Origin: Candidatus Hydrogenedentota bacterium
GTDB lineage: Bacteria > Hydrogenedentota > Hydrogenedentia > Hydrogenedentales > SLHB01
Length of the DNA stretch: 64,000 bases
Assembly: GCA_963674865.2 (NCBI GenBank)
Contig: CAXXYE010000003.1
Coordinates: 26,373 to 90,372 of the forward strand
Direction of reading: 5' to 3'
In this document: one piece after another, positions 1-64,000 of the stretch
Numbering within the stretch: the stretch's first letter is position 1
Layout of the letters: each line of letters begins with the position of its first letter
Notes under the pieces: generated by a model
What the model was told of the DNA's origin: nothing
Databases searched by the model: none
Seen by the model: the letters and a program-made list of their open reading frames with translations, nothing else
Program-made: the position numbers and the translations under genes

Positions 1-1
1 T

Positions 2-1159
2 GAAGCGGTCGAGGAGGGGACGCTTGACGCGCATAAGACGCTTACCACGGCCGACCTCCAGGAGGAGAAGTACTGGTTCTCCGGGATTAGCCTGGAACGG
101 GGCATGTCGGCCAAGAGCGGGGATGATTTCCTTGTGACGTTGGACAACGTTGCCGTGTACGAGTCGGGCGATGACAAGATCACCGTTTCGGGGGACGTCA
201 CCTTCTCACCGAGTTTCGACCTGACGGTCGATTTCGAGGCTTTGGCCGTGAAGGAGATCGCGTTTGAGTATGAAACCGATGTGGAGGCCAACATCGAGCT
301 CGACGCGGAGTTCAGCCATCAACTTCCGGAGACGTGGGAGGAGAGCATCGCGACCTTCGTGTTTAGCCCCATCGAGTTTTATATCGGCACCGTGCCCGTG
401 GTCCTCGTGCCTCAATTGGACCTCTCCTTGCAGGTGGATGGCGATGTGATCGCCGGCCTGTCGGCAAATGTAAGCGATGAGGGATCGCTCACGCTCACGG
501 CCTCCTACCAGGGCGGGACATGGACCACGGCGAGCGATATGTCCGGCGAGGCCTTTGACTATTCGCCGCTTACGGCGCCCGACGGAGGGGCCGCCGCTTC
601 CGTCGAGGCAGGCCCCGGCTTCAGTCTGCTCTTCTACGGCCTGGCCGGTTCCTACGGCAATGTTCAGGCGTTCATGGGCGTCGAGACGGCGATGGAAAAG
701 GCGGACGTCCAGTGGACGCTGACGGGGGGCTTCGACGGCTGCCTCGGCTTCGATGCCGCCCCTCTCAGCCAAGGCATTGCGGACTGTTCGCTCGCCACGC
801 CCTTGAACTACCGGACAACCATCGCGTCCGGGCCTACGGCGTACACGGATGTGACGGTCGAGGAGGGCTATCAACTCTGGCAGTCCGGGGTGTTTGTCCT
901 CGATGTGCGCACCACATCCGAATATGAGGCCGGCCATCTTCCCGGAGCGTACAATATCAACGTGAGCGAATTGCAGGGCCGTCTCGATGAGATCGACGAA
1001 CACAAGAACGACACGATCCTTGTGAATTGCAAGAGCGGCGGGCGAAGCGCGACGGCCTCTCAACTGCTGGCCGGCGCGGGCTTCACGAAGATCAAGAATA
1101 TGCTGGGCGGCTTCCTCGCGTGGGAAGACGAAGGCTATCCCGTCGAGTACGGCTCGTAA
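2..1159 (+). CDS. Rhodanese-domain protein, 5'-partial (frame stays open to the window start)
   Basis: ORF track gives 104..1159, but the same frame has no stop back to nt 2, so the start is probably upstream of the window. The C-terminal ~100 aa is a rhodanese fold (VLDVRTTSEYEAGHLPGAYNI ... VNCKSGGRSATAS Cys loop). Confidence 0.6.
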   Translation, partial: EAVEEGTLDAHKTLTTADLQEEKYWFSGISLERGMSAKSGDDFLVTLDNVAVYESGDDKITVSGDVTFSPSFDLTVDFEALAVKEIAFEYETDVEANIELDAEFSHQLPETWEESIATFVFSPIEFYIGTVPVVLVPQLDLSLQVDGDVIAGLSANVSDEGSLTLTASYQGGTWTTASDMSGEAFDYSPLTAPDGGAAASVEAGPGFSLLFYGLAGSYGNVQAFMGVETAMEKADVQWTLTGGFDGCLGFDAAPLSQGIADCSLATPLNYRTTIASGPTAYTDVTVEEGYQLWQSGVFVLDVRTTSEYEAGHLPGAYNINVSELQGRLDEIDEHKNDTILVNCKSGGRSATASQLLAGAGFTKIKNMLGGFLAWEDEGYPVEYGS

Positions 1160-1178
1160 ACCAAGCGCTAGGGGGGCG

Positions 1179-1607
1179 TCACTGCGTGGGCGCGTCCTCC
1201 CCTTGGCCCGCCCCGAGGGCGCGCGCGACGTTTGCCGGAAGGGGAACCGACTTCCCCGTCTTCTGATTGACGACGACGTGCGTCGTCCTCAGGGAGCAGG
1301 CGCGCCGGCCTTCGGCGTTATGAAACACGTAAGCGAGCGTGAACTTCCGGCGCCGGACCTTCTCGACGGTAACGGTGATCGTTACCGCCTCGCCGGCCCA
1401 AAGTGGCACGCGGTAGTCGCTCTCGGCATGCACCACGGGAATGATGTAGCCGCCTTCGCGGATCTCCCGGCCGAAGTTGATGCCCTGGCCGTCCATGAAG
1501 GCCTCATAGGCATCGTGGGCCAGGGCGAAGTAGTTCGCGAAGAAGAGCACGCCCGCCGCGTCCGTATCACGCAGTTTGATGCTCGTCTGGCACGTGAACG
1601 TAGTCAC
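1179..1607 (-). CDS. Hotdog-fold acyl-CoA thioesterase (4HBT/YbgC-like)
   Basis: 142 aa. N-terminal IKLRDTDAAGVLFFANYFALAHDAYEAF resembles the 4HBT-type Asp motif. Its start overlaps the stop of the upstream 1604..5029 gene by 4 nt, suggesting an operon. Confidence 0.6.
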   Translation of the reverse strand: MTTFTCQTSIKLRDTDAAGVLFFANYFALAHDAYEAFMDGQGINFGREIREGGYIIPVVHAESDYRVPLWAGEAVTITVTVEKVRRRKFTLAYVFHNAEGRRACSLRTTHVVVNQKTGKSVPLPANVARALGAGQGEDAPTQ

Positions 1608-4600
1608 TCCGCCGCCAACGCTTTCGTCAATGCCGCGGCCTCGGCCCGCATGCGCATGACTTCGCCGTAATCCATCTCATAATCACGCAGGAAGCGCGTG
1701 ATGTCGCCGAGGGCGAAGCCTTTGCGCGTAGCCTCCTCGATGCGCGCGCCCAGCAGCGCGCCGGCTTTGGCCACAAGTTCCGGCTTCCGGTTTGCGCTTT
1801 GGGCGGCATCGGCGGCGGCCTGGAGCATCATGAAAGCGCGCACGTCCTCGATCCCGTCGCGATAGGCTTCCCAGCGCCGGCTGATGACCTCGCTTTCCGG
1901 TGCGGCGTAGTTGGCGCCGTACTCGGAGCCGGCTTGGCGAAGGAAAAGGTCATTCCCGCCGTAAGCGGCTCCGCTGTAAAGCTGCGTCCAGAAGCCCGTC
2001 CCGGACAGGCCCAGTTGATAAGCCATCCACGAATTGGCCCGGTAGTAGCCGAGCGGCCTGAGGAGCTTCACGTCCCCCGGCGCTTCATAGCACCATACGG
2101 GCTTGCCCGTGTCCAGGAAGAACGTGGCCATCTCGCGCGAACGCCTGAGCATGCCCTGCTCGGGGCACCACACGTCTACCAGCGGCACCATGCAGGCCAT
2201 GGTTTCGGGCGTTACGAAGCCGGAAGGATTCGCGTAGATGGGCGCCTCGGGCATGGCCTCGCGAAAGTGGGAGGCGATGACTCTGAACCGCTCGATGCGC
2301 GTGCCGCCGTAGAGGCCCGGCTCGTCTACCGGATACAAGGCCCACCGATCGCGCCCCCAGTCCTTGGCGGCGAGGTGGGCGTCGAGCTGTTGAAGCCACG
2401 CCCGCTCGGCTTTGACATGCACCGGGCCGAAGCGCTCGACTTCAGCGGGAGTGCGCACGCCGTCGCCCGTGATGAGAATGACGCCGTCGGGGCCGATCAG
2501 GTCGAGGTCCTCGTCAAACGCCGTCCAATCGACTTTGCCCGTCAGCTTGCCTCGGCCATCGCACTTGGGCGCCGGCGCTCCCATGACATGCACGTTCATG
2601 CCATGTTCACGCGCCACGGCAATGGCGCTCATGTCGAGTCCCGAGCCTCGGAAGCGCTGCGGCGAAGACCAGTTGCAGCTACGCCAATCCGGTGCATCAG
2701 CCAAATCCAGAGCGTCCACTTGCGCGCGCAAGGTGAGGGACACCGTGAAATCATCCCATCCCAGCGGCAGCAAGAGAACGGGCAAGTCCGTCGTTCCTGT
2801 CTCGAGCGCCTTGCCGTTGAACGTCATCCAGAGCCGGCGCACTTCGCCCGGGGCAATGCGAAGCGTCCACGCCTGATTCATGTGGGCAAGGGCGTCGTCC
2901 ACCGATGTCCCGTTGGCGCGCGGCGTCTCGACGACCTCGTAGAAGAGCACGCCCGCGAGGGTGGACTCCTCAGGCCGCACCTGCAGGATGACGGGCTCCT
3001 GCTGGATGTTGGCCAAGCACAGGCAGCGGCTCTCGTATTCCCCGCCGTACATGGCGGCTTCCACCGTGGGATCGGCGGAAAGCGCCGCGTCGTCCAGCAG
3101 TGCAGGCGTCTCATCCCACGGATTCGGATCCTCCCACACGGCCACCGGCGCGCCCGGGCGGATCGTGTTGGCGGCGACGGTTACACGCGCCAGCGCCACA
3201 TCCATATCGATGCCCGCCCGGAAGGCCTGAATCTCTTCGAGCAGGGCGTCCGCGTTGGGCGCGCTGGTGAAGTCGAGTTCGCGCGCCCTCCGTTCGAGAG
3301 CATCGAGGGTCGCCTGACGCCGCGCGATGCGTTCGCGCAGCAGCAGACGCGCACCGAAGGCCTCCTGCGGCAGTGCATCAGCCTTGTCAGCGAGTTTTGC
3401 CAGAGACGCGTCCACTTCCTTGGCAAACTGTTTGAATCCCGCGAGTTTCACCTCCGCCTGCCACGCGCTCATGGGCCGCCAATCCTCGGGCGAATACACC
3501 TGGATGCGAATCGTGTGCTTGCCGGGGCCGACGAGGTCGATGGGCAGGCGTTCGGGCAAGTCGGCGGGGGCCAGATCGAGTACGCGAGCGAAGCGCCTGC
3601 TGCTCGCGTCCATCGTGGCTACTTCGACGACCACCCGCTCGCCCTCGTAATCAGGCCACGAGACTGCCACCTCGTTCGTTCCCCACGTTGGGGGAGAGGC
3701 CCACGCGGCGTCGAGGACGCCGGGACGGCCTTCCGGCGGCGACGGGAGCCGCGGGTTTTTCAGAGGTACGCATCCCTGGCGGGCGTCGTCGTAGCGCTGA
3801 CTCATCCAAGGCGCCCGCGCACCTTGCGCTTTGCCGCCGAACGTGAAGCAGCGTACCAGCCCTTGTCTGGAGCCGGAGAGGATGATGTCGAGCCCGCCGT
3901 CCTTGTCCACGTCGGCCACGAGGGGCGCGCAGTCGGCGCCTCCGGGCATTTCGTATGCGCCAAGTACGCTCCCATGCTCATCGAGGACGAACCAGGACTT
4001 GCCGTCCTCGTTGGTATCGCGGACGGCGCCGATGATTTCGCACCGGCCGTCAGCGTTGATATCGACCACCGCGGCCGTCCAGAAATAGGCGTGGCCGCCG
4101 GTGGTTGTCTTCCAGCGTTCCGTACCATCGCCGCTGAAGCAGTAGATGGTGTTCGAGCGAAGGGGCAGGATGACTTCATTCGAGCCGTCCCCTTCGATAT
4201 CGGCGATGGCGGCGGCCGTGTAACCGTGTAGATTGAGCCGCGCGTCCCACACCAGGGCGCCGTCGCCCGCATCCAGTACGACGAGGCGGCTGTTGGGATT
4301 GTTGTAACTCGTATTGATGGCGACCTCGTAGTCCCCGTCGCCGTCCAGATCGCCGATGGTGGGATTGGTGCGCGCGAATTGACTTTCCTGTTGGGCCAGC
4401 CAGCGGAGTCCGCCGTCCGGGCCCAAAGCGACCACGTGGTCATTCTCCGTGCCGTATACGATCATGGCGGCGCGGCCCTCAGGCCCGAGCGCCACCGCCG
4501 CCGGCGACACGCGGTACGGATCCACCTTCACGCGCCAGAGGAGTTTGCCGTCGCCGCTGAGGCAGTTCATATAGCCTGCGATGTCGCCGCAAATCACCTC

Positions 4601-5029
4601 GCGTATCCCGTCGCCGTCCAGGTCGGGCAGGACGGGCGCGCTCCAATCCTGCACCTTGCCCATGAGGGGATGCCGCCACAGTTCCACGCCCTTGCCGTCG
4701 AGCGCCACCACTTCCCCTGCTCGCGTGGCCGTCACGATCTCCGGCGTGCCGTCACCGTCGAGGTCGCCGACGGCGGGCGTCGCGTCGGCGATCTCTCCCA
4801 GGTCGGTTGCCCAGACTAACTGTCCGTGTCCGTCGAGCGATATGATCTTGCCGGGGCGCTCGATGATGATGATGTTCTCCGGCGACTCGATGCCCGGATA
4901 GAGCACGGGCGTTCCGGAGGTTTCCTCAGCGCAGTCGTATTCCCACACGAGTTCGGGCGCGGGGAGCACGGCCGGCTGGCCGCTGGTGAGTGAGGCCACA
5001 AGACAAAGACTGACGGCGATGGCGTTCAC
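1604..5029 (-). CDS. Secreted FG-GAP/beta-propeller protein fused to a DUF4091-like glycoside-hydrolase-like C-terminal region
   Basis: 1141 aa. N-terminal signal-like MNAIAVSLCLVASLTSG. Repeated DLDGDGxxE FG-GAP/VCBS motifs (DLDGDGTPEIV, DLDGDGIREVI, DLDGDGDYEVA, DINADGRCEII, DVDKDGGLDII). Long non-repetitive C-terminal half. Confidence 0.5.
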   Translation of the reverse strand: MNAIAVSLCLVASLTSGQPAVLPAPELVWEYDCAEETSGTPVLYPGIESPENIIIIERPGKIISLDGHGQLVWATDLGEIADATPAVGDLDGDGTPEIVTATRAGEVVALDGKGVELWRHPLMGKVQDWSAPVLPDLDGDGIREVICGDIAGYMNCLSGDGKLLWRVKVDPYRVSPAAVALGPEGRAAMIVYGTENDHVVALGPDGGLRWLAQQESQFARTNPTIGDLDGDGDYEVAINTSYNNPNSRLVVLDAGDGALVWDARLNLHGYTAAAIADIEGDGSNEVILPLRSNTIYCFSGDGTERWKTTTGGHAYFWTAAVVDINADGRCEIIGAVRDTNEDGKSWFVLDEHGSVLGAYEMPGGADCAPLVADVDKDGGLDIILSGSRQGLVRCFTFGGKAQGARAPWMSQRYDDARQGCVPLKNPRLPSPPEGRPGVLDAAWASPPTWGTNEVAVSWPDYEGERVVVEVATMDASSRRFARVLDLAPADLPERLPIDLVGPGKHTIRIQVYSPEDWRPMSAWQAEVKLAGFKQFAKEVDASLAKLADKADALPQEAFGARLLLRERIARRQATLDALERRARELDFTSAPNADALLEEIQAFRAGIDMDVALARVTVAANTIRPGAPVAVWEDPNPWDETPALLDDAALSADPTVEAAMYGGEYESRCLCLANIQQEPVILQVRPEESTLAGVLFYEVVETPRANGTSVDDALAHMNQAWTLRIAPGEVRRLWMTFNGKALETGTTDLPVLLLPLGWDDFTVSLTLRAQVDALDLADAPDWRSCNWSSPQRFRGSGLDMSAIAVAREHGMNVHVMGAPAPKCDGRGKLTGKVDWTAFDEDLDLIGPDGVILITGDGVRTPAEVERFGPVHVKAERAWLQQLDAHLAAKDWGRDRWALYPVDEPGLYGGTRIERFRVIASHFREAMPEAPIYANPSGFVTPETMACMVPLVDVWCPEQGMLRRSREMATFFLDTGKPVWCYEAPGDVKLLRPLGYYRANSWMAYQLGLSGTGFWTQLYSGAAYGGNDLFLRQAGSEYGANYAAPESEVISRRWEAYRDGIEDVRAFMMLQAAADAAQSANRKPELVAKAGALLGARIEEATRKGFALGDITRFLRDYEMDYGEVMRMRAEAAALTKALAAE

Positions 5030-5072
5030 TGGATCATTCTCCTTTTTCGATGCCGCTTCGGCGTATTTCGCG

Positions 5073-6332
5073 CTAGGATTTCAGGAAATCCCAGAAATTG
5101 CCGCCCAGGAGTCGGGCGACGTCGCGCGCGATTTCATCCTTCGTAAGCGTCCAGCCCGTGGCCACCATGTCGGCGTACTTGTCGCCAAGCACGTCGGCGA
5201 TGATAGCCCGGGAATGCGTCCATTTGTAGATAAGCTGATCCAGGATGCGGCAGTCCGAGTGCTGCGGCACGACGCTCAGGCCGAGGAGCTCGAAGCGCAT
5301 CCGCGTGATCTCCTCGATCAGGCTCGGATCGTTGAGAAACCACCAGCACCCGAACAGGCACAAGTTGCGGAACTTCCGCGCCGCCACGCAGCAGGCATGC
5401 TGGTTCTCGCGGGCGAGCATCGTAAGCATGAATTTATTGTCCGGATAATCCGCGCACAGGCTCTCCACGGCGCCCACGTCCCCGTAGCCGACGCCGTCCG
5501 CGGCCAAACGCAGCGGCGGGTTGACGTTGCGCTTCACGCCGATCATCATCGCGAAAGGCACGTTGTGCTCGCGCGCCACGGGCAGCACGCACTCGGTGAT
5601 GAGCGTCGTCCGGGACGTTTCATCCGGGAACGCGAACGTCGGCGGCAGCGAGACGGCCATGTAGAGGGCCTTGATACGCGTCAGCCACTCATCGAGGAAG
5701 CGGCGCACCTCGCTCCGCGTCTCGACGCCCAGCGATTCCTCCACGGCGTATCCCCAGCCCTTCAGGCACTCGCACGCCCGCGGCCAATCCGTGAGGAGGG
5801 GGTCGATACGCAACGCCGCATGGAAGCGCGGATCTCCCTCGACGCCCGTTTCCCATAGGGGCCGCTCCAGATCATCGAAGGGGTCATTCGTCATGACGAC
5901 GGACTCGATATGGGCCGTCTTGAAGACGGTGTCGACGTAGTCCTCCACCGCCTGCTCGGCGAAGTACGCGCGGTACGCATCCAGATCGCGCGCGGCCACG
6001 TCCAGGCCCAGCTTGTTCAGCACGGTAAGGACGCCCCGGCACGCCTCGCTGATGGGCGAGCGCTCAACGAACAGCTCCTGCCAGATCAAGTCGGCCTGCT
6101 CGCGCTTGCTCATGGCGTAATAGGCGTCGTACGCCACGTCCGACGCACGCAGAGTTTCCGCGATGAGATAGTGGTACGTGATCAGCTCATCCACGCCCCA
6201 CAACAGCAACTCGCCGAACGGCGGGCTGTACAGGTGCGTGTGAATATCCGTCACCGGCGTGTCCTGCACCACTTGGCGGACGGCTGCGCGCATTTCCTCG
6301 GTTTGGCTCTGTTGGAATGGGCCTTCGGACAT
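5073..6332 (-). CDS. Glucuronate-isomerase-like amidohydrolase-fold protein
   Basis: PVTDIHTHLYSP metal-binding start, ITYHYLIAE and VVMTNDPFDD resemble the UxaC family layout. ATG at 6332 is preferred (GAGGAG 11 nt upstream) over the GTG at 6353. Confidence 0.45.
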   Translation of the reverse strand: MSEGPFQQSQTEEMRAAVRQVVQDTPVTDIHTHLYSPPFGELLLWGVDELITYHYLIAETLRASDVAYDAYYAMSKREQADLIWQELFVERSPISEACRGVLTVLNKLGLDVAARDLDAYRAYFAEQAVEDYVDTVFKTAHIESVVMTNDPFDDLERPLWETGVEGDPRFHAALRIDPLLTDWPRACECLKGWGYAVEESLGVETRSEVRRFLDEWLTRIKALYMAVSLPPTFAFPDETSRTTLITECVLPVAREHNVPFAMMIGVKRNVNPPLRLAADGVGYGDVGAVESLCADYPDNKFMLTMLARENQHACCVAARKFRNLCLFGCWWFLNDPSLIEEITRMRFELLGLSVVPQHSDCRILDQLIYKWTHSRAIIADVLGDKYADMVATGWTLTKDEIARDVARLLGGNFWDFLKS

Positions 6333-6668
6333 GATAACAACGGCTCCTCTCACGATGCTGTGGTGGATATACTTGCGCCGCCCGTAGCATACCGCAGCCG
6401 CCTCCAGCGGGGCAATTCGCGATCTTGCGGCGCCGACATCTTGCCGGCACGCGGAAGGCGAGACGCCTTCCGCGCAGCTACCGAGACGGTGGCGCTACTG
6501 TAGTCCGCCGAAGGGGCCTGCGTCAGTTTCCGGGATATTCCCGTCCAATGCGGCCTTCTCAAGGGGACCTCGCTCCGGTAGAAGTGTGGCCTGAACCTGC
6601 GGTTCCTGGTGGGATGCGGGAACGGGCCTCCTGTCGGTGGGGCGTGTGCATAGCCCGCCGTGGCGAAA

Positions 6669-6889
6669 GCCCCGAACGGGGCGGCCGCGACTGCCATCAC
6701 CGCAAGACGGATTTCAGGCAGGAATTCAGAGCGCTGTTGAAGGCCCACGGCGTGGATTTTCGACGAGGAATACTCTTGGCTGTGAAGTGAGAACGCTGTC
6801 GCCCCGTTCGGGGCTCTTGATGGAAAGGTCCCGTGTCCGTGGGCTCGCTTCGCTCACCCACGGCTACACGCGAGCGCCCCGTTCGGGGC
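6669..6889. repeat. Three copies of a 14-nt GC palindrome GCCCCG(TT/AA)CGGGGC
   Basis: Copies at 6669..6682, 6801..6814 and 6876..6889. Each is a perfect 6-bp stem with a 2-nt centre. The last copy overlaps the 5' half of the degenerate terminal CRISPR repeat. Confidence 0.7.
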
Positions 6890-7707
6890 GCCGGGCAATC
6901 GCCGCTCAGGTATACTCGGAGGGATTATACAGATGCTCGTCATTCGGCTGTGGTTTGAGGGCAATCGCCGCTCAGGTATACTCCGCCCGATAAGCTCATC
7001 GCCCCGAACCGTGCTGTGGTTTGAGGGCAATCGCCGCTCAGGTATACTCCGAGCTTGTCTTGCTTAGCAAGGCGCAAGCTGTGGTTTGAGGGCAATCGCC
7101 GCTCAGGTATACTGACGGCCGCGTCGGCAGCGTTGTTGAACAGGCTGTGGTTTGAGGGCAATCGCCGCTCAGGTATACTGACGGCCGCGTCGGCAGCGTT
7201 GTTGAACAGGCTGTGGTTTGAGGGCAATCGCCGCTCAGGTATACTGACGGGCAGGTCGGAGACGGCCTGGAAGGAGCTGTGGTTTGAGGGCAATCGCCGC
7301 TCAGGTATACTACGCGGGGAACTCGTTGTGCGCGTCCGGAGGCTGTGGTTTGAGGGCAATCGCCGCTCAGGTATACTCTTGTCGGCCGAGCATAGACCAG
7401 TGTCGCCGCTGTGGTTTGAGGGCAATCGCCGCTCAGGTATACTCGACACCGGTTCCGTTCCATTGTTCCCGGTGCTGTGGTTTGAGGGCAATCGCCGCTC
7501 AGGTATACTCCGTTGCGGGTGTTGCGCAATAGACGCGACGCTGTGGTTTGAGGGCAATCGCCGCTCAGGTATACTCGACCTCATTATCTCGCATCCTGTA
7601 GTCGAGCTGTGGTTTGAGGGCAATCGCCGCTCAGGTATACTGAGTTCGCGCTGTGGTACGGCGAAAATCAGGCTGTGGTTTGAGGGCAATCGCCGCTCAG
7701 GTATACT
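6881..7707 (+). CRISPR. CRISPR array, 36-bp repeats, 12 spacers (type II-C associated)
   Basis: 12 perfect repeats GCTGTGGTTTGAGGGCAATCGCCGCTCAGGTATACT start at 6947, 7013, 7078, 7144, 7210, 7276, 7342, 7408, 7474, 7540, 7606 and 7672. A 5'-degenerate copy lies at 6881..6916 (last 24 nt identical). Spacers are 29-30 bp. The plus strand is inferred as crRNA sense from the tracrRNA anti-repeat. Confidence 0.97.
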
Positions 7708-7713
7708 TAAACT

Positions 7714-7738
7714 CCCTGTAAATGCTTTATTTACAGGG
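7714..7738 (+). terminator. Hairpin immediately downstream of the last CRISPR repeat
   Basis: CCCTGTAAA-tgcttta-TTTACAGGG is a perfect 9-bp stem with a 7-nt loop, followed by GGTTTCC (weak U tract). It could stop read-through from the array toward cas2. Confidence 0.45.
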
Positions 7739-7873
7739 GGTTTCCTGGCATTTGGCGCTGAAAAACCTGCCTGAAACCGCGGTTCTTGGCGGGGTGCGGC
7801 CGGAAAACATCTGCCTTCCATTTCGAAAACCGGCACTTCGGCCCGCTCATTCGGCGGCGCATTGGCCGCAGCC

Positions 7874-8218
7874 TCAGAAGAGCATCATCTGGGGCGGGGG
7901 CTCCTCGGGACTCTCCCGCCTCTTTCCGTGAAATACATCCATCTTCCCAAACTGGTGGTCCGTTACGGCAAGGAGGCGGACATGCCCGCCGGATGGAATG
8001 GCCTGTCTCACCCGTTTGCGATGCACCTTGCTCGCCTCTTCGCTTCCGAAGTACCGAGCGTATACGGAGAACTGCATCATCAGAAAACCGTTCTGCAAGA
8101 GCGTTCTGCGGAAGCGAACGTAGTTCCGCTTCCCCTCGGGCGTATCCACCGGTAGATCGAACATCGCGAAAAGCCACATCCCCCGATACTCCGATATTGC
8201 CAAGCCGCCCTGCGCCAC
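7874..8218 (-). CDS. cas2: CRISPR-associated endoribonuclease Cas2 (type II)
   Basis: ISEYRGMWLFAMFDLPVDTPEGKRNYVRFRRTLLQNGFLMMQFSVYARY is a typical type II Cas2 N-terminus. The GTG at 8218 lies 1 nt after the cas1 stop; an alternative ATG is at 8179. The longer track ORF (to 8302) overlaps cas1 and is rejected. Confidence 0.85.
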   Translation of the reverse strand: MAQGGLAISEYRGMWLFAMFDLPVDTPEGKRNYVRFRRTLLQNGFLMMQFSVYARYFGSEEASKVHRKRVRQAIPSGGHVRLLAVTDHQFGKMDVFHGKRRESPEEPPPQMMLF

Positions 8219-8219
8219 C

Positions 8220-9110
8220 TCACACCTCCGGCAGCGCCAGATCCCGCCGCTCGCCGGCGAAGACTTGCGCCAAGGAAGCCGACATCCGCGCCGCGATGTC
8301 AAAGAGGGAGCGCTCCTCGCCCTTCAGCGTATACCGCGCCCCCAGCGCCCTGAGCAAGGCGCCCTTCGCCTCTTTGTCCAGCGGCCCCGCCGCGCCCTTT
8401 TCCCAAACGTGCCGCGCTACCGCCCTATCGACCACGGGCCGGTACGGCTCCATGAGGTCATCCGCCAGCCGGTAGGCGTCGTAGCGGTTGTGATGGTGCA
8501 ATCCGAGCGATGGGTGCAGGCCCGCGCCGCAGATGGCGCGCGCCACGATCGCGCGCAGTACGCCATAGCCGTAGTTCAATTGAGCGTTCTGATCTTCCGC
8601 ATCGCGGTTGCGGCGAAATCCGGGATCGTTGAACAGCGCGGGCCAATACCGCCGCGACGCCTGCCCCTCGATATTCTGCGTGTCCCCCGACTTCACCTTT
8701 TCCGCCCAAGCCAACAGGCCGCGATCATCTCCGTGCAAGTTTTCGAGCAGCCGCCCCTGCGCGCGCACCTTGGCGCGGATAATCTGCTGCCAGAGCCGCT
8801 TACACGTCGGCCGCGACGCCTCGGCCTGCTGCGCGAACCGCTCCGATTGCAGGTGATGCCCTTCGATGGGCAGCATCATAGCCACCGGCATATGCCGCTC
8901 GTCGCACGCCACGAACACGCCCCCCGCTTGGGCGAGTCCCGCCAGCACCGCCTGAGTGAAGATCACTTGCCGGTGCGACACAATGAGTACGGCCAGCTCC
9001 TCCAGAGGCAGCGTGGTTTCGCCGCCGTCCCGCTGGAGAATCACCAGCAATCCCATTCGCACCGCGAGCTTGGCGGGCCTTTCCGATAGATCAAGAACGG
9101 TATCAGTCAT
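8220..9110 (-). CDS. cas1: CRISPR-associated integrase Cas1 (type II)
   Basis: 296 aa. It overlaps the cas9 stop by 8 nt. Typical Cas1 features include the LNYGYGVLRA, HHHNRYDAYRLADDLMEPYRP region with the conserved His and acidic residues. Confidence 0.92.
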   Translation of the reverse strand: MTDTVLDLSERPAKLAVRMGLLVILQRDGGETTLPLEELAVLIVSHRQVIFTQAVLAGLAQAGGVFVACDERHMPVAMMLPIEGHHLQSERFAQQAEASRPTCKRLWQQIIRAKVRAQGRLLENLHGDDRGLLAWAEKVKSGDTQNIEGQASRRYWPALFNDPGFRRNRDAEDQNAQLNYGYGVLRAIVARAICGAGLHPSLGLHHHNRYDAYRLADDLMEPYRPVVDRAVARHVWEKGAAGPLDKEAKGALLRALGARYTLKGEERSLFDIAARMSASLAQVFAGERRDLALPEV

Positions 9111-12100
9111 TCGCCGGAAGTACCTCTCCCAAAGGCGTCACGCTAACCTTGCGGCAGTTGACGGAGCGCAGACTCGCTATGCTTGGGCGGTATTGCCTAT
9201 TGCGGGCGTTCCCGGACCTCGGAATGTCTGCCTTCTTGCGGGCGTCGAGCATGTGAACACACTCCAAGCGTCCGGCCTGTTCTTGAGAGACTCCCCGAAC
9301 CACGTACAACTCTCGGGCAACCTCCCCATCTTCTGTTTTCACGTCCACCTCAATCGTGTCTCCCTGCGTGAGCGAAAAGAGGAAATGCCGTCGAGGCTCC
9401 GATGTTCGGTGCACAATCGGCTCTTCGCTGCGCAGGCGTTGATGGGCCTCCAGCCGTGTCACGACGGCGCCTTGCCACTGCTTTGCTTCGCCTTGGGCGT
9501 CGAGAACGGCCACGACCTCCACGTGGCTGTTGCCGCGTGTCCAGACATGCCGGGTGCTATGGCCGTGTCCTATGGCCGTGGTCTTTCTCTTGTACCTGAG
9601 CCGCGCTTTGTGAATGGGAATGCGCCGGCCGTTTCTCGCTTCGATATGTGGATGATTCTCCGGGAATTCCAGTTTCTTGACGTCGCCCAGCTCCTCGATC
9701 TTCTCGCGCACCTTCTCCCTGATGTGGTCGTCCACAATGGCCGCAACGTCCCCCGCGCTCAAGTCCTTCAACGGCTTCCGCACGTAGGCCCATCCGTCCT
9801 CGGCAGGGGCCTCTCCGTAGAACGTTTCTTCGTGTAGGCTGCCCCGGATCTTCCGGGATACGCGGTGCGATACCACAATGTGATCGATGCATCCCTGAAC
9901 ATCCCGCAGGAAGCCGTCCCAGGGCGTCTCCAAGAGCTTCCACCATCCTCGGCTCCGGCCTTTTTCGTGTAGCTGCCGCTCCGAAGCCTTGCTCATCGCG
10001 GCCACCGTCCGGCGATCCGTCAGCGCAATCACCACAGCGTCGATGGCGTGGTGCCGGTGATCGGCGCGTGATTTCCCGCCGCCGTCGCCGAGGATCTTGT
10101 TCAGGTTCCAGGCCCCGCGCAGATAGGCCGTTACCTTGCCCGGACTGACCTGCACGCGGCTCCGCGCCGCCTCGCCGTAGAGCCAGGCCAAGTACTTCAT
10201 CGCCTCGCGGCCCGCGTAGCGCGTGTCGTTGAGCTTGCTCGACGCGAAGTCATCGAAAGGATCAAGATTCCGCAGTTGGAAGCGTTCGAGTTTTGCTTTC
10301 GCCGCGTCTCCCCGAAACTGCTTGACGCGATCGACGATCTCTTCCCACCTGTCCGAATCGCCGCCGTAGGCCTCAAAGGGCGTCTTGTTGCCTTTCCGAC
10401 TCTGGTTTTCCTCGTGGTAGCAAAGCGTCTTGTTGAGGAAGGAATCATCCAGGCAGCGGCTGAAGGGGATGATGTGCTCCACGTCAAACTGCGGGTGAGC
10501 ACCCACAAGCCCGGCAATGGAGATAGGTTTGCCCGTGTAGGGGCACTTCATATTCGACTCAATGGCCAACAGGACCTTCTCGATATCGGCCCGGCTCGGT
10601 TCTTTGTTGCCCGTCTCGTCCAAGATGAGCCTCGCGGCGTCTTTGCGCTTGGACTCGCGCTTGCGGCTGTTTTCCCATATCCGCTTGCGCTGCTCGCGCG
10701 GATTCTTCAAGTCTCGCGCCAGTTCCAGGCGGATGGCATCCGGCTTCCCGTATTTCCTGATGACTGCATTCACCACCTTGCGCAACTCGGTGAGCGCGCG
10801 GTGAACCGCCGGATTGCGCAGCGTCAGGCCTGCATCGTCCACCGAGGGCAGCTCGTCCACCGCCAGCTTCTGCCATTCCCGCGGATAGATCTCCGCCTTG
10901 GCCGTGGCAAAGGCCGTGCCCTCTTCCATAATAGGCAGCAGTTTGCGCAAGGCCCGGCGTGATAACGCGCTGTAGCCCTTCTCCAACTGCACTTTTCCGA
11001 AGGCGGCCGCCGCTTCCGGATCCAGTGCCCATACCTCTCGCCCCCGCCGCGCCAAGACCGATTCCTTCTGAATACTCCGCACGTCGTCAATGATGCTTTC
11101 CCGTTCGGCGTCACACAGCGAGTCCCAGCGCGCTCCAAAGATCTTGCGCAGTCGTGCGGCGGTGCGGTTGCCTGGCAGCTTCTTTTCCCCGCCCCGCTCG
11201 AGATTGAATTCGCACCCCTTCAGCTTCAGTAGTGTCCTGATGCTCCCGAAGGTGGCATCCTCCTGTTGCTCCAATTTGTCTAGGAGCTTCGCCCGCTCCT
11301 CGGGCGTCAACGGCCTAGGTTGCCCCTCTGGTGGGTGAACGCGCAGATCGTTGACCTTTTGCAGCAGCCGGAATCGCTGCGCTTCCGGGAGCGCCAGTGC
11401 CGCCCGTTTTCGCCCTTTCTCAAGCTCGCACTTGCCGATAAGGTGCTTCGCGCTCTTGAGCGGACGCTGGTAGAAGATCGCCCGGCGCACCTGCCGGTGT
11501 AGCTTCTCCGTCAGCAGTTCAGGATGATATGCCTGCTGTGCTTGCCAAAGAGCATCAAACTCTTCCTCGTACATCCGCCGCGCCGTCAAGCGCTTCCTGA
11601 GCCGCCGCTCCAGAATGGGATCAACTTTGGCGAGGTATTCGCCTAGCGTGCGAGCGCCTGCCTTCTGAATCAGTCCCGCCAGCTCACTGATCGCGGGCCC
11701 GACTTTGCCCTTTTCGTCATCATCGAGAGGCGTCTTGCGGTTGCTCAAGTATCCGCGTCGCTGTGCCAAGTGGTACAGAGCGCGGCCGAAGGCATGCAAC
11801 TCAAGCCGTTCATCCAGTCCGCGTGCTCGGAGGAAGTACGGCAACTGAGTCAGGGCCGGGCGAAGCGGCGCGTCGGCCGCCGTTTCCGCCTCGAACGCCT
11901 TGTAGAGTTCATTGTCTAGTTTGGCCAGGAGTGCGTGGCGTTCCGCGCCCCCCTTTACATCCCCGGGCGGCAGGAGTCCTGAACGCTGCAATAGGCCGGC
12001 CAGTTTCCGCATCCGCCGCGCCTGCCTGTCCGTTTGACGCCGTCGCTGCCGGGCCTCCCGCCGTTTTGCGGAGCGGGCCTCATCTTTGCCGGACTCGATC

Positions 12101-12249
12101 TGCCCCTCGACGCCTGCCTCGAATACTCGCACGCCGGTGGCCACCAGTCCGACAGGCTGCCCATCCTGGTAGGAGACGAGCGCCCATCCCAATGAGTTTG
12201 CCCCCAGGTCCAGTCCTAGAATTCGTTCACCACCACCGCTATTGTCCAT
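9103..12249 (-). CDS. cas9: Cas9, compact type II-C-size (1048 aa from ATG 12249)
   Basis: RuvC-I ILGLDLGANSLGWALV. Arg-rich bridge helix SAKRREARQRRRQTDRQARRMRKL. RuvC-II IRLELARDL. HNH DVEHIIPFSRCLDDSFLNKTLCYHEENQSRKGNKTPFE. RuvC-III DHRHHAIDAVVIA. SD GAGGGA is ~8 nt before ATG 12249. No csn2 or cas4 is present. Confidence 0.95.
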   Translation of the reverse strand: MDNSGGGERILGLDLGANSLGWALVSYQDGQPVGLVATGVRVFEAGVEGQIESGKDEARSAKRREARQRRRQTDRQARRMRKLAGLLQRSGLLPPGDVKGGAERHALLAKLDNELYKAFEAETAADAPLRPALTQLPYFLRARGLDERLELHAFGRALYHLAQRRGYLSNRKTPLDDDEKGKVGPAISELAGLIQKAGARTLGEYLAKVDPILERRLRKRLTARRMYEEEFDALWQAQQAYHPELLTEKLHRQVRRAIFYQRPLKSAKHLIGKCELEKGRKRAALALPEAQRFRLLQKVNDLRVHPPEGQPRPLTPEERAKLLDKLEQQEDATFGSIRTLLKLKGCEFNLERGGEKKLPGNRTAARLRKIFGARWDSLCDAERESIIDDVRSIQKESVLARRGREVWALDPEAAAAFGKVQLEKGYSALSRRALRKLLPIMEEGTAFATAKAEIYPREWQKLAVDELPSVDDAGLTLRNPAVHRALTELRKVVNAVIRKYGKPDAIRLELARDLKNPREQRKRIWENSRKRESKRKDAARLILDETGNKEPSRADIEKVLLAIESNMKCPYTGKPISIAGLVGAHPQFDVEHIIPFSRCLDDSFLNKTLCYHEENQSRKGNKTPFEAYGGDSDRWEEIVDRVKQFRGDAAKAKLERFQLRNLDPFDDFASSKLNDTRYAGREAMKYLAWLYGEAARSRVQVSPGKVTAYLRGAWNLNKILGDGGGKSRADHRHHAIDAVVIALTDRRTVAAMSKASERQLHEKGRSRGWWKLLETPWDGFLRDVQGCIDHIVVSHRVSRKIRGSLHEETFYGEAPAEDGWAYVRKPLKDLSAGDVAAIVDDHIREKVREKIEELGDVKKLEFPENHPHIEARNGRRIPIHKARLRYKRKTTAIGHGHSTRHVWTRGNSHVEVVAVLDAQGEAKQWQGAVVTRLEAHQRLRSEEPIVHRTSEPRRHFLFSLTQGDTIEVDVKTEDGEVARELYVVRGVSQEQAGRLECVHMLDARKKADIPRSGNARNRQYRPSIASLRSVNCRKVSVTPLGEVLPAND

Positions 12250-12274
12250 CTGATGCTTCCCTCGCACATTCTCC

Positions 12275-12303
12275 TTGACGCCAGTCCTAATACGGTGTAA
12301 GAT
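12275..12303 (+). promoter_or_regulatory. Candidate sigma70-type promoter of the tracrRNA
   Basis: TTGACG (12275..12280), 17 nt, TAAGAT (12298..12303). The predicted TSS at ~12310 coincides with the first nucleotide of the anti-repeat. It is divergent from cas9. Confidence 0.55.
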
Positions 12304-12309
12304 AGCCAT

Positions 12310-12430
12310 AGTATACCTGAGCGGCGGTTGTCGGCAAATCATAGTAATGAGGCAATCGTCTCGCAGGGCAACGCTTCACAGCTTCAAGCTGTCAAGCGCC
12401 CTACCGGCCCTCTCTATGGGGGCTTTTTCT
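12310..12430 (+). ncRNA. Predicted tracrRNA
   Basis: 12310..12345 AGTATACCTGAGCGGCGGTTGTCGGCAAATCATAGT pairs with the whole 36-nt repeat: 29 Watson-Crick pairs, 5 G-U pairs and a 2-nt internal mismatch. Then come hairpin GAGGC-aauc-GUCUC (12350..12363), a long interrupted hairpin (12365..12403, core ACAGCT-tca-AGCTGT) and a GGCCC/GGGCT stem followed by TTTTTCTTT. Confidence 0.8.
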
Positions 12431-12595
12431 TTGAGGAACTTGGCGGCGCGCCGCGTCGATCTTCGTCGCCTTCCGCCAAAGGCGTGGACGGCGGCTCAGG
12501 ATCCGTCCCACGGACATTCGACGGTGCAGGTGGGGCGCGCCGTGATCTTCCCAGATCCGCACGTAAGCCGGGCAGGTTTCGCGCCAATCGAGGGA

Positions 12596-12759
12596 ATATG
12601 CAGGCTGGAAGCCTGCGCCACAATAGGGCCTTTCTTGGGACTGTGGCAAGCGGTTCCTGACAAAGGGCGAGCGCGCCGGAGATTGTAGCGCGGGCATCCT
12701 GCCTGCTTCCGGCGCGCGTGCTTGGGATTCAGGACCACGCTTACGTGCGGATTCTGGAT
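12596..12759. repeat. Dispersed hairpin-repeat family R1, copy a
   Basis: GCAGGCTGGAAGCCTGCGCCACAAT ... CCGGAGATTGTAGCGCGGGCATCCTGCCTGC ... GGCGCGCGTGCTTGGGATTCAGGACCACGC..GCGGATTCTGG. It is homologous to 29785..30036. Confidence 0.85.
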
Positions 12760-12832
12760 CTTCCGAACCCCTTGCGTTCCAAGGTGGTACGTGCGATAGT
12801 GTGAACAGGTTGCCAACCGTGGGAGGTGAGGG

Positions 12833-14281
12833 GTGACTAAGGCGGAACCACAGTGCCTGAGTGTCCGGCAAGAGGAGCCGGCGTACGGTACGCCAAAGGG
12901 CTCCAACGTGCAGTCTTTCCTGCTGCACAGCCGTCTGTTGGGCACCCGCCTGTACATCCATGCCCTCGTCCGCTTCATCGTCGTCGGCTGTATGATCGGC
13001 GGCGCGTTCTTCGCCCAGGATGTTGTGGGCATCGAAGGCCTCAGCGTGTCGAGCCTGGCGCTTCTCGGCATTCTCCTGGGCCTCTATAACATCGTCATCT
13101 TCGCGGTGGTTCGGCGCTACTACCAGGACACGGAGGCCACCGCGTCTTCTTACCCTTTTCTGACGCGGCTCATGCACACCACCATCGCCGCGGATTTCGT
13201 CTTCCTCACGACGGCGCTGTGGCTTGTGGGCGGGGCCAAGTCGCCATTCAAGGCTTTCTACGTCATCCACGTGATTATCGCGGTGATCCTACTGTCTCCG
13301 CGGGCGGCGTTCGCGCACGCCCTGTTCGGCTTTTTGCTGCTCACGGGACTTGTGGTGGGCCAATGGCTCGGATGGATTCCCGTCCTCATGCCGCTGGGAG
13401 CCGTGAACAGCACCGCCCCCCTGGACGGCCGCTACGTCATCACCGTGTTAGTGGTCCAGGGCATGCTGATGGCGCTTACCTTGTTCTTGCTGACTGGACT
13501 GGTGCACCTTCTTCGGAGCGGCGAACAGCGGCTTCGGACGGCCAACACGGAACTCGAGCGGCTTTCGGAAATGCACCGCGCCTTCCTGCACATCGCCATC
13601 CACGATCTGAAGGCTCCCGTGTCGGCGGCTACGATGCTCCTGGACACGCTTGAGACGGGCGGGCAGAGCCCGTTGACGGATGAGCAGCGGCTCATCATGG
13701 GCCGCGTCCACGCGCGTCTCGAGGAGGTGACGGCCTTCCTGCGGGATTTCGAGGTGCTCGCCGCCCTGGAAACGGCAAGTATCGAGAAACATGGGAGCGC
13801 CGTGGACATCTCCGCCCTGGTGCAGGAAGTGGCGGCGGAGAATACGGACTTGGCGAAGCTGCACGGGCACACGCTTTCCGTCGAGTTGAAGGAGGCGCTG
13901 CCGCAAGTGTACGGAATCGAGCGGCTGATTCACGAAGCCGTGGCCAACCTCATCACCAATGCCATCAAATACACGCCGGACGGCGGAAGCATCATGGTTC
14001 GCGGCCTGCCGTGCAATGGCTATGTCTGCGTCGCCGTCGAGGACAACGGCGTGGGCATTCGGCCGGAGGATCAGGGCCGGCTGTTTCAGGAATTCGTCCG
14101 GATCCGGCGGGCGGAGCAGGCCTCCGCGAAGATGCTGAGCAGTGGCTTGGGCCTTTCGATTGTGAAGAGAATCATCGAGGCCCACGGAGGCAAGGTCGAA
14201 GTCGACAGCGAACCGAACAAGGGCAGCATCTTCACGATACGGCTCCCGCTCGACGCGGGACGAAGCACCGCGCGTAACTGA
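12833..14281 (+). CDS. Membrane-bound sensor histidine kinase
   Basis: Several N-terminal hydrophobic segments. HisKA H-box FLHIAIHDLKAPV. HATPase_c N/G boxes (NLITNAIKYTPDGG, DNGVGI, GLGLSIVKRI). Start (GTG 12833) is uncertain. Confidence 0.8.
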   Translation: MTKAEPQCLSVRQEEPAYGTPKGSNVQSFLLHSRLLGTRLYIHALVRFIVVGCMIGGAFFAQDVVGIEGLSVSSLALLGILLGLYNIVIFAVVRRYYQDTEATASSYPFLTRLMHTTIAADFVFLTTALWLVGGAKSPFKAFYVIHVIIAVILLSPRAAFAHALFGFLLLTGLVVGQWLGWIPVLMPLGAVNSTAPLDGRYVITVLVVQGMLMALTLFLLTGLVHLLRSGEQRLRTANTELERLSEMHRAFLHIAIHDLKAPVSAATMLLDTLETGGQSPLTDEQRLIMGRVHARLEEVTAFLRDFEVLAALETASIEKHGSAVDISALVQEVAAENTDLAKLHGHTLSVELKEALPQVYGIERLIHEAVANLITNAIKYTPDGGSIMVRGLPCNGYVCVAVEDNGVGIRPEDQGRLFQEFVRIRRAEQASAKMLSSGLGLSIVKRIIEAHGGKVEVDSEPNKGSIFTIRLPLDAGRSTARN

Positions 14282-14319
14282 TTATTGGGGGGCGGCTTTC
14301 AGGCCGCACCTCCAGACGC

Positions 14320-15189
14320 CTACTGGTAGGTCTTGATGATGGCCGCGTTGTCGAGGCCGCCCCAGCCCTTCTCGATGGCTTCCTTAAGCAGGGCCGCGTG
14401 CAGCTCGGAGACGGGCACGCGTGCGCCCGCGCCGGCGGCGAGTTCGATGATCAGGCGCACGTCCTTCGCATGCTGGGCGAGCCGGGCCTGCGGCTTAAAC
14501 TCCCGCGCGAGCATCCTGTCCCCTTTGGTGTCCATCACGCGCGAATAGGCGCCGCCCGACTTGAGGATGTCGAGCATCTGCCGCGAGTCCATACCTGTCT
14601 TTTCGGCGAGGGCAAGCCCTTCGGCCAGGACGAGCCGGTTCAGGCCGAGCACGAGATTGGCGACAAGCTTGGCCTGATGGCCTTGGCCGGCGCGGCCGAG
14701 AAAGAACACCTTGCTCGCGAAGGCCTGGACGATGTCTATGTAGTCGGCCGCGGCGGATTCGGCGTCGCCGACGAGCGCCACGGCGTCGCCGTCCGCAATG
14801 ACGTGGCTGGAGCCGATCAGCGGCACATCGATGAAGCGCACTTGGTGCTCCCGGAGCTTGGCGTGGTGGCTCTCCGTAGCCTGTGGCTCCGCCGTCGTCG
14901 TATCGAGAATGGTCGTGCCTTCGGAGCACAGCGGCGCGATGCCGTCGCCCCCCCAGAGCACCGTGTCCACGGCGGGCGAGTCGGTGAGGCTCAACAGGAC
15001 GACACGGCATCCATCCGCCGCGCCGGAGGCATCGGCAGCGACCTCCACGCCAAGCTGCCTTGCCAGAGTTCGGGCGGCTTCATCGACATCGAATCCCTTG
15101 ACGACGTAGCCTGCGTCGAGCAAGCGCCTCGCGAGCGCCTTGCCGACGAGTCCCAGTCCGATAAGTCCAATGGATTCACGGCGTGCCAT
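14320..15189 (-). CDS. NAD(P)-dependent dehydrogenase, 3-hydroxyisobutyrate/6-phosphogluconate dehydrogenase-like family
   Basis: N-terminal Rossmann motif IGLIGLGLVGKALARRLLDAGYVVKGFDV and a length of 289 aa typical of the family. Confidence 0.7.
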   Translation of the reverse strand: MARRESIGLIGLGLVGKALARRLLDAGYVVKGFDVDEAARTLARQLGVEVAADASGAADGCRVVLLSLTDSPAVDTVLWGGDGIAPLCSEGTTILDTTTAEPQATESHHAKLREHQVRFIDVPLIGSSHVIADGDAVALVGDAESAAADYIDIVQAFASKVFFLGRAGQGHQAKLVANLVLGLNRLVLAEGLALAEKTGMDSRQMLDILKSGGAYSRVMDTKGDRMLAREFKPQARLAQHAKDVRLIIELAAGAGARVPVSELHAALLKEAIEKGWGGLDNAAIIKTYQ

Positions 15190-15201
15190 GGTGCGGTTCC
15201 C

Positions 15202-16038
15202 TCATGCTTGTCCTGTGGTGGCGGCATGTGCGTGCAAGGCCGTGATGAGGTCCTCCACGTCAAACACGAAGCCGTAAGACAGGGCGACGCGCCACAGGGC
15301 CAGCTCCTTGCACACTTCGTCCCGGGCCGACCCTTTGCTTTCGACGGCCGTCGTGGCCTGGCGCAAGGCGGAGCAGAGCAGGCCGTACCTCTGCATCTCG
15401 GCCATCCCGCCGGGGGACAACAGGAGGCACCAATTAATGGCGAAACCGGCGTAGACGAGGTGGTTGACGCCCGACTCCTTGCACAAGGCGAACAACTGGC
15501 GGCCGTTCTCCGCGATGCCTTCCTCGCCCTGGGGCCGTGCCTGGGGAAGGAAGTCGATCTTCTTGCAGCCGCGCTCGATGTCGGGCGCATTGTCCGCGCC
15601 GGGGTGGACGTTGTCGTGGCGAAACCGGCGAAGGGCCTCGTGCGCGGGATCGGCTACGACCTTCTCTAAGGGGGGAGGCTCGGGGCCGGCCAGGTCGCGC
15701 GCGCGCTGGTAGCCGGAATAGGACTTGAAGTACTCCCCGCCGCCGACGACGTGGAAGAGAGGCAGCCCGGAGGCACGCACGGCTTCGAGGAGGCCGGGAA
15801 AGATGGTGCGGGCAATTTCATTCGCGCGGGGGATGTAGGGAACCGTTCGATACCAGCCGGGGTGCTCCTCGAAGGAGCCGGTGTCCCAGGCGTGCATGAC
15901 AACGACGGCGGTGTGCCCGGGGGCGAAATCGAGGGCTTTCTTCTTCCAGCCGCCAAATGCCTCCTCGGGCACATCGAGGTCAAAATCGGCATCGAAGTGC
16001 TGGTAGTACCACGCGGGAATGGGCCACGGCTCGGACAT
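15202..16038 (-). CDS. Isochorismatase/cysteine-hydrolase-like protein (tentative)
   Basis: TAVVVMHAWD and GVNHLVYAGFAINWCLLLS resemble the family's beta-strand and Cys motifs. ATG 16038 has GGAGAA 6 nt upstream and is preferred over TTG 16065. Confidence 0.35.
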   Translation of the reverse strand: MSEPWPIPAWYYQHFDADFDLDVPEEAFGGWKKKALDFAPGHTAVVVMHAWDTGSFEEHPGWYRTVPYIPRANEIARTIFPGLLEAVRASGLPLFHVVGGGEYFKSYSGYQRARDLAGPEPPPLEKVVADPAHEALRRFRHDNVHPGADNAPDIERGCKKIDFLPQARPQGEEGIAENGRQLFALCKESGVNHLVYAGFAINWCLLLSPGGMAEMQRYGLLCSALRQATTAVESKGSARDEVCKELALWRVALSYGFVFDVEDLITALHAHAATTGQA

Positions 16039-16184
16039 TGCATCTTCTCCCGGGAGGTCCTGCAATTCGCCGAGAGTCTAACGAAAAACGATGAGAAAGT
16101 GAAGCCGCTTTGAACTGCCCGCCCACCCCTGCTAGATTGGCGTGGATTCCGCGATGAACCTGCCAAGCCTATGAGGATGCAGAT

Positions 16185-17273
16185 ATGGATTCACCATTTT
16201 CCGTCCAGGCAGCGCCGGATTGGGAGGCCCTTAAGGCCTGCTTGCTCCGCGAAGGGACGCCGAAGCGCGTACACCACATCGAGTTATTTCTCGACGCCGA
16301 GATACAGGACGCGATCTGTGAGCGCTACGGTGTGCTCGATGGGTTGAATCCGGGCGATCCTTACTTCGCCGAGCGGAAGCAGATTGCCCTACAGTCTTTC
16401 CTCGGATACGACTTCATCCGGTGCGGCGTCGAGCGCCTGGAAATGCCGCTCCACTACTGCACGGCGGACGACACGGCTTCGCTGAAGCGGGACGGCGGCC
16501 GCGGCTTCATGAATGAGCACCGGGGGCCCATCACGAACTGGGAGGAGTTTGAGGCATATCCATGGCCCGATCCTTCCTCTGCGTCCGCAAGGGCGCTCGA
16601 GTTCTACGAAGAGAATCTTCCGGAAGGCATGTGCATCATCGGGGGCGGGGGCTTTGCCCATTACGCGGAATATCTAACTTGGCTTATGGGCTACGAGACG
16701 CTTTGCTACGCCCTGTACGAGCAGCGGGATCTCGTCCAGGCTATCGCGGATCGGCTCAATGAGATTTTCCGCGTAGTGCTTGAACAGATGTTATCCTTTG
16801 AATGCGTCAAATTCGTCTGGGGCAGCGACGACATGGGCTTTCGCGGCGGCACGCTGATCAGTCCGGACGACCTGCGCGAGTTTGTGCTTCCCGGACACAA
16901 GCTCATGGCCGCTATGTCGCACGACACGGGACGGCCCTACCTACTCCACGCCTGCGGCAACCTGGCGGCCGTGATGGACGACTTGATCGACGACGTGGGA
17001 ATCGACGCCAAACACTCCTTCGAGGATACGATTGAGGACGTGCGCAACGCCAAGCGCGCCTACGGGCAGCGCATTGCCTTGCTGGGGGGCATCGACGTGG
17101 ACTTCCTGTGCCGCGCGAGCGAGGCCGAGGTGCGGCAGCGCGTGCGCGACACGCTCGACGTGTGCATGCCGGGCGGCGGCTACTGCCTCGGCACCGGCAA
17201 CAGCGTCGCCAACTATATCCCGGTGGACAATTACCTGGCCATGCTCGACGAGGGCCGGAAGCACGCGTCGTAA
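16185..17273 (+). CDS. Uroporphyrinogen-decarboxylase (URO-D) family protein
   Basis: 362 aa. URO-D/MtaA-like layout (FVWGSDDMGFRGGTLISPDDLREFVLP, LLHACGN, DAKHSFED). A candidate promoter TTGAAC-17-TAGATT lies at 16110..16138. Confidence 0.6.
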   Translation: MDSPFSVQAAPDWEALKACLLREGTPKRVHHIELFLDAEIQDAICERYGVLDGLNPGDPYFAERKQIALQSFLGYDFIRCGVERLEMPLHYCTADDTASLKRDGGRGFMNEHRGPITNWEEFEAYPWPDPSSASARALEFYEENLPEGMCIIGGGGFAHYAEYLTWLMGYETLCYALYEQRDLVQAIADRLNEIFRVVLEQMLSFECVKFVWGSDDMGFRGGTLISPDDLREFVLPGHKLMAAMSHDTGRPYLLHACGNLAAVMDDLIDDVGIDAKHSFEDTIEDVRNAKRAYGQRIALLGGIDVDFLCRASEAEVRQRVRDTLDVCMPGGGYCLGTGNSVANYIPVDNYLAMLDEGRKHAS

Positions 17274-17294
17274 CCAGCGCTCTTGCCGGGCTGC

Positions 17295-18731
17295 TTATAC
17301 GAAGGCCTGGCGTCCCTCGCCGCGCGGCCCTACCAAATCCGTCTGCCCCTTACCTCGGACGGCCTGCCGCGCGCCGTCCAGGGAAGGCTTGACGTATTCC
17401 ATGAACCACGCCTCCAGCCGCGCCCGCATTGCCGTCGCGATCTCGGCGTATCGCGCATCGTCCACGAGATTCTCCTCTTCCCGTGGATCCTCCGCGAGGC
17501 AGTAGAGTTCATGCGGGCCGTAGGGATAGCGGTGGATGTATTTCCATTCGCGATCGCGGATCATGCGCACGGGCCCGTACTCGTCGCACACGACCACCGC
17601 CTCATGCCCGCCCTGTCCGGCGCCGCGCAGGACGTGGGCGAAGCTCCGGCCCGGAAGGGGCTCCGTGGCGGGAGCCTCCAGGCCTAGGTAGTCGAGCAGC
17701 GTCGGCATGAAATCGTACTGGCTGAGGAGGTCGGAGTTAACCACACCGGCCGGCACGCGCCCGGGACAACGGGCGATGAAGGGGACTTTCACCGACTCCT
17801 CGAACATGTTCATCGGGAAAGTGCCGTTGCCCTTGCCGCGGATGCCGTGGTGGCCCATATTGAAGCCGTTATCGCTCAGAGAGAAGACAAGCGTGTTATC
17901 GGCGATGCCGAGGGCGTCCAGCTTGTCGAGGATACGGCCGATGGCCGCGTCCATCGCCGTGATCGTCGTGAAATAGCCTTGGATTGTCTCGTGCCGCTCC
18001 TCTGGCGTCGGATCCCATCCGCCCCATGGATGGGGCGGTACGGCGGGCACGGAGGAGAACTCGACATCGGCGTAGGAGCGCCAGATCTCGGGCGGCTGCT
18101 CCTCCTCGCGCCAGGGGGCGTGGGGCGCCGTGTAATGCACGTTCAGGCAGAAGGGCTGCTCGCCGCGGCCGTAGCGATCCAGGAAGGCGATGCCGCGATC
18201 CGTGAAGACGTCGGTGACGTACTCCGTCTGATGCGTCATCTCGGCGCTGCCGTCGAACATAAAGTAGTTGGTATAGCTGTCGCCTCCCAGGGAGTGCGTG
18301 TGCCAGTAGGAGTAACTCTTCTGGGGCGTGCCGCTGGCGCCGAGATGCCACTTGCCGGAGAAGCCGCAGCGGTAGCCGTTTGCGGCCAGCACATCGGTGA
18401 AGGCGGTGAGCCCTTCGAGATACTCGATGGCGCGATCCTTGCCCACGCGCGTCACGCCTTCCGGATCCTCGATGTTGCCGTATTTGAGCCAATCGTGTAC
18501 GCCGTGCTGAGAGGGAATTCGGCCCGTCAAGAAGGAGGCTCGCGCCGGGGAACACACGGGCGATGCGCAGAAAAAGTTGTCGAAGCGCGTCCCCTGCGCC
18601 GCGAGGCTGTCGAGCGTGGGCGTCCTCAATTCCGGCGTGCCCGCGCATCCCATGGCCCACGGCCCCTGATCGTCCGACATGATGATCAGGACGTTGGGCC
18701 GGTTATCTTTCGCTCTTTCATTCATCGACAT
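17295..18731 (-). CDS. Arylsulfatase (formylglycine-dependent, Cys-type)
   Basis: NVLIIMSDDQGPWAMGC plus the CSPARASFLTGR sulfatase signature. The true start MSMNERAK is at 18731 (SD GAAGGGAG). The 694-aa track ORF is an artefactual N-terminal extension. It overlaps the upstream gene's stop by 10 nt. Confidence 0.88.
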   Translation of the reverse strand: MSMNERAKDNRPNVLIIMSDDQGPWAMGCAGTPELRTPTLDSLAAQGTRFDNFFCASPVCSPARASFLTGRIPSQHGVHDWLKYGNIEDPEGVTRVGKDRAIEYLEGLTAFTDVLAANGYRCGFSGKWHLGASGTPQKSYSYWHTHSLGGDSYTNYFMFDGSAEMTHQTEYVTDVFTDRGIAFLDRYGRGEQPFCLNVHYTAPHAPWREEEQPPEIWRSYADVEFSSVPAVPPHPWGGWDPTPEERHETIQGYFTTITAMDAAIGRILDKLDALGIADNTLVFSLSDNGFNMGHHGIRGKGNGTFPMNMFEESVKVPFIARCPGRVPAGVVNSDLLSQYDFMPTLLDYLGLEAPATEPLPGRSFAHVLRGAGQGGHEAVVVCDEYGPVRMIRDREWKYIHRYPYGPHELYCLAEDPREEENLVDDARYAEIATAMRARLEAWFMEYVKPSLDGARQAVRGKGQTDLVGPRGEGRQAFV

Positions 18732-20872
18732 GCTCCCTTCTCCGGCACGTGGCGGTAGCGGCTCAGGATTTCCTCTTGTAGATTCGGCTTGAGCTTGACG
18801 AAATGCGCGCTGAAACCCGTGACGCGTATGACGAGGTCGCGGTGGCGTTCCGGGTGGTCGATGGCGTCCCGAAGCATCTCGGGCGTGGTTGAGTTGATGA
18901 TGACTTGCGTGCCGCCAAGACGGAAAAAGCCGCCGATCAGGCTCAAGAGCGATTCCGCCCCGTCGGCGTTGTCGAACAAGGCCGGCGACACGTCGAGGTG
19001 CAGCGGCGAGGACGCGCCCCGGCCCGGCTGTACCGCCGCCACCGAGCGCGCCATGGCCGTGTAGCCTTGCCGGGCGCAGCCTTCCACGGGATTGGCGCCA
19101 TGGGCGAGAGGTTCCCCCGCCAAGCGGCCGTCGGGCGTGGCCTTTGAGGCGCGTGTCGTGGCGTGGCAGACGTAGCTGTAGAAGCCTGGGAGGATGTGGA
19201 AGCGGCCATCCGGAGGCTGGGCGGTTTGCGCGGCTTTCACGCAGAGGTCCCGCACGCGGCGGGCGATACCATCCGAATGCGCGCCATCGTTCCCGAACTT
19301 CGGTGCCTGTTGCAGGGCCGCGCGCAGCGATGCGTGTTCGGCGAAATTGCCGTCGAGGGCTTGGTGGATCTCGTCCCACGCGTGCGGGCCGCGGCCTTCG
19401 ACAACGGCGTCCAAGGCCGTGAGTGAATCGACCACGTTGGCGAGTCCCATCAGATCGGCGACGAAGTAGTTGTATTCGAGCGCCCCGTCAAACACGTCGC
19501 GAGCTTTCTCGATGGGGCCGTGGCCGAACAGCGATCCGACGAGTTCGGGGAAAGCCCGCCCGGCCTCATCGAGGTGGGCGTTGTAGCAGGCGCCGGCGTA
19601 CTCGAAGGTATGGCCCACTGTTTCCTCGAAGAACTCCCAGAGCCGTTCAAGGCTCGGCTGGCCGCCCTGCATCATGCGATCCCACGCCGCCGACAGCGCG
19701 GCCGCCAGGTTGAGCTTGGTTCCGTCCGCCAAGCCGTAATGCCTGCCCGGCACCGTCCACCAGTGGCAGCCTCCGTAGGCATAGGTGCGCGCCACGGACT
19801 CGGCCATGCCGTTGGCCACGAGGCCCGGCGCTATCGCCGCGTCGTTCACGAGCGTCGGCGTGCCTTCACCCGTCTCTAACAGGCAGCGTGCGGCGAGTTG
19901 CAGAAGGTCCGGGGGCGTCCCTGCGTGGACTCGGAGGCCGATATTTGCAGGGCCGCGAATCTCACGCCATGCCTCGAGGACGAGGTACGAGACACGATTG
20001 GACGCATCGTTCCCCTCGGCGTCCGTTCCCCCGATGCACATGAAGTGCGTGTCGTGAACGAGCAACGCCTTGAGCAGGAAGCGGGCCTGTCTATCATCCA
20101 GCCGGCCCGCGGCGGCGTCCGCCTCGTAGAAGGGATGGAGCAGGAGGTCGATCCGGCCGATGACGTTGGAGCGGTTGTAGGCCCGGTTCAGCGTCATGAA
20201 GAGCGAGAGCCAGATCATGGCCTGCCCAAAAGTCTGAGGCGGGGCCTCCACAACGGCGTCGATGTCGTTGGCCAGTTGAAGCAAGGCTCGCGCTTCTCGG
20301 CCCATTGCCGACTCGGCCAGTTCCCGGGCGTGGACAGCATGCTTTCGGATGAATGCTTGGGCGGCCTCGATGATGGTATCCAGTGCCTGCAGGTAGCGAA
20401 GATCGTCGCCGGCCCGGCTGGCCTGGGCCTGGTGGATGCGGCGCCGGATGCCGCCCCAGCCTTGGGCGAGGCCGATTTCGAGGTCGGGCGCCCAGTGGCC
20501 GGGCATGCCGATGTTCACGTGGCACCCGCGCGCGCCCCACAAGGCATCGCGGTCGATGCCGATCCGCTCATCGTCAAAGGTGGCTTGCTCCAGGAGGTCC
20601 CACAGGACGTATCCGAAGGCGCCGGGGAGGGGATCGTAGGCTTCGACGAACGGCGGCGTGGCTTCCAGCACGGCCGCATACTGCCGCGCCAGGTGAATTG
20701 GACAACGCCGCCCGGAATCGAGGCCATCCTCGATCCGCGGGCGCGGCAATCCGTCCAGAGGACGCCTTCCTGTGTGATCGGTGTTCTCGTTTTCCAGCGC
20801 CCCGGCCCAGGCGGCGCGGCGTTCCAGCAGCTTCTCGCGGCTCTCGGCTAGGTCATAGGGGAAGGCGTTCAT
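18722..20872 (-). CDS. Glycyl-radical-enzyme-like protein (PFL2/glycerol-dehydratase-like family), 716 aa
   Basis: C-terminus GGTQVIINSTTPEMLRDAIDHPERHRDLVIRVTGFSAHFVKLKPNLQEEILSRY matches the GRE glycyl-radical domain (RVxG[YF]). Start MNAFPYDL is at 20872. Confidence 0.65.
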   Translation of the reverse strand: MNAFPYDLAESREKLLERRAAWAGALENENTDHTGRRPLDGLPRPRIEDGLDSGRRCPIHLARQYAAVLEATPPFVEAYDPLPGAFGYVLWDLLEQATFDDERIGIDRDALWGARGCHVNIGMPGHWAPDLEIGLAQGWGGIRRRIHQAQASRAGDDLRYLQALDTIIEAAQAFIRKHAVHARELAESAMGREARALLQLANDIDAVVEAPPQTFGQAMIWLSLFMTLNRAYNRSNVIGRIDLLLHPFYEADAAAGRLDDRQARFLLKALLVHDTHFMCIGGTDAEGNDASNRVSYLVLEAWREIRGPANIGLRVHAGTPPDLLQLAARCLLETGEGTPTLVNDAAIAPGLVANGMAESVARTYAYGGCHWWTVPGRHYGLADGTKLNLAAALSAAWDRMMQGGQPSLERLWEFFEETVGHTFEYAGACYNAHLDEAGRAFPELVGSLFGHGPIEKARDVFDGALEYNYFVADLMGLANVVDSLTALDAVVEGRGPHAWDEIHQALDGNFAEHASLRAALQQAPKFGNDGAHSDGIARRVRDLCVKAAQTAQPPDGRFHILPGFYSYVCHATTRASKATPDGRLAGEPLAHGANPVEGCARQGYTAMARSVAAVQPGRGASSPLHLDVSPALFDNADGAESLLSLIGGFFRLGGTQVIINSTTPEMLRDAIDHPERHRDLVIRVTGFSAHFVKLKPNLQEEILSRYRHVPEKGACR

Positions 20873-20916
20873 GGTTCTTCGCTCACACCGCGGACACGCA
20901 GGAGCGCATCCCTCCC

Positions 20917-21936
20917 TTAGCGCCACCAGTTGGCCCGGAGGTAGTCGATGTAGAACTCGGCGTTCTCCACGGGGACATTGCTCGGGATGTGATTGCCCAC
21001 CGCGAAGATGAAGCCGGGGCAAGGCAGGGCCAGTTCGAGTGTGGCGTCAATCTCGGCCTGGATGTCTTCCTTCGTCCCGAAGGTCATGGTGCGGCAATCC
21101 ACCTTGCTGCCGGCAATCACGTGCGTTTGGCCGTACTTCTCGACGACGGGATCGAGGGCCGTCATCGGCTCGAAGATGAATCCGTGCGCGCCGGCGGCGG
21201 CGATGTCGTCTATAAACTGGGAGTAGGTGCCGTCGCTGCAATACAGGATCCGGATGCCGGCCGCGTGGAGCACGGCCCATAGCTCGGCATAGCGCGGGAA
21301 GATGACGCGCCGGTAAAAGTCCGGGTGCATGAACGGCCCCTGCGTCCACACCATGTCGTCATGGCAGATGAACACCTTGATGGAAGTCTTGGCCCATGCC
21401 TTGATGTGGTGAAGGGTGAGGCGGAAGAAGGAATCGAGAACGTGTTCGAAGCGCTCCTGATCGGCCGCGGCGGCGAGGAGCATGTCCCAGCCGAACGTCT
21501 GGATCGCGCCCGAAACGATGGTTTTGTAATAGCCGCCGGGGAAGATCCAATTGGGATGCGCCGCCTGTGTCTCCCGGTAGGACTTGTCGTAGTAGGCGAT
21601 GAGTTCGTCCGTATCGGGAAGGCCGTATTCCTGTACCGCGTCAAACTCGAGCACCTGCTCCGGATCGGTGAAGGGACTGGGCGTTGGTTGGCGCCGATCT
21701 ACGCCGCCCTCGAGGAACTCGGCGTGGCCCATGTCGGTGACGCGTCCGCGCTCTTCCCAGGGGACGGGGCCGTCGTTGCAGTTCCACGTGAGATCGAATT
21801 CCCAGGCTTCCGGAAAGGAGCGCCCCGTTTCTCTCTCGATCTTGCGTTTAAGGGAGTCGTTGGAGCAGTACTCCGTATGAGCCAGCCGCTCCGTCGGCTT
21901 CAGATTAATCGTGTCCATTCCGATCTGGTAGCTCAT
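20917..21936 (-). CDS. Uroporphyrinogen-decarboxylase (URO-D) family protein
   Basis: 339 aa. ICHDDMVWTQGPFMHPDFYRRVIFPRY ... ILYCSDG ... GFIFEP is a URO-D-like layout. It is the first gene of the apparent URO-D/GRE/sulfatase operon. Confidence 0.6.
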   Translation of the reverse strand: MSYQIGMDTINLKPTERLAHTEYCSNDSLKRKIERETGRSFPEAWEFDLTWNCNDGPVPWEERGRVTDMGHAEFLEGGVDRRQPTPSPFTDPEQVLEFDAVQEYGLPDTDELIAYYDKSYRETQAAHPNWIFPGGYYKTIVSGAIQTFGWDMLLAAAADQERFEHVLDSFFRLTLHHIKAWAKTSIKVFICHDDMVWTQGPFMHPDFYRRVIFPRYAELWAVLHAAGIRILYCSDGTYSQFIDDIAAAGAHGFIFEPMTALDPVVEKYGQTHVIAGSKVDCRTMTFGTKEDIQAEIDATLELALPCPGFIFAVGNHIPSNVPVENAEFYIDYLRANWWR

Positions 21937-22186
21937 GATGCTCCTCCGTCGCTACGCGCCTCAGGCAAGTGAACATAACCTTACGAATCCGTGAAGGGAA
22001 AATCCATCATTTCGTCATGCGTTCCAGCGGCGGACTGTAATCCGCCGATACCGCTACGTGTCCCCCTTTCCGAGGATAACGGGATTTGCAGGATGTTTTG
22101 AGTGCCCATTCGCGCGTACTCAGTGGCAACATGCGCGGTTCCTCATCCCTTCTCTCTCTCTACGCTATCCTCTCTCGTATCCGCTC

Positions 22187-22276
22187 AATCCTGTTATCCC
22201 GTCCAAGAAGAAGCAAAAAGCGGGCACTGGCGCAAGCGAAGTCCGCCTCAGGCGGACGAAGACGTGTCTTTTCGCT
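22187..22276. repeat. Dispersed repeat family R2, copy a
   Basis: AATCCTGTTATCCCGTCCAAGAAGAAGC ... hairpin GTCCGCC-tca-GGCGGAC, then GAAGACGTGTCTTTTCGC. It is homologous to 31921..31986 and to the 52311..52745 block. Confidence 0.8.
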
Positions 22277-22373
22277 GGTGGCACGTACCGGTTTGGGAAT
22301 TACGCGGGCGGGCGGGATTGTTCTATCAGTCAATGGCCATATTCTTGGCTCGACGCTCTCTTGGAATGGTAAG

Positions 22374-23465
22374 ATGCACGCCAACTGGATGGATAATTCC
22401 TTGATCAGCACGGACGAGATACAAAGCTGGCTCAGCGAGGAGGAGCCAGCGCGGCTGGAGACGCTCTGGCGGCGGGCGAACGCCGTGCGCCGGGAGTGCG
22501 TGGGCGAGGAGGTCCACCTGCGCGGATTGATCGAGTTCTCGAACTACTGCGCGCGCCAATGCGCCTACTGCGGACTCCGCGCTCCCAACAAGGCCGTGGA
22601 ACGCTATCGCATGACGCAGGATGAGGTGATGGACTGCGCCCGCCAGGCCGTCCGCTACGGCTACGGAACCGTGGTGCTGCAATCAGGCGAAGACTACGGC
22701 ATCACCGGGGAATGGATGGCGGAGGTGATCCGGCGCGTCAAGGCGGAGACGCCGCTGGCCATCACGCTCAGTCTGGGCGAGCGAAGCGACGCCGATCTCC
22801 GCCTCTGGCGGGAGGCCGGGGCGGACAGGTACCTCCTGCGGTTCGAGACGTCCAACAGGCGCTTGTTCGACATCATCCATCCGCCGCGCGCGGGCGAGCA
22901 CTCCGATCGGGTGGCCATCCTACGCACCTTGGCGGAACTCGGCTACGAGGCCGGCAGCGGCGTCATGCTCGGCATTCCCGGACAGACGTATGACGATTTG
23001 GCGAGGGATATCGCGCTGTTTGCCGAACTGGACTTGGACATGATAGGCGTGGGGCCGTTCATCGCCCATCCGGGCACGCCGCTCGGCGAGGCCGGGGCGG
23101 AGGGGCAGGCCCCTGAAGGCGAGCAAGTCCCCAACACCGAGCTGATGACATACAAAGTCGTGGCCCTCACGCGGCTGGCATGTCCCTACACGAACATCCC
23201 GAGCACCACGGCGCTGGCCACCCTCAACCTCGCGACGGGCCGCGAGAAGGGCCTCGAACGCGGCGCGAACGTGGTGATGCCGAATCTCACGCCCCCCAAG
23301 TACCGCCTGCTCTATGAGATCTATCCCTCCAAAGCGTGCATTCACGAGACGGCGGGCGAGTGCCATCGCTGTATGACACGCCGTATCGAATCCATCGGCC
23401 GCACCGTCGGCAAAGGCCGCGGGGACTCGCCCAACAAGCTGCGCAGAATGACGGCGGTGAAGTAG
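22374..23465 (+). CDS. hydE: [FeFe]-hydrogenase maturase HydE (radical SAM, BioB-like)
   Basis: IEFSNYCARQCAYCGLRAPN radical-SAM cluster, VVLQSGEDYG, GADRYLLRFETSN, GSGVMLGIPGQTYDDL and DMIGVGPFIAHPGTPL all follow the HydE pattern. ATG 22374 is chosen because the upstream part of the track ORF merely translates repeat R2. Confidence 0.85.
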   Translation: MHANWMDNSLISTDEIQSWLSEEEPARLETLWRRANAVRRECVGEEVHLRGLIEFSNYCARQCAYCGLRAPNKAVERYRMTQDEVMDCARQAVRYGYGTVVLQSGEDYGITGEWMAEVIRRVKAETPLAITLSLGERSDADLRLWREAGADRYLLRFETSNRRLFDIIHPPRAGEHSDRVAILRTLAELGYEAGSGVMLGIPGQTYDDLARDIALFAELDLDMIGVGPFIAHPGTPLGEAGAEGQAPEGEQVPNTELMTYKVVALTRLACPYTNIPSTTALATLNLATGREKGLERGANVVMPNLTPPKYRLLYEIYPSKACIHETAGECHRCMTRRIESIGRTVGKGRGDSPNKLRRMTAVK

Positions 23466-23492
23466 CCTCGCCTCTCGGCAACCGTGCCGTCC
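23404..23492 (+). repeat. Left copy of an 89-nt direct repeat (hydE 3' end plus 27 nt downstream)
   Basis: It aligns without gaps to 25561..25649. The first 59 nt match at 43/59, and the last 30 nt (TAGCCTCGCCTCTCGGCAACCGTGCCGTCC, 23463..23492) are identical. Confidence 0.9.
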
Positions 23493-23608
23493 CCCATCTA
23501 TTTCCAGAGTCGCGAACGCTATCCAACTCCACTTCTGGCCCTCAACTCACCAATGAGCCAAACAGCGAGTGCGAGAATCTCTGCGAAACTTCTGCAATAC
23601 CATCCCCC

Positions 23609-23757
23609 TTGCCTCCGTGCCATGTCTGCCTTATACTGTGCTATCATCAGGACGCGGAAACTGGCGGCAATAGCCTAACGTCCTGTAAAGAAAGGCTTTA
23701 TGGGAGTTCCGTCGGGGGTCTTATACCGCGATGGCCCGGCCCAGAGGTCTAATAAGG
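23609..23757 (+). promoter_or_regulatory. Conserved upstream module, copy C (promoter P plus E3 core)
   Basis: TTGCCT-17-TATACT (23609..23637) matches 52793..52821 at 26/29. The E3 core CTGTAAAGAAAGGCTTTATGGGAGTTCCGTCGGGGGTCTTATACCGCGATGGCCCGGCCCAGAGG (23683..23757) is homologous to 53029..53098 and 54480..54548. Confidence 0.6.
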
Positions 23758-23792
23758 AAGCCATATGAACGTTGTTCGAGCAAGAGGACTAA

Positions 23793-24581
23793 TGGAATCT
23801 TCATGAACGAGCCTTCCCGCGTTTCTGGGAGATATTCTTCGAGGTCTTCGAAGCCCTGCCCAGGCAGGGCCCCGGCAATCGTGACTGCGCCGTAAGAGCG
23901 CTCCGTTTTTGCGAAGGGCTCCCGCATGCACCGGCAGTCCTCGACCTGGGCTGCGGAGTTGGTGGACAAACCTTGCAGCTCGCCGAACTCACATCGGGCT
24001 TCATCACAGCAATCGACAGCCATGCTCCGAGCATTGAACGTCTCAAGAAGACTCTCGCCGCGCGAGGTCTCTTGCAGCGCGTTCAGGCGCAGGTTGGCGA
24101 CATGGCGCATCTAGAGCTGTTGCCGGAAAGCTTCGACCTTATCTGGTCCGAAGGCGCGCTGTACAACATCGGGATTGGTAACGCCCTGCGCACCTGTCAC
24201 GGCCTGCTGCGGCCCGGTGGCTACCTCGCTTTCACCGACGCGGTCTGGCGCAAGGACGACCCACCACCCGAGGTCAAAGCGATCTTTGAGTACCCGTCCA
24301 TGGGGTGGGCCGATGATATCGTGGCGGCGACACAAGACTGCGGATTCGAGCTGGTTGGGCACTTCACACTTCCTGACGAAGCGTGGTGGGTCGATTTCTA
24401 CACTCCTATGGAGACTCGCATCACGGAGTTGCGTGGCAAGTATGCCGACGATGTTGAAGCCTCAACCATACTCGATCAACTCAGCCAAGAGCCTGAAATG
24501 CATCGCAGATATTCGGACTTCTACGCCTATGAGTTCCTTGTGGCACGTCGTCCCCTTGCGCAATCGGGCGGCCGGGATTAG
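23793..24581 (+). pseudogene. Class I SAM-dependent methyltransferase, start region apparently disrupted
   Basis: Motif I VLDLGCGVGGQT is encoded at 23937..23972, upstream of the TTG picked by the ORF track. The frame is open from 23793 (WNLHERAFPRFWEIFFEVFEALPRQGPG...) but contains no ATG or GTG. The nearby ATG 23803 is in another frame. Confidence 0.55.
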
Positions 24582-24650
24582 TAAAGGACTTGAACAGGGC
24601 GCTCCAGCGGGGCGAAGCCGCTGGACCTCGATCGTTGAGAGGGTGGTAGA

Positions 24651-25544
24651 ATGAAGATCGTCGCGGACTGGCACATCCATTCGCAGAATTCGTGCGATCA
24701 AGCTTGCATGACTCTTGCCGACCTTGTCGCCGAGGCCGACACCAAAGGCATCCGTGATTTGGGCCTTACGGATCATCTGCACACGCCCTACAACCTGCCG
24801 GATGTTGCCAAATCCCGAGCGGAATTCCTCTCTATCGGGCCTTCTCCCCGTTTCCATTTTGGCATCGAAGTAAGCTGTGTGTCGCAGTGGGAGCTTGAGG
24901 AAATAGCACGTGGAGAGTACCAAGATCCCACCTACGGGTTGCGCTCAGGAGGCCGAGCCGGGTGCGAATTGGCCATCGGGATCACGGCGGAACATATCCG
25001 GGCCTATCAGATCGAATATGTCGTTGGCGGCACACACTGGCCCCTGTACGTTCCCATGGAACGCCAAGCCGTCATCCGGGATTATCACCGACAAAACATG
25101 TTTCTGGCGACGCATCCGCTCGTGGATATTGTCGCCCATTCCTGGTGGTGGATGGGACATTGGCAGGACAGCAACGGGGACTACCCGGCCGAGCCCTGGT
25201 TTGACGATTTTGGTGTGATTCCCTGCTCGATGCACAATGAGTTTGCCGCCGCAGCGGCGGAGTCCGGCACGAAGGTGGAAATCAACATTGGGGCCAACCT
25301 CCTCAATCCGCATTATCCCGAGAGGTTTGTCGCCGCATACTTGGAGTACCTGTCAGAACTGCAATCGCAAGGAGTCTGCCTCAGCATCGGTTCGGACTGT
25401 CACTCCGCTCACTATGACGTCGATTTCGACAGGGCCGCTCACATGTTGGAAGGTGCAGGAATCATTGATGACTTCTGGTGTCTTGGGCCGAGAACAAACG
25501 AGAACAGGGCTGCCAAGAAGCCAAATGCACGCGACGGCTCATAG
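24651..25544 (+). CDS. PHP-domain metal-dependent phosphoesterase
   Basis: MKIVADWHIHSQNS ... GLTDHLHTP ... VVGGTHWP ... VAHSWW ... IGSDCHSA is the PHP/histidinol-phosphatase-like His/Asp pattern. GC is lower than in the flanks. Confidence 0.7.
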   Translation: MKIVADWHIHSQNSCDQACMTLADLVAEADTKGIRDLGLTDHLHTPYNLPDVAKSRAEFLSIGPSPRFHFGIEVSCVSQWELEEIARGEYQDPTYGLRSGGRAGCELAIGITAEHIRAYQIEYVVGGTHWPLYVPMERQAVIRDYHRQNMFLATHPLVDIVAHSWWWMGHWQDSNGDYPAEPWFDDFGVIPCSMHNEFAAAAAESGTKVEINIGANLLNPHYPERFVAAYLEYLSELQSQGVCLSIGSDCHSAHYDVDFDRAAHMLEGAGIIDDFWCLGPRTNENRAAKKPNARDGS

Positions 25545-25649
25545 CCGCGCGTGATCCGCGGCGTCGGCAAGGACCGGGGTGATTCCTCCAACAAGCTGCG
25601 AAAAGCGTCGGCCGTCAAATAGCCTCGCCTCTCGGCAACCGTGCCGTCC
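25545..25649 (+). pseudogene. Remnant of a hydE C-terminus plus the right copy of the 30-nt core
   Basis: It starts directly after the PHP gene's stop and reads PRVIRGVGKDRGDSSNKLRKASAVK*, versus the HydE end IGRTVGKGRGDSPNKLRRMTAVK*. The core at 25620..25649 is identical to 23463..23492. Confidence 0.8.
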
Positions 25650-26098
25650 AGGAGTCCTTCGAACTCGCGTCCCAGCGCCTGCGCGACCTTGTTGGCCACG
25701 CGGGGATTGCGCGTTCGCCGGAGGCGAATTGCCGACTGGCAGGGACGTGTCCCGTGGAACGCGGCCGCGTTCAACACAGGCCGAAAGATGCGGCTCGTGC
25801 CGGACGTATCGAATGGCCGAGTGCTTGCCCTCACCGGTGAGGATGGGCGCCAGGGCGCGCCTCGTTGGTTTCCTTGCCGCCGAAGATACCGAGTTGCTTC
25901 AGAATCATGGTTCGGGTTTCTTGTTGTCTTGGGAGTTAGCCCAATGCTGGCCTCGTCTTCGGGGTGTCATGCGAGTTTCACGTTGCGCACTGACGCAGTT
26001 GAAACCGTCAGTCTTGAGATGCAAAACTGGATGCGGCAAGTAGGCCGGGGTTTGCTGCCGTCCCGCAGGACAACGACAGGGGAGGATTTCCTGGACTG

Positions 26099-28318
26099 AT
26101 GGGTGAGGCGAGAAGCGACAAAAAGAAATTCTCTGAAGCCAGTCGACTCTATGCGCAGGGAGAGTATCAGCAGGCACTCATGCTCCTTGAAGAGCTGCGC
26201 GCCGCCTATCCCGGCACGCAGAACATCATGTTTCCCATTGCTCTATGTCTACGAAAGCTCGGCAAGCATCAAGAAGCTGTCCGGCTCTGTAAAGAGCTCG
26301 TCGAGAAGTTTCAGCATTCCAAGGCCAAAGAGCTCAAGCAAGAGATCCTCGCTAACCTCCGCCAACAGCGGAAAACCGCGCCACTCCAAACGGGCTCGCT
26401 CAAGAAGACCCCGAGCAAGCAAGCACGTCACGCAAAGAACGGCAATGAGCCGCGTGATAATGTGCGGCGGCGCGGCGTATTCAAGCTGAAGAGAGAAGAA
26501 CTCATGACGCTTGCAGAGAACGACCCCGATGAAGCAGTGCGGGAGGCTGCGGCGCGGCGTCTGGAGGAGGCATATCCCAAATGGCAGCACCCAAATCCCG
26601 AAGTGCGGCTACAGGCTATTGCCGAACTATGCGACGAAAAGATCCTATCGAACCTCGCACAGGGACACGCTGACGAAGCTGTACGCGAAGCCGCCTCGCA
26701 GCGCCGGGATCAGGTGCGCCAGGAGAATCGGTTGCTCAGCTCGTTTCAAACGTTCAACACATGGAAGCATGAACTCACTTCTGACGAGATCATGTTTGGA
26801 CTCGTGAGGTCCGTGTGTTTGAGCTCTGATGGGCGACTTGTGCTAGCAGCAGGTACGGAAACAGTGAAAGTGTGGAGTGCAGAGACCGGTTCCTTACTCC
26901 GTACGTACGAAGGCCACGCCGGAGAGTCATGCTGTCAGTTGCACTCCGTCAATATCAGCGAGGACGGGCAATGGGTTCTGTCTGGAAGCGCTGGCAGTGT
27001 GCAGCTATGGAACGTCGAAACGGGTGAGTGCACATATACATTCCGCGGCCCCACACCACTGGCAATCGAATCAAGTCACCTGAGCGCGAATGCACAATGG
27101 GCCTTGTCCGGAGGCGTGGATAAGACAGTGAGGATCTGGGAGCCCAAGCACGGTGGACGTAGAAGTACTCTTAAGGGCCACACTGACGGGGTTAACGCCG
27201 TCTGCCTGAGCGCGGATTCCAGATGGGCTCTATCCGGAAGCCTGGACAAGACCGTGCGCCTATGGAATGTGGAGAGCGGCGAGTGCACCCGCATCTTAGA
27301 GGGCTCCACCGGCGGGGTCAGGGCCGTGTGCCTGAGCGCGGACGGACGCCGTGCCCTCTCGGGAGGCGGTGACAGCACCGTGCGGCTCTGGGACCTGGAG
27401 GCGGGCATCCGCATACACACTCTAATAGGCCATACGGGCGACGTGACCAGCGTTTCGATGAGCGCGGACGGACGATGGGCCCTGTCCGGCAGCTCTGAAA
27501 GTAGCGTCCGACTTTGGGATTTGGAGGCCGGCAAGTGTATGCGCACTTTTGAGGAACGTGATTTCAGCGCATACTCCGTTTTCCTCAGCGCAGATGCGCG
27601 GTGGGGAGTGTCCGGTGGCTATGGCGACACCGTGAACCTGTTGAGGCTCGCGCCCCTTACTCTGGGAGAACCGCCACTATCGGAGATTCTCGCCTCTCAC
27701 CCGGGCGCACTCGATGTCGCGAGAGACGCAGAGCCGACTTTGGGGGCGCTCTCTGAACCGCCGAAGAAATCAGCCGAACTTAAGTTCTACGGGCGGTGCT
27801 CTCATAGGGCAGGAGTATGTCCGAAGTGCTGTTTGCACTGCGCCGTTGAGGCCGGCAGTATCAGCGACGTGAGAAGTCTGCTTGCGGCCAACGCAGATCC
27901 CAACCTGCTCTGGGTAGACGGGGGCCCACTGCACTACATATGGCATGGACCGGAATATGGCCCTGACACTCTTGACAGTCTCTTGAGGATCCTCATCGAA
28001 GCCGGTGCGGACATAGAGCAACGCAATTATTACGAGCAGACGCCATTACACCTCGCTGTCGTCAATGGCCGGCTTCCAGTGATCGAGAGACTGCTTGCGA
28101 TGGGGGCTTCCAGAAAGACCACCGACCTTGATGGGAATAATCTGCTCCATTCTGCAGTTCTGTCCGATATCCCCAGATGTCAGCAGAATCGCAGACAGAT
28201 CATCAGTGCTCTCATTGAGTCCGGCGTGAGCACATTGGACTGCAACGCTCGCGGTGAGACTCCGAAGGAACTCGCTAAGTCGAAAGGACGCTCAGGGTCG
28301 GTTGTCAGGATGCTGTGA
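26099..28318 (+). CDS. TPR / HEAT-like / WD40 (about 7 blades) / ankyrin-repeat protein
   Basis: N-terminal TPR-like helices. PBS-lyase HEAT-like repeats (DPDEAVREAAARRL, HADEAVREAASQR). WD40 blades (LSGSLDKTVRLWNVESGEC, LSGGGDSTVRLWDLEAG, LSGSSESSVRLWDLEAGKC). C-terminal ANK repeats (TPLHLAVVNGRLPVIERLLAMGA). GC is clearly lower than in the neighbours. Confidence 0.8.
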   Translation: MGEARSDKKKFSEASRLYAQGEYQQALMLLEELRAAYPGTQNIMFPIALCLRKLGKHQEAVRLCKELVEKFQHSKAKELKQEILANLRQQRKTAPLQTGSLKKTPSKQARHAKNGNEPRDNVRRRGVFKLKREELMTLAENDPDEAVREAAARRLEEAYPKWQHPNPEVRLQAIAELCDEKILSNLAQGHADEAVREAASQRRDQVRQENRLLSSFQTFNTWKHELTSDEIMFGLVRSVCLSSDGRLVLAAGTETVKVWSAETGSLLRTYEGHAGESCCQLHSVNISEDGQWVLSGSAGSVQLWNVETGECTYTFRGPTPLAIESSHLSANAQWALSGGVDKTVRIWEPKHGGRRSTLKGHTDGVNAVCLSADSRWALSGSLDKTVRLWNVESGECTRILEGSTGGVRAVCLSADGRRALSGGGDSTVRLWDLEAGIRIHTLIGHTGDVTSVSMSADGRWALSGSSESSVRLWDLEAGKCMRTFEERDFSAYSVFLSADARWGVSGGYGDTVNLLRLAPLTLGEPPLSEILASHPGALDVARDAEPTLGALSEPPKKSAELKFYGRCSHRAGVCPKCCLHCAVEAGSISDVRSLLAANADPNLLWVDGGPLHYIWHGPEYGPDTLDSLLRILIEAGADIEQRNYYEQTPLHLAVVNGRLPVIERLLAMGASRKTTDLDGNNLLHSAVLSDIPRCQQNRRQIISALIESGVSTLDCNARGETPKELAKSKGRSGSVVRML

Positions 28319-28449
28319 GCGTGGCCCATCGGTAGTGTGATGAGCGTCAATCCGCTGGATGGAGGCGGGTGATAAAGGGGGCAGCAAGCCGTTATTTCCC
28401 AACGCCGCGAAATGCCACATCCAATTCCGGGCAGTCGGTGCAGCCGTAC

Positions 28450-29691
28450 TCACGCGTGTTGCCGGTATACCTCGAGGGCGGCGGGGAAGGGTTCGAGGGC
28501 GCGTTCGAAGATGCCGAGGCTGTAGGCGATCACCAAGCCGTAATTCGAGATGGGCACGCCGGCTTGGCGGCAGCGCAGGATGCGGCTGAGCATTTCCCGC
28601 CGGTTGGATGTGCACGCGCCGCAGTGGATCACGAGTTTGTAGGGCGACAGATCCTCCGGGAAGTCGTGGCCCTGCACGTGCTCGAATTCGAGCTTGCCGC
28701 CGACGTATTGCGTGAGCCAGCGGGGGATTTTTACGCGGCCGATGTCGTCGGCGATGGGATGGTGGCTGCAATGCTCCGCGACGAGGACGCGGTCGCCCGT
28801 CTTGAGCTTGTCCACCGCGACCGTGCCCTCGACCTGGGCGGTGAGGTCGCCCCGGAAGCGGGCGAAGAGGATGCTGAAGCTCGTCATGGGGATGTTGGGC
28901 GGCGTGTCGGCGGCCACCTTCAGGAAGGCTTGCGAATCGGTGACGACGAGCTTCGGGGGAACCTTCAGGCGCTCCAGGGCGGCGCGAAGCTCGCGCTCCT
29001 TCACCACCATGCAGAAGGCGTCGCTGTCGAGCAAGTCACGTATGGACTGCACCTGCGGCATGATCAGGCGTCCTTTCGGCGCTTCCTTGTCGATGGGGAC
29101 GACGAGCACGGCCATCTCGCCCGCCCCGACGAGGTCGCCGAGGATGGCGGGGTGGGTGACGAACTCCTCCGGCGCGGCTTCGAGCAGGGCCTGGCGGAAG
29201 TCCAGTATGCCGCGCCCGCTGGGGGCGTTGGTGCGAACCATGCGGACGTTGAGGCCCGTCAGGCGCTCGACGATGCCGGGATTGGGCTCCTGGAGGTCGA
29301 TCTTGTTGAAGACGACGACAATGGGGACATTGCGCGCGGCGAGTTCCTCGAGAATGCCGTCTTCGAAGGGCCCCCAGTGGCCGGCCTCGACGACGATAAC
29401 GCCCAGGTCGGTGCGCTCGAAGACTTGACGCGTGCGATCGACGCGGAGTTCCCCGAGGGCCCCGATGTCATCGATGCCGGCGGTGTCGATGAAGAGCACC
29501 GGGCCGAGCGGCAGGAGTTCCATGGGCTTCTCGACGGGGTCGGTGGTGGTGCCGGCCTGATCGGACACGATCGAGACCTGCTGGCGCGTGATGGCGTTCA
29601 GCAGGCTCGATTTGCCGACGTTCCGGCGTCCGAAGAGGCCGATGTGAAGACGAAAACTCTTGGGGGCCTTCTGCACGATGTCATTCCTCAC
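28450..29691 (-). CDS. hydF: [FeFe]-hydrogenase maturation GTPase HydF
   Basis: P-loop GRRNVGKSSLLNA, DTAGIDD, NKIDL, and the C-terminal cluster motif EHCSHHP ... VIHCGACT. Confidence 0.88.
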   Translation of the reverse strand: MRNDIVQKAPKSFRLHIGLFGRRNVGKSSLLNAITRQQVSIVSDQAGTTTDPVEKPMELLPLGPVLFIDTAGIDDIGALGELRVDRTRQVFERTDLGVIVVEAGHWGPFEDGILEELAARNVPIVVVFNKIDLQEPNPGIVERLTGLNVRMVRTNAPSGRGILDFRQALLEAAPEEFVTHPAILGDLVGAGEMAVLVVPIDKEAPKGRLIMPQVQSIRDLLDSDAFCMVVKERELRAALERLKVPPKLVVTDSQAFLKVAADTPPNIPMTSFSILFARFRGDLTAQVEGTVAVDKLKTGDRVLVAEHCSHHPIADDIGRVKIPRWLTQYVGGKLEFEHVQGHDFPEDLSPYKLVIHCGACTSNRREMLSRILRCRQAGVPISNYGLVIAYSLGIFERALEPFPAALEVYRQHA

Positions 29692-29784
29692 TCGTGACTA
29701 AGCCGCCAGCGCTGCTGGTGGGAATCGACACGGCTTTGCCGTGCCGGCGTTTCTTTCTGACGGGATAACGGGATGTGCCCAAAT

Positions 29785-30036
29785 CCGGAGGCTCGAAGCC
29801 CGCGCCGCAATATGCAGGCTGGAAGCCTGCGCCACAATACGCAAGCCGGAAAACCGCTCCACAATCCGGAGGCTGGAAGCCTGTGCCACAATAGGGCCCT
29901 TCTCTGGACTTTGGCGAGCGCGCCGGAGATTGTAGCGCAGGCATCTTGCCTGCCGGAGATTGTGGTGCAGGCATCCTGCCTGCCTTCGGCGCGCGTGCTT
30001 GGGATGCAGGACCACGCCCACCTGCGGATTCTGGGA
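29785..30036. repeat. Dispersed hairpin-repeat family R1, copy b (internally tandem)
   Basis: 3-4 units of GGAGGCTSGAAGCCYGYGCCRCAAT (hairpin GCAGGCT-gga-AGCCTGC). 2 units of CCGGAGATTGTRGYGCAGGCATCYTGCCTGC (hairpin GCAGGCA-tcc-TGCCTGC). Then GGCGCGCGTGCTTGGGATGCAGGACCACGC...GCGGATTCTGGGA. Confidence 0.85.
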
Positions 30037-30139
30037 TGTGCAACACACGTTGATCTTACGATTCCCTTGCTTGGCTTGTGCGGAGAAGGGCCAATTCTGT
30101 GAATCTTGTACATCCTGTCCAAAAAGCTCTTCGGCCCGC

Positions 30140-31570
30140 TCAATCGGCGGGCGGCACGGGCGGCGTGCCCAGCCGGCAGACGGCCTCGGGACTGATGCGT
30201 TCGTCGAATTGCTCCTCCGTGAGCCATCCTTCGGCCAACACGACCTCCCGGATGGTTTGCCCTGTCCGTTGGGCGGTTTGGGCCACGGCACAGGCCCGCT
30301 CATAGCCTAAGGCGGGCAGCAGCGCCGTGACGGTAGCAGTCGAACCGTCCACATGGGCGCGGCACCGGGCCTCGTCGGCCTCGATGCCCTCGACGCAATG
30401 GACGCGAAGTACATCGCACGCCCGGGCGAGCAGGGCGCAACTGTCGAGCAGGCACGCGGCCACCAGCGGCAGGAACGCGTTGAGTTCAAGATTGCCCGCG
30501 GCGCACGCGGCGGCGATGGTGGCGTCATGGCCCATGACAAGCATGGCCACTTGGCTGACGGCCTCCGGGATCACCGGATTCACCTTCCCCGGCATGATGG
30601 AGGAGCCGGCCTGTTTAGCCGGCAGGCGGATTTCGCCGAGCCCCGCCTCGGGCCCCGAGGAAAGCAGCCGCAGATCCGTGCACACCTTGAGCAGCGACGC
30701 GGCGCAGGCCTTGAGAATGCCGGATACTTCAACGAAGACATCCGCGTTCTGCGTGGCCTCGACGAGATTCTCCGCGCGGGCGAAGCCGATGCCGGTGAGT
30801 TCGCGGAGGGATTCCACCACACGGAAGATGTATTGCCGGGGGGCGGCGAGGCCGGTGCCAATGGCCGTGCCGCCGAGATTGACGACGCGCAGCCGCTCTT
30901 CGCACTTGTAGACGCGCCAGCGATCGCGCGAGAACGCTTCGGCGTAGGCGCCCATCTCGCGTCCGAGCGTGGTGAGCACGGCGTCCTGGAGTTGCGTGCG
31001 GCCGACCTTGACGACGTGGGCGAATTCCTTCTCCTTGGCCTGAAAGGCCTCCTGCAAGGATACGAGGCGCTCTTCGAGCACGTGCAGGAGGCGGATGGCG
31101 GCCAGTTTCAGGGCCGTCGGGAACGTGTCATTCGTCGATTGGTGGCGGTTGACGTCGTCGAGAGGCGAAACACGCTCATACCGGCCGTGCGGTTCCCCGA
31201 GTAGTTCGAGGGCGCGGTTGGCCAGCACCTCGTTGACGTTCATGTTGGTGCTCGTGCCGGCGCCGCCTTGGAGCCTGTCCACGACGACGTGCTCGGTGAG
31301 TCGCCCTTCGGCCATCTCGGCACACGCCCGCACGATGGCGTCGGCCTTGGCGTCGTCGTCTCGCCAGACGCCGAGGGCCTGGTTGGTGAGGGCGCACGCC
31401 TGCTTCACGACGCCATAGGCCGCGACGAGTTCAGGATGCACGGGCCCGGCGCCGAGTGGGAAGTTCTCGAGTGCGCGCGCCGTATGGACGCCGTACATCG
31501 CGTCCTCGGGCACCGGCTTCTCGCCCAGCAGGTCGTGCTCAGTGCGATGGGGCTGGGACATGTAAGGCAA
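30140..31570 (-). CDS. aspA: Aspartate ammonia-lyase (aspartase/fumarase superfamily)
   Basis: GSSIMPGKVNPVIPE signature, TNMNVNEV and HQSTNDTFPTA motifs. 476 aa. Confidence 0.85.
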   Translation of the reverse strand: MPYMSQPHRTEHDLLGEKPVPEDAMYGVHTARALENFPLGAGPVHPELVAAYGVVKQACALTNQALGVWRDDDAKADAIVRACAEMAEGRLTEHVVVDRLQGGAGTSTNMNVNEVLANRALELLGEPHGRYERVSPLDDVNRHQSTNDTFPTALKLAAIRLLHVLEERLVSLQEAFQAKEKEFAHVVKVGRTQLQDAVLTTLGREMGAYAEAFSRDRWRVYKCEERLRVVNLGGTAIGTGLAAPRQYIFRVVESLRELTGIGFARAENLVEATQNADVFVEVSGILKACAASLLKVCTDLRLLSSGPEAGLGEIRLPAKQAGSSIMPGKVNPVIPEAVSQVAMLVMGHDATIAAACAAGNLELNAFLPLVAACLLDSCALLARACDVLRVHCVEGIEADEARCRAHVDGSTATVTALLPALGYERACAVAQTAQRTGQTIREVVLAEGWLTEEQFDERISPEAVCRLGTPPVPPAD

Positions 31571-31575
31571 TCCGA

Positions 31576-31836
31576 CTACGGGTGGTCAAAGACCATTTTC
31601 TGGACTTCGACGCCCTCGATGGCGGTAAGGTCTTTGGCCAGGGCGTCGCAGGCCGCATCATCATCGACGATCTCCAGGATGATCAAGCCGTTGGGCGAGC
31701 AGACATTGCTGCTGGTTTCATGGAGTCCGAGGCGGGTGCGGATGACGTCGCCATGCTGGGTGAAGGCATCCTGCACTGAGCCGGCGCGTTTGACGCGATC
31801 CGTGATGTGTACACCGAGAACGTAGTGTTTGTCCAT
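31576..31836 (-). CDS. TM1266-like small ACT/NikR-C-like protein (putative iron-only hydrogenase system regulator)
   Basis: 86 aa. YVLGVHITDRVKRAGSVQDAFTQHGDVIRTRLGLHE ... GLIILEI. It sits between hydG and aspA, as family members typically do beside hydE/F/G. Confidence 0.6.
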   Translation of the reverse strand: MDKHYVLGVHITDRVKRAGSVQDAFTQHGDVIRTRLGLHETSSNVCSPNGLIILEIVDDDAACDALAKDLTAIEGVEVQKMVFDHP

Positions 31837-31920
31837 GTGCCTATCTCCTTACGCTACAGGTTTCTACTGGTGTGCGTCATCCTGATGGGCCATTATCAGA
31901 GAAGGACGCGCAAGCGTAGC

Positions 31921-31986
31921 AAAAAAAGGACTGACGCATGCGAGTCCGCCAAAGGCGGACGAGACGTGTCTGTCCCTTTTCTTGCG
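31921..31986. repeat. Dispersed repeat family R2, copy b
   Basis: AAAAAAAGGACTGACGCATGCGA-GTCCGCC-aaa-GGCGGAC-GAGACGTGTCTGTCCCTTTTCTTGCG, located between the TM1266-like gene and hydG. Confidence 0.8.
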
Positions 31987-32028
31987 AAACGAGTTCTGCA
32001 TAATGGCCATTAACTCCAAAGCGCCCCC

Positions 32029-33441
32029 CTAGCAGAAGATGTCCCGCTGGCCTTCGCGAACTCGCTCGAGCAGCTTGCGGGATGTCTCCCGCGGCTTCGC
32101 CTCCATACGGCGGAGCGTCTCCTCGATCAGCCGCTCTCCAACAACTTGCGTCTCCGGGCTGCCGTAGTCGAGCAGGTACTCCTGGAAAGTGGACAGGGCG
32201 TTCGGGTCGCAGTGTTCCTTGATTTTCCCCGGCTTGGCCAAGTCCATGAAGTCCATGCCCGTGCGGCCAAGGCGGTAGCATGCCGTGCAGAACGAGGGAA
32301 TGTAGCCGAGCGAGGCCACGTCTCGGATGACCTCATCGAGAGGCCGGTGGTCGCCAAGTTGGAACTGGCTGCTGTCCTCGACGTCTTCCGCGTAGCCGCC
32401 GGGATTAGTGCGGCTGCCCGCGGAGATCTGGGATACGCCGAGGGCGAAGGTTTCGCGCCGGATGTTGGGCGTTTCGCGCGTGGACATAATGATGCCCGTG
32501 TAAGGTACCGTCAGCCGCAGAATGGCTACGATTTTCCGAAAGTCGATGTCGGAGACGGGCATGGGTGGCTGGCTGGCCAACTGGGCGCCCACCGCAGGTT
32601 CAAGCCGCGGCACGCTGATGGTGTGCGGCCCCACGCCGAAGAGCTTCTCGAGATGGCGGATGTGCTGCATCATGGCGAGGATCTCAAACCGCCAGTCAGC
32701 CAATCCAAACAGCACTCCGATGCCTACGTCGTCAATGCCGGCTTCCATAGCGCGATCCATGGCGGTAACACGCCAGTCGTAATCGGCCTTTTTCCCCGCA
32801 ACGTGGACGCGCTCATAGGTTTCCCGGTGATACGTCTCCTGGAAGAGCTGGTAGGTGCCGATTTCCGCCGCCTTGAGCTGCCGGAATTCCTCGACGCTCA
32901 ACGGCGCGACGTTCACATTGACGCGCCGGATTTCCCCGTGCCCCTTCTTGGTGCCATAGATCGTGCCAACGGTCTTCAGGACGTAGTTGAAGCCCTCTTG
33001 GGGATAGGACTCACCCGCCACGAGCAGGATGCGCTTGTGCCCTTGCTCGATGAGGATGGTGACCTCCCGGGCGATCTCCTCCTGAGTCAGCGCGCGTCGC
33101 TGCACTTCCTTGTTGCGGGCGCGGAAGGCGCAGTAGAGGCACTCGTTGGCGCAGAGATTGGAAATGTATAGAGGCGCGAACAACACGAGGCGCTGCCCGT
33201 AGATCGTCTCCTTTACGTACCGCGCCGCATCAAAGAGTTCGCTGAGGAGTTCGGGATCGCTGATGCCCGTCAGGACGGCCGTCTCCTCCATATCGAGTCC
33301 CTTGAGTTCGCGTGATTTCGCGAGTACCTCGCGAACGCGCGCGGCATCGCGCACGTTTCCGGCTTCGAGGGCTTGGTTGACGCCGGGTTCGTCGATAGGC
33401 ACCGTGCCGTATTCGGATGTCTTCCCGATAGTGGTAGTCAT
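32029..33441 (-). CDS. hydG: [FeFe]-hydrogenase maturase HydG (radical SAM tyrosine lyase, ThiH-like)
   Basis: ISNLCANECLYCAFRARN radical-SAM motif and C-terminal cluster region SFCTACYRLGRTGMDFMDLAKPGKIKEHCDPNA. 470 aa. Its start overlaps the stop of the upstream kinase gene (ATGA). Confidence 0.88.
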   Translation of the reverse strand: MTTTIGKTSEYGTVPIDEPGVNQALEAGNVRDAARVREVLAKSRELKGLDMEETAVLTGISDPELLSELFDAARYVKETIYGQRLVLFAPLYISNLCANECLYCAFRARNKEVQRRALTQEEIAREVTILIEQGHKRILLVAGESYPQEGFNYVLKTVGTIYGTKKGHGEIRRVNVNVAPLSVEEFRQLKAAEIGTYQLFQETYHRETYERVHVAGKKADYDWRVTAMDRAMEAGIDDVGIGVLFGLADWRFEILAMMQHIRHLEKLFGVGPHTISVPRLEPAVGAQLASQPPMPVSDIDFRKIVAILRLTVPYTGIIMSTRETPNIRRETFALGVSQISAGSRTNPGGYAEDVEDSSQFQLGDHRPLDEVIRDVASLGYIPSFCTACYRLGRTGMDFMDLAKPGKIKEHCDPNALSTFQEYLLDYGSPETQVVGERLIEETLRRMEAKPRETSRKLLERVREGQRDIFC

Positions 33442-34769
33442 GAGGCACCTTCCTGAATCAAAGTATCGCCGGACGGGGCCAGCGGTTGGGGGATTTCAAA
33501 CCAGAACTCGGCCCACTGCCCGGGCTCGGAGCGCGCGTCTATCATACCATGATGGAGCCGAATGATGCGCCAACAGGTGTACAATCCCACGCCTGTGCCT
33601 TTCTCCTTCAGGAGCTCGGGCGTTGTGAGTCTGGAGAACTTCCGAAATAGCTTGGAGCGTTCGCTGGGAGGGAACCCCGGCCCTTCATTGCGCACGCTTA
33701 CCTTCAGCGCGGTATCGCTCCGCGATACCGCGAGTTGGACAAGGCCGCCGTGTTTCCCGTACTTGACGGCATTGCCGAGCAGATTGACGGCGACGATCTT
33801 TAGCAAGCGCGGATCGCACTCGACGGGCGGCAGGTTCTCCGCGATATCGCGTTCGAGCCGCATCTCCTTCTCCTGGAGGGCCGGCTCGATCACCTCAACA
33901 GCCGGTTCAAGGACTGTCTTGACAAGGTCGACGTTCTTTTCCGGCGACGCCTCCAGTTGGCCTCCCTCGATCTGGGCCAGATTGAGGTAGTCCCGGGCCA
34001 GATCCAGCACGAATTGGGCCTTACGAATCATGCGTTCGACCACGGCATGATGCTCCGGCGCCATGGGCCCGAAGTAGTCCTCGGTGAGGGCGTAGCCATC
34101 CGTCATGATAGAAGCGAGCGGATTCTTGAGCTCGTGGCTCACGAAACCGAGCATCTCGAAATAGGCCTTGTTTGCGGCGGCAAGCTGTTCGATGCGATAG
34201 GCCTTCTCGACGGCCTGGCTCAAGCGCTCCGCCACGTCAAGATGCATCCGTACCTGGTGCTCGTTGTAGGTTTTGGCTTGCCGGGAACTCCTGAACATGA
34301 CGCCAACGATGCGGCCGTCCACGCGCAGGGGGCAGGTCATGCTGGAGCGGACTCCCTCACGTACCAGGAGCTTTGTCGAGGCGCTGTCCGGATGATCGGC
34401 GAGATAGGTTTCCAGGTCGTTGATGATGCGGACGGTCCCTTGCTCCAACAGCGCCTTGAGCGAGCCGCGACGCAATTCTTCGGAGTAGCCCTTCGCGAGG
34501 ACAAGCGGCTCGTAGAGGGCGCGCGCCCAATGCGCCGTGATCCGGACCCCCTCGTCTTCGAGAAAGGCAAGTCCGATCCGATCACACGGGCATATATCGC
34601 GCGTCGACGCGAACAGAAAGTCCATGATCTCCTCGAGGGACTCCGCTCCGGCGATCCGTTGATTGATGGCGTCCAGGACGTCTCGTTCACGGGCCGCCAG
34701 CGGCGCCTCGGAAAGGCCGGGCTCCGTTGGATCGATGTAGCGCAGGTTGCCGTTGTCGGACGTAATCAT
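33438..34769 (-). CDS. GAF-domain sensor histidine kinase (cytoplasmic)
   Basis: GAF-like N-terminal half. H-box FVSHELKNPLASI. HATPase_c (NLLGNAVKYGKHGG, NEGPGF, GTGVGLYTCWRII). Confidence 0.8.
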   Translation of the reverse strand: MITSDNGNLRYIDPTEPGLSEAPLAARERDVLDAINQRIAGAESLEEIMDFLFASTRDICPCDRIGLAFLEDEGVRITAHWARALYEPLVLAKGYSEELRRGSLKALLEQGTVRIINDLETYLADHPDSASTKLLVREGVRSSMTCPLRVDGRIVGVMFRSSRQAKTYNEHQVRMHLDVAERLSQAVEKAYRIEQLAAANKAYFEMLGFVSHELKNPLASIMTDGYALTEDYFGPMAPEHHAVVERMIRKAQFVLDLARDYLNLAQIEGGQLEASPEKNVDLVKTVLEPAVEVIEPALQEKEMRLERDIAENLPPVECDPRLLKIVAVNLLGNAVKYGKHGGLVQLAVSRSDTALKVSVRNEGPGFPPSERSKLFRKFSRLTTPELLKEKGTGVGLYTCWRIIRLHHGMIDARSEPGQWAEFWFEIPQPLAPSGDTLIQEGAS

Positions 34770-34927
34770 GTCTTTCCTAACACGATGCCGGGGCTAGCGG
34801 CGTTCTCCATGCGGACTCTCTGAGCCGAGATTCGGCGTGCCCACGAACATAGGCGGGATGACTGCCGCATACCACACAACTTCCCTTGTTATAACAAAGC
34901 GCCTCGTCAGGCCATTCCACAAAGACG

Positions 34928-34964
34928 AAGATGCCGGACGAGCATATCACCCGTCCGGCATCTT
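34928..34964 (-). terminator. Strong hairpin downstream of hydA
   Basis: AAGATGCCGGACG-11 nt loop-CGTCCGGCATCTT is a perfect 13-bp stem ~30 nt after the hydA stop. On the minus strand it is followed by CGTCTTTGTGG (short U tract). Confidence 0.55.
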
Positions 34965-34992
34965 GGCGTAATAGGTTCTTTCGACTACGCCG

Positions 34993-36924
34993 TTAGGCGA
35001 TATACTTCCCTCGCGGCGTGTAGTGCGTGTGCAGGAGCTTGTGGCTCAGATGCGAGCACGGCCCCTCCGTCAGGAACTTCGCGTAAATCTCGGCGATTGC
35101 CGGATTCTCGTACGACTTGCGGACCTCGGAGGCGGTGTCCTCGGCGTAGATCGCCTTGGCGCGCTGCGCGCGGATTTCCGGACTCGTCGGAATCGGCTGT
35201 CCGCCGCCGCCCAAGCACCCGCCGGGGCAGGCCATGAACTCGATGAAGTGGCACTCGCTGAACTTGCCGCCCGCCTTGATATCGTCCATCACCTTCTTGG
35301 CATTGGCCGTACCGTGCGCGACGCCTACCTTGAGCGTGGCTCCCTTGAGCCATTCCCAATTCGGCACGAGATTCTTCAGCAGGTCCGGCACCGGCCCTAC
35401 GTCTTTGATAGGCAGTTCCACATAGCGAACGCCCTCGAATCCGCGAACGGGAATGATGTCGGCGTGCTCGAACAGGTTCTCGACCTTGACGCCGCACACA
35501 AGTTCAATAACCGTACGCAGCGCGGACTCCATGACGCCGCCCGTGGCGCCGAAGATGACGCCCGACCCGGTGGCCGTGCCGAAGGGGTCGTCGAAGTCGG
35601 ACTTAGGGATATCCGGCAGATGGATGCCCGCTTCGCTGATCATCTGGGCCAGTTCGCGCGTGGTCAGGCCGTAATCGATGTCCTTGTAGCCGCTGTCGCA
35701 CATCTCGGGGCGGTTGCACTCGTACTTCTTCGCCGAGCACGGCATCAACGCCACCGTCACGATGTCTTTCGGATCGATGTTGTTGATCTGCGCGTAATAC
35801 GTCTTGATTACCGCGCCGAACATCTGCTGCGGACTCTTCGCGGACGAGACGTGGTCAAGGTACTCCGGATAGAAGTGCTCGATGAATTTGACCCAGCCGG
35901 GCGAACAGCTCGTGAACTGAGGCAAGGCCGCGGACTCGTCCTTCTCGACCAGCGCCTTGTAAAGGCGCAGCAGCAACTCCGTGCCCTCCTCAATAATGGT
36001 GAGGTCGGCTGTGAAGTTCGTGTCGAAGATCTTGTTGAATCCGCACAGGCGGAGGGCCGTGTTCATCTCGAAGGTCAGTGCGTGGCCCGGCTCGAGCCCG
36101 AAGCACTCGCCGATGCCCGCGCGCGGACTTGGCGCCGTCTGGATAACGACGTGCTTGGTGGGATCGTCGATGGCCGCCCAAACTTCATCCGTCGGGTCGT
36201 TGGCCCGCAATGCACCCGTCGGACAGCGGTTGATGCACTGGCCGCAGTTGATGCAGACCACGTCGGCCAACGGCTTGTCCTTGAACGTGACGATCTTCGT
36301 CTCGGCCCCGCGGTTGGCGGCCTCCAACACGCCGACCTCCTGGAGATCGATGCACGTGCGGACACAGCGCCGGCACAGGATGCACTTGTTCATATCCCGC
36401 ACGACGGAGTAGCTCGAGCGGTCGAGTTCGCACAGCGGCTCATCAGGGTGGCCAAACCGGAAGAAATCGACGCCGTACTCTTTGGCCAGACTCTGCAACT
36501 CACAATTGTTATTGCGGAAGCAGGCGTAGCACTCGCCATAGTGCTTCGACAGGAGCAGGTCAAGAATGTGCCTGCGCGCCTGCCGGACCTTTCGCGTATG
36601 CGTGTGAACCGTGATGGGCGCCGTGATCGGATAGGCGCAAGACGCCTGAAGCGTCCGCTGGCCCTCGACCTCTACGACGCACACACGGCAGACGCCCGCT
36701 ACACAGAGGTCATCGTGATGACACAAGGTCGGGATACGGATGCCCAAGGACTTGGCCGCCTCGAGGATTGTCGTACCGATAGGGACCTTGATCTTCTGGC
36801 CGTCGATGACCACCGAGACTTGTGCCCCGATGGCGCCCATGTCCGCCGGGGCTTCCATCTTCTTCGCCCGCTGACTCACTGGAGCGCGGGAGTCTTTGTT
36901 GTCAACAGGTTTCTTGTCGGTCAT
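34993..36924 (-). CDS. hydA: [FeFe]-hydrogenase catalytic subunit HydA (NuoG-like N-terminus plus H-cluster domain)
   Basis: N-terminal 2Fe-2S region (CHHDDLCVAGVCRVC), His-ligated cluster (HxxxCxxC...C) and 2x[4Fe-4S] (CILCRRCVRTC; CINCGQCINRCP). H-cluster motifs L2 MPCSAKKYE and L3 EFMACPGGCLGGGGQP. L1 reads TSCSPGW. ATG 36924 has GAGGAG upstream. Confidence 0.9.
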   Translation of the reverse strand: MTDKKPVDNKDSRAPVSQRAKKMEAPADMGAIGAQVSVVIDGQKIKVPIGTTILEAAKSLGIRIPTLCHHDDLCVAGVCRVCVVEVEGQRTLQASCAYPITAPITVHTHTRKVRQARRHILDLLLSKHYGECYACFRNNNCELQSLAKEYGVDFFRFGHPDEPLCELDRSSYSVVRDMNKCILCRRCVRTCIDLQEVGVLEAANRGAETKIVTFKDKPLADVVCINCGQCINRCPTGALRANDPTDEVWAAIDDPTKHVVIQTAPSPRAGIGECFGLEPGHALTFEMNTALRLCGFNKIFDTNFTADLTIIEEGTELLLRLYKALVEKDESAALPQFTSCSPGWVKFIEHFYPEYLDHVSSAKSPQQMFGAVIKTYYAQINNIDPKDIVTVALMPCSAKKYECNRPEMCDSGYKDIDYGLTTRELAQMISEAGIHLPDIPKSDFDDPFGTATGSGVIFGATGGVMESALRTVIELVCGVKVENLFEHADIIPVRGFEGVRYVELPIKDVGPVPDLLKNLVPNWEWLKGATLKVGVAHGTANAKKVMDDIKAGGKFSECHFIEFMACPGGCLGGGGQPIPTSPEIRAQRAKAIYAEDTASEVRKSYENPAIAEIYAKFLTEGPCSHLSHKLLHTHYTPRGKYIA

Positions 36925-36943
36925 GCTCAACTCCTCGGGCCTG

Positions 36944-38134
36944 TCACACAGGCTGCTGGCACCGGCCCATGATTTCATCCTTAAAATGCTTCACGATCGA
37001 AAGAAAGGCGTTCGGACTGGACTGGCCGAGGCCGCATTTGGAGGCCAGTTGCATGGTTTCGCCGAGGGCGCCCAGTTCGCGGAGATACTGCATCGAGCAT
37101 CGACCTTCCTTGAGCATCTCGACCCCTTCAAGCAACTTGACGTTTCCTTCGCGGCAGGGCGTGCATTGTCCGCATGACTCCTCGACGAAGAACTCGAGGA
37201 AGTTCAACGCCACGTCAAGCATGTCGCGCTCCGGCCCGAACACAATGATGGAGCCGCCGGTGGGGATGTCCTCATACGCGATAGCACGGGAGAACTCCGA
37301 GGCCGGCACACAGTGCCCCGAGGCGCCGCCGACTTGCACCGCTTTGGCGCTTTCTCCGCCCACTTCCTTGAGCAGTTGGGCGACGGTGATGCCCATCGGA
37401 AACTCGTAAACGCCGGGATCCGCGCAGTCGCCGGACACGCTGAAAAGCTTCAGGCCGGTCGACTTCTCCGTACCAATGGCTTTGAACCAATCGGCGCCTT
37501 TAGCAAGGATGCAGGAGATCCAGGCGAGGGTTTCAACGTTGTTTACGGCGGTTGCGTGGCCCATGAATCCCGTATCAACAGGGAACGGCGGCCGGTTGCG
37601 TGGCTCTCCACGCTGGCCTTCAAGCGATTCAATGAGCGCTGTTTCTTCGCCGCAGACGTAGGCTCCCGATCCGAGCACGATCTCGATGTCGAAATCGGCC
37701 TTCTCCTTGCCCTTGATGGCCTTACCAAGCAGCTTGTTCTCACGGCGCTTGGCCAAGACCTCCTCCAGGTGAGGGCGCAAATACGTGTATTCGCCGCGCA
37801 GGTACATGATGCCCTTCTGGGCGCCGATGGCCAGGCCGCCAATAGTCATGCCCTCAAAAACCAGGTCGGCGTAATCCGAAAGGATAAGACGATCTTTGAA
37901 CGTGCCCGGCTCGCCCTCGTCGGCGTTGCAGACAATGAACTTCATGTCGTCTTTGACGGCGGCGGCGAGGTTCCATTTCACGCCCGTCGGAAAGCCTGCT
38001 CCGCCACGGCCCTTGATTCCGGAAGCGCTGATCTGTCCGATGATGTCGGCCGGACTCTTCTCCAAGGCAGCCGCAAGACCGCTGTCTGGACTGATGGAGG
38101 CAAACGTCAATGAACGCTTCTTTTGAGCGGTCAT
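36944..38134 (-). CDS. hydB: NuoF-like flavoprotein subunit HydB (NADH/FMN/[4Fe-4S]), short form (396 aa)
   Basis: GRGGAGFPTGVKW (FMN/NADH site) and ESCGQCTPCREG ([4Fe-4S]). ATG 38134 overlaps the hydC stop (ATGA). No ferredoxin-like Cys clusters follow the NuoF core. Confidence 0.85.
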   Translation of the reverse strand: MTAQKKRSLTFASISPDSGLAAALEKSPADIIGQISASGIKGRGGAGFPTGVKWNLAAAVKDDMKFIVCNADEGEPGTFKDRLILSDYADLVFEGMTIGGLAIGAQKGIMYLRGEYTYLRPHLEEVLAKRRENKLLGKAIKGKEKADFDIEIVLGSGAYVCGEETALIESLEGQRGEPRNRPPFPVDTGFMGHATAVNNVETLAWISCILAKGADWFKAIGTEKSTGLKLFSVSGDCADPGVYEFPMGITVAQLLKEVGGESAKAVQVGGASGHCVPASEFSRAIAYEDIPTGGSIIVFGPERDMLDVALNFLEFFVEESCGQCTPCREGNVKLLEGVEMLKEGRCSMQYLRELGALGETMQLASKCGLGQSSPNAFLSIVKHFKDEIMGRCQQPV

Positions 38135-38652
38135 ACCAGGTGCCCCTCCTTTCTCTGCTCGGCGTGGGCGCCGAAGACCTTGCGGCACCCTTCCAGAATA
38201 TCGTGGACCTTTTCGGGAGTTACTTGCGTGAAGACTTGTTCGTTAACCAGCATGGCCGGGCCCTGGTCGCACATCCCGAGGCAGTTGGCCCATTCAAGGG
38301 TGAACTTCCCGTCGGGCGTCGTCTCGCCGAACGCGATACCGAGGTCATTCTCGAGTTGCCGCGCTACACGGTCCTTGCCCTGCATATCGCACGCGATGGT
38401 GCGGCACACGCGGATGACGAACCGCCCTTTCGGCTTGTCGTCGAGGAAGCTGTAGAAGGACACAACGCCGTACACTTCGACGGGGTGGATGCCCAACAGA
38501 TCCGCGACAACCTGCATGGCGTACTCAGAAATCTGATAGTACTCACGCTGGATTTCCTGCAGGATGGGGATGAGAGCGGACCGCTCGCGTCCGTAGCGAT
38601 CGGCCAATGCTTCAATCTCGCCTTTGAGCCTGTCTTGTTCACTCAAGAGCAT
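38131..38652 (-). CDS. hydC: NuoE-like thioredoxin-fold [2Fe-2S] subunit HydC
   Basis: VCRTIACDMQG ... CLGMCDQGPAMLVN, the typical four-Cys NuoE/HydC pattern. 173 aa. Confidence 0.85.
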   Translation of the reverse strand: MLLSEQDRLKGEIEALADRYGRERSALIPILQEIQREYYQISEYAMQVVADLLGIHPVEVYGVVSFYSFLDDKPKGRFVIRVCRTIACDMQGKDRVARQLENDLGIAFGETTPDGKFTLEWANCLGMCDQGPAMLVNEQVFTQVTPEKVHDILEGCRKVFGAHAEQRKEGHLV

Positions 38653-38656
38653 GCGA

Positions 38657-39037
38657 TCAGCCCTCCTCTTTCTTGAGCAGTGCGGCGACCTTCTCGATCA
38701 GCACGTCGGGTTTGGCGGGCTTCTCGAGGAAATCATCCACGGGAACGACGGACTCGTTCTTGCCGTATTCCATGCCCGTAACCTTCCCGATGCTTGTCAA
38801 CATCAGGATCGGTTTTGTGAAGCCGCCGCGCCGCAGCTCCTGGGCCATGGCAATACCGTCGTCGGGCTGTTCCATCATGACGTCCAAGATCAGCACGTCC
38901 GGTATGGACTCGCTGATCGCCTGCATGCCCGTCTCGCGGCTGCAAGCGGAGGCGATCTCATAACCTTCCTTCTTCAGGAAGAGAGTACACGCCTCCACGA
39001 CATCCGGGTCGTCATCGACAATCAGGACCTTCGCCAT
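38657..39037 (-). CDS. Stand-alone response-regulator receiver domain
   Basis: MAKVLIVDDDPDVVE ... PDVLILDVMM ... receiver-domain Asp pocket. ATG 39037 is preferred over the track start 39115. It is the first gene of the hydCBA operon. Confidence 0.8.
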   Translation of the reverse strand: MAKVLIVDDDPDVVEACTLFLKKEGYEIASACSRETGMQAISESIPDVLILDVMMEQPDDGIAMAQELRRGGFTKPILMLTSIGKVTGMEYGKNESVVPVDDFLEKPAKPDVLIEKVAALLKKEEG

Positions 39038-39186
39038 CTCGCGCTCCTTTCCTTCACAACAACTCGCTACTAAGTGTAAACCGAGAAACGCTGGGTTCGG
39101 AACTCTCGCCGCCAACGGGACCGGGCAGGAGAGCGTATCACCCTAGCTGGTGGGAACCTCGAATCACTCGCCGCAGCTAAACTTGC

Positions 39187-39202
39187 TGTGATTGTAATCA
39201 CA
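39187..39202. promoter_or_regulatory. Perfect CRP-type palindrome TGTGA-N6-TCACA
   Basis: TGTGATTGTAATCACA lies in the divergent intergenic region, ~150 nt upstream of the response-regulator/hyd operon start and ~430 nt upstream of fhs. Confidence 0.45.
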
Positions 39203-39456
39203 ATGAACCCCACTTTGCAAACGGACTGCAAGTTACTTTCAACACAGGGGCGATTTATCTCGGCAATCCCAGTCAAGACGGGCCAAGAACGGCCGGTGGC
39301 CACCCGAGTCGCGAGTGCCATGGCCCTTCGGATGGGACTTGCGGCCATGCCCTGGGAGCCATCAATGCCTTTGTCCTCACCAAGCGGCCGGGGCCGGCTA
39401 AGGCGCTTCTACCTCGAAAGTATTTAGGAGCAATAACTTGCAGGCTACGCCCTTTG

Positions 39457-39485
39457 TTGAAAAGACCTTCATCCGTCCATATAAT
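39457..39485 (+). promoter_or_regulatory. Near-consensus sigma70 promoter upstream of fhs
   Basis: TTGAAA (39457..39462), 17 nt, TATAAT (39480..39485). This would give a ~125-nt leader before the fhs ATG at 39618. Confidence 0.5.
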
Positions 39486-39617
39486 GCCCGGCCATTGTCC
39501 GCGTGAGGGTAGCCGCCCGAGCACAATGGGCTGTCCTTAACCTATCGCCGCACTCAGAAGTCCGGCGCGAAGCCGCTGGCTTCTGCGCTGATTATGACAC
39601 AGAGAAAGGAGTGCCGC

Positions 39618-41384
39618 ATGGCGACCCTGGACCCGAAAGCTATGGCCGACTGGGAAATTGCGGAAGCCGCCTCCGAGCATATGAAGACGGTGACGCAACT
39701 CGCCGGGGAAATGGGACTCGATCCCATCGAGCTGCTGCCCTATGGCCACCACGTGGGCAAACTGGATTTTGGCCGAATTCTCGATCGTTTGGCTGATCGG
39801 CCCAACGGGAAGTACATCGAGGTTACCGCCATCACGCCCACGCCTCTGGGCGAAGGGAAATCAACTACCTCGATGGGCCTAGTGCAGGGGCTCGGCCGGT
39901 TGGGCAAGAAGGTCATCGGCGCCATACGGCAACCTTCCAGCGGGCCGACCTTCAATATCAAAGGCTCGGCCGCGGGGGGCGGACTCAGCCAGTGCATTCC
40001 ATTGACGGATTTCAGCCTCGGACTAACTGGGGACATCGACGCCGTTACCAACGCCCACAACCTCGCCATGGTGGCCCTTACCAGCCGCCTCCAACATGAA
40101 TACAACTATGCCGACGCGGTGTTGGAGAAGAAGGGCCTCAAACGCCTCGACATCGATCCGAGAAACATCGCCGTCGGCTGGTGCATGGATTTCTGCGCTC
40201 AAGCGCTTAGAGAAATCGTCATCGGCATGGGCGGCAAGATGGACGGCTTCATGCTGAAGAGCGGATTCCAGATCTCCGTTTCCTCGGAGGTGATGGCCGT
40301 GCTCGCCGTCGCCACCAGCCTCGCGGATCTGCGGCAGCGTCTCGCCAAGATTGTTGTCGCGTATGACAAGGCTGGAAATCCTGTGACGACGGCGGACCTC
40401 GAAGTCGACGGGGCCATGACGGCCCTCATGAGCAAGGCCATCAATCCAAACCTTATGCAGTCCATCGAGGGCCAGCCCGTTCTTGTTCACGCCGGCCCCT
40501 TTGCCAACATCGCCATCGGCCAGTCCTCCATCATCGCCGATCGGGTCGGCCTCAAGCTCGCCGACTACCACGTCACCGAAAGCGGATTCGGTGCGGATAT
40601 CGGCTTCGAAAAGTTCTGGAACCTGAAGTGCCGCTTCAGCGGCCTCGTGCCCAACTGCTCCGTCATTGTGGCCACGATACGGGCGTTGAAGATGCACGGC
40701 GGCGGGCCGAAGGTCGCGCCGGGCAAGCCGCTTGACAGGGCCTACACGGAAGAAAACGTCGAACTCGTTGAAAAGGGCGCCGAGAACCTGATCGCCCATA
40801 TCGAAACGGTAAAGAAGAGCGGGATTCCTGCCGTGGTGTGCATCAACCACTTCTACACCGACACGGATGCTGAAGTGGCGGCGGTTCGCAAGGCCGCGGA
40901 GGCGGTTGGGGCTACCGTGGCCGTCTCCAAGCATTGGGAGAAGGGCGGGGAGGGCGCCGTTGAACTCGCGGAGGCTGTAGTGGCTGCGTGCGAAACCGAG
41001 CCCAACTTCCAATTCCTCTACGAGAGTGGAATGCCTCTCAAGGAGAAGATCCGCCGTATTGCGACGGAGGTCTACGGCGCGGATGACGTCAGCTACTCGC
41101 CGGATGCCGAAGCGATGGTACGGCAGGTCGAGGCCGATGATGAACTGAAGCAACTGGGCACCTGTATGGTGAAGACCCATCTCAGCCTTTCCCACGACCC
41201 GAGCGTCAAGGGGCGCCCGAAGGGATGGACGCTTCCCGTGCGCGATATTCTGATCTACCGGGGCGCCGGCTTCGTGGTGCCGGTTGCGGGCGACATCAAG
41301 CTTATGCCGGGCACGGCCTCGGATGCGGCCTTCCGGCGGATTGACGTGGACGTTGAGACGGGCAAGGTGAAGGGACTTTTCTGA
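39618..41384 (+). CDS. fhs: Formate--tetrahydrofolate ligase
   Basis: [17 protein letters not shown]-loop, [14 protein letters not shown] and the [12 protein letters not shown]-terminal motif. SD AAGGAG is 6 nt before ATG 39618. Confidence 0.93.
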
Positions 41385-41460
41385 GGGTGCGCGGGCATCG
41401 CAGCGGACCTCCGCGTTCCCCTGGAGCACAGAACAGGGCCGCTGTGTCATTGAGCACGTG

Positions 41461-42003
41461 ATGGGACCGGACGGAACTGGGCAAGAAGAGATTCTTCGAG
41501 GTCGTGCCGCGGTTGTCGATGGTGAGAATCCCTGCCTGTGCTACCAGTGTGCCAAGTGCTCGACGGGATGCCCGCTCTCGAGCGAAATGGACCTGCTTCC
41601 CCATCAAATCATCCACCTGCTCTCGCTGGATATGGAAGAGCGGGCGCTCAAGTCGAAAACCATCTGGTTGTGCGCCTCGTGCTATACGTGCGCGGTGCGC
41701 TGCCCGAACGATATCGATATCACTTCCGTTATGGACGAACTGCGCGGCAAGGCGCTTTCCCAGGGCGTGCCGTGTCCCTTCCCTGAGATCCTCACCTTCC
41801 ACAAGAACTTCATGCGGGACCTCATGCGGCGCGGCCGGGTGCACGAACTTCGGATGATGGGCGAGTACAACCTCCGCACGGGACACCCGTTCCACGATGC
41901 CCTGCTCGGCCTCCGCATGTTCCTTAAGGGGCGTCTGCGGCCGCTTCCCCCGCGGGCCGCCAAAGGATTCAAACGCTGGGCGAGGAGGCTATGGAAGTCT
42001 TGA
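41461..42003 (+). CDS. hdrC: Heterodisulfide-reductase subunit C-like (2x[4Fe-4S])
   Basis: CYQCAKCSTGCP and CASCYTCAVRCP ferredoxin-type motifs. ~180 aa. It overlaps the hdrB start. Confidence 0.8.
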   Translation: MGPDGTGQEEILRGRAAVVDGENPCLCYQCAKCSTGCPLSSEMDLLPHQIIHLLSLDMEERALKSKTIWLCASCYTCAVRCPNDIDITSVMDELRGKALSQGVPCPFPEILTFHKNFMRDLMRRGRVHELRMMGEYNLRTGHPFHDALLGLRMFLKGRLRPLPPRAAKGFKRWARRLWKS

Positions 42004-42878
42004 GCGAGCGCCGCGTAGCCTTGTTCCCGGGATGCAGCCTTGAGGGCACCTCAAGTGAATTCCTGGCCAGCCTGTTGGAAGTGTTCCGCGTGTTGGATAT
42101 CCAGTGCCCGGCCCTCGATAACTGGAGTTGCTGCGGCGCCACCTCGGCCCATGCGCTGGACCACGAGATGCACCTGGCTCTGAATGCGCGAAACTTGGCC
42201 GCGGCGGAAGAGCAAGGGTATTCCGAGCTTCTCGTGCCGTGCGCGGCCTGCTATCACCGGCTCGCCAGTGCGGCCTTCGAGTTGCGTGACAAACCGGCGC
42301 GGCTTGCGGAGGTCAACGCAAAGACGGGCCTGGACTACCGCGGCGGCGTTGCCGTCCGGAACGTACTCGACTTTCTGGCCAACGATACCGGCACGGAGAT
42401 GATTGCGGCGCGCGTCAAGACGCCGCTGGCTCACTTGAACGCCGCCTGCTACTACGGATGCCTTAACACGCGCATCCCCCGAATGCCCGCCTTTGACGAC
42501 GTGGACTATCCGATGTCCATGGACCTCGTCGTGCAAGCGCTCGGGGCCAAGACGCTGGATTGGTCTTATAAGACAGAGTGCTGCGGCGCGAGCCTCTTCA
42601 TCACAAAGGAAGAGACCTCCGCGCGTCTTGTGGCGCAGGTTCTGCAGGATGCCTTGGCGCGAGGGGCGGACTGCATCGTCGTGTCCTGCCCCATGTGCCA
42701 CAACAACCTGGACACAAAACAGGCCGCGATTCGCGAAGCCTTCGGAATTGCCAAACCGGTGCCGATCCTCTTCGTCACGCAGCTCATCGGACTAGCCTTC
42801 GGATTGGACGCCGGCCGGCTGGGGCTGGCGAAGCACTTCGTCCCGGTGGCGCTGTCGGCAACGGGAAAGGCCTGCTGA
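41991..42878 (+). CDS. hdrB: Heterodisulfide-reductase subunit B-like (two CCG domains)
   Basis: Two CCG-type Cys-rich repeats (NWSCCGA...PCAACY; ECCGAS...SCPMCH). 295 aa. Confidence 0.8.
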   Translation: MEVLSERRVALFPGCSLEGTSSEFLASLLEVFRVLDIQCPALDNWSCCGATSAHALDHEMHLALNARNLAAAEEQGYSELLVPCAACYHRLASAAFELRDKPARLAEVNAKTGLDYRGGVAVRNVLDFLANDTGTEMIAARVKTPLAHLNAACYYGCLNTRIPRMPAFDDVDYPMSMDLVVQALGAKTLDWSYKTECCGASLFITKEETSARLVAQVLQDALARGADCIVVSCPMCHNNLDTKQAAIREAFGIAKPVPILFVTQLIGLAFGLDAGRLGLAKHFVPVALSATGKAC

Positions 42879-42879
42879 G

Positions 42880-45800
42880 ATGGGCGGCGGCAACGGCAAG
42901 GTAGGCTCGGTACTGGTTGTCGGCGGAGGAATCGCCGGCATGCAGGCGGCCTTGGACTGCGCCAACTCCGGATTCAAGGTCTACCTCCTCGAAAGCGAGC
43001 CGGCCATTGGCGGAAACATGGCAAGGCTCGATAAGACGTTCCCGACGAACGACTGCGCCATGTGCATGCTGTCGCCCAAACTCGTCGAAACCGGCCGCCA
43101 TCTGAGCATCGAGATCATCGCCTACGCCGACCTCAAGAAGCTCGAAGGGCGGCCGGGCAACTTCACGGCTACGGTTAACAAGCGCGCGCGATTCGTCGAT
43201 GAAGAAAAGTGCAACGGCTGCGGCGACTGCGAGCAGGTGTGCCCCGTCCTCATCAAGGACACGTTCAACGGCGGCCTCATCGAGCGCCACGCTATCTACC
43301 GGCCCTATCCTCAGGCCATTCCCAATGTCTACACCATTGACAAGCAAGCCTCGCCTCCGCCGTGCCGGGGCACGTGTCCCGCGGGCGTGAACGCCCAAGG
43401 TTACGTCGCCCTCATCGCCAAGGGGAAGTTTCTCGAAGCGCTGGATGTCGTGCGCAATCGCATGCCCTTCGCGGGCATCTGCGGGCGAATCTGTCACCAT
43501 CCCTGTGAAAACAACTGCAACCGCACGAAGATCGACACCGCCGTATCGGTTCGGAACCTGAAGCGGTTTGTGGCGGACTACGAGTGGGACTTGCTTCGTC
43601 AAGGCAAGTCCATTGAGCGCCCGCCAAGCGAAGAAGCCGAGGAAGAAAGGCAGGCGTATCCCGAGAAGGTGGCCGTTGTCGGAGGCGGCCCGGCGGGGCT
43701 GGCCTGCGCCAACGATCTGGCCGCGCTGGGACACTCCGTCACGGTGTTCGACGCCGCCCCGCAGTTGGGCGGCATGATGCGCACCGGCATCCCGCCCTAC
43801 CGCCTGCCGCGCGACTTGTTGGATCACGAGATCGACCTCATCCTCGACGAGCGCATAAGCGTCCGTACGGGCGTGGCCCTCGGGCGGGACCTCTCCCTCG
43901 AGGACCTTGAGCGAGACGGCTACCAAGCGTCCTTCCTCGCCACGGGCGCGCAGCTCCCCAAGAAGATCCCCCTCGAAGGCGGCGATGCGAAGGGCGTTCT
44001 ATACGGCATCCCTTTCCTGGGCGAGGTCAACGCGGGCGCGAAGCCCGAGCTGGGGAGCAAGATCGTCGTTATCGGCGGCGGAAACGTGGCCACGGACGTA
44101 GCCCGTTCGGCGCTGCGGCTGGCCGATGGCGGCTCGGTGACGCTGTATTGCCTGGAGTCGCGGGAGGAGATGCCCGCGCACACGTGGGAGATCTCGGAGG
44201 CCGAAGAGGAGGGCGTGGCGATTCGCCCGTCCTGGGGGCCGAGCCGCGTGATGGTGAAGGATGGGCGCGTAACCGGACTGGAATTGGTGCGGTGCACGGC
44301 GGTGCTTGACGAGGACAAGCGCTTCAATCCGGCCTTTGACACGAATCAGAAAGAAACCGTTGAGGCCGACACGATCATCTTGGCCGTCGGCCAGGTGTGC
44401 GATCTGTCCTTTCTGGGCGACGCCGTCCAAACCAATCGCGGCCTCATCGAGGTCGACCGCCTGACGCTCGAAACCTCCCGCCCCGGCGTGTTCGCGGGCG
44501 GCGATAACGTTCTAGGGCCGGCCTCCCTCGTCGAGGCCGTCGAGCAGGGCCACCGGGCCGCGGAATCGATTGGCCGCTATCTGCGTGGCGAGGACATGCG
44601 CGCCGACCGCACGCCGGTTGCGCGGCCGACGGAGTTTGCAGACATCCCGGACTGGGCCGATTGTTCGCCCGCGCTGCGCCATGAGGCGGCTCAAGCGGAT
44701 GTGCAGCACCGAAGCACGTCGTTTGTGGAGATCGACAGCGGATACACCGAGGAGATGGCCGTCGCCGAGGCGCAGCGCTGCCTCAATTGCGGCGGCTGCT
44801 CCGTGTGCCGCGAGTGTGTCCGCGTGTGCAAGGCCGGAGCTATCGACCACGACATGCAGGACGAGCTTCGCGAGCTGAACGTCGGCGCCGTCATTCTGAC
44901 AAACGGCTATGACACCTTCGACGCGACGCGCAAATCCGAATACGGTTACGGCCGCTATCCCAACGTGGTTACGAGCATGCAGTTCGAGCGCATCCTGAGC
45001 GCGTCCGGCCCGTACGACGGCCACGTCCGCCGCCCGTCCGACGGCGGAACGCCCAAGAAGGTGGCTTGGATTCAGTGCGTGGGCTCCCGCGATGTAACCG
45101 TGGGGAACGACTACTGCTCCTCCGTCTGCTGCATGTACGCGACGAAAGAGGCCATCATAGCTAAAGAGCATGAAAGCGATATCGAGCCTACGATCTTCTT
45201 CATCGATATGCGCGCCTTCGGCAAGGGATTCGAGACCTTCTATAACCGCGCCAAGGACGAATGCGGCGTGCGCTACGTCCGCAGCCAAGTCTCATCGCTC
45301 AAAGAGAATCCCGAGAACCAGAACATCATCGTCCGGTACGTCCAGGAATCGAACGGCCGGCAGCGCGTCGCCGAGGAGGAATTCGACTTGGTAGTCCTCT
45401 CCGTAGGACTCGTGGCGAAGCGCTCGACGGAGGACGTGCTGGGCCTCTCGGACTTGGCCCGCAATCGCTACGGATTCGCGGAAGGGAAGCCGTTCACGCC
45501 GCTTCTGTCCAGTAAGGAAGGCGTGTTTCTCTGCGGGGCCGTGAGCGGGCCGAAGGATATCCCCGAGACCGTGATGGAGAGCAGCGGGGCCGCGGCCCTG
45601 TGCGGAGAACTGCTCCACTCGGTGCGCGGCACCGAGGTACAGGTGAAGGAGTATCCCGTCGAGAATGACGTGGGCGGCGAGGCGCCGCGGGTGGGTGTGT
45701 TCATCTGCCATTGCGGCGCGAACATCGCATCCGTGGTCGACGTTGCCGCTGTGACGGAAGCCGCCAAGCGTATTCCGGGCGTCGTCTATGCGGAGCACAC

Positions 45801-47373
45801 GATCTACACCTGCTCGCAGGATACGCAGGAGCGCATGAAGGAGATCATCGCCGAGAAAGGCCTGAACCGCGTCGTGGTGGCCTCGTGTACGCCACGCACC
45901 CACGAGCCGCTTTTCCAGGAGACGCTCCGCGAGGCCGGATTGAACAAGTATCTCTTCGAGATGGCCGACATCCGCGAGCAGTGCTCCTGGGTGCATCGCG
46001 AGGAGCCGGACAAAGCCATGGACAAGGCCACGGCCCTTGTGTGCGGTGCCGTCGGCAAGTCAAGATTGCTCGAGCCGCTCCAGTTCAAGCGCGTGGGCAT
46101 CACCCGAGCGGCACTGATCGTCGGCGGCGGGATAGCAGGCATGACGGCCGCGCTATCCCTGGCGCGGCAGGGATTCCGCGTGCACCTAATCGAGCGAGAG
46201 GACCACCTGGGCGGCAACCTCATCCACCTGACTCGCGGCCTCGAAGGCTACGACTGGCAGGCCCATCTGAGCGAGGCGATCCGGCAGGTCGAGGACGATG
46301 AGGCCATCGACGTCTTCCTGCAAACGGAGGTGGACGAAGTCGCGGGATTTGTCGGCAACTTCCGGACACGCCTGCGAGGCGCGGCGGAAACGGAAGTCGA
46401 AGACGGGGCGATTATCGTCGCGACGGGTGCGGAGGAGCATCAGCCCGGAGCATTTCTCTTCGGGCAAGTTGAGCGCGTCATCACGCAGCGGGATCTCGAA
46501 GCCCGGCTCAATAACGGATTCTCGGCCCGGCACGTGGTGATGATCCAATGCGTCGGCAGCCGCGATGACGAGCGCCCCTACTGCTCGAGGGTGTGCTGCG
46601 GCGAAGCCGTAAAGAACGCCCTCGCCATCAAGGAGAAGGATCCCGGCGCCAGCGTCCACATTCTCTACAGGGACATCCGCACCTTCCAGTATCGCGAGGA
46701 GTACTACAGGAAGGCCCGTGAGGCGGGCGTGATGTTCATCCATTTCCCCGATGATCAGTATCCCGAGGTGGCCGACGGCGGCGCAGGCCTGTCCGTGCGC
46801 GTTCACGACACGGTTCTCGGTGAAACGCTCGAACTGCGCCCCGACTACGTGGTGCTCAGCGCGGCCGTCGAGCCGGATCGGGCGAACAACGGCCGGCTCG
46901 CCGAGCAGCTCAAGGTATCGCTGAACGAAGACGGCTTCTTCATGGAGGCGCACCTCAAATTGCGCCCGGTGGATTTCGCCAACGAGGGGATATTCGTCTG
47001 CGGTTTGGCGCATTCGCCCAAGTACACCGAGGAGAACATCACCCAGGCGCTGGCGGCGGCCGGCCGGGCGGCGTGCATTCTCTCGAAGGAGTCGCTCGAG
47101 GTCGGCGGCGTGGTATCGCACGTGGATCCGGATAAATGCGCGACGTGCCTGACGTGCGTGCGCGAGTGCATCTACAACGCTCCCTTTGTCAACGCGGACG
47201 GCAAGGCCGAGATCGAAGAGGCAAAATGCCAGGGGTGCGGCAACTGCGCCTCGGCCTGCCCCGCCAAGGCGATCCAACTCCGCACGTTCACCGATGTGCA
47301 GGAGCGGGCGCTGTTTCGCAGCATTCTCGATGAGCAAGCGCAATCCGACTACATGGTTCTGGTGGATGAATAA
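42880..47373 (+). CDS. hdrA: Giant HdrA-type flavoprotein (HdrL-like): two HdrA-like FAD modules, an inserted GltD/NfnB-like NAD(P)H module and several [4Fe-4S] motifs
   Basis: VLVVGGGIAGMQAAL...DKTFPTNDCAMC (HdrA N-terminus). CRGTCPAGVNAQGY...GRICHHPCENNCNR plus VAVVGGGPAGLACA (GltD-like). VAWIQCVGSRD...YCSSVCCMY (HdrA). A second set ALIVGGGIAGMTAAL...MIQCVGSRDDERPYCSRVCC. C-terminal CATCLTCVRECIY...CQGCGNCASACP. Confidence 0.8.
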   Translation: MGGGNGKVGSVLVVGGGIAGMQAALDCANSGFKVYLLESEPAIGGNMARLDKTFPTNDCAMCMLSPKLVETGRHLSIEIIAYADLKKLEGRPGNFTATVNKRARFVDEEKCNGCGDCEQVCPVLIKDTFNGGLIERHAIYRPYPQAIPNVYTIDKQASPPPCRGTCPAGVNAQGYVALIAKGKFLEALDVVRNRMPFAGICGRICHHPCENNCNRTKIDTAVSVRNLKRFVADYEWDLLRQGKSIERPPSEEAEEERQAYPEKVAVVGGGPAGLACANDLAALGHSVTVFDAAPQLGGMMRTGIPPYRLPRDLLDHEIDLILDERISVRTGVALGRDLSLEDLERDGYQASFLATGAQLPKKIPLEGGDAKGVLYGIPFLGEVNAGAKPELGSKIVVIGGGNVATDVARSALRLADGGSVTLYCLESREEMPAHTWEISEAEEEGVAIRPSWGPSRVMVKDGRVTGLELVRCTAVLDEDKRFNPAFDTNQKETVEADTIILAVGQVCDLSFLGDAVQTNRGLIEVDRLTLETSRPGVFAGGDNVLGPASLVEAVEQGHRAAESIGRYLRGEDMRADRTPVARPTEFADIPDWADCSPALRHEAAQADVQHRSTSFVEIDSGYTEEMAVAEAQRCLNCGGCSVCRECVRVCKAGAIDHDMQDELRELNVGAVILTNGYDTFDATRKSEYGYGRYPNVVTSMQFERILSASGPYDGHVRRPSDGGTPKKVAWIQCVGSRDVTVGNDYCSSVCCMYATKEAIIAKEHESDIEPTIFFIDMRAFGKGFETFYNRAKDECGVRYVRSQVSSLKENPENQNIIVRYVQESNGRQRVAEEEFDLVVLSVGLVAKRSTEDVLGLSDLARNRYGFAEGKPFTPLLSSKEGVFLCGAVSGPKDIPETVMESSGAAALCGELLHSVRGTEVQVKEYPVENDVGGEAPRVGVFICHCGANIASVVDVAAVTEAAKRIPGVVYAEHTIYTCSQDTQERMKEIIAEKGLNRVVVASCTPRTHEPLFQETLREAGLNKYLFEMADIREQCSWVHREEPDKAMDKATALVCGAVGKSRLLEPLQFKRVGITRAALIVGGGIAGMTAALSLARQGFRVHLIEREDHLGGNLIHLTRGLEGYDWQAHLSEAIRQVEDDEAIDVFLQTEVDEVAGFVGNFRTRLRGAAETEVEDGAIIVATGAEEHQPGAFLFGQVERVITQRDLEARLNNGFSARHVVMIQCVGSRDDERPYCSRVCCGEAVKNALAIKEKDPGASVHILYRDIRTFQYREEYYRKAREAGVMFIHFPDDQYPEVADGGAGLSVRVHDTVLGETLELRPDYVVLSAAVEPDRANNGRLAEQLKVSLNEDGFFMEAHLKLRPVDFANEGIFVCGLAHSPKYTEENITQALAAAGRAACILSKESLEVGGVVSHVDPDKCATCLTCVRECIYNAPFVNADGKAEIEEAKCQGCGNCASACPAKAIQLRTFTDVQERALFRSILDEQAQSDYMVLVDE

Positions 47374-47423
47374 GGACGGACAAGCCGCTCCCGGCCGCGA
47401 GCCGGGAGGCGACTGCAACACCC

Positions 47424-47870
47424 ATGACTGACGAACCGAACATCATCGCCTTCTGCTGCCACTACTGCGCGTTCACCGCGGCGGATCTGGCGGGAACCAT
47501 GCGTCGCCAGTATCCGACGAACATCCGGATTGTCCGGCTGCCGTGTTCCGGGAAGGTCGATGTGAACCTCATTTTGCAGGCGTTTCTCGACGGGGCCGAC
47601 GGCGTGATGGTAGGCGCGTGCGAGCCCGGCGGCTGCCATTTCATCCAAGGCAACCTGCGGGCGCGGAAGCGCGTCGACTACGCCAAGCGCCTGTTGGCCG
47701 AGGTCGGCATCAGCCCGGAGCGGCTGGAGATGTACTACATCGCGGCGTCGCAAGGGCCGCTCTTTGCGCAGCGGGCGACGGAATTCACGGAGCGGATCAA
47801 ACAACTCAACGCCGAGGCGGCCGCGCAGGCGGAGGAAGTCGCTCAAGAGGCGAGTGGAGAGGCGACATGA
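47424..47870 (+). CDS. mvhD: MvhD-like (methyl-viologen-reducing hydrogenase delta subunit) [2Fe-2S] protein
   Basis: IIAFCCHYCAFTAADLAG ... VRLPCSGKVD ... GVMVGACEPGGCHF is the MvhD/FlpD pattern. Confidence 0.8.
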   Translation: MTDEPNIIAFCCHYCAFTAADLAGTMRRQYPTNIRIVRLPCSGKVDVNLILQAFLDGADGVMVGACEPGGCHFIQGNLRARKRVDYAKRLLAEVGISPERLEMYYIAASQGPLFAQRATEFTERIKQLNAEAAAQAEEVAQEASGEAT

Positions 47871-48541
47871 TTGTTGCGGAACGAAAACCGTTCGATGAGG
47901 TGTATGACTTCGCCCGGCGCCACGCGAAGGTGCTGGTGCTCGGATGCGGCACGTGCGTCACCGTGTGCATGGCCGGCGGCGAGAAGGAGGTCGGCATCCT
48001 CGCCAACCAGATTCGCCTGGCCGCCCGCGAGCGCCACGACACGATTGAGGTCGCCGAGCACACCATCGAGCGCCAGTGCGATCGCGAGTTCTTCGACGAG
48101 GCCGTCAGCCGGAAGATACACGAGGCCGACGCCGTCATCTCGATGGGCTGCGGCGTCGGCGTGCAATACTGCGTCGAGTGTTTCACCGAGGCCATCGTTT
48201 ATCCCGCGTTGAACACGAAGTTCTTCGGGGCGACCATCGAGCAAGGCGAATGGGCTGAGCGCTGCGGAGGCTGCGGCGAATGCCGGCTCGACCTGTTCGG
48301 CGGCGTGTGCCCCGTGGCGCGGTGCTCCAAGCACTTGCTCAACGGGCCCTGCGGCGGGTCGTCCGATGGGAAATGCGAAGTGGATCCGGAGAACACCGAT
48401 TGCGCCTGGCAGTTGATCTACGATCGCATGGAGAGGCTCGGCCGCTTGGAGGAACTCGAGGATGTTATTCCCGCGAAAGACTGGCGTTCCGATCGGGACG
48501 GCGGGCCGCGGAAAGTGACTAGGGAAGACGTGAAACTGTGA
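47867..48541 (+). CDS. metV: MetV-type Cys-rich small subunit of acetogen-type methylene-THF reductase
   Basis: ATG 47867 overlaps the mvhD stop (ATGA). VLVLGCGTCVTVCMAGG ... CGGCGECRLDLFGGVCPVARCSKHLLNGPCGG resembles a methylene-THF-reductase C-terminal/zinc-ribbon-like domain. The 332-aa track ORF start is rejected. Confidence 0.7.
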   Translation: MIVAERKPFDEVYDFARRHAKVLVLGCGTCVTVCMAGGEKEVGILANQIRLAARERHDTIEVAEHTIERQCDREFFDEAVSRKIHEADAVISMGCGVGVQYCVECFTEAIVYPALNTKFFGATIEQGEWAERCGGCGECRLDLFGGVCPVARCSKHLLNGPCGGSSDGKCEVDPENTDCAWQLIYDRMERLGRLEELEDVIPAKDWRSDRDGGPRKVTREDVKL

Positions 48542-49494
48542 GCGAAGAAGCACTGAAATCGGGCAGCCGCCTTGAAAAAGTCCTGACATCCGGCCAATTC
48601 GCCGTCACCGCCGAACTCGGGCCGCCGAAGAGCGCCGATGTCGAGGCGATCAAGCAGAAGGCCGGCTATCTCAACGGCGTCGTGGATGCTGTCAACATCA
48701 CCGACAACCAGACGGCCATCGTGCGCATGTCGTCCATTGGCGCGGGCGTCTTGGCGAGAGAGGCAGGCCTCGAGCCCGTGGTGCAGGTGACGTGCCGCGA
48801 TCGGAACCGCCTGGCCATTCAGAGCGACCTCCTGGGGGCCTACGCATTGGGCATTCGCAATGTGCTGTGCCTCACGGGCGACCACCAATGCTTCGGCAAT
48901 CATCCCGCGTCGAGGAATGTGTTCGACGTCGACTCCATCCAGCTCATCCAGATGCTCAAGGATATGCGCGACGACAAGGTGTTTGCCTCCGGTGAGGAGA
49001 TACGGAACACGAAGAAGGCGCCCATCGTCGAGCCGCGCTTCTTCATCGGGGCAGCCGCCAATCCCTTCGGCGATCCGTTTGCTTTCCGCGTCATCCGGCT
49101 TGCCAAAAAGGTGAAAGCCGGCGTCGATTTCATCCAGACGCAGTGCATCTACGACATGGATCGCTTCAAGCAATGGATGGAGGCCGTCCGCAATCGAGGG
49201 CTGCACGATGAGGTCTTTATCCTTGCCGGAGTCACGCCGCTGAAATCCGTCCGGATGGCTGAGTACATGCGCGACAACGTCGCGGGATTGACGGTGCCCG
49301 AGCACCTCATCGAGCGCCTGGCCAAGGCCGAGGTCCCGCGCGATGAGGGAGAGAAGATCGCCGTCGAGCAGATGCAGGAACTGCGCGAGATGCCCGGCAT
49401 CAGCGGCATCCACATCATGGCCATCGAGGCCGAAAAGAGCGTCGCCGGGCTCGTCGAGAAAGCCGGCCTGCTTCCCCGGCCCCAAGTCGCGTAG
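48538..49494 (+). CDS. metF: Methylenetetrahydrofolate reductase
   Basis: GTG 48538 overlaps the metV stop (GTGA). FAVTAELGPPKS, VNITDNQTAIVRMS, LCLTGDH and the FIQTQCIYD MTHFR-fold motifs. Confidence 0.85.
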   Translation: MSEEALKSGSRLEKVLTSGQFAVTAELGPPKSADVEAIKQKAGYLNGVVDAVNITDNQTAIVRMSSIGAGVLAREAGLEPVVQVTCRDRNRLAIQSDLLGAYALGIRNVLCLTGDHQCFGNHPASRNVFDVDSIQLIQMLKDMRDDKVFASGEEIRNTKKAPIVEPRFFIGAAANPFGDPFAFRVIRLAKKVKAGVDFIQTQCIYDMDRFKQWMEAVRNRGLHDEVFILAGVTPLKSVRMAEYMRDNVAGLTVPEHLIERLAKAEVPRDEGEKIAVEQMQELREMPGISGIHIMAIEAEKSVAGLVEKAGLLPRPQVA

Positions 49495-49564
49495 CGAAAG
49501 CCGCAAGTGGCGTCGCCGTCGCATCGCCGCGGATGCGGCAGATCTCAAAGCAAGGAGAAGGCGG

Positions 49565-52288
49565 ATGCTTACAAGTGCTTCCTATGCGGGCGTCATGTTC
49601 GGCGTGCTCCTGGCCGCCTTCGTGAGCGCAGCGGCGGACGACGCCTTCCCCGGCGTCGAATGGGAACAACGCGAGCCGGGCGCGCTCGGCCTCGACGGCG
49701 CTGAGTTGGACGAGGTGGCGGCACGCCTAGGAGGCCGCGGCTGCGTCATCAAGGACGGCTACATCGTCAAGTCCTGGGGCGACCTCGCTCAGTCCGGCGA
49801 CTGGCTGTCATCCGCCAAACCTGTCTTGAGCACCATCCTCTTCTTCGCCATCGAAGAGGACCTCGTTAAGAGCGTCGATCAGCCCATCGCGGAATTCGGC
49901 TGGGATTTCCGCCCCAAGGACAAGGGCATCACCTTCCGCCACCTCGGCGCCATGAGCAGCGGCTATGCGCGCCCCGAGGGCCCCGGCGAGGCGTGGGCCT
50001 ACAACGACTTCGCCATCCAGCTCTATCAGAGGACCCTCTTCGACAAGGTGTTCAAAGGCGACGCGAAGGAGATCGCCGAAGCGCCCGAACGCCTCGGCGC
50101 CCTCGGCTTGCAGGATGGACTCCGATTCAACGGCAAACGCCGCATCTACGCCTCCGTCCGCGATTTCGCCCGCATCGTCTGGTTCTGGCTCAACCGAGGC
50201 AACTGGAATGGCCGTCAGGTGCTGCCCTCGCGCTATTTCAACGAGTACATGCGCCCGCAAACGCCCAAGGACCTGCCGCAAACCGCCAAGGCCGAGACGG
50301 ATGACTACCTCGGCATCGGCTCCTACGGCGGCGGCTCGGACCACTTCAGCGTCGCCGGGCCGGGCATCTACGGCTTCAACTGGTGGTTCAACGACACCGG
50401 CCGGCTCCATCCCCACGCGCTGACGTGGCCCGATGCGCCGCCGGACACCATCATGAGCCTCGGCGCGGGCGGCAATTCCAGCGCCTTCATCCCCAGCCTG
50501 AACGTGGCCCTCGTGTGCGCCCAAGGCGACTGGGGGAATGTGCGCGGTGGCGAGCGCGACGCTGAGATGAACCGCGTCCTTGGACTCCTGGCGGAGGCGT
50601 GTGGATACACGCCCGAACCTGTCCTCATCACCGGCGAACGGCGGCAATGGCGCCCCATCACGCTTTCCTTCCGGGGAGACGATCTCGCCGAAACCGGCGA
50701 ACCGAACCCCTTCACGGACTATCGCCTGAACGTCGCCTTCTCCAAAGGCGGCCGCACCCTCGTAGTGCCCGGCTTCTACGCCGCGGACGGAAACGCCCTG
50801 GAATCGGGCGGCGAGGCCGGCCCCGTGTGGCGCGTCCACTTCGCCCCGGATGAGGAAGGTGTCTGGGAGTATCGCGTGTCGTGCCGGACGGGCCCGGGCA
50901 TCGCCACCGCTTCCGAACGAGACGCCGGCCAACCTACGGCGTTCGACGGCCTCTCGGGAAGAATCGAGATCGGCCCCGCCGACCCCGCCGCGCCCGGCTT
51001 CATCGCCACGGCCACGCTCCGCCACACGGGCGGGCGCTACCTGCAATTCGCCGGGACGAAGGAGTACTTCATTAAAGGCGGCGTGGACAGCCCGGAGAAC
51101 GTGCTCGCCTTCGCGGACTTCGACGGCACCGTGCCCACCCACAAGTACGAGCCCCACGCCGGGGACTGGCGCTTCGGCGACCCCGTGTGGCACGGCGACA
51201 AGGGGAAGAACCTGATCGGAGCGCTGAATTACCTCGCCGGCAAGGGCATCAACTCGGTGTATTCACTGACGATGAACGTCGGGGGCGACGGCAAAGACAC
51301 CTGGCCCTGGATAAGCGACACGGAACACCTTCGCTTCGATTGCAGCAAGCTGGATCAATGGGATGTCGTCTTCCGCCACATGGATCGCCTCGGCCTGATG
51401 CTCCACGTCGTCACGCAGGAGCAGGAGAACGACCAACTGCTCGACGGCGGCGAACTCGGGCCGGAGCGCAGGCTCTACTACCGCGAGTTGATCGCCCGCT
51501 TCGCCCATCATCCGGCACTGGTGTGGAATCTCGGCGAGGAAAACACGAACACGCCCGAGCAGCGCCGCGCCTTCGCCGCGTACATCCGCGCCCTCGACCC
51601 CTACGACCACCCCATCGTCATCCACACCTTCCCCAGCCAACGCGACGAGGTGTACACGGACCTCCTTGGCTTCGCCGACTTGGACGGCCCCTCCCTGCAA
51701 TTGGCCGATATGCGGGAAACGCACCGAGAGACGCTGAAGTGGGTGCAACGCTCACGCGAGGCCGGCCGGCCATGGTGCGTCTGCCTCGACGAGATCGGCC
51801 CTCCGAGCGTGGGCGTCAAGTCCGATGCCGAAGACCCCGACCACGACGACGTGCGGCGCTACGCCCTCTGGGGCAATCTCATGGCCGGGGGCGGCGGCTG
51901 CGAATGGTTCTTCCAGAGCGACAACCACTGTGAAGACTGGCGCGCCCGCGACCGCATGTGGGATCTGACGCGCTACGCCCGTGCCTTCTTCCAGCAATAT
52001 CTTCCCTTCCACGAGATGGTGCCCGCCGACGAACTGGTGTCGGGCGAAGGCGCGTGGTGCCTTGCCAAGCCCGGCGAGGTGTACGCCGTCTACACGCCGA
52101 ATGCGGCGGAACTGCGCCTGGAAGTCCCCGAAGGCACATATGACGTGGCCTGGTACGATCCGCGGCACGGCGGGGCCTTGGCCCAAGGCAAGCCGATCAC
52201 CGGCCCCGGCCGCATCGCCCTCGGCCCGCCACCCAGCGACCCCGACAAAGACTGGGCCGTCCTAATCCGCCGAGCGGCCAGGCATTAG
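49565..52288 (+). CDS. Secreted multidomain protein: serine-hydrolase-like N-region (tentative) plus a DUF5060-like Ig domain plus a GH5/DUF4038-like TIM-barrel
   Basis: ATG 49565 gives signal peptide MLTSASYAGVMFGVLLAAFVSAAA. FTDYRLNVAFSKGGRTLVVPGFYAADG...WRVHFAPDEEGVWEY is a DUF5060-like pattern. INSVYSLTMNVGGDG and VWNLGEE suggest a glycoside-hydrolase-like barrel. Confidence 0.5.
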   Translation: MLTSASYAGVMFGVLLAAFVSAAADDAFPGVEWEQREPGALGLDGAELDEVAARLGGRGCVIKDGYIVKSWGDLAQSGDWLSSAKPVLSTILFFAIEEDLVKSVDQPIAEFGWDFRPKDKGITFRHLGAMSSGYARPEGPGEAWAYNDFAIQLYQRTLFDKVFKGDAKEIAEAPERLGALGLQDGLRFNGKRRIYASVRDFARIVWFWLNRGNWNGRQVLPSRYFNEYMRPQTPKDLPQTAKAETDDYLGIGSYGGGSDHFSVAGPGIYGFNWWFNDTGRLHPHALTWPDAPPDTIMSLGAGGNSSAFIPSLNVALVCAQGDWGNVRGGERDAEMNRVLGLLAEACGYTPEPVLITGERRQWRPITLSFRGDDLAETGEPNPFTDYRLNVAFSKGGRTLVVPGFYAADGNALESGGEAGPVWRVHFAPDEEGVWEYRVSCRTGPGIATASERDAGQPTAFDGLSGRIEIGPADPAAPGFIATATLRHTGGRYLQFAGTKEYFIKGGVDSPENVLAFADFDGTVPTHKYEPHAGDWRFGDPVWHGDKGKNLIGALNYLAGKGINSVYSLTMNVGGDGKDTWPWISDTEHLRFDCSKLDQWDVVFRHMDRLGLMLHVVTQEQENDQLLDGGELGPERRLYYRELIARFAHHPALVWNLGEENTNTPEQRRAFAAYIRALDPYDHPIVIHTFPSQRDEVYTDLLGFADLDGPSLQLADMRETHRETLKWVQRSREAGRPWCVCLDEIGPPSVGVKSDAEDPDHDDVRRYALWGNLMAGGGGCEWFFQSDNHCEDWRARDRMWDLTRYARAFFQQYLPFHEMVPADELVSGEGAWCLAKPGEVYAVYTPNAAELRLEVPEGTYDVAWYDPRHGGALAQGKPITGPGRIALGPPPSDPDKDWAVLIRRAARH
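52144..52190 (+). repeat. Left copy of the direct repeat flanking island 2 (inside the 3' part of the 49565..52288 gene)
   Basis: CGTGGCCTGGTACGATCCGCGGCACGGCGGGGCCTTGGCCCAAGGCA matches 56327..56373 at 41/47. Weaker homology extends ~25 nt further upstream. Confidence 0.85.
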
Positions 52289-52310
52289 CGTCGCGACTCA
52301 GGACAAGCGC

Positions 52311-52745
52311 CAAGAAGAAGCGAAAAACGGGGACTGATGCAAGCGGAGTCCGCCTCGGGCGGACGAAGACGTGTCTGTCCCTGCTTTTCACGCTTTTCAG
52401 GTGTCAAACGCGAACGTCATGCCCGCGAAAGCACAGCAAAAAAGGGACTGACGCATGCGAGTCCGCCCGCAGCGGGCGAGACGTGTCTGTCCCTGCTTTT
52501 CCAGGCGGACGCAGACGTGTCTGTCCCTTTTCTTGCGCATCCTTGTCATCCCGTCTAAGTCTTGCCGTTTTCTACGCTGCTCAGTCCTGTTATCCCGTCC
52601 AAATCTTCGGCGGGCCATGCCCTGCCGTCTTGGCTATCTATCCAATCCTGTTATCCCGTCCAAGTCTTGCCGTTTCTTGCGCAATCCTGTCATCCCGTCT
52701 AAATCTCCCCGTTTTCCACTCAATCCTGTCATCCCGTCAAAGAAC
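52311..52745. repeat. Repeat family R2 block: three hairpin units plus five tandem AATCCTGTYATCCCGTC units
   Basis: GTCCGCC-n4-GGCGGAC / GTCCGCCC-gca-GCGGGCGAG hairpins with GACGTGTCTGTCCC tails at 52311..52392, 52436..52500 and 52503..52537. ATCCTGTYATCCCGTC-type units near 52540, 52583, 52643, 52683 and 52722. Confidence 0.85.
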
Positions 52746-52792
52746 CTCACTACACGCCCACCGGGCAACACCCCCCGTGTCGACACAACCAC

Positions 52793-53135
52793 TTGCCCCC
52801 GTGCCATGTCTGCGCTATACTCTCCTGCCATCGGAATGGGGAGGAAGAGGGGACATGTTCAAAGCGCCGTCTTCGGCGCGACTACCTGTCACCTTTTCGG
52901 GCCATCCTTTGAACCGGGGCGGCAAGGGCCTCAGGAGCCCCGTGGATGATCGGTAGAGGGGAGAACGAAGGAGCAGTACACAAAGGCCATACATCCCCTG
53001 AGGCCATTGCCGGACATGGCTTAATATATTGCAAATACAGGCTTTAGGCCAGCGTTTCCGGAGGAGCTTTATGCCGCTTTCGCCCGGCCCGAAGACGGGT
53101 CGCGCATCACTTGGCAGCCATTGGGGGAGGTACGA
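52793..53135 (+). promoter_or_regulatory. Conserved upstream module, copy A (promoter P, long leader, E3 core, SD plus uORF)
   Basis: TTGCCC-17-TATACT at 52793..52821. GGGGAGAACGAAGG at 52958..52971. E3 core TTGCAAATACAGGCTTTAGGCCAGCGTTTCCGGAGGAGCTTTATGCCGC at 53029... It is homologous along its length to 54224..54617. Confidence 0.6.
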
Positions 53136-53139
53136 ATGA
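53071..53139 (+). CDS. Candidate 22-codon leader uORF, translationally coupled to the downstream gene
   Basis: GGAGGAG SD is 5 nt before ATG 53071. It encodes MPLSPGPKTGRASLGSHWGRYE. Its TGA overlaps the ATG of the 53136 gene (ATGA). The ATG context TATGCCGC is conserved in copy B. Confidence 0.3.
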   Translation: MPLSPGPKTGRASLGSHWGRYE

Positions 53140-54167
53140 GGAGCCTGCGAACTATTGCTAACGAGGTCAATCGCGCGGCGAGCGCCTACCGCATGGGTGA
53201 GTTCCAGCTCATTCGCCAGCGCATCCATGGACTTTCCCGGTCGAAGACGCGACAGATATTCACGGCTCAGACAATAAGGGACACATATGCATTTCACTCC
53301 GGCGGCCGGAAAGAGATCCAGTTCAATATCGGTTTCGAGGGTGACGCCAAGGAGTATCTGCGATACGGGCTGGCGTTCTCGCTGGAACCAAGCCGGACGC
53401 TCCCTGAGCCACTGATGCTCAAGCCGAAGATCCTGAGGCTGAATGAATACATCAGCACGAACTCGTCGGAACTCGATGATCTGCGATTTTGGTACTACTT
53501 CAACGAGGACAGAAGCCCCTCCCGTCCCGTGACTCCGATTGCTGAGGCGCTGATCCGCAAGCGCACGTTCCTGTTCTTAGGAAAGATGTCGCCACGCGAG
53601 ACGGTGCAGTCCCAGGAGATTCTGTTCCTGTTCGATCGCCTACTCTCAGCATATGAGTACGTGGAAGGCAACACGCCCCTACCGAAAACGCGGACAGATC
53701 TGCGCAAGGGACTTCAGTTCAAACCAGGTTGCTCCGAGAAAGCGCCTGCGTCAGTGCGTCATCCCGGCACCATGACGAAGTCTGTTACGCTTCGGCACAC
53801 TGAGCTTGAGAAGGCCGTCTACACTATTCTCTTGCAGCGCCATGGAGAGGAGAACGTCGGGACGGAGAATGACACAGGCCGGGGCTCGCGAGTGGACTTG
53901 GTTGTGCGGGATGGCAAGCAACACATCTACTATGAGATCAAGACAAGTCCAGACATCAGGACCTGCCTGCGCGAGGCAATTTCGCAGCTTCTAGAGTACT
54001 CGTATTGGCCCGGCGGCAACGAGGCCACCGCTCTGGTCGTTGTGTCGGAGAATCCCATGACACACGACGCACGGAGATATCTGGCCACACTCAGGAATCG
54101 CTTCAATATCCCGATCTACTACCGGTATCTCGAGATGGGATCAGGCACACTTGGGAAGCATGAATAG
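53136..54167 (+). CDS. Hypothetical protein with a C-terminal PD-(D/E)xK nuclease-like domain
   Basis: C-terminus GSRVDLVVRDGKQHIYYEIKTSPDIRTCLREAISQLLEY fits the D...(D/E)xK...Q restriction-endonuclease-fold motif. The N-terminal ~230 aa were not recognised. ATG 53136 is preceded by GGGGGAGG. Confidence 0.5.
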   Translation: MRSLRTIANEVNRAASAYRMGEFQLIRQRIHGLSRSKTRQIFTAQTIRDTYAFHSGGRKEIQFNIGFEGDAKEYLRYGLAFSLEPSRTLPEPLMLKPKILRLNEYISTNSSELDDLRFWYYFNEDRSPSRPVTPIAEALIRKRTFLFLGKMSPRETVQSQEILFLFDRLLSAYEYVEGNTPLPKTRTDLRKGLQFKPGCSEKAPASVRHPGTMTKSVTLRHTELEKAVYTILLQRHGEENVGTENDTGRGSRVDLVVRDGKQHIYYEIKTSPDIRTCLREAISQLLEYSYWPGGNEATALVVVSENPMTHDARRYLATLRNRFNIPIYYRYLEMGSGTLGKHE

Positions 54168-54223
54168 GGACAGCCCCAACATCGACCTTCAGGCCAGAAG
54201 GCCAGCGCGGATCGGGGCCATTC

Positions 54224-54617
54224 TTGCGCTGAGGTCAGGCATTGTATCGTGCTGAAAGGAAGCGTCCCAACTAAGAAACACTATCCGCTTTGCGGCCTGG
54301 ACTACTATGGCGGGACTCAGGACTTCAGGTGGTACTCACAGATGGTGATTCCTGTGGGCCAATCGGTGGCGCAAGGGTGTCAAGAACCCCGAGAACTATC
54401 TGCAACGGGGAGAACGAAGGGCCACTAGTACAGACGCCGTCTGTCTGTCTGTGTCCATTGCACAGCATGACTTAATGCTCTGTAAATAAAGGCTTTGGGC
54501 CAGTCTTGCCGAAGGGGTCATATGCCGCAATCGCGCGCATCGAGCGGGCGTCCTCCGTCCGTTGAGCCGCCGCCGGGCCGTTCCCCTATTGAAGAGAAGA
54601 AGGGAATCTGATACATC
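54224..54617 (+). promoter_or_regulatory. Conserved upstream module, copy B
   Basis: Degenerate P (TTGCGC-15-TATCGT, 54224..54250). GGGGAGAACGAAGG at 54407..54420. E3 core CTGTAAATAAAGGCTTTGGGCCAGTCTTGCCGAAGGGGTCATATGCCGC at 54480... The distance from the GGGGAGAACGAAGG box to the uORF ATG is 115 nt, versus 113 nt in copy A. Confidence 0.6.
54522..54611 (+). CDS. Candidate 29-codon leader uORF ending 6 nt before the endonuclease ATG
   Basis: GAAGGGG SD-like box sits before ATG 54522. It encodes MPQSRASSGRPPSVEPPPGRSPIEEKKGI and is positionally equivalent to the uORF in copy A. Confidence 0.3.
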   Translation: MPQSRASSGRPPSVEPPPGRSPIEEKKGI

Positions 54618-55355
54618 ATGTCCATGGAACCTGAGAGCATACTCCACGATCTGACCCGTCGCACAGGCCAGGCCGTTGCACACTACTGGAGGACGCGAAC
54701 CGGACAGCAAGACCGGCAACGCCAGACAGGCAAGGCTGACCAGGGATTGCGCAGCGCCGTAACCGGCGGCGCTCAGATGGATGGTTTCATCGACCTCTTC
54801 ACGGAACTCATCGTAGCGACTGGGATTCCCGAGCGTTGCGTCTTCCGGAAGAAGGCCGTTGAATTGCCGGGATTCTTCCGTCCCACCAAGGAATGGGACC
54901 TGCTCGTCGTACGGGAGAAGACGCTGCTGGTTGCCATCGAGGCGAAGTCTCAGGGCGGGCCGTCGTTCGGGAACAACTTCAACAACCGAACCGAAGAGGC
55001 GATGGGAAGCGCCCTCGACTTATGGACTGCCTATCGGGAGCGCGCATACCTTGATAGCCCCCAGCCCTTTCTCGGCTACTTCTTCATGCTGGAGGATTGC
55101 CCCTTGTCCAACCGCCCCGTCAAGGTCAGGGAGCCGCATTTTCAGGTCTTCCCCGAATTCCTTGGCGCATCATACATGCGGCGGTACGAGGTATTCTGCC
55201 GCAAGCTCGTGCTGGAACGTCACTACACTGCGGCAGCGTTTGTCTCATCCACGGCAACCGACGGCATCCAGGGACATTTCGCGACGCCGGCGGAGGACCT
55301 GTCCGTCGAGCGTTTCGCCAAGACCCTCGCGGCGCACGTGGCCGCCTTTGCCTAG
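54618..55355 (+). CDS. Type II restriction endonuclease, XhoI/PaeR7I-like family (recalled from memory, not searched)
   Basis: 245 aa. RSAVTGGAQMDGF ... PTKEWDLLVV ... VAIEAKSQGGPSFGNNFNNRTEEAMGSALDLWTAYRE resembles the conserved core of PaeR7I-family enzymes. A DNA methyltransferase follows immediately. Confidence 0.65.
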   Translation: MSMEPESILHDLTRRTGQAVAHYWRTRTGQQDRQRQTGKADQGLRSAVTGGAQMDGFIDLFTELIVATGIPERCVFRKKAVELPGFFRPTKEWDLLVVREKTLLVAIEAKSQGGPSFGNNFNNRTEEAMGSALDLWTAYRERAYLDSPQPFLGYFFMLEDCPLSNRPVKVREPHFQVFPEFLGASYMRRYEVFCRKLVLERHYTAAAFVSSTATDGIQGHFATPAEDLSVERFAKTLAAHVAAFA

Positions 55356-55360
55356 AGCCA

Positions 55361-56268
55361 TGGAGACCACCGTTCATAGACTCATTAACGGGGATGCCAG
55401 AGAGCTTGCATTCCTCGATGACGCGTCCGTTCATCTCGTGGTGACGTCCCCTCCCTACTGGAACCTGAAACGCTATAACGAGAATCCAGACCAGTTGGGA
55501 CACATACAGGACTATGAGGCCTTTCTGTTCGAGTTGGAAAAGGTGTGGCGGCATGTCTACCGCATACTCGTTCCCGGCGGAAGACTTGTTTGCGTGGTTG
55601 GGGATGTCTGCGTCGCCCGGCGGAAGTTCGGCCGCCATCTCGTCTTTCCTCTCCATGCCGACATCTGCGTTGTCTGTCGACGGATCGGATTCGACAATCT
55701 CAATCCGATCATCTGGCACAAGATCGCCAACGCCTCCTATGAGGTCGAGAACGGTTCGAAGTTTCTTGGGAAGCCCTATGAACCAAATGCCATCATCAAG
55801 AATGACATGGAGTTCATCTTGATGCAGCGGAAACCGGGAGGCTATCGGAAACCCACGAACGAGCAACGCGAAGCAAGCAGAATCGAAAAGGAGACATTTG
55901 ATCGCTGGTTTCAGCAGATCTGGAACATAACCGGGGCCTCCACCAAGAAGCACCCGGCCCCGTATCCTCTGGAGTTGGCGACGCGCCTTGTCCGGATGTT
56001 CTCCTTCACGGATGACACGGTTCTCGATCCCTTCTGTGGCTCCGGCACCACCATGGTTGCCGCCTTGCGAAACGGGCGCAACAGCATCGGGATCGAGATC
56101 GATCCCGACTACTGCCACATGGCCGCCCGCTACCTGAAGGCGGAAACGGCGGATCTTTTCTCGACAGCGGAACTTCGCTTTGAGAAGGCGCCCACCGAGA
56201 CAACTGCCATGGTGCGAGAAGACAAAGCACTGTACGAAGTACGGCCCGCCAAGAAGAAGCTCGAATAG
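55361..56268 (+). CDS. DNA amino-methyltransferase, beta-class (motif IV SPPY before motif I)
   Basis: VVTSPPYWNLKRY (motif IV) is N-terminal and DPFCGSGTTMVAA (motif I) is C-terminal. ATG 55361 is 5 nt after the endonuclease stop. Confidence 0.85.
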
Positions 56269-56326
56269 GCAAGCCATCCTGCATCGCCTTGCCACGCGGA
56301 ATTCTCCCTCATGAAGGCCCGCACGC

Positions 56327-56373
56327 CGTGGCGTGGTACAATCCACGGCATGGCGGGGCGTTGGCCCAAGGCG
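56327..56373 (+). repeat. Right copy of the direct repeat flanking island 2 (decayed C-terminal fragment of the 49565..52288 gene)
   Basis: In frame it reads ...HAVAWYNPRHGGALAQGE, versus YDVAWYDPRHGGALAQGK in the intact gene. 41/47 nt are identical. Confidence 0.85.
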
Positions 56374-56415
56374 AGGCGCGCGCGCCTCTTGGCACAGTGA
56401 AGGCAGGGATGAGTC

Positions 56416-58464
56416 ATGGCCGGTATGCTTCCGTTTCTTGCGGCGATCTCCGTTTTGGCGGCTGATGTGCAAGCCAATCCGGCTCGCGAGATCCTATTCG
56501 ATGATGATTTCAGCGGGTTGCCGACGGGCCTGCTCGGCAGCGTACTCGGCGCTCATGCGGAGTACCACTACCTGCCCGAAACGGCGCCCAAGGGCTTCTG
56601 GGGCATCACCGCGTTCCGCTCGGATCCCGGCTCGCAACGGGCCTGGCGCGTCTGTCGCGAGGATGGGCGCGCGGTGTTGGTGCAGTCCTACGAGAACACG
56701 AAGAACTACACGCATCCCATGATCATCGCGGGCGACCCGCTGTGGTCGGACTACACGATTACCGTCCGTTTCGCGCCGGAGAGCGACGCAGGCCAGAGCG
56801 GCATCATGTTCCGCTATCGGAATAACCGGTGCTATTACTTCTTCGGCGTGGACGGGCCGAAAGTCGTCCTCAAGATGGTGCGCCACGCGACCGCATTCCA
56901 CGAGCCGTACGAGGAGATTCTGGCGGAGCAGGACTACGCCTGGACGCCCGGCGAGTACCTCACGGCCGAGGTCGCCGTCGCCGGGAGCCACATCCGGGCC
57001 AAGCTCGACGGGGCCGTGCTCGAAGCCGATGACGCCACCTACACGGCGGGCAAGATCGGGCTCACATCGGACATCCCCACCCGCTTCTCACGGGTGACGG
57101 TGGAAACCACGCCCGAAGTGCGAAAGCGCATCAATACGCTCATCAGGAGCCGCGAAGCGGAGCGGGCGGCCCTCCAGGCCGAGAATCCGAAACCCGTCGT
57201 GTGGAAGAAGATCAAAACCGAAGGCTTCGGCGTGGGGCGGAATCTCCGCTTCGGCGACCTGACGGGGGACGGCCAGGTCGATGTCCTTATCGGCCAGGTG
57301 ATTCACCACGGGCCGAAAGACCGCAACAGCGAACTCAGTTGCCTCACGGCGATGACCTTCGATGGCGATATCCTGTGGCAAATCGGGGAGCCGGATCCGT
57401 GGAGAGACCACCTCACAAATGATGTGGGATTCCAGATCCACGACTTCGACGGCGACGGCCGGAACGAGGTGGTCTATTGCATGGGCTGCGAACTCATCGT
57501 GGCCGACGGCTCCACGGGCAAGACGAAGTTCAAGGCGCCGACGCCCGAATCGCCCAAAGACAGCAAGCCGCCGTACAACCGGTTTCCGCGCATCTTGGGC
57601 GACAGCCTGTATTTCTGCGACCTGCGCGGGCAGGGCCGCGCGGGCGATGTCATCATCAAGGATCGCTACCAGCACCTGTGGGCGTTGAACGACCGCTTCG
57701 AGGTCCTGTGGGACGCCGAGTGCAACACCGGCCACTATCCCTACGCCTACGACGTGGACGGCGACGGCAAGGACGAACTGGCCATCGGATACTCCCTGTT
57801 CGACCACGACGGCAAGGTCCTCTGGACGCTCGACGAGGTTCTCAAAGACCACGCCGACGGCGTCGCCATCGCGAAGTTCTCCGATGACAAGGACGCCGAG
57901 CCGAGGGTGCTATGCGCCGCGAGCGACGAGGGCATGATCTCTATCGACCTGCGCGGCAAGATCCTCAAACACCACTACCTCGGCCACGTCCAGAATCCGG
58001 CCATCGCCAATTTCCGGCCCGATAAGCCCGGCCTCGAGGCCGTTTCCGTCAATTTCTGGGGAAATCAGGGGATTATCCACCTGTTCGACGCGGAAGGGAA
58101 CGTCTATCACGACTTCGAGCCCTTCCAGCATGGAAGCCTGTGCCTGCCCGTCAACTGGGTGGGCGGGGGACAGGAGTACTTCGTGCTCTCCGCCAACGTC
58201 GAGGATGGGGGACTCTTCGACGGTTGGGGCCGGCGCGTCGTCGCATTTCCCGCCGACGGCCACCCGGACATGTGCTACGCGGTGCTGGATATCACCGGCG
58301 ACTGCCGCGACGAGATCGTCGTCTGGGACCCCTACGAGTTGTGGATCTACACGCAGGACGACAATCCCAAGTCCGGCCGCCTCTACAGACCCCGCCGCAA
58401 CCCCCTCTACAACGACTCCAATTACCAGGCCATCGTTTCACTGCCGGGCTGGACGGAAGAATAG
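56416..58464 (+). CDS. Secreted protein: concanavalin/DUF1080-like N-domain plus FG-GAP beta-propeller
   Basis: Signal-like MAGMLPFLAAISVLAADVQA. FG-GAP motifs DLTGDGQVDVLI, DFDGDGRNEVV, DVDGDGKDELAI and DITGDCRDEIVVWD. Confidence 0.55.
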   Translation: MAGMLPFLAAISVLAADVQANPAREILFDDDFSGLPTGLLGSVLGAHAEYHYLPETAPKGFWGITAFRSDPGSQRAWRVCREDGRAVLVQSYENTKNYTHPMIIAGDPLWSDYTITVRFAPESDAGQSGIMFRYRNNRCYYFFGVDGPKVVLKMVRHATAFHEPYEEILAEQDYAWTPGEYLTAEVAVAGSHIRAKLDGAVLEADDATYTAGKIGLTSDIPTRFSRVTVETTPEVRKRINTLIRSREAERAALQAENPKPVVWKKIKTEGFGVGRNLRFGDLTGDGQVDVLIGQVIHHGPKDRNSELSCLTAMTFDGDILWQIGEPDPWRDHLTNDVGFQIHDFDGDGRNEVVYCMGCELIVADGSTGKTKFKAPTPESPKDSKPPYNRFPRILGDSLYFCDLRGQGRAGDVIIKDRYQHLWALNDRFEVLWDAECNTGHYPYAYDVDGDGKDELAIGYSLFDHDGKVLWTLDEVLKDHADGVAIAKFSDDKDAEPRVLCAASDEGMISIDLRGKILKHHYLGHVQNPAIANFRPDKPGLEAVSVNFWGNQGIIHLFDAEGNVYHDFEPFQHGSLCLPVNWVGGGQEYFVLSANVEDGGLFDGWGRRVVAFPADGHPDMCYAVLDITGDCRDEIVVWDPYELWIYTQDDNPKSGRLYRPRRNPLYNDSNYQAIVSLPGWTEE

Positions 58465-58699
58465 CGAATCCCGGTAAGTCATCAGGTTGAGGGCGAACAA
58501 GCTGCGCCGAACTCTCTGTTGCGCGTTTATTTTCGCACTTTTCCCATATCTCCGCGCCTGAAGGGCGACCATCTTGCAGTGGCATTGCATAATATATGCA
58601 GTGAGGATGCAGGAGAGGGAAATACGTAGCCACGCCGTCCCCGGCGCTCGGAATCTGGGCCCCCTTTCTCCAACGGCTCTTCACACGCCCTGAAGGAAC

Positions 58700-60802
58700 T
58701 CACCGCGGGCCAAAGTCGACTTCGGTGACGGCGTTGGCCCGGATGGTTACCCGTTTGGGCGGATAGACGAGTTCCCACCCCGCGCCGATGCTGCCGAGCG
58801 CTGGGGCCGCCATGTAATCGCCGGGCGGCAGGCACCGGAGATAGTACTCCAAGTGCCGGATCTGCACGTGGCTGATCACCGTGGCCAGGCCCCTTGCCAA
58901 CGCCGTCACAGGCTCCTCGGACAACACATCCTCCAAGGGTGCATCAGCGATCCAAATCCAGGCCCTTGCGCCAGGTGGGAAGACAGAGGGGGATTCCGGT
59001 ATTGCCATCTTCCCGTGAATCCCGCCCGTCTCGCCGCCTCTCAGGCTTACAGAGAGTGTTTCACCTGCGCGGACGGCGCCGAAATGCGGATAGGCTGTAT
59101 AGACGGTACCTTCGTTTCGGTAGTACTCCGGCTCGGCCGCGTGAGGTGTGAGAGTGGTGATTGCGGCGCTATAGGCGCCGGGGCCTACGCGGAACGAGAA
59201 GGTATACGGATCGCCCTCCGCCGCCGAAGTGGTGCTGAAACAGGAGCATGGGCGCATCGAAGCCGGTTCAGCGTACAGACATACTTCCCAGAGCGTCTCG
59301 AAGGCGTTTGACGCGTTCGTCATCGAGAAATCGTAGGCCGGCTCATAACTCAGAACGACCTCGCCGCCCTTCTCCAAGGCAATCCGAACGCCTTCGGTTT
59401 TCCGGTTCGGCTCGATGTTGATATCGGGCGCGTATCCTGGCGCGTAGCCTTTCGCGCGTGCTTCGAGCGTCCCGTTTCCAGCAAACACGCGCTCCAAAAA
59501 AAAGCGCCCCTTCTTATCCGTCAACGCGCCCACCGAAGAACGCCGACGCCCCCCGTAGTAGCGGAACGCGGGCGAATCGCTCGATACCATCTCGACGTGC
59601 GCCCTCGGAATCGGCTCCTCCGTCGCCTTGTCGACGACGACCCCAGTCACCTGCCCGAGTTCCCCGATCTTCTCAAGGACAATGTCCGCTTTCTCCGAGC
59701 CTGCGGGAACGTCGTCGAGTCTGCCGAGGCGGTACTCCGGGTGCGCGAAGAGGAGGGTAGAGCCTTCATCGGAATCCAGGGGGACTACACCGAACAAATA
59801 GCGGCCTCTCGCATCTGTGAATGTGGAGAGCAAGTTGTTCTGTACATGCACATCCTCGATGGGGTCGCCGTCCACGTCATACACGTGTCCGGATATGTTC
59901 CCCCTATCAAAAGGCAGGACCAATTCCACATCCTCTACCTTCTCATTGGGCAACAGTTCTACCTCCCAGTACTCGCCGATAAGATCGCGAGAGATGCGAG
60001 TAGCGCCAAGATGTGCATCGACGTGGAAGTAATAGCGGCCCGGCGCGAGGCCGGTTGACTCGAAGAGGCCCTTGTCGTCAGCGATGGCCTGCACTACCGT
60101 GCCTTTGACTTCCTCGGCCATCAGAACGAAGTACACGCGTGCGGCCGGTACGGGAGTCCCGTCGAACAGCGATACGGAGCCCGCGATCTGCCCTGTGCCG
60201 TCAGGCACGAGCGGCGATAGCTGGAAGTCGAGCACAACCGGCGTCTTATCACCGATGAGCGCCTTCTTCGTCATGGCGCCATAGCCCTCCGCGCTCGCCC
60301 GCACGCGCCAGGGCACGGAACCGGACCTCAAGGCCGCGAATGCTTTTTCCGCAGCCACGGACACTACGGCACTTCCTGACAGAGCACGGTGACGAAACTC
60401 CGCTTCCCGGATAGCGGCGTCATCAATGGTTCGGATGATCGGGATCTCAAGGCGGTAGGCGCCGGCTTCGTCTGTGGTCGTGCCGTCAACTTCAACCGAG
60501 CCGAGCTGATCCGGAAAGAGTGCGGATAGAGTCTTGGACAATCCTGCGCTTACCTGGGCGCTCGCGATGGGCACGCCATCTTCCGCATATACGTGCCCCG
60601 CCAGCACGATATGCGTCAGCGTTGGCGCCACGGCCGGCTTTGGCGGCTCGGGCGGAGGTGTCTGTGTCGATGCCTCCGGAACGGCGACTTCCTCAGTCTC
60701 ACCCGGAGCATGCCGAGGAGGCGTTTCCCGTTCCCGCAGCAGGAGCAAGACAGCCAACAGCGCGATGAAAACGACAACCGCGATAGCCCATCTGGCTCTC
60801 AT
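58700..60802 (-). CDS. Membrane-anchored protein with several carboxypeptidase-regulatory-like (CarboxypepD_reg) beta-sandwich domains
   Basis: N-terminal TM helix WAIAVVVFIALLAVLLLL. Repeated G(H/V)VYxxDGxPIxxAxV-type motifs (GHVYAEDGVPIASAQV, GHVYDVDGDPIEDVHV, GVVVDKATEEPIPRAHV). Confidence 0.5.
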   Translation of the reverse strand: MRARWAIAVVVFIALLAVLLLLRERETPPRHAPGETEEVAVPEASTQTPPPEPPKPAVAPTLTHIVLAGHVYAEDGVPIASAQVSAGLSKTLSALFPDQLGSVEVDGTTTDEAGAYRLEIPIIRTIDDAAIREAEFRHRALSGSAVVSVAAEKAFAALRSGSVPWRVRASAEGYGAMTKKALIGDKTPVVLDFQLSPLVPDGTGQIAGSVSLFDGTPVPAARVYFVLMAEEVKGTVVQAIADDKGLFESTGLAPGRYYFHVDAHLGATRISRDLIGEYWEVELLPNEKVEDVELVLPFDRGNISGHVYDVDGDPIEDVHVQNNLLSTFTDARGRYLFGVVPLDSDEGSTLLFAHPEYRLGRLDDVPAGSEKADIVLEKIGELGQVTGVVVDKATEEPIPRAHVEMVSSDSPAFRYYGGRRRSSVGALTDKKGRFFLERVFAGNGTLEARAKGYAPGYAPDINIEPNRKTEGVRIALEKGGEVVLSYEPAYDFSMTNASNAFETLWEVCLYAEPASMRPCSCFSTTSAAEGDPYTFSFRVGPGAYSAAITTLTPHAAEPEYYRNEGTVYTAYPHFGAVRAGETLSVSLRGGETGGIHGKMAIPESPSVFPPGARAWIWIADAPLEDVLSEEPVTALARGLATVISHVQIRHLEYYLRCLPPGDYMAAPALGSIGAGWELVYPPKRVTIRANAVTEVDFGPR

Positions 60803-60854
60803 CTACACCCCCGGTGATGTTTGCCGTGGCAACTGTCCCTGAGAACACGTTCCT

Positions 60855-62738
60855 TTACGGCGCGGTGCTGAATTTCAGATCCCGGATAGGCTCCCCCTTG
60901 GCATCGGTAATGCGGAACACGAAGCCCCAGTTGAGCAGGCCGTTGGTTATCTTGAGCAGGATCGGCGTGGTGCCTTCGGGCAAGGTCACCGGCGCGACGT
61001 CGCGGTCGAGGATCGCCGTTCCCTCAAAGGGGTAGTCGTAAACCAACTTGCCGCCGACCCACATCTTCCCGGCGTCATTGGTGCCCAATCGAATCTGGAC
61101 ATCCATCGCTTGCGGCGCCGTCACGTAGCACAGCGCGTAGGCCGTCACGTGCTCCGTTGGCTCGTAGATGCTCTTGAAATTCACCGAGGTGGCGCTGCCG
61201 GCCTGCCGGTGCGGAGTCCATCGCACCTTGCCCTCTACGCCTTCGTATTCGGCGCTCAGGTCGATCTCCTGCTCAGGCGGAAACACGGTGTGATGTCCCT
61301 CGAATTCGCCGGGGCTGGGGAATGGCCCGATGATCATCCAGTCTGTCTGCGTATTGAAATGCGCCTTGAGGTCGACGACCTCGCCGTGGAAGAGGCGCAG
61401 TCCGAGGTCCCAGATGTCGTCCGTGGAGCGTTCATCCGCCCCGGCGCCGAGCAGGTTCTTAGGCATGAGGCCGACGCGCACCTTGTCGTCGGGGGCGGCT
61501 ACCTGCGGCGTTGGTAGGACGCCGAGATCCGCTGAGTAGTCCCGCAGGGCCTTCCGGCGGAGTTCCTTGGCCAAGGCCACATATTTCGGCGTCGTGACGA
61601 CGTCTCTCTTCGTGAGCACGTCCAGGTAGGCGTTGATGTCCTTGTCGCCCGTGTACTTCTCCAACTCGCGGCCGATGCATTGCTCCTGGCAGTAGGAGCC
61701 GTAGATCCAGCTATAGCGCGGCGACATCATGAGTGTTGCGGCGTATCCTTGGCGGAAGGCTTCGAGGTCCATCGTCGGCCCGAACAGGCGCACGTCATCC
61801 GAGCCGAAAGGCCAGAAGCCGGCCGCGATGGTGCACTTCTCCATCCAGTACTTCGTGGCGCGCTTGCTGAGGGCCTTATGGAAGAGTACGTTCGGCAACC
61901 AGGCGTGGCCCAGCGCGTACCGAATGTTGGCGCACCGGTACGTGGACTCCATGCAGTAATGGATGCCCTCCGGCGCATCGCGCCGCGCGGCTTCCTCGAT
62001 CCAGGCGCAATGAATAATGTTCCCCAGTCCGAGGCCCTGCTCGGGAAACGTCAGGAAAACCATATCGGGGAATTCGTCGTACAGGATCTGGATGACGCGC
62101 GTCATCCGCTCATCGATCTTGTCAACCAAGTCCTCGCGCGTATAGCCGTCGTAGGTATAGCCCTCCCAGTCGTAGCTGTACTGCTCGCCCACGTACTCGA
62201 TGTCGAGGGCGATGCCGGTGAAATCGGCCTCCCGCGCGAAAATCGCGAACTGCCGGAAGTTGTTGTCGATTCGCTGCCAGGCCACGTCGTTGAACCACTC
62301 AAAACAGTGATCAAAGGAAATCTTCAGGAACGTCTCCGAGCCGATGCGATTGCAGATCGCCGCGGCCTGTTTTGCCTCTTGCAAGGTTTCATCCGACTCG
62401 CCGATAGTCCAGGGCTTGCCGTCGCGCGCCCAGATGTCGGTGGACCACTCACGGGCGACGTAGTCGACGAAGAACGCCTGTACGCCCCGGCGCGCCCAGG
62501 TTTCGGCATCGGCGATGATATTGTCCACACCGGCGCCGAAGAAGATGATCTTGGGGAGGGATAGCTCATCGGACTGGCCGTAGGTGAGCCCCGGCATGGG
62601 CGTCTCCGACTCCTCGCGCATCAGGAGCACTCTCGGGACGGCCTCGACGCCGGCCTCCTCCGATTCCGCCGCGACGAAACACGCCGCGATTGCCAGTAGG
62701 ATCAACACTGAGGATACTTTGTTCATGATGCGCCTCAC
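60855..62738 (-). CDS. Secreted hypothetical protein (glycoside-hydrolase-like core plus C-terminal beta-sandwich, tentative)
   Basis: Signal peptide MRRIMNKVSSVLILLAIAACFVAA. 627 aa. No catalytic motif recognised by eye. Confidence 0.35.
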   Translation of the reverse strand: MRRIMNKVSSVLILLAIAACFVAAESEEAGVEAVPRVLLMREESETPMPGLTYGQSDELSLPKIIFFGAGVDNIIADAETWARRGVQAFFVDYVAREWSTDIWARDGKPWTIGESDETLQEAKQAAAICNRIGSETFLKISFDHCFEWFNDVAWQRIDNNFRQFAIFAREADFTGIALDIEYVGEQYSYDWEGYTYDGYTREDLVDKIDERMTRVIQILYDEFPDMVFLTFPEQGLGLGNIIHCAWIEEAARRDAPEGIHYCMESTYRCANIRYALGHAWLPNVLFHKALSKRATKYWMEKCTIAAGFWPFGSDDVRLFGPTMDLEAFRQGYAATLMMSPRYSWIYGSYCQEQCIGRELEKYTGDKDINAYLDVLTKRDVVTTPKYVALAKELRRKALRDYSADLGVLPTPQVAAPDDKVRVGLMPKNLLGAGADERSTDDIWDLGLRLFHGEVVDLKAHFNTQTDWMIIGPFPSPGEFEGHHTVFPPEQEIDLSAEYEGVEGKVRWTPHRQAGSATSVNFKSIYEPTEHVTAYALCYVTAPQAMDVQIRLGTNDAGKMWVGGKLVYDYPFEGTAILDRDVAPVTLPEGTTPILLKITNGLLNWGFVFRITDAKGEPIRDLKFSTAP

Positions 62739-62969
62739 TTACACGTTCTGACTTGCCATGGAGGGATGTCCGGCCACCAAGTCACTTTCGCACGAAACCG
62801 GAAAGAAAGGCAAGTTTCGCTGCTTCGGGGGTGCGTCAAGGAGGAGGCCAGGAGTCGTGTCCCATGGCCTTGTGTCCGCCCGACTGACGTGGCATAGTGC
62901 TGAAGCAAGACGGGCAACACGACGCGGGGATCTTCGTGTGGAAACACGGAAGGCCGGGGAGGACAGGCT

Positions 62970-63419
62970 ATGGAGCCGGCGATCGCTGAACGAGACAGCT
63001 TCACGGTTGTGGGCGTTGTAGCACGCGGCGATGCGTCGAGTCTGGACTTTGCGGCCATCTGGACAGAGCGATTCATGGCGTACTACGCCCTGCTCATGCC
63101 TCGCAGTTCGGATAAGGCCTGCTATGGCGTCAGCTTTGCTACCGAGCGCGCCGGCATCATCGACTACGTGGCGGGCATGGCTGTGGATGATGTACCCGAT
63201 CTTCCCGAGGGCCTTGTCGTGCGGGAGGTCCTCGCGGCGCGGTACGCCGTATTCCGATGTACCGTAAATACCATCGGTGAGACATACGAACGCATCTTCA
63301 AGGAGTGGCTCCCCTCGGCGCAATGCCAACACGATCCATCCGCACCTGCCTTCGAATTCTACCCGCCCGGCACTGTGGGCGGGGAGTCCCCCGTGCAGAT
63401 CCACATTCCGTTGAGATAG
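62970..63419 (+). CDS. GyrI-like small-molecule-binding domain protein
   Basis: 149 aa. FTVVGVVARGD ... YAVFRC ... FKEWLP ... FEFYPPG ... VQIHIPL is a typical GyrI-like/AraC effector-binding fold pattern. Confidence 0.55.
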   Translation: MEPAIAERDSFTVVGVVARGDASSLDFAAIWTERFMAYYALLMPRSSDKACYGVSFATERAGIIDYVAGMAVDDVPDLPEGLVVREVLAARYAVFRCTVNTIGETYERIFKEWLPSAQCQHDPSAPAFEFYPPGTVGGESPVQIHIPLR

Positions 63420-63511
63420 AACGGCCCATCGCTTTTCGGGCAGGCGATGTTGTGCCGGCTCGCCTGACGCGTCCCCTACGGAAAGCCAACTGCCCGGCAG
63501 AGTCCCGCAAT

Positions 63512-64000
63512 CTACCGTATTCGCACCAAGGCGTGACGGAACTGGCCAAGGTAGTGCTCGCCCCAGGTAATGCGGAACGGGATCGCGTAGAGCCCTGGTG
63601 CGGCGTGCTCCGAGGCCTCGATCCACACACGGGCCGCGCCGTCGGGGCGTTCGCACCAGGATGCCGCAAAACCGTCCGTACGGCTGGGCACCTGCACCTG
63701 TCCGCCGCCTCGTTCCGTGTCCCAACGCCATCCCTCGGGAAGAACCGGAGCAACCTGCGCCTGCACCAGCTCGTCGCCGTGATTGGTGAATTGGACGTCG
63801 ATGGCCGCCGTTCCGCCGGGGCAGATCTCCTGCTCGTAGGGGCACGTGCGCACCCACCATTCATCCACGGCGAAATCGGCGTTCGGCCACGGAACCAGCT
63901 CCTCGATCAGCCGCTCCCGCGTCTCGAGCATGTTGTCCATGTAATCGAGTTGCTCGTCCGTGAATGTGAACGCCTTGCCCTGATGCTCGTTCATAATGAA
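63512..64000 (-). CDS. Hypothetical protein, probably 5'-partial (frame open to the window end)
   Basis: The track ORF is 63512..63994, and no stop lies between 63994 and the window end. No domain recognised. Confidence 0.3.
   Translation of the reverse strand, partial: FIMNEHQGKAFTFTDEQLDYMDNMLETRERLIEELVPWPNADFAVDEWWVRTCPYEQEICPGGTAAIDVQFTNHGDELVQAQVAPVLPEGWRWDTERGGGQVQVPSRTDGFAASWCERPDGAARVWIEASEHAAPGLYAIPFRITWGEHYLGQFRHALVRIR

Follow-up and report, generated by a model that had tools for sequence, protein, structure and literature searches.

A short foreign DNA segment between two diverged copies of the hydE 3′ end in a Hydrogenedentota bacterium

Directly 3′ of the hydrogenase-maturation gene hydE, a 2.1-kb segment of foreign DNA carries two ordinary accessory genes in the 64-kb stretch of Hydrogenedentota DNA analysed here (hereafter the window). 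The segment lies between two 'alleles' of the hydE tail that are 27% diverged, each joined to one identical 30-nt sequence, and the repeat of the tail looks like a recombination scar. We propose that it was acquired by a Campbell-type single crossover within the 30-bp core, with a molecule that brought its own diverged hydE 3′ end, and that an integrase-less, decaying, CIME-like remnant is what is now left; we put the probability of this reading at roughly 45%. The view taken in a preliminary description of this DNA, that the insert is an integrated mobile element with attL/attR-like ends, is partly supported: the geometry and the foreign nature of the DNA stand, whereas a recombinase, other copies of the core, recurrent use of the target and a conserved gene module were not found.

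Results

The hydE tail is present twice, and both copies share a perfect 30-nt core

The hydE gene is untouched by the insertion and is a bona fide HydE by profile score, its product reaching 327.8 bits against NCBIfam TIGR03956 (rSAM_HydE; cut-off 254.6); it is identical to P0001 of the 421-kb source contig. The closest HydE is 73% identical at the amino-acid level among 5.8 billion proteins, and about 70% identical in GTDB representative genomes (185k). None of 76 related hydE loci has its own hydE tail repeated; in these relatives the 3′ end of hydE is not repeatedly targeted.

A repeat finder aligned the two copies (Table 1) without gaps over 94 nt, at 82% identity and a spacing of 2157. 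The 89-nt repeat reported earlier (23404-23492 and 25561-25649, 43/59 identical in the coding part and 30/30 in the core) is borne out and lies inside it. Identity is unevenly distributed along the repeat: the coding-tail part is identical at 47 of 64 positions (73%), while the stop codon and the 27 nt that follow it are identical at 30 of 30 (100%), a heterogeneity in mismatches (17/64 vs 0/30) with a Fisher p of 0.001. Beyond the repeat, identity falls to the random level both upstream (16 of 59 nt) and downstream (17 of 60 nt). The core 30-mer occurs exactly twice in the window, even with 3 mismatches allowed, and matches were found in none of 100 shuffled controls. The geometry of the repeat is real and goes beyond chance or a simple local duplication, the latter a possibility that the preliminary description had itself raised.

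Table 1. Features of the hydE-hydF region (positions in the window).
Feature	Position	Strand	Remarks
hydE, intact [FeFe]-hydrogenase maturase gene, 363 aa	22374..23465	+	stop TAG 23463-23465
Left repeat copy (attL-like)	23399..23492	+	last 64 nt of hydE coding sequence, then 30-nt core
Left copy of perfect 30-nt core TAGCCTCGCCTCTCGGCAACCGTGCCGTCC, proposed crossover region	23463..23492	+	
Non-coding leader of insert, GC 0.52	23493..23802	+	no Pfam match in any frame, no Rfam match
Class I SAM-dependent methyltransferase pseudogene	23803..24581	+	Pfam Methyltransf_25/11/31
Hairpin TCCAGCGG-N7-CCGCTGGA 3′ of methyltransferase gene	24604..24626	+	read from sequence
PHP-family (histidinol-phosphatase-like) hydrolase gene, intact, 297 aa	24651..25544	+	Pfam PF02811
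Hairpin GCCGCG-N7-CGCGGC, native PHP 3′ flank, abuts hydE-like fragment	25544..25562	+	homology with L082
Right repeat copy (attR-like)	25556..25649	+	hydE-like 3′ fragment, in-frame TAG, core 25620-25649
Non-coding right flank	25650..26098	.	no Pfam match in any reading frame
WD40/ankyrin/TPR repeat protein gene	26099..28318	+	Pfam domains; outside bracketed segment
hydF	28450..29691	-	Pfam HydF_tetramer, HydF_dimer, MMR_HSR1

The second copy still reads as a HydE C-terminus, as had been noted, with frame and stop kept (RGVGKDRGDSSNKLRKASAVK and stop, compared with RTVGKGRGDSPNKLRRMTAVK and stop in hydE itself); the hydE-like fragment is unambiguous from about 25563. Over 21 codons the two tails differ by 9 synonymous and 8 non-synonymous changes, and they have in common the lineage-specific ending NKLR..AVK and stop, in a region that is hypervariable in 120 HydE homologs. 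Frame, stop and this shared ending, together with the changes themselves, suggest that copy 2 derives from a closely related but distinct hydE and not from a fresh duplication. The identity of the core is best tied to recombination, since drift of the 27% type would predict about 10 differences in 30 nt.

We consider it very unlikely that the hydE tail was instead duplicated in situ long ago, for example as a long target duplication when the cargo was inserted, and that the right copy then drifted while selection or gene conversion held the 30 nt constant. Such a history would agree with the direct, same-orientation repeat and with a damaging Gly-to-Asp change in copy 2, which has Asp where 118 of 120 HydE homologs have Gly, and the dN/dS from 21 codons is too imprecise to rule out one neutral copy. 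However, finding 0/30 non-coding differences beside 27% divergence has a probability of ~1e-4 to 1e-5 under uniform drift, and differences at 9 of about 16 synonymous sites indicate that the two tails evolved apart, as coding sequence, for a long time. Nor do the 30 nt look constrained: they have no Rfam match, no significant fold and no detected function, and no conservation of them was found 3′ of hydE among 80 relatives.

The insert is compositionally foreign and belongs to a larger atypical block

The bracketed DNA is compositionally foreign. The insert proper (23493-25555, 2,063 nt) has a GC content of 0.571, compared with 0.658 for hydE plus core, and its two genes are among the three with the lowest GC3 of the 39 genes in the window (methyltransferase 0.673, PHP 0.658; window mean 0.785, sd 0.058). 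By contrast, GC3 is 0.854 in hydE and 0.879 in hydF, the latter convergent with hydE and forming the other edge of the atypical block. The earlier account of a lower-GC insertion of about 2.1 kb thus holds for GC content, but not for its right-hand limit: low GC3 continues for 2.7 kb past the right repeat, through the WD40/ankyrin gene, which has the window minimum (0.638, z = -2.5) and belongs with the insert to one compositionally atypical block that stretches from hydE to hydF. The repeat therefore brackets only part of the foreign-looking DNA, and the hydE-hydF interval stands out as a candidate 4.8-kb landing zone for foreign DNA. For the longest minus-strand reading frame of the non-coding right flank, no homologs were found among 1.84 billion representative proteins. 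The hyd locus is also rearranged relative to all relatives, with hydE and hydF convergent here and co-directional there.

The cargo consists of a decayed methyltransferase gene and an intact PHP hydrolase gene

The methyltransferase gene begins with an ATG at 23803 and is full length apart from a 1-nt deletion (-1 frameshift) at codons 4-5, at about 23814, after ATGAACGAGCC. The deletion was called from a DNA alignment with three homologous genes, in which a single base is missing from this copy, and so the gene is indeed start-damaged, as had been suspected. Its homologs are up to 84% identical and start with MNEPSPRFWEIFF. The source annotation holds a 202-aa remnant only (P0248), which is what remains annotated of a frameshifted full-length gene. 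The frameshift is the ground on which we regard the insert as decaying.

The PHP gene is full length, with a C-terminal tail resembling that of its homologs, which are 65-79% identical and spread over many phyla. Homology to one PHP locus (L082) goes past the PHP stop, across the hairpin, to about 25571. A truncated PHP gene, or a deletion fusing PHP to an old hydE, was considered and rejected, as PHP is full length with its native tail and terminator hairpin. The repeat was first described as starting exactly at the PHP stop codon; in fact the stop lies at 25542-25544 and the repeat begins 12-19 nt later, the PHP stop being merely in frame with the hydE-like fragment.

Both genes came with little of their surroundings. 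The final ~30 nt of the leader, which also holds a predicted sigma-70-like, promoter-like site at 23609-23637, are native methyltransferase 5′ flank (homology to loci L126 and L127 begins at 23773), and homology to L126 extends to 24610, into the hairpin 3′ of that gene. With about 30 nt of native flank per cargo gene the packing is tight, and a CCGC/GGC microhomology marks the point where the PHP terminator hairpin runs into the hydE-like fragment. This combination is compatible with a small molecule that had picked up the end of a hydE through aberrant excision.

The two cargo genes do not form a conserved module: across 44 PHP loci and 3 methyltransferase loci they were never adjacent and never beside hydE, and a methyltransferase near PHP in one locus (L081) proved to be unrelated. 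Their nearest relatives (79-84% identical in amino acids) are scattered over unrelated phyla and unrelated gene neighbourhoods, a scatter typical of horizontally moving accessory genes. A PADLOC defence-system scan returned a generic methyltransferase-domain match only, and neither cargo gene, one for a generic methyltransferase and the other for a PHP hydrolase, points to a special function.

Searches for a recombinase, further copies and a source

Integrase, excisionase and transposase genes are absent from the insert and from the 64-kb window (Pfam scans, ~50 ORFs), in agreement with the first reading of the sequence, and six-frame pieces of the non-coding flanks, where a decayed integrase might lie, have no Pfam match. 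Further copies of the 30-nt core, a possibility raised at the outset, did not turn up: no third copy was found in the window with sub-k-mers and low-stringency blastn, and a core 24-mer had no matches in JGI metagenome contigs or IMG/VR viral contigs. The insert has no match in plasmid, phage and virus collections, and the Cas9 array within the window has no spacer against it. A search for an RNA element detected no Rfam family, tRNA, tmRNA or significant fold.

A variable and an invariant stretch repeated at a gene 3′ end, in a small promoter-poor cassette with no recombinase of its own, superficially resemble a diversity-generating retroelement, an integron cassette or a Xer-dependent (IMEX) element. 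We regard all three as highly improbable here, the window having no reverse transcriptase, IntI, attC-like structure or dif-like palindrome. Adenine is involved in only 4 of the 17 mismatches in either copy, contrary to a retroelement of this kind. The cassette ends have no attC-like imperfect palindrome; each cargo gene is followed only by a plain hairpin with a stem of 6-8 bp. There are no dif-like 28-bp sites made of two inverted 11-bp arms, and the core has no more than a weak hairpin in which 4 nt separate the 5-bp arms (z = -0.9).

Discussion

A proposed single crossover within the core

Two hydE-tail alleles with a shared core around foreign DNA are what one reciprocal exchange within a short shared sequence produces. 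In the sequence of events that we favour, a foreign molecule of about 2.16 kb, most simply circular, would have recombined once with the chromosome, the crossover falling inside the 30 bp that start at the hydE stop codon. The molecule would have contained a 310-nt leader, the SAM methyltransferase gene, the PHP gene with its terminator hairpin, the diverged last ~60 nt of a hydE and the 30-bp core. Such an exchange would leave hydE intact and place the cargo directly 3′ of it, while the molecule's own hydE-like tail and core would become the right-hand repeat. The exchange may have been catalysed by a tyrosine-type integrase, supplied in trans or later lost, and the insert would then be a CIME-like remnant; equally, the host's homologous recombination may have acted on the 30-bp identity. 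The present insert has no means of moving of its own and is decaying. The anatomy of the insert, its foreign composition, the intact or decayed state of its genes and the lack of a recombinase are direct observations; that the molecule was a circle, where the crossover fell and that it was an insertion rather than a replacement are inferred.

The succession of random flank, 47/64, 30/30 and random flank counts for such a crossover, as do the two distinct tails, the foreign composition, the scattered relatives of both cargo genes, the tight packing and the untouched hydE. Several results count against it, namely that no recombinase is present in the insert, flanks or window; that the core was found nowhere else (window, JGI metagenomes, IMG/VR) and the insert is matchless in plasmids and phages; that no relative is close enough to offer an empty site; that the hydE tail is repeated at 0/76 related loci; that neither symmetry nor structure in the core convincingly resembles a recombinase site; and that the low-GC3 block extends 2.7 kb past the right repeat. 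The crossover also leaves unexplained why 30 non-coding bases should be perfect in a diverged donor, and needs either an identity imposed by a recombinase or heteroduplex conversion. Besides site-specific integration, at least one other mechanism fits, namely homologous crossover by RecA. For efficient RecA-dependent exchange, 30 bp of identity is close to the lower limit.

No recombinase is needed, consistent with none being found, if linear DNA carrying hydE, core, methyltransferase and PHP from a related donor replaced the hydE allele by homology-facilitated illegitimate recombination, an alternative that we hold to be unlikely but worth weighing. The incoming DNA would pair with the recipient through homology in hydE, and its other end would be joined illegitimately at the CCGC microhomology, some 60 nt ahead of the stop codon of the resident hydE, so that copy 1, perhaps with much of hydE, would be the donor's and copy 2 the recipient's displaced native tail. 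The microhomology lies exactly where the native PHP hairpin meets the hydE-like fragment, the Asp in copy 2 is expected of a displaced, unselected remnant, and re-acquisition of hydE could explain why hydE and hydF are convergent, unlike in the co-directional relatives. However, the 30/30 shared non-coding bases beside 27%-diverged coding sequence are left without a mechanistic reason, and the GC3 of hydE is host-like (0.854) while the two cargo genes, which this scenario places on the same piece of donor DNA, have values of 0.66-0.67.

The abrupt ends of an identity of exactly 30 nt also recall an assembly artefact, in which a separate molecule (a free 2.16-kb circle or a region of another strain) was threaded into the contig at a shared 30-mer. 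The source contig, 421 kb long, was assembled from a metagenome, an overlap of 30 nt equals k-1 for k = 31, and the single-base frameshift in a C-run of the methyltransferase gene could also be a sequencing error. Yet the final k of common metagenome assemblers is above 31, and the junction of PHP hairpin, hydE-like fragment and core must exist on some real molecule, so that an artefact would only shift the question to a free attP-like form; we consider it improbable. Slightly less probable still, in our view, is an active recombinase-less 2.16-kb cassette that alternates between a free circle and the 30-bp site after hydE by means of a host recombinase or a distant one acting in trans, in which case the contig may reflect co-existing integrated and circular forms. 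If true, this would be the smallest kind of site-specific hitch-hiker, like IMEX and integron cassettes, but one that uses the hydE 3′ UTR as a new target and is hosted by an uncultured lineage.

Comparison with known integrated elements

In Streptococcus thermophilus, CIMEs are known at the 3′ end of fda, and the short hydE insert likewise lies at the 3′ end of a protein-coding gene. As in CIMEs, there are accessory genes as cargo and no integrase or transfer genes, and the DNA beside the insert (the WD40 gene) is also compositionally foreign, as in accretion arrays. Compared with the CIME as defined in a review (PMC5704250), flanking repeats whose left copy is the hydE 3′ end are present in geometry only (94 nt with a 30-nt perfect core, their status as recombinase substrates being putative); the insert, consisting of the methyltransferase pseudogene and PHP only, has no integration or transfer genes of its own; and a related ICE or IME integrase recognising the same att site was found neither in the 64-kb window nor in metagenome and viral contigs, plasmids or phages. 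The insert differs from CIMEs in having no known autonomous relative, no known integrase that shares its att site and no third att copy, in that the perfect block of the repeat is wholly 3′ of the stop, so that the element-borne tail is not needed to restore the gene, and in its host, an uncultured lineage far from the Firmicutes; its mobility is putative. An integrase gene adjoining the att site, a feature of prophages, ICEs and genomic islands, is likewise not found here.

In Escherichia coli, prophage e14 and phage 21 integrate in the 3′ end of icd, and the displaced, slightly different tail icdC is found at the far end. There too, two non-identical gene 3′ ends in direct orientation surround foreign DNA and the target gene is functional. 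Elements of this type are 15-40 kb long, with the integrase beside att and the crossover within the coding sequence, whereas the hydE insert is 2.1 kb and has no recombinase. A recombinase-less cassette between repeats of a target-gene end is also seen in staphylococci, where pseudo-SCC elements at the rlmH (orfX) 3′ end have integration-site repeats and no ccr recombinase genes. The repeats of SCC are ~15-18 nt long and are recognised by known Ccr serine recombinases, whereas the hydE repeat is longer (94 nt, core 30 nt) and has no known cognate recombinase. In Campbell-type insertion of a circle (a plasmid or translocatable unit), one crossover duplicates the shared segment as direct repeats and an element-encoded enzyme is unnecessary; the usual homology, however, is longer and more uniform than here, and the origin of a 2.16-kb circle with a hydE tail is hypothetical.

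The hydE insert opens no long-standing question. If our reading is true, it would provide a clean, small example of how accessory genes can be placed behind a conserved gene of housekeeping type without damage to it, in an anaerobic lineage that is little known, and integrase-less att-flanked remnants, described mainly in Firmicutes, would occur in a Hydrogenedentota lineage too.

A diverged second copy of the hydE tail

The [FeFe]-hydrogenase maturase gene hydE is intact (its product scores 327.8 bits against TIGR03956, cut-off 254.6; the closest HydE reaches 73% among 5.8 billion proteins and ~70% in 185k representative genomes), and a repeat finder detected its tail again downstream, as a 94-nt gap-free repeat (23399-23492 = 25556-25649, 82% identical, spacing 2157 nt). 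The two copies agree at 47 of 64 positions of the hydE coding tail and at 30 of 30 positions of the core that follows, which consists of the TAG stop codon and 27 non-coding bases (mismatches 17/64 versus 0/30, Fisher p = 0.001). Aligned in register, the 59 nt upstream (16/59 identical) and the 60 nt downstream (17/60) are at random level. The core 30-mer has two copies only in the window, even when 3 mismatches are allowed, and gave no matches in 100 shuffles; neither shorter pieces of it nor a weaker third copy were found there. The repeat-finder match, the block identities and the 30-mer count therefore confirm the coordinates and identity counts of the preliminary description, and the att-like geometry that it saw is real and sound.

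The resident hydE ends in ...RTVGKGRGDSPNKLRRMTAVK and the right copy translates as RGVGKDRGDSSNKLRKASAVK, each followed by a stop; over 21 codons the tails show 9 synonymous and 8 non-synonymous base differences, with frame and stop codon kept. The region after GRGDSPN is hypervariable in sequence and length among 120 HydE homologs. Since NKLR..AVK-stop is common to both tails despite this, the right copy would stem from a hydE close to, yet distinct from, the resident one. It has Asp at a position that is Gly in 118 of the 120 homologs and thus appears not to be under HydE selection at present.

Uniform drift cannot yield 27% divergence beside 30 perfect non-coding bases, and the identity of the core must go back to the event by which the repeat arose or reflect some constraint that has escaped notice. 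Searches of the core found neither an RNA family or tRNA nor any significant structure, and the core sequence is not conserved downstream of hydE in 80 relatives. The perfect 30 nt contradict an old duplication of the hydE tail in situ followed by drift, and we give this reading hardly any credence. We also rejected a DGR (the mismatches are not A-specific, at 4 of 17, and there is no reverse transcriptase in the window), an integron cassette (no IntI in the window, no attC) and an IMEX (no dif-like symmetry).

Features of the hydE insertion and its surroundings
Feature	Position	Strand	Remarks
Type II CRISPR-Cas locus	6945-12342		complete
cas2	7874-8302	-	
cas1	8220-9110	-	
cas9	9103-12342	-	
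hydE	22374-23465	+	intact; TIGR03956 match
Insert between repeats	23493-25555		2,063 nt; GC 0.571 vs 0.658 for hydE
Insert leader			310 nt, non-coding; one sigma-70-like site
Class I SAM methyltransferase	23803-24581		frameshifted, otherwise complete; ATG at 23803
PHP-family hydrolase	24651-25544		intact
Hairpin GCCGCG-N7-CGCGGC	25544-25562		just after PHP stop; conserved with L082 4695-4725
WD40/ankyrin/TPR repeat protein	26099-28318		739 aa; right of second repeat
hydF	28450-29691	-	
Lyase_1/aspartase-like	30140-31570	-	
hydG	32029-33441	-	
HydA	34993-36978		
NuoF-like subunit	36944-38188		
NuoE-like subunit	38131-38652		
FTHFS	39594-41384		
348-aa ORF	53121-54167		precedes XhoI-family gene; no Pfam, NCBIfam or PADLOC match
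XhoI-family restriction endonuclease	54618-55355		
N6/N4 DNA methyltransferase	ends 56268		

The insert and its cargo

The leader of the insert has no protein or RNA homology, and the non-coding flanks of the insert hold no recognisable pseudogene. The methyltransferase has homologs of up to 84% identity in many phyla, which begin with MNEPSPRFWEIFF; alignment to three homologous genes shows one base to be absent directly after ATGAACGAGCC, in a C-rich run at codons 4-5, which agrees with the start damage described from the sequence. The missing base may reflect true decay or an error in sequencing, and in the source record the full-length frameshifted gene is annotated as no more than a 202-aa remnant (P0248).

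Homologs of the PHP hydrolase (65-79% identical) are found in Lentisphaerae, Planctomycetes, Kiritimatiellae, Poribacteria and other phyla, and its stop codon is native, as its variable C-terminal tail is like theirs. DNA homology to L082, the PHP locus of another genome (79% protein identity), extends beyond the PHP stop through the hairpin, which, from this conservation, is probably the native PHP terminator that travelled with the gene. The hydE-like fragment thus abuts the predicted terminator, starting directly after it at a CCGC/GGC microhomology, and hydE homology of the right copy is unambiguous from ~25563. The length of the core, 30 nt, equals k-1 for k = 31, as would fit an assembly threaded wrongly at the shared 30-mer; the junction of PHP, hydE-like fragment and core must still sit on a real molecule, and we hold such an artefact to be very unlikely.

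Only ~30 nt of native flank is left on each cargo gene. The two are never neighbours in the 44 PHP and 3 methyltransferase loci compared, nor does either lie beside hydE there, and they appear to be unrelated accessory genes that form no conserved module. In L082 a URO-D-family gene lies directly 3' of the closest PHP homolog; it is dissimilar to the window's two URO-D-family genes (16185-17273, 20917-21936), between which lie genes for a sulfatase and for a PFL-like glycyl-radical enzyme (18722-21022).

The three lowest GC3 values of the 39 window genes (mean 0.785, sd 0.058) belong to the methyltransferase (0.673), the PHP gene (0.658) and the WD40/ankyrin gene (0.638), and the two highest to the flanking hydE (0.854) and hydF (0.879). 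Because the cargo and the WD40/ankyrin gene share low GC3, the atypical block is 23493-28318, of which the repeat encloses only the left 2.1 kb; the low GC ascribed to the bracketed DNA stands, but its confinement to the bracket does not. The WD40/ankyrin gene contains five 126-nt WD40 units (27079-27643) and has weak PADLOC matches to repeat-domain models.

In ~50 related loci the maturase genes are co-directional, in the order hydE-hydG-(aspartase-like lyase)-hydF or lyase-hydF-hydE. In the window, hydE converges on hydF, which shares the minus strand with hydG and the lyase gene; judged by gene order, the hyd locus appears rearranged, and the hydE-hydF interval appears to have gained foreign DNA. 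Homology-facilitated illegitimate recombination, or replacement of the hydE allele with the right copy as the displaced native tail, would account for this rearrangement, for the microhomology junction and for the damaged Gly, but leaves the 30-bp identity and the GC3 contrast between hydE and cargo unexplained; we consider it unlikely.

A candidate single-crossover insertion

A single reciprocal crossover in a shared 30 bp, between the chromosome and a small, probably circular molecule, yields such a structure, and the two tail versions on one perfect core, their direct orientation, the foreign DNA between them and the abrupt outer ends point to it. In a Campbell-type insertion of this kind, with the exchange inside the core, the left copy would combine the core with the host arm, and the right copy would combine it with the arm of the incoming molecule, a unit of ~2.16 kb. 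That its hydE-like arm lies flush against the PHP terminator at a microhomology suggests that the arm was once captured at a related hydE locus, through aberrant excision. A tyrosine integrase, since lost or encoded elsewhere, may have catalysed the exchange; alternatively, RecA may have acted on the 30-bp identity, with heteroduplex conversion possibly making the perfect block. Our tentative estimate for Campbell-type insertion as a whole is a probability of about 0.45, divided roughly evenly between these routes.

Pfam scans of ~50 ORFs revealed no integrase, transposase or reverse transcriptase in the 64-kb window, bearing out the preliminary description as regards the first two. It had also proposed searching for a recombinase matched to such sites and for other core copies; the former was not found within the 64 kb, nor the latter in the window, JGI metagenome contigs or IMG/VR. 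The insert had no match in plasmid and phage collections. As no repeat of the locus's own hydE tail turned up in any of 76 related hydE loci, the hydE end is no common integration hotspot. The proposal of an integrated mobile element is only partly supported, with the geometry in its favour and the lack of a recombinase in the window, of a further core copy and of a hotspot against it.

Genomic surroundings and host

The CRISPR array comprises 12 repeats of 36 nt with a period of 66, its adjacent third and fourth spacers are identical, and no spacer matches elsewhere in the window. A low-GC3 patch with restriction-modification-type genes (53121-56268) is probably a further horizontally acquired island. 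An electron-bifurcating-type [FeFe] hydrogenase lies within 34993-49494; since it adjoins Wood-Ljungdahl and Hdr-like genes (FTHFS, CCG-domain protein, 1497-aa multi-flavin/FeS oxidoreductase, MvhD, MTHFR), gene content suggests that the host is an H2-metabolising anaerobe.

The insertion behind hydE is small, recombinase-less and partly decayed, with two ordinary accessory genes, and is best filed as a CIME-like (att-flanked, integrase-less) remnant or a Campbell-type scar in an uncultured anaerobe.

Follow-up and report, generated by a model that had tools for sequence, protein, structure and literature searches.

Chromosomal integrons are generally viewed as sedentary, only their cassettes being mobile, and some integrative elements, such as the tRNA-gene islands and ICESt1 in fda, insert into the 3' end of a gene and supply a substitute for it. 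Clusters of attC sites lacking an integron integrase (CALIN), for which two or more attC sites within 4 kb and the absence of a neighbouring intI are required, have an intI pseudogene remnant in their vicinity in 15 of 279 cases (Cury et al. 2016, PMC4889954). In the Treponema-type integrons, intI is transcribed toward attI and the cassettes, which is an atypical orientation (PMC3607928). Besides, restriction-modification (R-M) units can insert with a long target duplication, the repeated sequence being single in insert-free genomes (Furuta et al. 2010, PMC2853133), and integrase-mediated insertion at genomic attG or secondary sites moves single cassettes, target duplication being unmentioned in that work (bioRxiv 10.1101/2022.09.11.507474).

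The window analysed here, a stretch of 64000 nt from a Candidatus Hydrogenedentota bacterium, contains two independent fossil integrons within 30 kb, each positioned just downstream of a host gene, with a diverged piece of this gene bracketing it. The second of them, island 2, is a low-GC block consisting of the remains of a degraded integron that carries an R-M system between two normally adjacent host genes, and a 66-nt repeat derived from the upstream gene probably marks the manner of its insertion. All the features of the window given below lie on the + strand.

Integron remains between two neighbouring genes

The host gene (49565..52288) is intact and encodes a DUF5060 / beta-lactamase-like / Collagen_bind_2 protein of 907 aa (Pfam), also termed glycosidase-like, which corresponds to the database protein P0001 at 100% identity, has 690 homologs in a protein search, and has a C-terminus in agreement with the family consensus in the alignment of these homologs. 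The downstream host gene (56416..58464) encodes an FG-GAP / DUF1080-type protein of 682 aa (Pfam). Since the two genes are direct neighbours in at least 10 related genomes, with gaps of 2-275 nt (L004, L005, L015, L018, L019, L021, L022, L023, L031 and others), the approximately 4 kb that separate them here are an insertion, as the sequence-only reading had proposed. No empty site was found in a close relative, the nearest host-gene ortholog being 75% identical at the protein level and non-syntenic. The lower GC content attributed to the cargo also holds (0.56-0.58 vs 0.63-0.67 in the neighbouring genes). The R2 repeat block, on the other hand, had been counted as cargo, but is a genome-wide REP-like repeat: it spans 52300..52750, combines hairpin units (GTCCGCCTCGGGCGGAC...GTGTCTGTCCC) with 39-nt units (ATCCTGTYATCCCGTC), includes terminator-like hairpins, and its family recurs in the window at 22188-22270, 29759 and 31903-31986 (31944).

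Downstream of this block, a sigma-70-like promoter box, TTGCCC-17-TATACT (52793..52821), belongs to a 54-nt segment that island 1 has as well (23605-23658, 78%). It is followed by the last 16 codons and the stop codon of an integron integrase (HPLNRGGKGLRSPVDDR, 52903..52956), which align with intact intI 3' ends and match the intact IntI of locus L094 at 75% over 16 aa (tblastn, E 0.001, the best match in the window), although Pfam and NCBIfam give no match on this remnant. The sequence that leads from there to the first cassette, module a (52910..53120, or 53125; nhmmer E about 1e-51 to 8.9e-51), is homologous to the sequence found 3' of intact intI in L094 and L102, where it covers the attI side, from the intI stop to the start of the cassettes. 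A second, more diverged integrase end (NRWRKGVKNPENYLQ) with its own attI-side region forms module b (54242..54580, or 54360-54591 on the nhmmer-based span; E about 1e-55 to 8.2e-55), which is 69% identical to module a over 177 nt. With a pattern derived from the module, its full length of about 220 nt was detected in 13 metagenome loci (E 1e-34 to 1e-47), and in L094 and L102 its first 50 nt or so coincide with the end of an integron integrase that is intact there (TIGR02249, 497 and 480 bits for a cut-off of 265).

Each module precedes one cassette. Cassette 1 (53121..54241) consists of an ORF of 343 aa (53136-54167), a possible nuclease with 754 homologs, and of a degraded attC site (54170-54250). 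Elsewhere, this gene is found as a cassette with a canonical attC; its nearest homolog (77% identity) occurs in two contexts that split right after the attC GCGTT, and the attC of cassette 1 aligns with those of L083 and L084, all three sequences diverging straight after GC[G/A]TT. The gene is thus present as cargo, as had been noted, but its PD-(D/E)xK label is weak (Pfam Mrr_cat, E 0.033; PADLOC CARF_PDDEXK, E 0.0011). Cassette 2 (54581..56275) contains the R-M pair that had been recognized from the sequence and that both Pfam and PADLOC confirm: a predicted restriction enzyme (54618-55355; PF04555, E 1.9e-91; REase_II, E 1e-90) beside a predicted N4/N6 methyltransferase (55360-56268; PF01555, E about 3e-44; MTase_II, E 1e-66). 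This arrangement, together with sources that name the homologs PaeR7I, makes the pair a predicted type II system of the PaeR7I/XhoI family. The unit is 86-89% identical across many phyla, and its left border, G↓TTCCCC/G↓TTCGCC (the arrow marks the border), is common to three other contexts (L109, L111 and L113).

The attC sites themselves are poorly preserved. A covariance model trained on 11 attC sites from this integron family recovers, with 20-37 bits, further attC sites at other loci that did not enter the training, and in the window three of its top 10 matches, at 10-19 bits, fall at cassette ends. In island 2, it finds one weak site, that of cassette 1, at 10.3 bits; after the methyltransferase gene it detects no attC (best value 3.5 bits), and 3' of the stop codon there is only the R''-box remnant GCAAGC. 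As far as the parts of a complete integron are concerned, the locus therefore has cassettes ending in attC with G↓TT borders and, by homology, an attI-side region with a putative attI site, whereas the intI gene is reduced to its 16-codon 3' remnant and no intact integrase occurs in either island or elsewhere in the 64-kb window. Judged from these homologies, island 2 is a chromosomal integron in a degenerate state and belongs to the type whose integrase gene is transcribed toward the cassettes, with two integrase-3'-end/attI-side remnants and one cassette for each.

It resembles the CALIN in having attC cassettes without a working integrase, an intI remnant nearby and non-resistance cargo mostly of unknown function. 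Island 2 has one weak attC site and an R'' remnant, island 1 two attC sites. Island 2 differs from the CALIN in that the attI-side module with the integrase end is doubled in tandem, in the weakness of its attC sites, and in being bracketed by a host-gene-derived direct repeat, of which no description for CALIN was found in a limited look at the integron literature. The likeness to the Treponema-type integrons lies in L094 and L102, where the first cassette starts within about 165 nt of the integrase stop on the same strand; the phylum is nevertheless another one, the relatives of the window being mostly Hydrogenedentota, and attI is putative here.

The host-gene repeat and its distal hairpin

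The 47-nt repeat first seen between 52144-52190 and 56327-56373 (41/47 identical) is confirmed and reaches 66 nt as an ungapped match (52130-52195 vs 56313-56378, 54/66 or 82%, self-BLAST E 6e-10), with a spacing of 4183 nt and no identical run longer than 12 nt; it is the sole such pair for the host gene within the window. The in-frame peptides of the two copies, EGTYDVAWYDPRHGGALAQGKP and EGPHAVAWYNPRHGGALAQGEA, agree with those given before. The left copy lies within the host gene, encodes its conserved WY[ND]PRxGG motif and ends 93 nt before the stop codon at 52288, while the right copy is non-coding. Because the flanks outside the 66 nt are non-homologous (p 0.98 on the right and 0.05 on the left in Smith-Waterman comparisons with shuffles), the repeat is a discrete internal piece of the gene, and the description of the fragment as a decayed copy of the gene's 3' end could not be upheld.

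That a direct repeat derived from the host gene flanks the segment thus stands, but the distal copy is not simply decayed. It is host-like in GC content (0.73) and folds into a long imperfect hairpin at -23.8 kcal/mol, compared to -13.7 for the weak fold of the gene copy. None of 5000 random sets of 12 substitutions reached this stability, and only 0.05% did so when matched for substitution type; on the predicted structure, 9 of the 12 actual substitutions create or improve a pair. Since a strong hairpin results from these substitutions (p about 0.0005), the copy is not decaying neutrally.

A second island of the same design and a proposed route of insertion

Island 1 (23399..25649), for which the same design had been claimed, indeed shows it: the end of a Radical-SAM host gene with the left repeat (23399-23492), a promoter box and module (23571-23781), a methyltransferase cassette (23772-24634), a PHP cassette from 24635 onward, and the right repeat (25556-25649), the two repeats being 82% identical over 94 nt. 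Its attC sites, at 24593-24636 and 25508-25570, score 10.7 and 18.8 bits, the latter belonging to the PHP cassette and being the top match of the window. It is precisely at the recombination box of this last attC that the repeat begins (GGCG↓TCGGCAA vs ACCG↓TCGGCAA in the host gene), and the distal copy, with a GC content of 0.66, retains both the reading frame and the stop codon. Its mismatches are unevenly distributed, with 0/30 from the stop codon onward, a block identical in both copies, vs 17/64 in the coding nucleotides (Fisher p 0.001). When both islands are pooled, the differences by codon position are 9:5:15, which is not significant (chi-square p about 0.07). Given the shared design, the common insertion mechanism suggested by the sequence-only reading is reasonable. 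What that reading overlooked is that both islands are degenerate integrons, each with an integrase 3' remnant, an attI-side module and cassettes with attC, which supplies a concrete recombination machinery.

Our preferred reading, which we consider about as likely as not, is that a molecule carrying the integron together with a gene end integrated within the 3' region of the host gene and brought a replacement end. From the present arrangement, we infer a circular intermediate, a crossover site and an order of events. A circular molecule would have borne the integron and the 3' terminal part of an ortholog of the host gene, and would have recombined with a site inside the 3' region of the resident gene. 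This would have been the work either of the integron integrase, using a secondary site that adjoins the last attC, or of homologous recombination in the shared gene piece. The incoming end would now complete the host gene, leaving it intact, and the displaced end of the resident would have remained past the last cassette; later, the integrase would have been lost, the attC sites would have decayed, most of the displaced end would have been deleted, and the surviving 66 nt would have turned into a hairpin. The recombination box at the start of the island 1 repeat, the reading frame and stop codon kept by its distal copy, the host-like GC content of both distal copies and, short of significance, the codon-position counts speak for this course.

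Such a course of events is reminiscent of the elements that enter gene 3' ends, in that the gene is intact, a displaced and diverged end lies at the far side, and, in island 1, the repeat starts at the putative crossover. Site-specific islands of this kind have an identical core at both ends and an integrase gene inside; the identical block measures 30 nt in island 1 and at most 12 nt in island 2. The part of the recombinase would here fall to an integron integrase using a secondary site, and the gene of this integrase is no longer present. As in attG insertion, cassettes lie outside a complete integron, and the junction of island 1 places an attC recombination box beside ordinary coding sequence; here, however, the attI-side module would move too and a repeat of 66-94 nt is present. 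Several observations weigh against the proposed circle, among them the missing empty site in close relatives and the absence of an intact integrase from the window. The displaced end of island 2 should reach the stop codon and only 66 nt remain, so that a deletion of at least about 100 nt has to be assumed. The stretch following the methyltransferase gene shows no detectable attC, and the case for a crossover in island 2 therefore leans on analogy with that of island 1 alone. Furthermore, the mismatch pattern of island 1 is not predicted unless gene conversion is added, and the REP block between the gene end and the integron remnant, which counts against the circle, implies that this block arrived later or came from a close relative.

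Alternative origins of the repeat

The leading alternative, to which we give a modest but real chance, is a long target duplication: the integron/R-M block would have inserted downstream of the gene while duplicating about 70-170 nt, and the distal copy would then have decayed and been partly deleted. R and M genes in an insert of less than 20 kb flanked by a direct repeat of more than 30 bp (here 66 nt) place the locus in the category described by Furuta et al. (PMC2853133), both repeat copies are host-like in GC content, and island 1 shows the exact L-T-insert-T-R geometry. In island 2, however, the left repeat is set apart from the insert by 93 nt of coding sequence typical of the family and by the REP block. 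The R-M pair is moreover an integron cassette accompanied by integrase remnants and attC sites, whereas the described repeats adjoin inserts devoid of any other mobility element. The published repeats are also near-identical (44/46 and 47/47, or about 95-100%, PMC2853133) vs 82% here, and neither the non-uniform divergence in island 1 nor the hairpin-building substitutions in island 2 are those of a passively decaying duplicate. These substitutions would be accounted for if the distal copy had been kept as a working hairpin, either as a terminator or 3'-end stabiliser of the R-M operon insulating the downstream gene, or as an attC-like site, made from host coding sequence, that replaces the lost attC of the last cassette. 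The copy begins 45 nt past the methyltransferase stop, where an attC is expected, and ends in GCG↓TTGGCC. Still, the hairpin is not followed by a T-tract and goes uncalled in the terminator scan, the attC model gives at most 3.5 bits and the left box has no AAC, and the z-score amounts to no more than -1.7 to -2.1 when 90-111 nt of context are included. Template-switch "correction" of quasi-palindromes is an established mutational mechanism, and acting on a latent quasi-palindrome it could yield the same pattern without selection. A working hairpin accordingly appears improbable as the explanation.

An origin of the fragment unrelated to the insertion, as the remnant of a separate paralog, which the sequence-only reading had named as the finding that would overturn it, or as a chance match, is very improbable. 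Paralogs with the same C-terminal domain do occur within 3-9 kb in L019, L021, L022 and L023, but these are 27-37% identical (about 35%) at the protein level and lie on the other strand, as opposed to 82% nucleotide identity and the above self-BLAST value for the repeat. Moreover, the fragment fits the lineage-specific residues VAWY.PRHGGALAQG of the adjacent gene better than any of the best 120 of the 690 homologs, HGGALAQG being common, among these 120, to the fragment and the adjacent gene only, and these residues led us to discard a paralog; the island 1 repeats, of the same design, argue likewise. Finally, the recurrence of a short stretch from the 3' part of the gene a few kb downstream, with scattered mismatches, recalls a diversity-generating retroelement whose template and variable repeats would act on the host gene 3' end. 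Such an element would have a reverse transcriptase, and its mismatches would be confined to A positions of the template repeat. Here, the non-coding copy has an A at just 2 of the 12 mismatches, no reverse transcriptase lies between the two copies and Rfam gives no matches on the window, so that this candidate was rejected, its likelihood being negligible.

Returning to the integration of a circle that carries a gene end, a broader generalization, which we regard as unlikely, would be that whole integron platforms, comprising integrase, attI and cassettes, leave and enter chromosomes as circles, through recombination of the last attC with a secondary site in the 3' region of the upstream gene, and that the displaced fragment is reshaped into a hairpin replacing the lost attC. 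Whole-platform mobility through the integron integrase at a secondary site was not found in the literature searched. As the circle would carry a spare gene end, it could insert into the corresponding gene of a new host and leave this gene whole. The two islands bear on how integron platforms reach new chromosomal sites and on how attC sites originate, and the integrase-end/attI module of about 220 nt, which is widespread in an understudied lineage, is usable for finding such integrons. If the repeat is merely a long target duplication, the locus is a further example of a described phenomenon; if circles do integrate, be it by the integrase or guided by homology, this would provide a route for platform mobility and explain islands at gene ends, and the reshaped fragment, if the generalization is true, would be a visible step in the emergence of recombination sites from ordinary coding sequence.

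Inserted DNA between the host gene and its neighbour

The host gene of island 2 (49565-52288) encodes a 907-aa product with DUF5060, beta-lactamase-like and Collagen_bind_2 domains, and its 690 homologs, the nearest being 75% identical, mostly come from Hydrogenedentota and Planctomycetota metagenome bins. Among species-representative genomes, 80 loci with a host-gene homolog were retrieved; in at least 10 of these, the gene directly after it, 2 to 275 nt away, is homologous to the FG-GAP/DUF1080-type gene found downstream of the island (56416-58464). The 4.1 kb separating the two genes in the window are therefore inserted DNA, as the sequence-only reading had proposed, and the lower GC content that it had reported for the island is likewise confirmed (0.56-0.58 vs 0.63-0.67 in both neighbouring genes). 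Exact-protein look-ups with the window proteins tried returned 0 contigs, the host-gene protein being present in the homolog database (P0001). L081, the locus of the closest ortholog (75%), has another gene neighbourhood and, since it is not syntenic, does not reliably polarise the substitutions. In two relatives, different genes stand between the host-gene and FG-GAP-gene homologs, namely a chemotaxis-receptor-like gene (L009, 12724-15563) and a large secreted enzyme-like gene (L012, 12700-15101), so that this intergenic position is variable in other lineages too.

The 'R2' block (52300-52750), built from hairpin units and 39-nt units, had been named among the lower-GC elements between the copies. 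As R2-type units also occur at 22188-22270, 29759-29774 and 31903-31986, the block is not island-specific cargo and belongs instead to a REP-like family of dispersed hairpin repeats of this genome. The family is made of a ATCCTGTYATCCCGTC unit plus a GTCCGCCTCGGGCGGAC hairpin, then GTGTCTGTCCC, and is amplified to a 450-nt block after the host gene. Besides, the window holds a ~66-nt tandem repeat array (74-78% identical) within a long ORF at 6893-7714, a dispersed 173-nt repeat (12595-12757 and 29863-30034, 79% identical), and, in another lower-GC stretch (39800-39905), the inverted boxes GCCCAACGGG and CCGGTTGGGC, which lie 106 nt apart in an attC-like geometry.

Cassettes and integrase-end modules

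The cargo genes of both islands are very probably integron cassettes. The 343-aa protein encoded at 53136-54167 belongs to no Pfam family and shows faint nuclease-like matches, with 754 homologs across phyla. Its nearest relative (77% identity) is found in two different contexts (L083 and L084), whose common part consists of the gene and an 80-nt hairpin site, the two diverging straight after AAGCG|TT. Canonical attC hairpins also follow the gene in other homologs (z = -5.3), and the window site 54171-54247 aligns with the attC of L083 and L084 up to the same divergence point, its box reading CATT. At 54618-55355 lies the restriction enzyme (Pfam XhoI, E 1.9e-91), which together with the methyltransferase (55360-56268) makes up a predicted restriction-modification (R-M) pair of the PaeR7I/XhoI type (54618-56268); homologs from unrelated lineages share 86-89% identity with it. 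A different attC stands ahead of the pair in three other contexts, where the part similar to the window starts exactly at G|TTCGCC, the corresponding left border in the window being G|TTCCCC at 54580/54581. After the methyltransferase stop codon, the other copies carry GCGAAC (the R'' box), where the window has GCAAGC followed by unrelated sequence.

A covariance model trained on 11 attC sites of module-bearing or cassette loci recovered sites absent from its training set with 20-37 bits (L037 14474-14548 and 13424-13490; L094 164-242; L100 3683-3748). Its best match in the window is 25508-25570, at the end of the PHP gene of island 1 (18.8 bits, E about 0.01), ranks 6 and 10 being taken by 24593-24636, after the island 1 methyltransferase, and 54170-54250, after the 343-aa gene; downstream of the R-M pair the model detected no attC (at most 3.5 bits). 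An earlier candidate for the last attC of island 1 (25586-25697, CCAACAAG...CTTGTTGG) was unsupported by a box-complementarity scan and was replaced by 25508-25570.

Each cargo gene of island 2 is preceded by a module of 177-220 nt (52910-53125 and 54360-54591, mutually 69% identical), and island 1 also has this module, ahead of its first cargo gene (23571-23781). A metagenome scan with a degenerate pattern from the module core gave 20 loci, 13 of which contain the complete module (nhmmer E 1e-34 to 1e-47). In two of them, L094 and L102, the module opens with ~50 nt that form the 3' end of an intact gene (358 or 365 aa), to which the NCBIfam integron-integrase model TIGR02249 (cut-off 265) gives 497 and 480 bits, the rest of the module extending over ~165 nt up to the first cassette on the same strand. 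The integrase gene thus points toward the cassettes, as in the Treponema integrons, whose atypical orientation has intI transcribed toward attI and the cassettes (PMC3607928). With the intact integrase as query, the only match in the window is 52903-52950 (HPLNRGGKGLRSPVDD), 75% identical to its C-terminus (E 0.001). Comparison of the short remnants with Pfam, NCBIfam and PDB gave nothing useful, and it is the intact integrases recovered from the metagenome loci that confirm their nature; the window holds remnants of the integrase and no working copy.

In island 1, the module lacks the integrase end and is accompanied by a SAM-methyltransferase cassette, which lacks an in-frame start, ATG 23803 being in the +1 frame, and by a PHP-domain cassette. 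Integrase genes with internal deletions occur in the related loci L037 and L105. In the light of these deletions, of the integrase remnants, of the cassette borders, of the weak or undetected attC sites and of the startless methyltransferase, both islands are very probably old, eroded integrons.

Several arrangements were seen alongside. The two islands have in common a 54-nt stretch (23605-23658 and 52789-52842, 78% identical) that includes a TTGCC(C/T)-17-TATACT promoter-like box; the point at which it meets the integron module differs between the islands. A further fossil integron lies beside a homolog of the island 2 host gene, immediately after a tRNA-Asn gene, on the Hydrogenedentales contig JBMNGZ010000005 (L037, 12836-15700); there, an integrase N-terminal fragment fused to the module is followed by an Mrr_N-domain cassette and a 315-aa cassette, each with an attC model match after it, and no tRNA-derived or host-gene-derived repeats were found around it. 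In L100 (2857-3195 and 4979-5312) and L108 (5354-5687 and 7471-7804), the integrase 3' end and module are duplicated over 334-339 nt (95-99% identical) inside the cassette array, ahead of a TIR-domain cassette, which could be either a real 'pseudo-cassette' or an assembly effect. Finally, a 77-nt direct repeat of L102 (5269-5345 and 12176-12252, 84% identical) flanks the intact integron together with a DNA methyltransferase gene; one copy lies in the 5' part of a 322-aa gene, and the other is a fragment with a stop codon. This repeat is located in a methyltransferase-rich region and is not a clean parallel to the islands of the window.

Gene pieces that bracket the islands

The 41/47 identities reported between 52144-52190 and 56327-56373 were reproduced, and ungapped extension brings the repeat to 66 nt (52130-52195 vs 56313-56378; 54/66, or 82%; self-BLAST E 6e-10), the copies reading EGTYDVAWYDPRHGGALAQGKP and EGPHAVAWYNPRHGGALAQGEA in the host-gene frame. 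When the flanks of the distal copy were scored against the adjoining segments of the host gene and compared with shuffled sequence, no homology was found over 37 nt to the right (p 0.98) or 44 nt to the left (p 0.05). The repeat is therefore a discrete internal piece, ending 93 nt before the stop codon (52288), and not the decayed gene end previously assumed. A resemblance that would let the fragment extend into the 5' end of the neighbouring gene (DESWPVCFRF vs DKDWAVLIRR) is judged to be chance, because this DNA is constrained by the signal peptide of the neighbour and the nucleotide flanks are without homology. Matches of 14 nt (CGCCAAGAAGAAGC, 52308 / 56247) and 9 nt (AGGCAAGCC) between the island borders are low-complexity or expected by chance, and no further 3'-fragment duplication was found 3' of host-gene homologs in 44 loci. 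An unrelated paralog remnant, which had been named as the refuting case, is excluded as source by the lineage-specific match of the distal fragment to the adjacent gene, which is unequalled among the best 120 of the 690 homologs, as is a diversity-generating retroelement by the mismatch pattern and the lack of a reverse transcriptase.

The repeat described for island 1 holds as well (23399-23492 vs 25556-25649; 94 nt, 82%). According to the attC model, the recombination box of its last cassette is GGCG|TCGGCAA (25563|25564), and the radical-SAM host gene reads ACCG|TCGGCAA at 23406|23407, so that the start of the repeat coincides with the strand-exchange point expected for an integron integrase. 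Frame and stop codon are preserved in the distal copy (VGKDRGDSSNKLRKASAVK vs VGKGRGDSPNKLRRMTAVK), and the non-repeated DNA between this copy and the next gene is presumably native. From the stop codon on, 30 nt (stop plus 27 nt) are 100% identical, whereas the coding part has 17 mismatches in 64 nt (73% identical; Fisher p 0.001). The distal copies are host-like in GC (0.73 and 0.66 in islands 2 and 1) compared to the adjacent cargo (0.56). Pooled over both islands, differences by codon position 1:2:3 are 9:5:15, a spread that tends toward what coding constraint would produce, without reaching significance (p about 0.07).

We tentatively propose, at somewhat less than even confidence for both islands, that the integron arrived on a circular molecule that also bore an orthologous gene's 3' end. 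The circle would have formed when the last attC recombined with a site within the 3' region of the gene, so that, at the predicted G|T, this attC would adjoin TCGGCAA or TGGCCTGG in the gene end; the same site in an insert-free gene would have been the circle's point of entry. Upon integration, either by homologous recombination in the shared piece or by the integrase acting on a secondary site (the insertion of cassettes elsewhere than at att sites is documented; bioRxiv 10.1101/2022.09.11.507474), the incoming end would complete the gene and the resident end would be displaced beyond the array. For island 2, the crossover, CACGCCG|TGGCG in the distal copy vs GACG|TGGCC in the gene, can be placed only by analogy; the rest of the displaced end, about 100 nt or more, would have to have been lost by an extra deletion, and the REP block between gene end and integron remnant is a further difficulty. 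The closest published description for R-M units is insertion with long target duplication (PMC2853133), which matches the geometry of island 1 and fits island 2 poorly, where the left repeat is not adjacent to the insert; it also leaves the integron machinery and the non-uniform divergence out of account. The 0/30 vs 17/64 contrast of island 1 is predicted neither by circle integration nor by simple target duplication, a short gene-conversion tract being the simplest patch. Integron identity and circle integration, stated together, stand at about even odds.

Random decay does not account for the distal copy of island 2. Folding of its single strand gives -23.8 kcal/mol (-13.7 for the gene copy), a stability reached by 0/5000 random 12-substitution sets on the gene copy, by 0.05% of substitution-type-matched sets and by 0.05% of shuffles of the distal copy. 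Nine of the 12 differences create or improve a hairpin pair, a count biased by deriving the structure from the same sequence, and the z-score with more flanking sequence is only -1.7 to -2.1. Either selection has favoured the hairpin, whose role would then be that of a transcript end, insulator or substitute recombination site, or a latent quasi-palindrome was corrected by template switching once the copy had escaped coding constraint. In terms of the selected functions, the hairpin has no T-tract, the terminator scan made no call, and the attC model did not recognise it as an attC.

Known kinds and new arrangements

We have not found described the putative tandem units of integrase end, attI-side module and one cassette, duplicates of which also occur within the arrays of L100 and L108 (334 nt, 95-99% identical), nor an apparent fossil integron bracketed by a diverged 66-94-nt piece of the upstream gene, here twice in a 64-kb window, nor hairpin-forming changes in such a distal piece. 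The constituents very probably belong to known kinds: the R-M pair to the PaeR7I/XhoI-type systems, the cargo genes to integron cassettes, and the cargo as a whole to a fossil integron that resembles CALIN, the attC clusters without integron integrase, and that would have the Treponema-type orientation.

Follow-up and report, generated by a model that had tools for sequence, protein, structure and literature searches.

The repeated module that precedes two genes of the window, here the whole stretch of 64,000 nucleotides analysed from a Candidatus Hydrogenedentota bacterium, is with high probability a vestige of an integron platform. The module is composed of the last 17-35 codons of an integron-integrase gene (intI) and about 135 nt of the non-coding intI-attI stretch. 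The earlier note had assigned it to no known class, a view superseded by its identification as the intI 3' end and the region leading to attI. The locus is a vestigial "inverted integrase" integron with defence cassettes. Elements of this kind are known, and this one is decayed; the tandem platform copies are its sole unusual feature. The second option of the note, a boundary element for the cassettes of a mobile system, was right in that the locus is an integron, but the module is a platform vestige and not a boundary (attC).

Extent and sequence of the repeated module

A blastn comparison of copy A (52922-53086) and copy B (54371-54537) gave a single significant alignment of 167 columns with 69.5% identity and an E value of 1.5e-14, in agreement with the homology noticed earlier upstream of gene 1 and the R gene and with the estimate by eye of roughly two-thirds identity. 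The proposed length of 340-390 nt was too great. With an HMM built from external copies only, homology extends over about 170-190 nt, at 52902-53093 for copy A (E 2e-32) and 54364-54537 for copy B (E 7.8e-23); the last 25-45 nt ahead of each start codon, formerly counted as part of the module, are cassette or decayed sequence instead. The same HMM detected a third copy, C, at 23669-23778 (E 4.5e-18), which was absent from the earlier note; the core is common to A, B and C. The GGGGAGAACGAAGG box is the same in copies A and B with no further occurrence in the window, and the core word AAATAMAGGCTTTRGGCCAG is found in these two copies only, with 0 expected by chance; both words had been pointed out in the earlier note.

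A consensus scan recovered the promoter-like element P of copy A, the sigma70-like TTGCCC-17-TATACT, at 52793..52821 (+), 314 nt upstream of gene 1. This 29-mer matches copy C at 23609-23637 in 26 of 29 positions, and the metagenomic locus L016 has a similar element, CCGTGCCATG..TACAATACT, upstream of its intI remnant. The "degenerate promoter" TTGCGC-15-TATCGT once attributed to copy B (~54225-54255) has no homology to the copy A promoter. It belongs to the gene 1 attC, as its 3' arm, and its sequence is also conserved beside gene 1 homologues in other samples. No promoter element was found in copy B, so that read-through from gene 1 probably serves the restriction-modification (R-M) pair behind it.

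The short uORF described for both copies does exist in A and B, but it is not a feature of the family, since the ATG in TATRCCGC is ATA in 7 of 12 aligned copies. The uORFs of both window copies have a Shine-Dalgarno-like sequence upstream; the stop codon of the uORF in A overlaps the start of gene 1 (ATGA), and that in B lies 6 nt before the R start.

Link to the integron integrase

A metagenome scan with the core pattern yielded four true homologues (L012, L014, L016 and L018). Elsewhere the module, about 225 nt long, is located directly behind integron-integrase genes, mostly pseudogenes, and shares its orientation with the genes that follow. In L014, it stands behind an ORF (its 54 terminal residues are not reproduced here) that matches the TIGR02249 integron integrase profile to its last position (E 1.8e-33) and also VchIntIA (2a3v; E 1e-22). 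Near-full-length intI pseudogenes lie directly 5' of the module, on the same strand, in L021, L039 and L041. The 245-aa ORF of the L021 pseudogene by itself reaches 281 bits, above the TIGR02249 cut-off of 265, and an intact relative, P0372 (338 aa), scores 445 bits. The layout behind P0372 is the stop codon, about 200 nt, GGCGTTAGGC and then an ORF on the same strand.

Both tandem copies of the window carry the end of such a gene. The remnant of copy A (52855..52956, +) spans 33 open codons, the last 17 of which encode HPLNRGGKGLRSPVDDR before the stop; by tblastn it is 81% identical to the L014 IntI C-terminus over 16 aa (E 5.9e-6), with 16 of 17 residues recognisable. A box-II piece, TCHLFGPSF, lies at 52884-52910 (+) in a frame other than that of this remnant. 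The remnant of copy B (54282..54405, +), identified by tblastn and DNA comparison, shows decay and no longer has a stop codon (NRWRKGVKNPENYLQ at 54361-54405). It gave a weaker tblastn match than A, ten residues against NRWRKGVKNP, and was compared by eye with the intI pseudogene DNA of L021 and L014, its extent upstream of 54355 being approximate. This remnant begins right after the attC of cassette 1 and is longer than that of copy A. In L014, L018, L020-L029, L038, L039, L041 and L042, intI is on the same strand as the cassette genes and attC, with its 3' end towards attI, and the remnants of A and B are likewise on the cassette strand and point towards attI. No intact intI was found in the window, which holds C-terminal remnants only, and the locus is thus a vestige and not a functional integron.

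Region K and the attI crossover

In intact relatives, the non-coding region termed K fills the distance between the stop codon of intI and the putative attI crossover, ...AAACATTG|TT. Homology among the canonical copies ends exactly at ...AAACATTGTT|, the putative G|TT crossover. Among external copies it stops at ...TTGTT or ...TAGTT in 9 of 10, with unrelated sequence beyond; L041b reads CATTGTAA. The canonical K end is ...ACCATATAAACATTGTTAGGC, and the putative IntI recombination region is ...ACCATATAAACATTGTT. Two AGAAACCATATA repeats are candidate IntI-binding repeats. The "attI" of this clade is inferred from the homology break-points and from the likeness of ATAAAC-ATT-GTTAGGC to the attI1 simple site.

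Region K of copy A (52957..53113, +), placed between the intI stop and attI by the external HMM and alignment, is homologous to the canonical copies until ~53093, and its final ~20 nt, the place expected for the attI core, are decayed. In copy B (54406..54580, +), homology reaches ~54537 and decayed sequence follows, ending at the G of G|TTCCCC. The final ~40 nt of the canonical sequence, attI core included, are missing from copies A and B. What identifies these two copies is therefore the 170-190 nt further upstream, together with the cassette boundaries, and not a recognisable crossover site. Partial copy C (23609..23778, +) has no intI remnant; its P element (23609-23637) is joined to the 3' half of K (23669-23774), and it retains an intact attI-like core, GAACGTTG|TT.

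Cassettes behind the module

Cassette 1 (53114..54241, +) consists of gene 1 (53136-54167, +; 343 aa) and its attC (~54174-54247). The family of gene 1 is uncharacterised, with no match in PADLOC, Pfam or NCBIfam, and 754 homologues were found. A structure model and fold search returned a C-terminal PD-(D/E)xK-like fold, and the protein is a putative PD-(D/E)xK nuclease. Its attC, CCCCAAC...GGTCAGGC ATT, has CCCCAAC as R'' and ATT instead of GTT as R', and its real position is between gene 1 and copy B. When the homologues in L001 and L003 were compared with that in L002, the attC was common to L001 and L002 and divergence set in right after GCGTT|. Bottom-strand folds of the L001 and L002 sites gave z scores of -5.6 and -6.7, and the window copy gave -1.4.

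Cassette 2 (54581..56277, +) is a PaeR7I/XhoI-type R-M pair with the R gene at 54618-55355 and the M gene at 55360-56268 (both +). It matched PF04555 with E 1.9e-91 and was called REase_II plus MTase_II by PADLOC. The 5' boundary of this cassette, G|TTC(G/C)CC, is identical in four contexts (the window, L008, L011 and L030). A full attC is retained after M in L011, while that of the window is truncated after TAGGCAAGC. Identical G|TT boundaries in unrelated contexts mark both gene 1 and the R-M pair as integron cassettes, and the attC of gene 1 folds. The module is absent beside the closest homologues of gene 1 and of the R gene (77% and 86-88% protein identity).

The cassette behind copy C (23775..24640, +) holds a class I SAM methyltransferase ORF (to 24581), supported by methyltransferase matches in NCBIfam, and an attC-like site, TTGAAC (24590-24595) ... 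GTTGAGA (24634-24640), with a bottom-strand z of -2.2. All attC sites were identified by anatomy and junctions. Cargo behind related modules includes GmrSD, Qat-like genes, AAA_15, NERD and PLD nucleases; in L021, the 640 nt after the module end in an attC (TCTAAC...GTTAGAT), and a GmrSD gene follows.

The A/B island is flanked by an imperfect direct repeat (82%) found by repeat search, its left copy (52130..52195, +) being the 3' end of a host DUF5060 gene and its right partner lying at 56313-56378. The GC content falls from ~0.65 to ~0.57 between the two.

Proposed mechanism and alternative readings

In the "inverted integrase" type of platform, intI is transcribed towards attI and the cassettes. 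From established integron biology, IntI would once have inserted circular cassettes at attI, and transcription from the platform would have expressed them. The genes behind the module are cassettes captured at such sites. The array now looks frozen, because no intact intI is present in the window and copies A and B are without an attI core; the ATT for GTT in the attC of gene 1 and the truncated attC of the R-M cassette give the same appearance. The module may at present act as a promoter and 5' leader, a role for which we lean slightly towards doubt. No sigma70-type promoter was found inside canonical K, which leaves this role weakly supported in general and unsupported for copy B. The presence of a platform copy inside the array, directly behind an attC, is unlike the product of ordinary attI x attC capture.

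The earlier note had offered, as one of two options, a portable regulatory cassette (structured RNA leader or attenuator). Put more widely, this reading is a portable cis-regulatory RNA (a structured leader, riboswitch or attenuator with leader peptide) controlling the downstream defence genes. A long conserved non-coding stretch ahead of different genes, together with a uORF and its ribosome-binding-like sequence in both window copies, would fit such an RNA. The module folds no better than shuffles, though, with single-sequence z scores of +0.24 and -1.16; for 12 copies, RNAalifold gave -10.5 kcal/mol, to which covariation contributes +0.77, and its 17 pairs include hardly any compensatory changes. 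Rfam was negative both at E<=5 and at the gathering threshold. Other copies do not preserve the 16-bp stem seen in copy A (52920-52935 / 52997-53012), the uORF start reads ATA in most of the aligned copies, and the tail of the intI coding sequence makes up the module's 5' third. A regulatory RNA is therefore extremely unlikely. It is very unlikely, too, that A and B are merely a local tandem duplication in this genome, even with derived states common to both and absent from external copies (GGGGAGAACGAAGG, and GGCCAG replacing ATG.GA in the alignment), which suggest one sub-lineage. Many unrelated metagenomes and MAGs contain the module, and each copy is closer to L012/L014 (73-74% for A, 66-67% for B) than the two are to each other (only 63%). 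Copy B moreover starts exactly at the attC junction of cassette 1 with a longer intI remnant than that of A, which simple duplication of A would not yield, and L041 shows the same platform-cargo-platform layout.

We consider it improbable, with somewhat more room for doubt, that the intI tail and K form a mobile unit, either a "platform cassette" whose excision would use a secondary site within intI, or an entire small integron circle that attC x attC recombination would insert; such a unit would seed insertion sites and promoters in arrays and defence islands. The start of copy B directly at the attC junction, the tandem platforms in the window and L041, and three copies within 31 kb of one genome would all suit a mobile unit. 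So would the best 120 protein matches to the IntI tail, all fragments of 60-112 aa and many of them 66 aa, and the recombination proficiency of attI-gene-attI and delta-attI cassettes in class 1/2 integrons (PMC12901181). Against this, the 5' ends of the intI remnants vary (L018, L038/L041a, L012/L016, A and B) and look like internal deletion and decay, the 66-aa length is a gene-caller effect in pseudogenes bearing stops or frameshifts, intact relatives exist, and no copy was found with G|TT junctions at both ends. A related proposal, likewise rated improbable, is that the intI-tail and K module is kept and sometimes copied into arrays after integrase loss, either as an expression and landing pad for defence cassettes that an IntI from another locus would use in trans, or as a component of a minimal circular "platform + cassette" unit. 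Both forms would account for the tandem platforms, the three copies within 31 kb and the strong conservation of K beside broken integrases.

Several other candidates were rejected. A fixed left end at 66 codons was discarded because the 66-aa products are gene calls within pseudogenes and the left ends differ. For a module-encoded small protein on either strand, the minus-strand ORFs at 52882-53034 and 54325-54468 share only the residues of the identical box. A MITE or IS-derived repeat was dismissed since the repeat search showed no inverted repeats bracketing the copies, whose ends are the intI remnant on the left and the cassette junction on the right. From the sequence alone, DGR template/variable repeats (mismatches not A-specific), a sigma54 promoter (GG/GC spacing off by one and absent in B) and C-protein boxes (no HTH gene) were set aside. 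K as a long attC was also rejected, its arms being unpaired by eye and its consensus fold weak. Nothing was found in viral contigs by a two-block pattern scan or in plasmids by blastn. A scan of genome contigs with AAATAMAGGCTTTRGGCCAG, which was too strict, gave four matches against about four expected; L006 and L007 had no flanking motifs, and all four were taken as chance.

Significance and comparison with known systems

With the platform vestige as the preferred reading, an apparently unknown "portable leader" becomes an explained object. Two defence loci, one a PaeR7I-type R-M pair and the other belonging to an uncharacterised PD-(D/E)xK-like family, are integron cassettes whose boundaries stay fixed as they pass between phyla. 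The analysis also defines the intI-to-attI region of one environmental clade of inverted integrons; outside the clinical classes, little is known of attI sites. The K sequence could help annotation tools to spot integron heads with a broken integrase. How such arrays are assembled and expressed is a modest question raised by the tandem platforms and by the repeated loss of intI beside a region that is retained.

The closest known system is the inverted integron-integrase group of chromosomal integrons of the Treponema denticola type (PMC3607928, PMC4889954). As in that group, intI points towards attI on the cassette strand, the putative crossover is G|TT(A/G)(G/A)(G/A)(C/T), attC sites fold as imperfect hairpins, and the integrase of relatives scores above the TIGR02249 cut-off. 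The window differs in that 17-35 codons are all that is left of its integrase, two of its three copies have no attI core, and the platform occurs twice in tandem. Its K sequence is specific to its own clade, and no description of it was found in the literature searched.

Integrase pseudogenes adjoining cassette arrays have been described, as has the IntegronFinder class CALIN, defined by at least two attC sites (PMC4889954). Here too, cassettes and attC sites occur without a working integrase and with C-terminal IntI pseudogene fragments nearby. The A/B island, however, has one complete and one truncated attC, and its remnant includes the non-coding region on the attI side, repeated. In attI-gene-attI and delta-attI cassettes (PMC12901181), attI-derived sequence likewise lies on both sides of a captured gene in one array. 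Those are short (partial) attI1/attI2 sites in clinical integrons with active IntI1, whereas the window repeats about 190 nt, including the intI tail, beside a normal attC, and its recombination competence is doubtful. Finally, R-M and other anti-phage functions are known to be encoded by integron cassettes (PMC10661359), and the R-M pair of the window travels as a cassette in the same way, with no essential difference.

Identity and extent of the repeated module

The module repeated upstream of gene 1 (CDS 53136-54167) and of the endonuclease gene R (54618) is homologous to the tail of an integron integrase gene (intI) plus K, the non-coding stretch from the intI stop codon to attI. Both upstream regions are related, as an earlier note had claimed: pairwise blastn of 52290-53135 against 54168-54617 gave one significant alignment, 52922-53086 versus 54371-54537, with 69.5% identity over 167 columns and an E-value of 1.5e-14, and beyond it chance-level matches only. 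The shared length of 340-390 nt proposed there is too long, with three of the claimed pieces falling outside the module: 52793-52900 of copy A (before gene 1), the 5' third of copy B (before R), supposed promoter included, and the final 25-45 nt ahead of each start codon. Within the 64-kb window, GGGGAGAACGAAGG (14 nt) and the core of 20 nt are confined to these two copies. A third, partial copy (C) had been overlooked; it comprises a 29-mer at 23609-23637, identical at 26 of 29 positions to the promoter-like element P of copy A, and the 3' half of the core at 23669-23778. An HMM trained on external copies only and then run on the window detected copy A at 52902-53093 (E 2e-32), copy B at 54364-54537 (E 7.8e-23) and copy C at 23669-23778 (E 4.5e-18).

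Rfam held no family matching the module, plasmid and viral searches with it found nothing, and a genome-collection scan returned four matches, approximately the chance expectation, two of which (L006, L007) were inspected and lacked flanking motifs. A metagenome scan, its pattern built on the window's three copies, identified four true homologues (L012, L014, L016, L018). In L014, the module lies directly 3' of an ORF fragment whose alignment to TIGR02249 'integron integrase' runs through to the last profile position (E 1.8e-33) and which also aligns with VchIntIA (2a3v), RGxxGVxSP tail included; XerC/XerD profile and structure alignments end at this tail. Using tblastn, copy A translates as HPLNRGGKGLRSPVDDR followed by a stop (52903-52956, E 5.9e-6), with a box-II fragment, TCHLFGPSF, just upstream, and copy B as NRWRKGVKNPENYLQ. 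These translations match the IntI tail, so the shared GCAAGGG...CCCCG stretch described earlier is intI coding tail, and the 'identical box' sits just past the intI stop codon.

Loci found via IntI-tail proteins consist of a near-full-length broken intI, the module and cargo, all on the same strand; in L021 the N-terminal intI ORF reaches 281 bits on its own, the TIGR02249 cut-off being 265. Homology ends with ...TTGTT or ...TAGTT in nine of ten external copies (consensus ...GAAGAAACCATATAAACATTGTT), with unrelated sequence beyond, the exception being L041b, which reads CATTGTAA. In L021, the 640 nt past the module end in an attC (TCTAAC...GTTAGAT), and a GmrSD gene follows. The arrangement recurs in an intact relative, P0372 (338 aa, 445 bits), whose stop codon is followed by ∼200 nt, GGCGTTAGGC and a same-strand ORF. 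Canonical modules, those with a complete end at the G|TT crossover, contain a 12-nt direct repeat, AGAAACCATATA (e.g. L012 ∼445-460 and ∼570-585), one copy lying ∼30 nt past the intI stop and the second abutting the crossover CATTGTT. The attI1 site also carries direct repeats, and by analogy these two are candidate integrase-binding sites.

Cassette boundaries and cargo genes

Module and cargo are separable in both cases: the module is missing upstream of gene 1's nearest homologue (77% identity, L001-L003) and of close R homologues (86-88% identity; L008-L011, L030-L037). Gene 1 and this homologue share a conserved 80-nt 3' flank, an imperfect hairpin from CCCCAAC to ...GCGTT, and two contigs with the same gene (L001/L003 versus L002) diverge directly past GCGTT|. 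The bottom strand of this flank is much more stably folded than its shuffles, with z-scores of -5.6 and -6.7 (L001 and L002 sites). R and these close homologues share a conserved 35-nt 5' flank that starts GTTC(G/C)CC in four contexts. Together, the two flanks have the features typical of attC sites and G|TT cassette junctions in integrons, and the cassettes are mobile across contexts.

R and its methyltransferase M form a standard type II system. This PaeR7I-type pair is a widely travelling cassette, with R proteins at 86-89% identity present both in many metagenome samples and in MAGs from several phyla (Deltaproteobacteria, Planctomycetes, Hydrogenedentes), and a G|TTC 5' junction in every contig examined. 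In L008-L010 it stands behind a different attI-like site, TCAATAAC ACT GTTCGCC; a promoter, TTGACA-17-TAATCT, lies ∼70 nt upstream.

Gene 1 (343 aa) has no Pfam, NCBIfam or PADLOC match. In its structure model (pLDDT 85.6), the C-terminal domain resembles PD-(D/E)xK nucleases, e.g. Can2/Card1, NucS and Hjc, with Foldseek probability up to 1.0 but E-values of only 2e-3 to 5e-2. For gene 1 the label 'defence-type' is plausible but tentative. It represents an unannotated family (∼343 aa) whose 754 homologues (E<=1e-3) come from Zixibacteria, Nitrospirota, Dehalococcoidia and further groups; P0103, one of its members, carries a fused EVE domain (PF01878), and the C-terminal third is modelled as a PD-(D/E)xK nuclease. 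Gene 1 may be a modification-dependent restriction enzyme.

Related platforms carry GmrSD beside BREX genes, a Qat-like operon, and AAA_15, NERD and PLD genes, in agreement with the reported enrichment of integron cassettes in R-M and anti-phage functions (PMC10661359). In the metagenome contigs L020-L025, a broken integron head adjoins a divergent BREX operon (BrxE, BrxA, BrxB, BrxC), and the second cassette encodes a GmrSD-type enzyme.

Locus setting and decay

Copies A and B lie in a 4-kb low-G+C island (0.55-0.59 versus 0.62-0.69 in the flanks). Its order is a DUF5060 host gene ending at 52288, host-type intergenic repeats (52300-52760), copy A, gene 1, copy B, the PaeR7I/XhoI-family R (PF04555, E 1.9e-91), the N6/N4 DNA methyltransferase M (55360-56268) and a 66-nt remnant of the host gene 3' end. 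Imperfect direct repeats (82% identity) bracket both integron-vestige islands, 94 nt around copy C (23399-23492/25556-25649) and 66 nt around A/B (52130-52195/56313-56378), each being the 3' end of the host gene directly upstream. Such repeats would be consistent with one-sided homologous recombination that brought the DNA in from a relative and displaced the recipient's gene end. Host-specific intergenic repeats, which take up the gap separating the host gene from copy A (52300-52760) and also occur at 22186-22270 and 29759-29773, include CAATCCTGTYATCCCGTC, present five times with 39-61-nt spacing and as single copies elsewhere in the window, and a terminator-like hairpin repeat, GAGTCCGCC..GGCGGACGAAGACGTGTCTGTCCC.

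In copy C both the promoter-like element and an attI-like core, GAACGTTG|TT, survive, and behind them comes a cassette with a methyltransferase ORF and an attC-like site. This methyltransferase ORF (23793-24581) has no in-frame ATG, GTG or TTG before 23973, and its conserved domain starts near 23826; a frameshift, gene decay or an unusual start may account for this. Copies A and B lack the final ∼40 nt of the canonical module, R' of the gene 1 attC is ATT, not GTT, only nine bases of the R-M attC precede its truncation (compare L011), and tblastn with the IntI tail found no intI in the window, remnants only. The array thus looks immobilised.

The intI tail and K often survive beside broken integrases. 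Three independently broken intI (L021 ∼1350-1440, L039 ∼9940-10030, L041 ∼5900-5990) have their lesions, TAG stops and 1-11-nt deletions, all inside the IntI-specific segment YPNAxxEWxWQWxFP, and still score strongly as integron integrases outside it. L038 (∼9920-10010) and L041 (∼1290-1440) have the same internal-deletion intI, in which ∼17 N-terminal codons run straight into the final ∼66; this suggests that the derivative has spread. Intact relatives are 77-84% identical across the last 66 residues, so this integron clade is not uniformly dead.

Origin and function of the module

A fresh duplication of A and B was rejected: over shared columns they are 63% identical mutually, yet identity to L012/L014 is 73-74% for A and 66-67% for B. 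A few derived states are common to both. Copy B starts at the attC junction of cassette 1, so the platform-cassette-platform-cassette order did not arise from ordinary attI x attC capture. L041 contains a similar tandem: one copy, decayed, occupies 1545-1773, and the other, at 6149-6372, lies behind an intI pseudogene. One candidate origin is recombination, either attC x attC or at a secondary site, that inserts a circular 'intI-attI-cassette' unit; clinical integrons are known to contain attI-gene-attI architectures (PMC12901181). The L041 contig also carries a MobA/MobL relaxase, with an AAA_15 gene and a 399-aa gene between the copies, the upstream copy being the more decayed.

The earlier note had also proposed a structured RNA leader or attenuator, and folds, covariation and the uORF start argue against it. 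Single-sequence folds were no more stable than those of shuffles, and the consensus fold of 12 copies (17 pairs, -10.5 kcal/mol, covariation term +0.77) showed almost no compensatory changes. Seven of these 12 aligned copies have ATA where the uORF would start, and the uORF stop of copy B falls within flanking sequence that belongs to the R cassette. Canonical K yielded no sigma70-type promoter, and the promoter consensus is matched solely by element P, in copies A and C. The note's alternative, a gene-cassette system, was right in spirit, the system being an integron, with the module itself the intI tail and intI-attI spacer. From integron biology, the end of K would be the site where IntI once inserted the cassettes, platform transcription would express them, probably from P through the intI remnant, and the present-day module would be at most a promoter and leader.

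The intI-attI region is ordinary, and no description of it was found in the literature searched. The locus is a vestigial integron of known architectural type carrying defence cassettes, and the module loci follow the 'inverted integron-integrase' layout, which has been described in Treponema among others (PMC3607928, PMC4889954).
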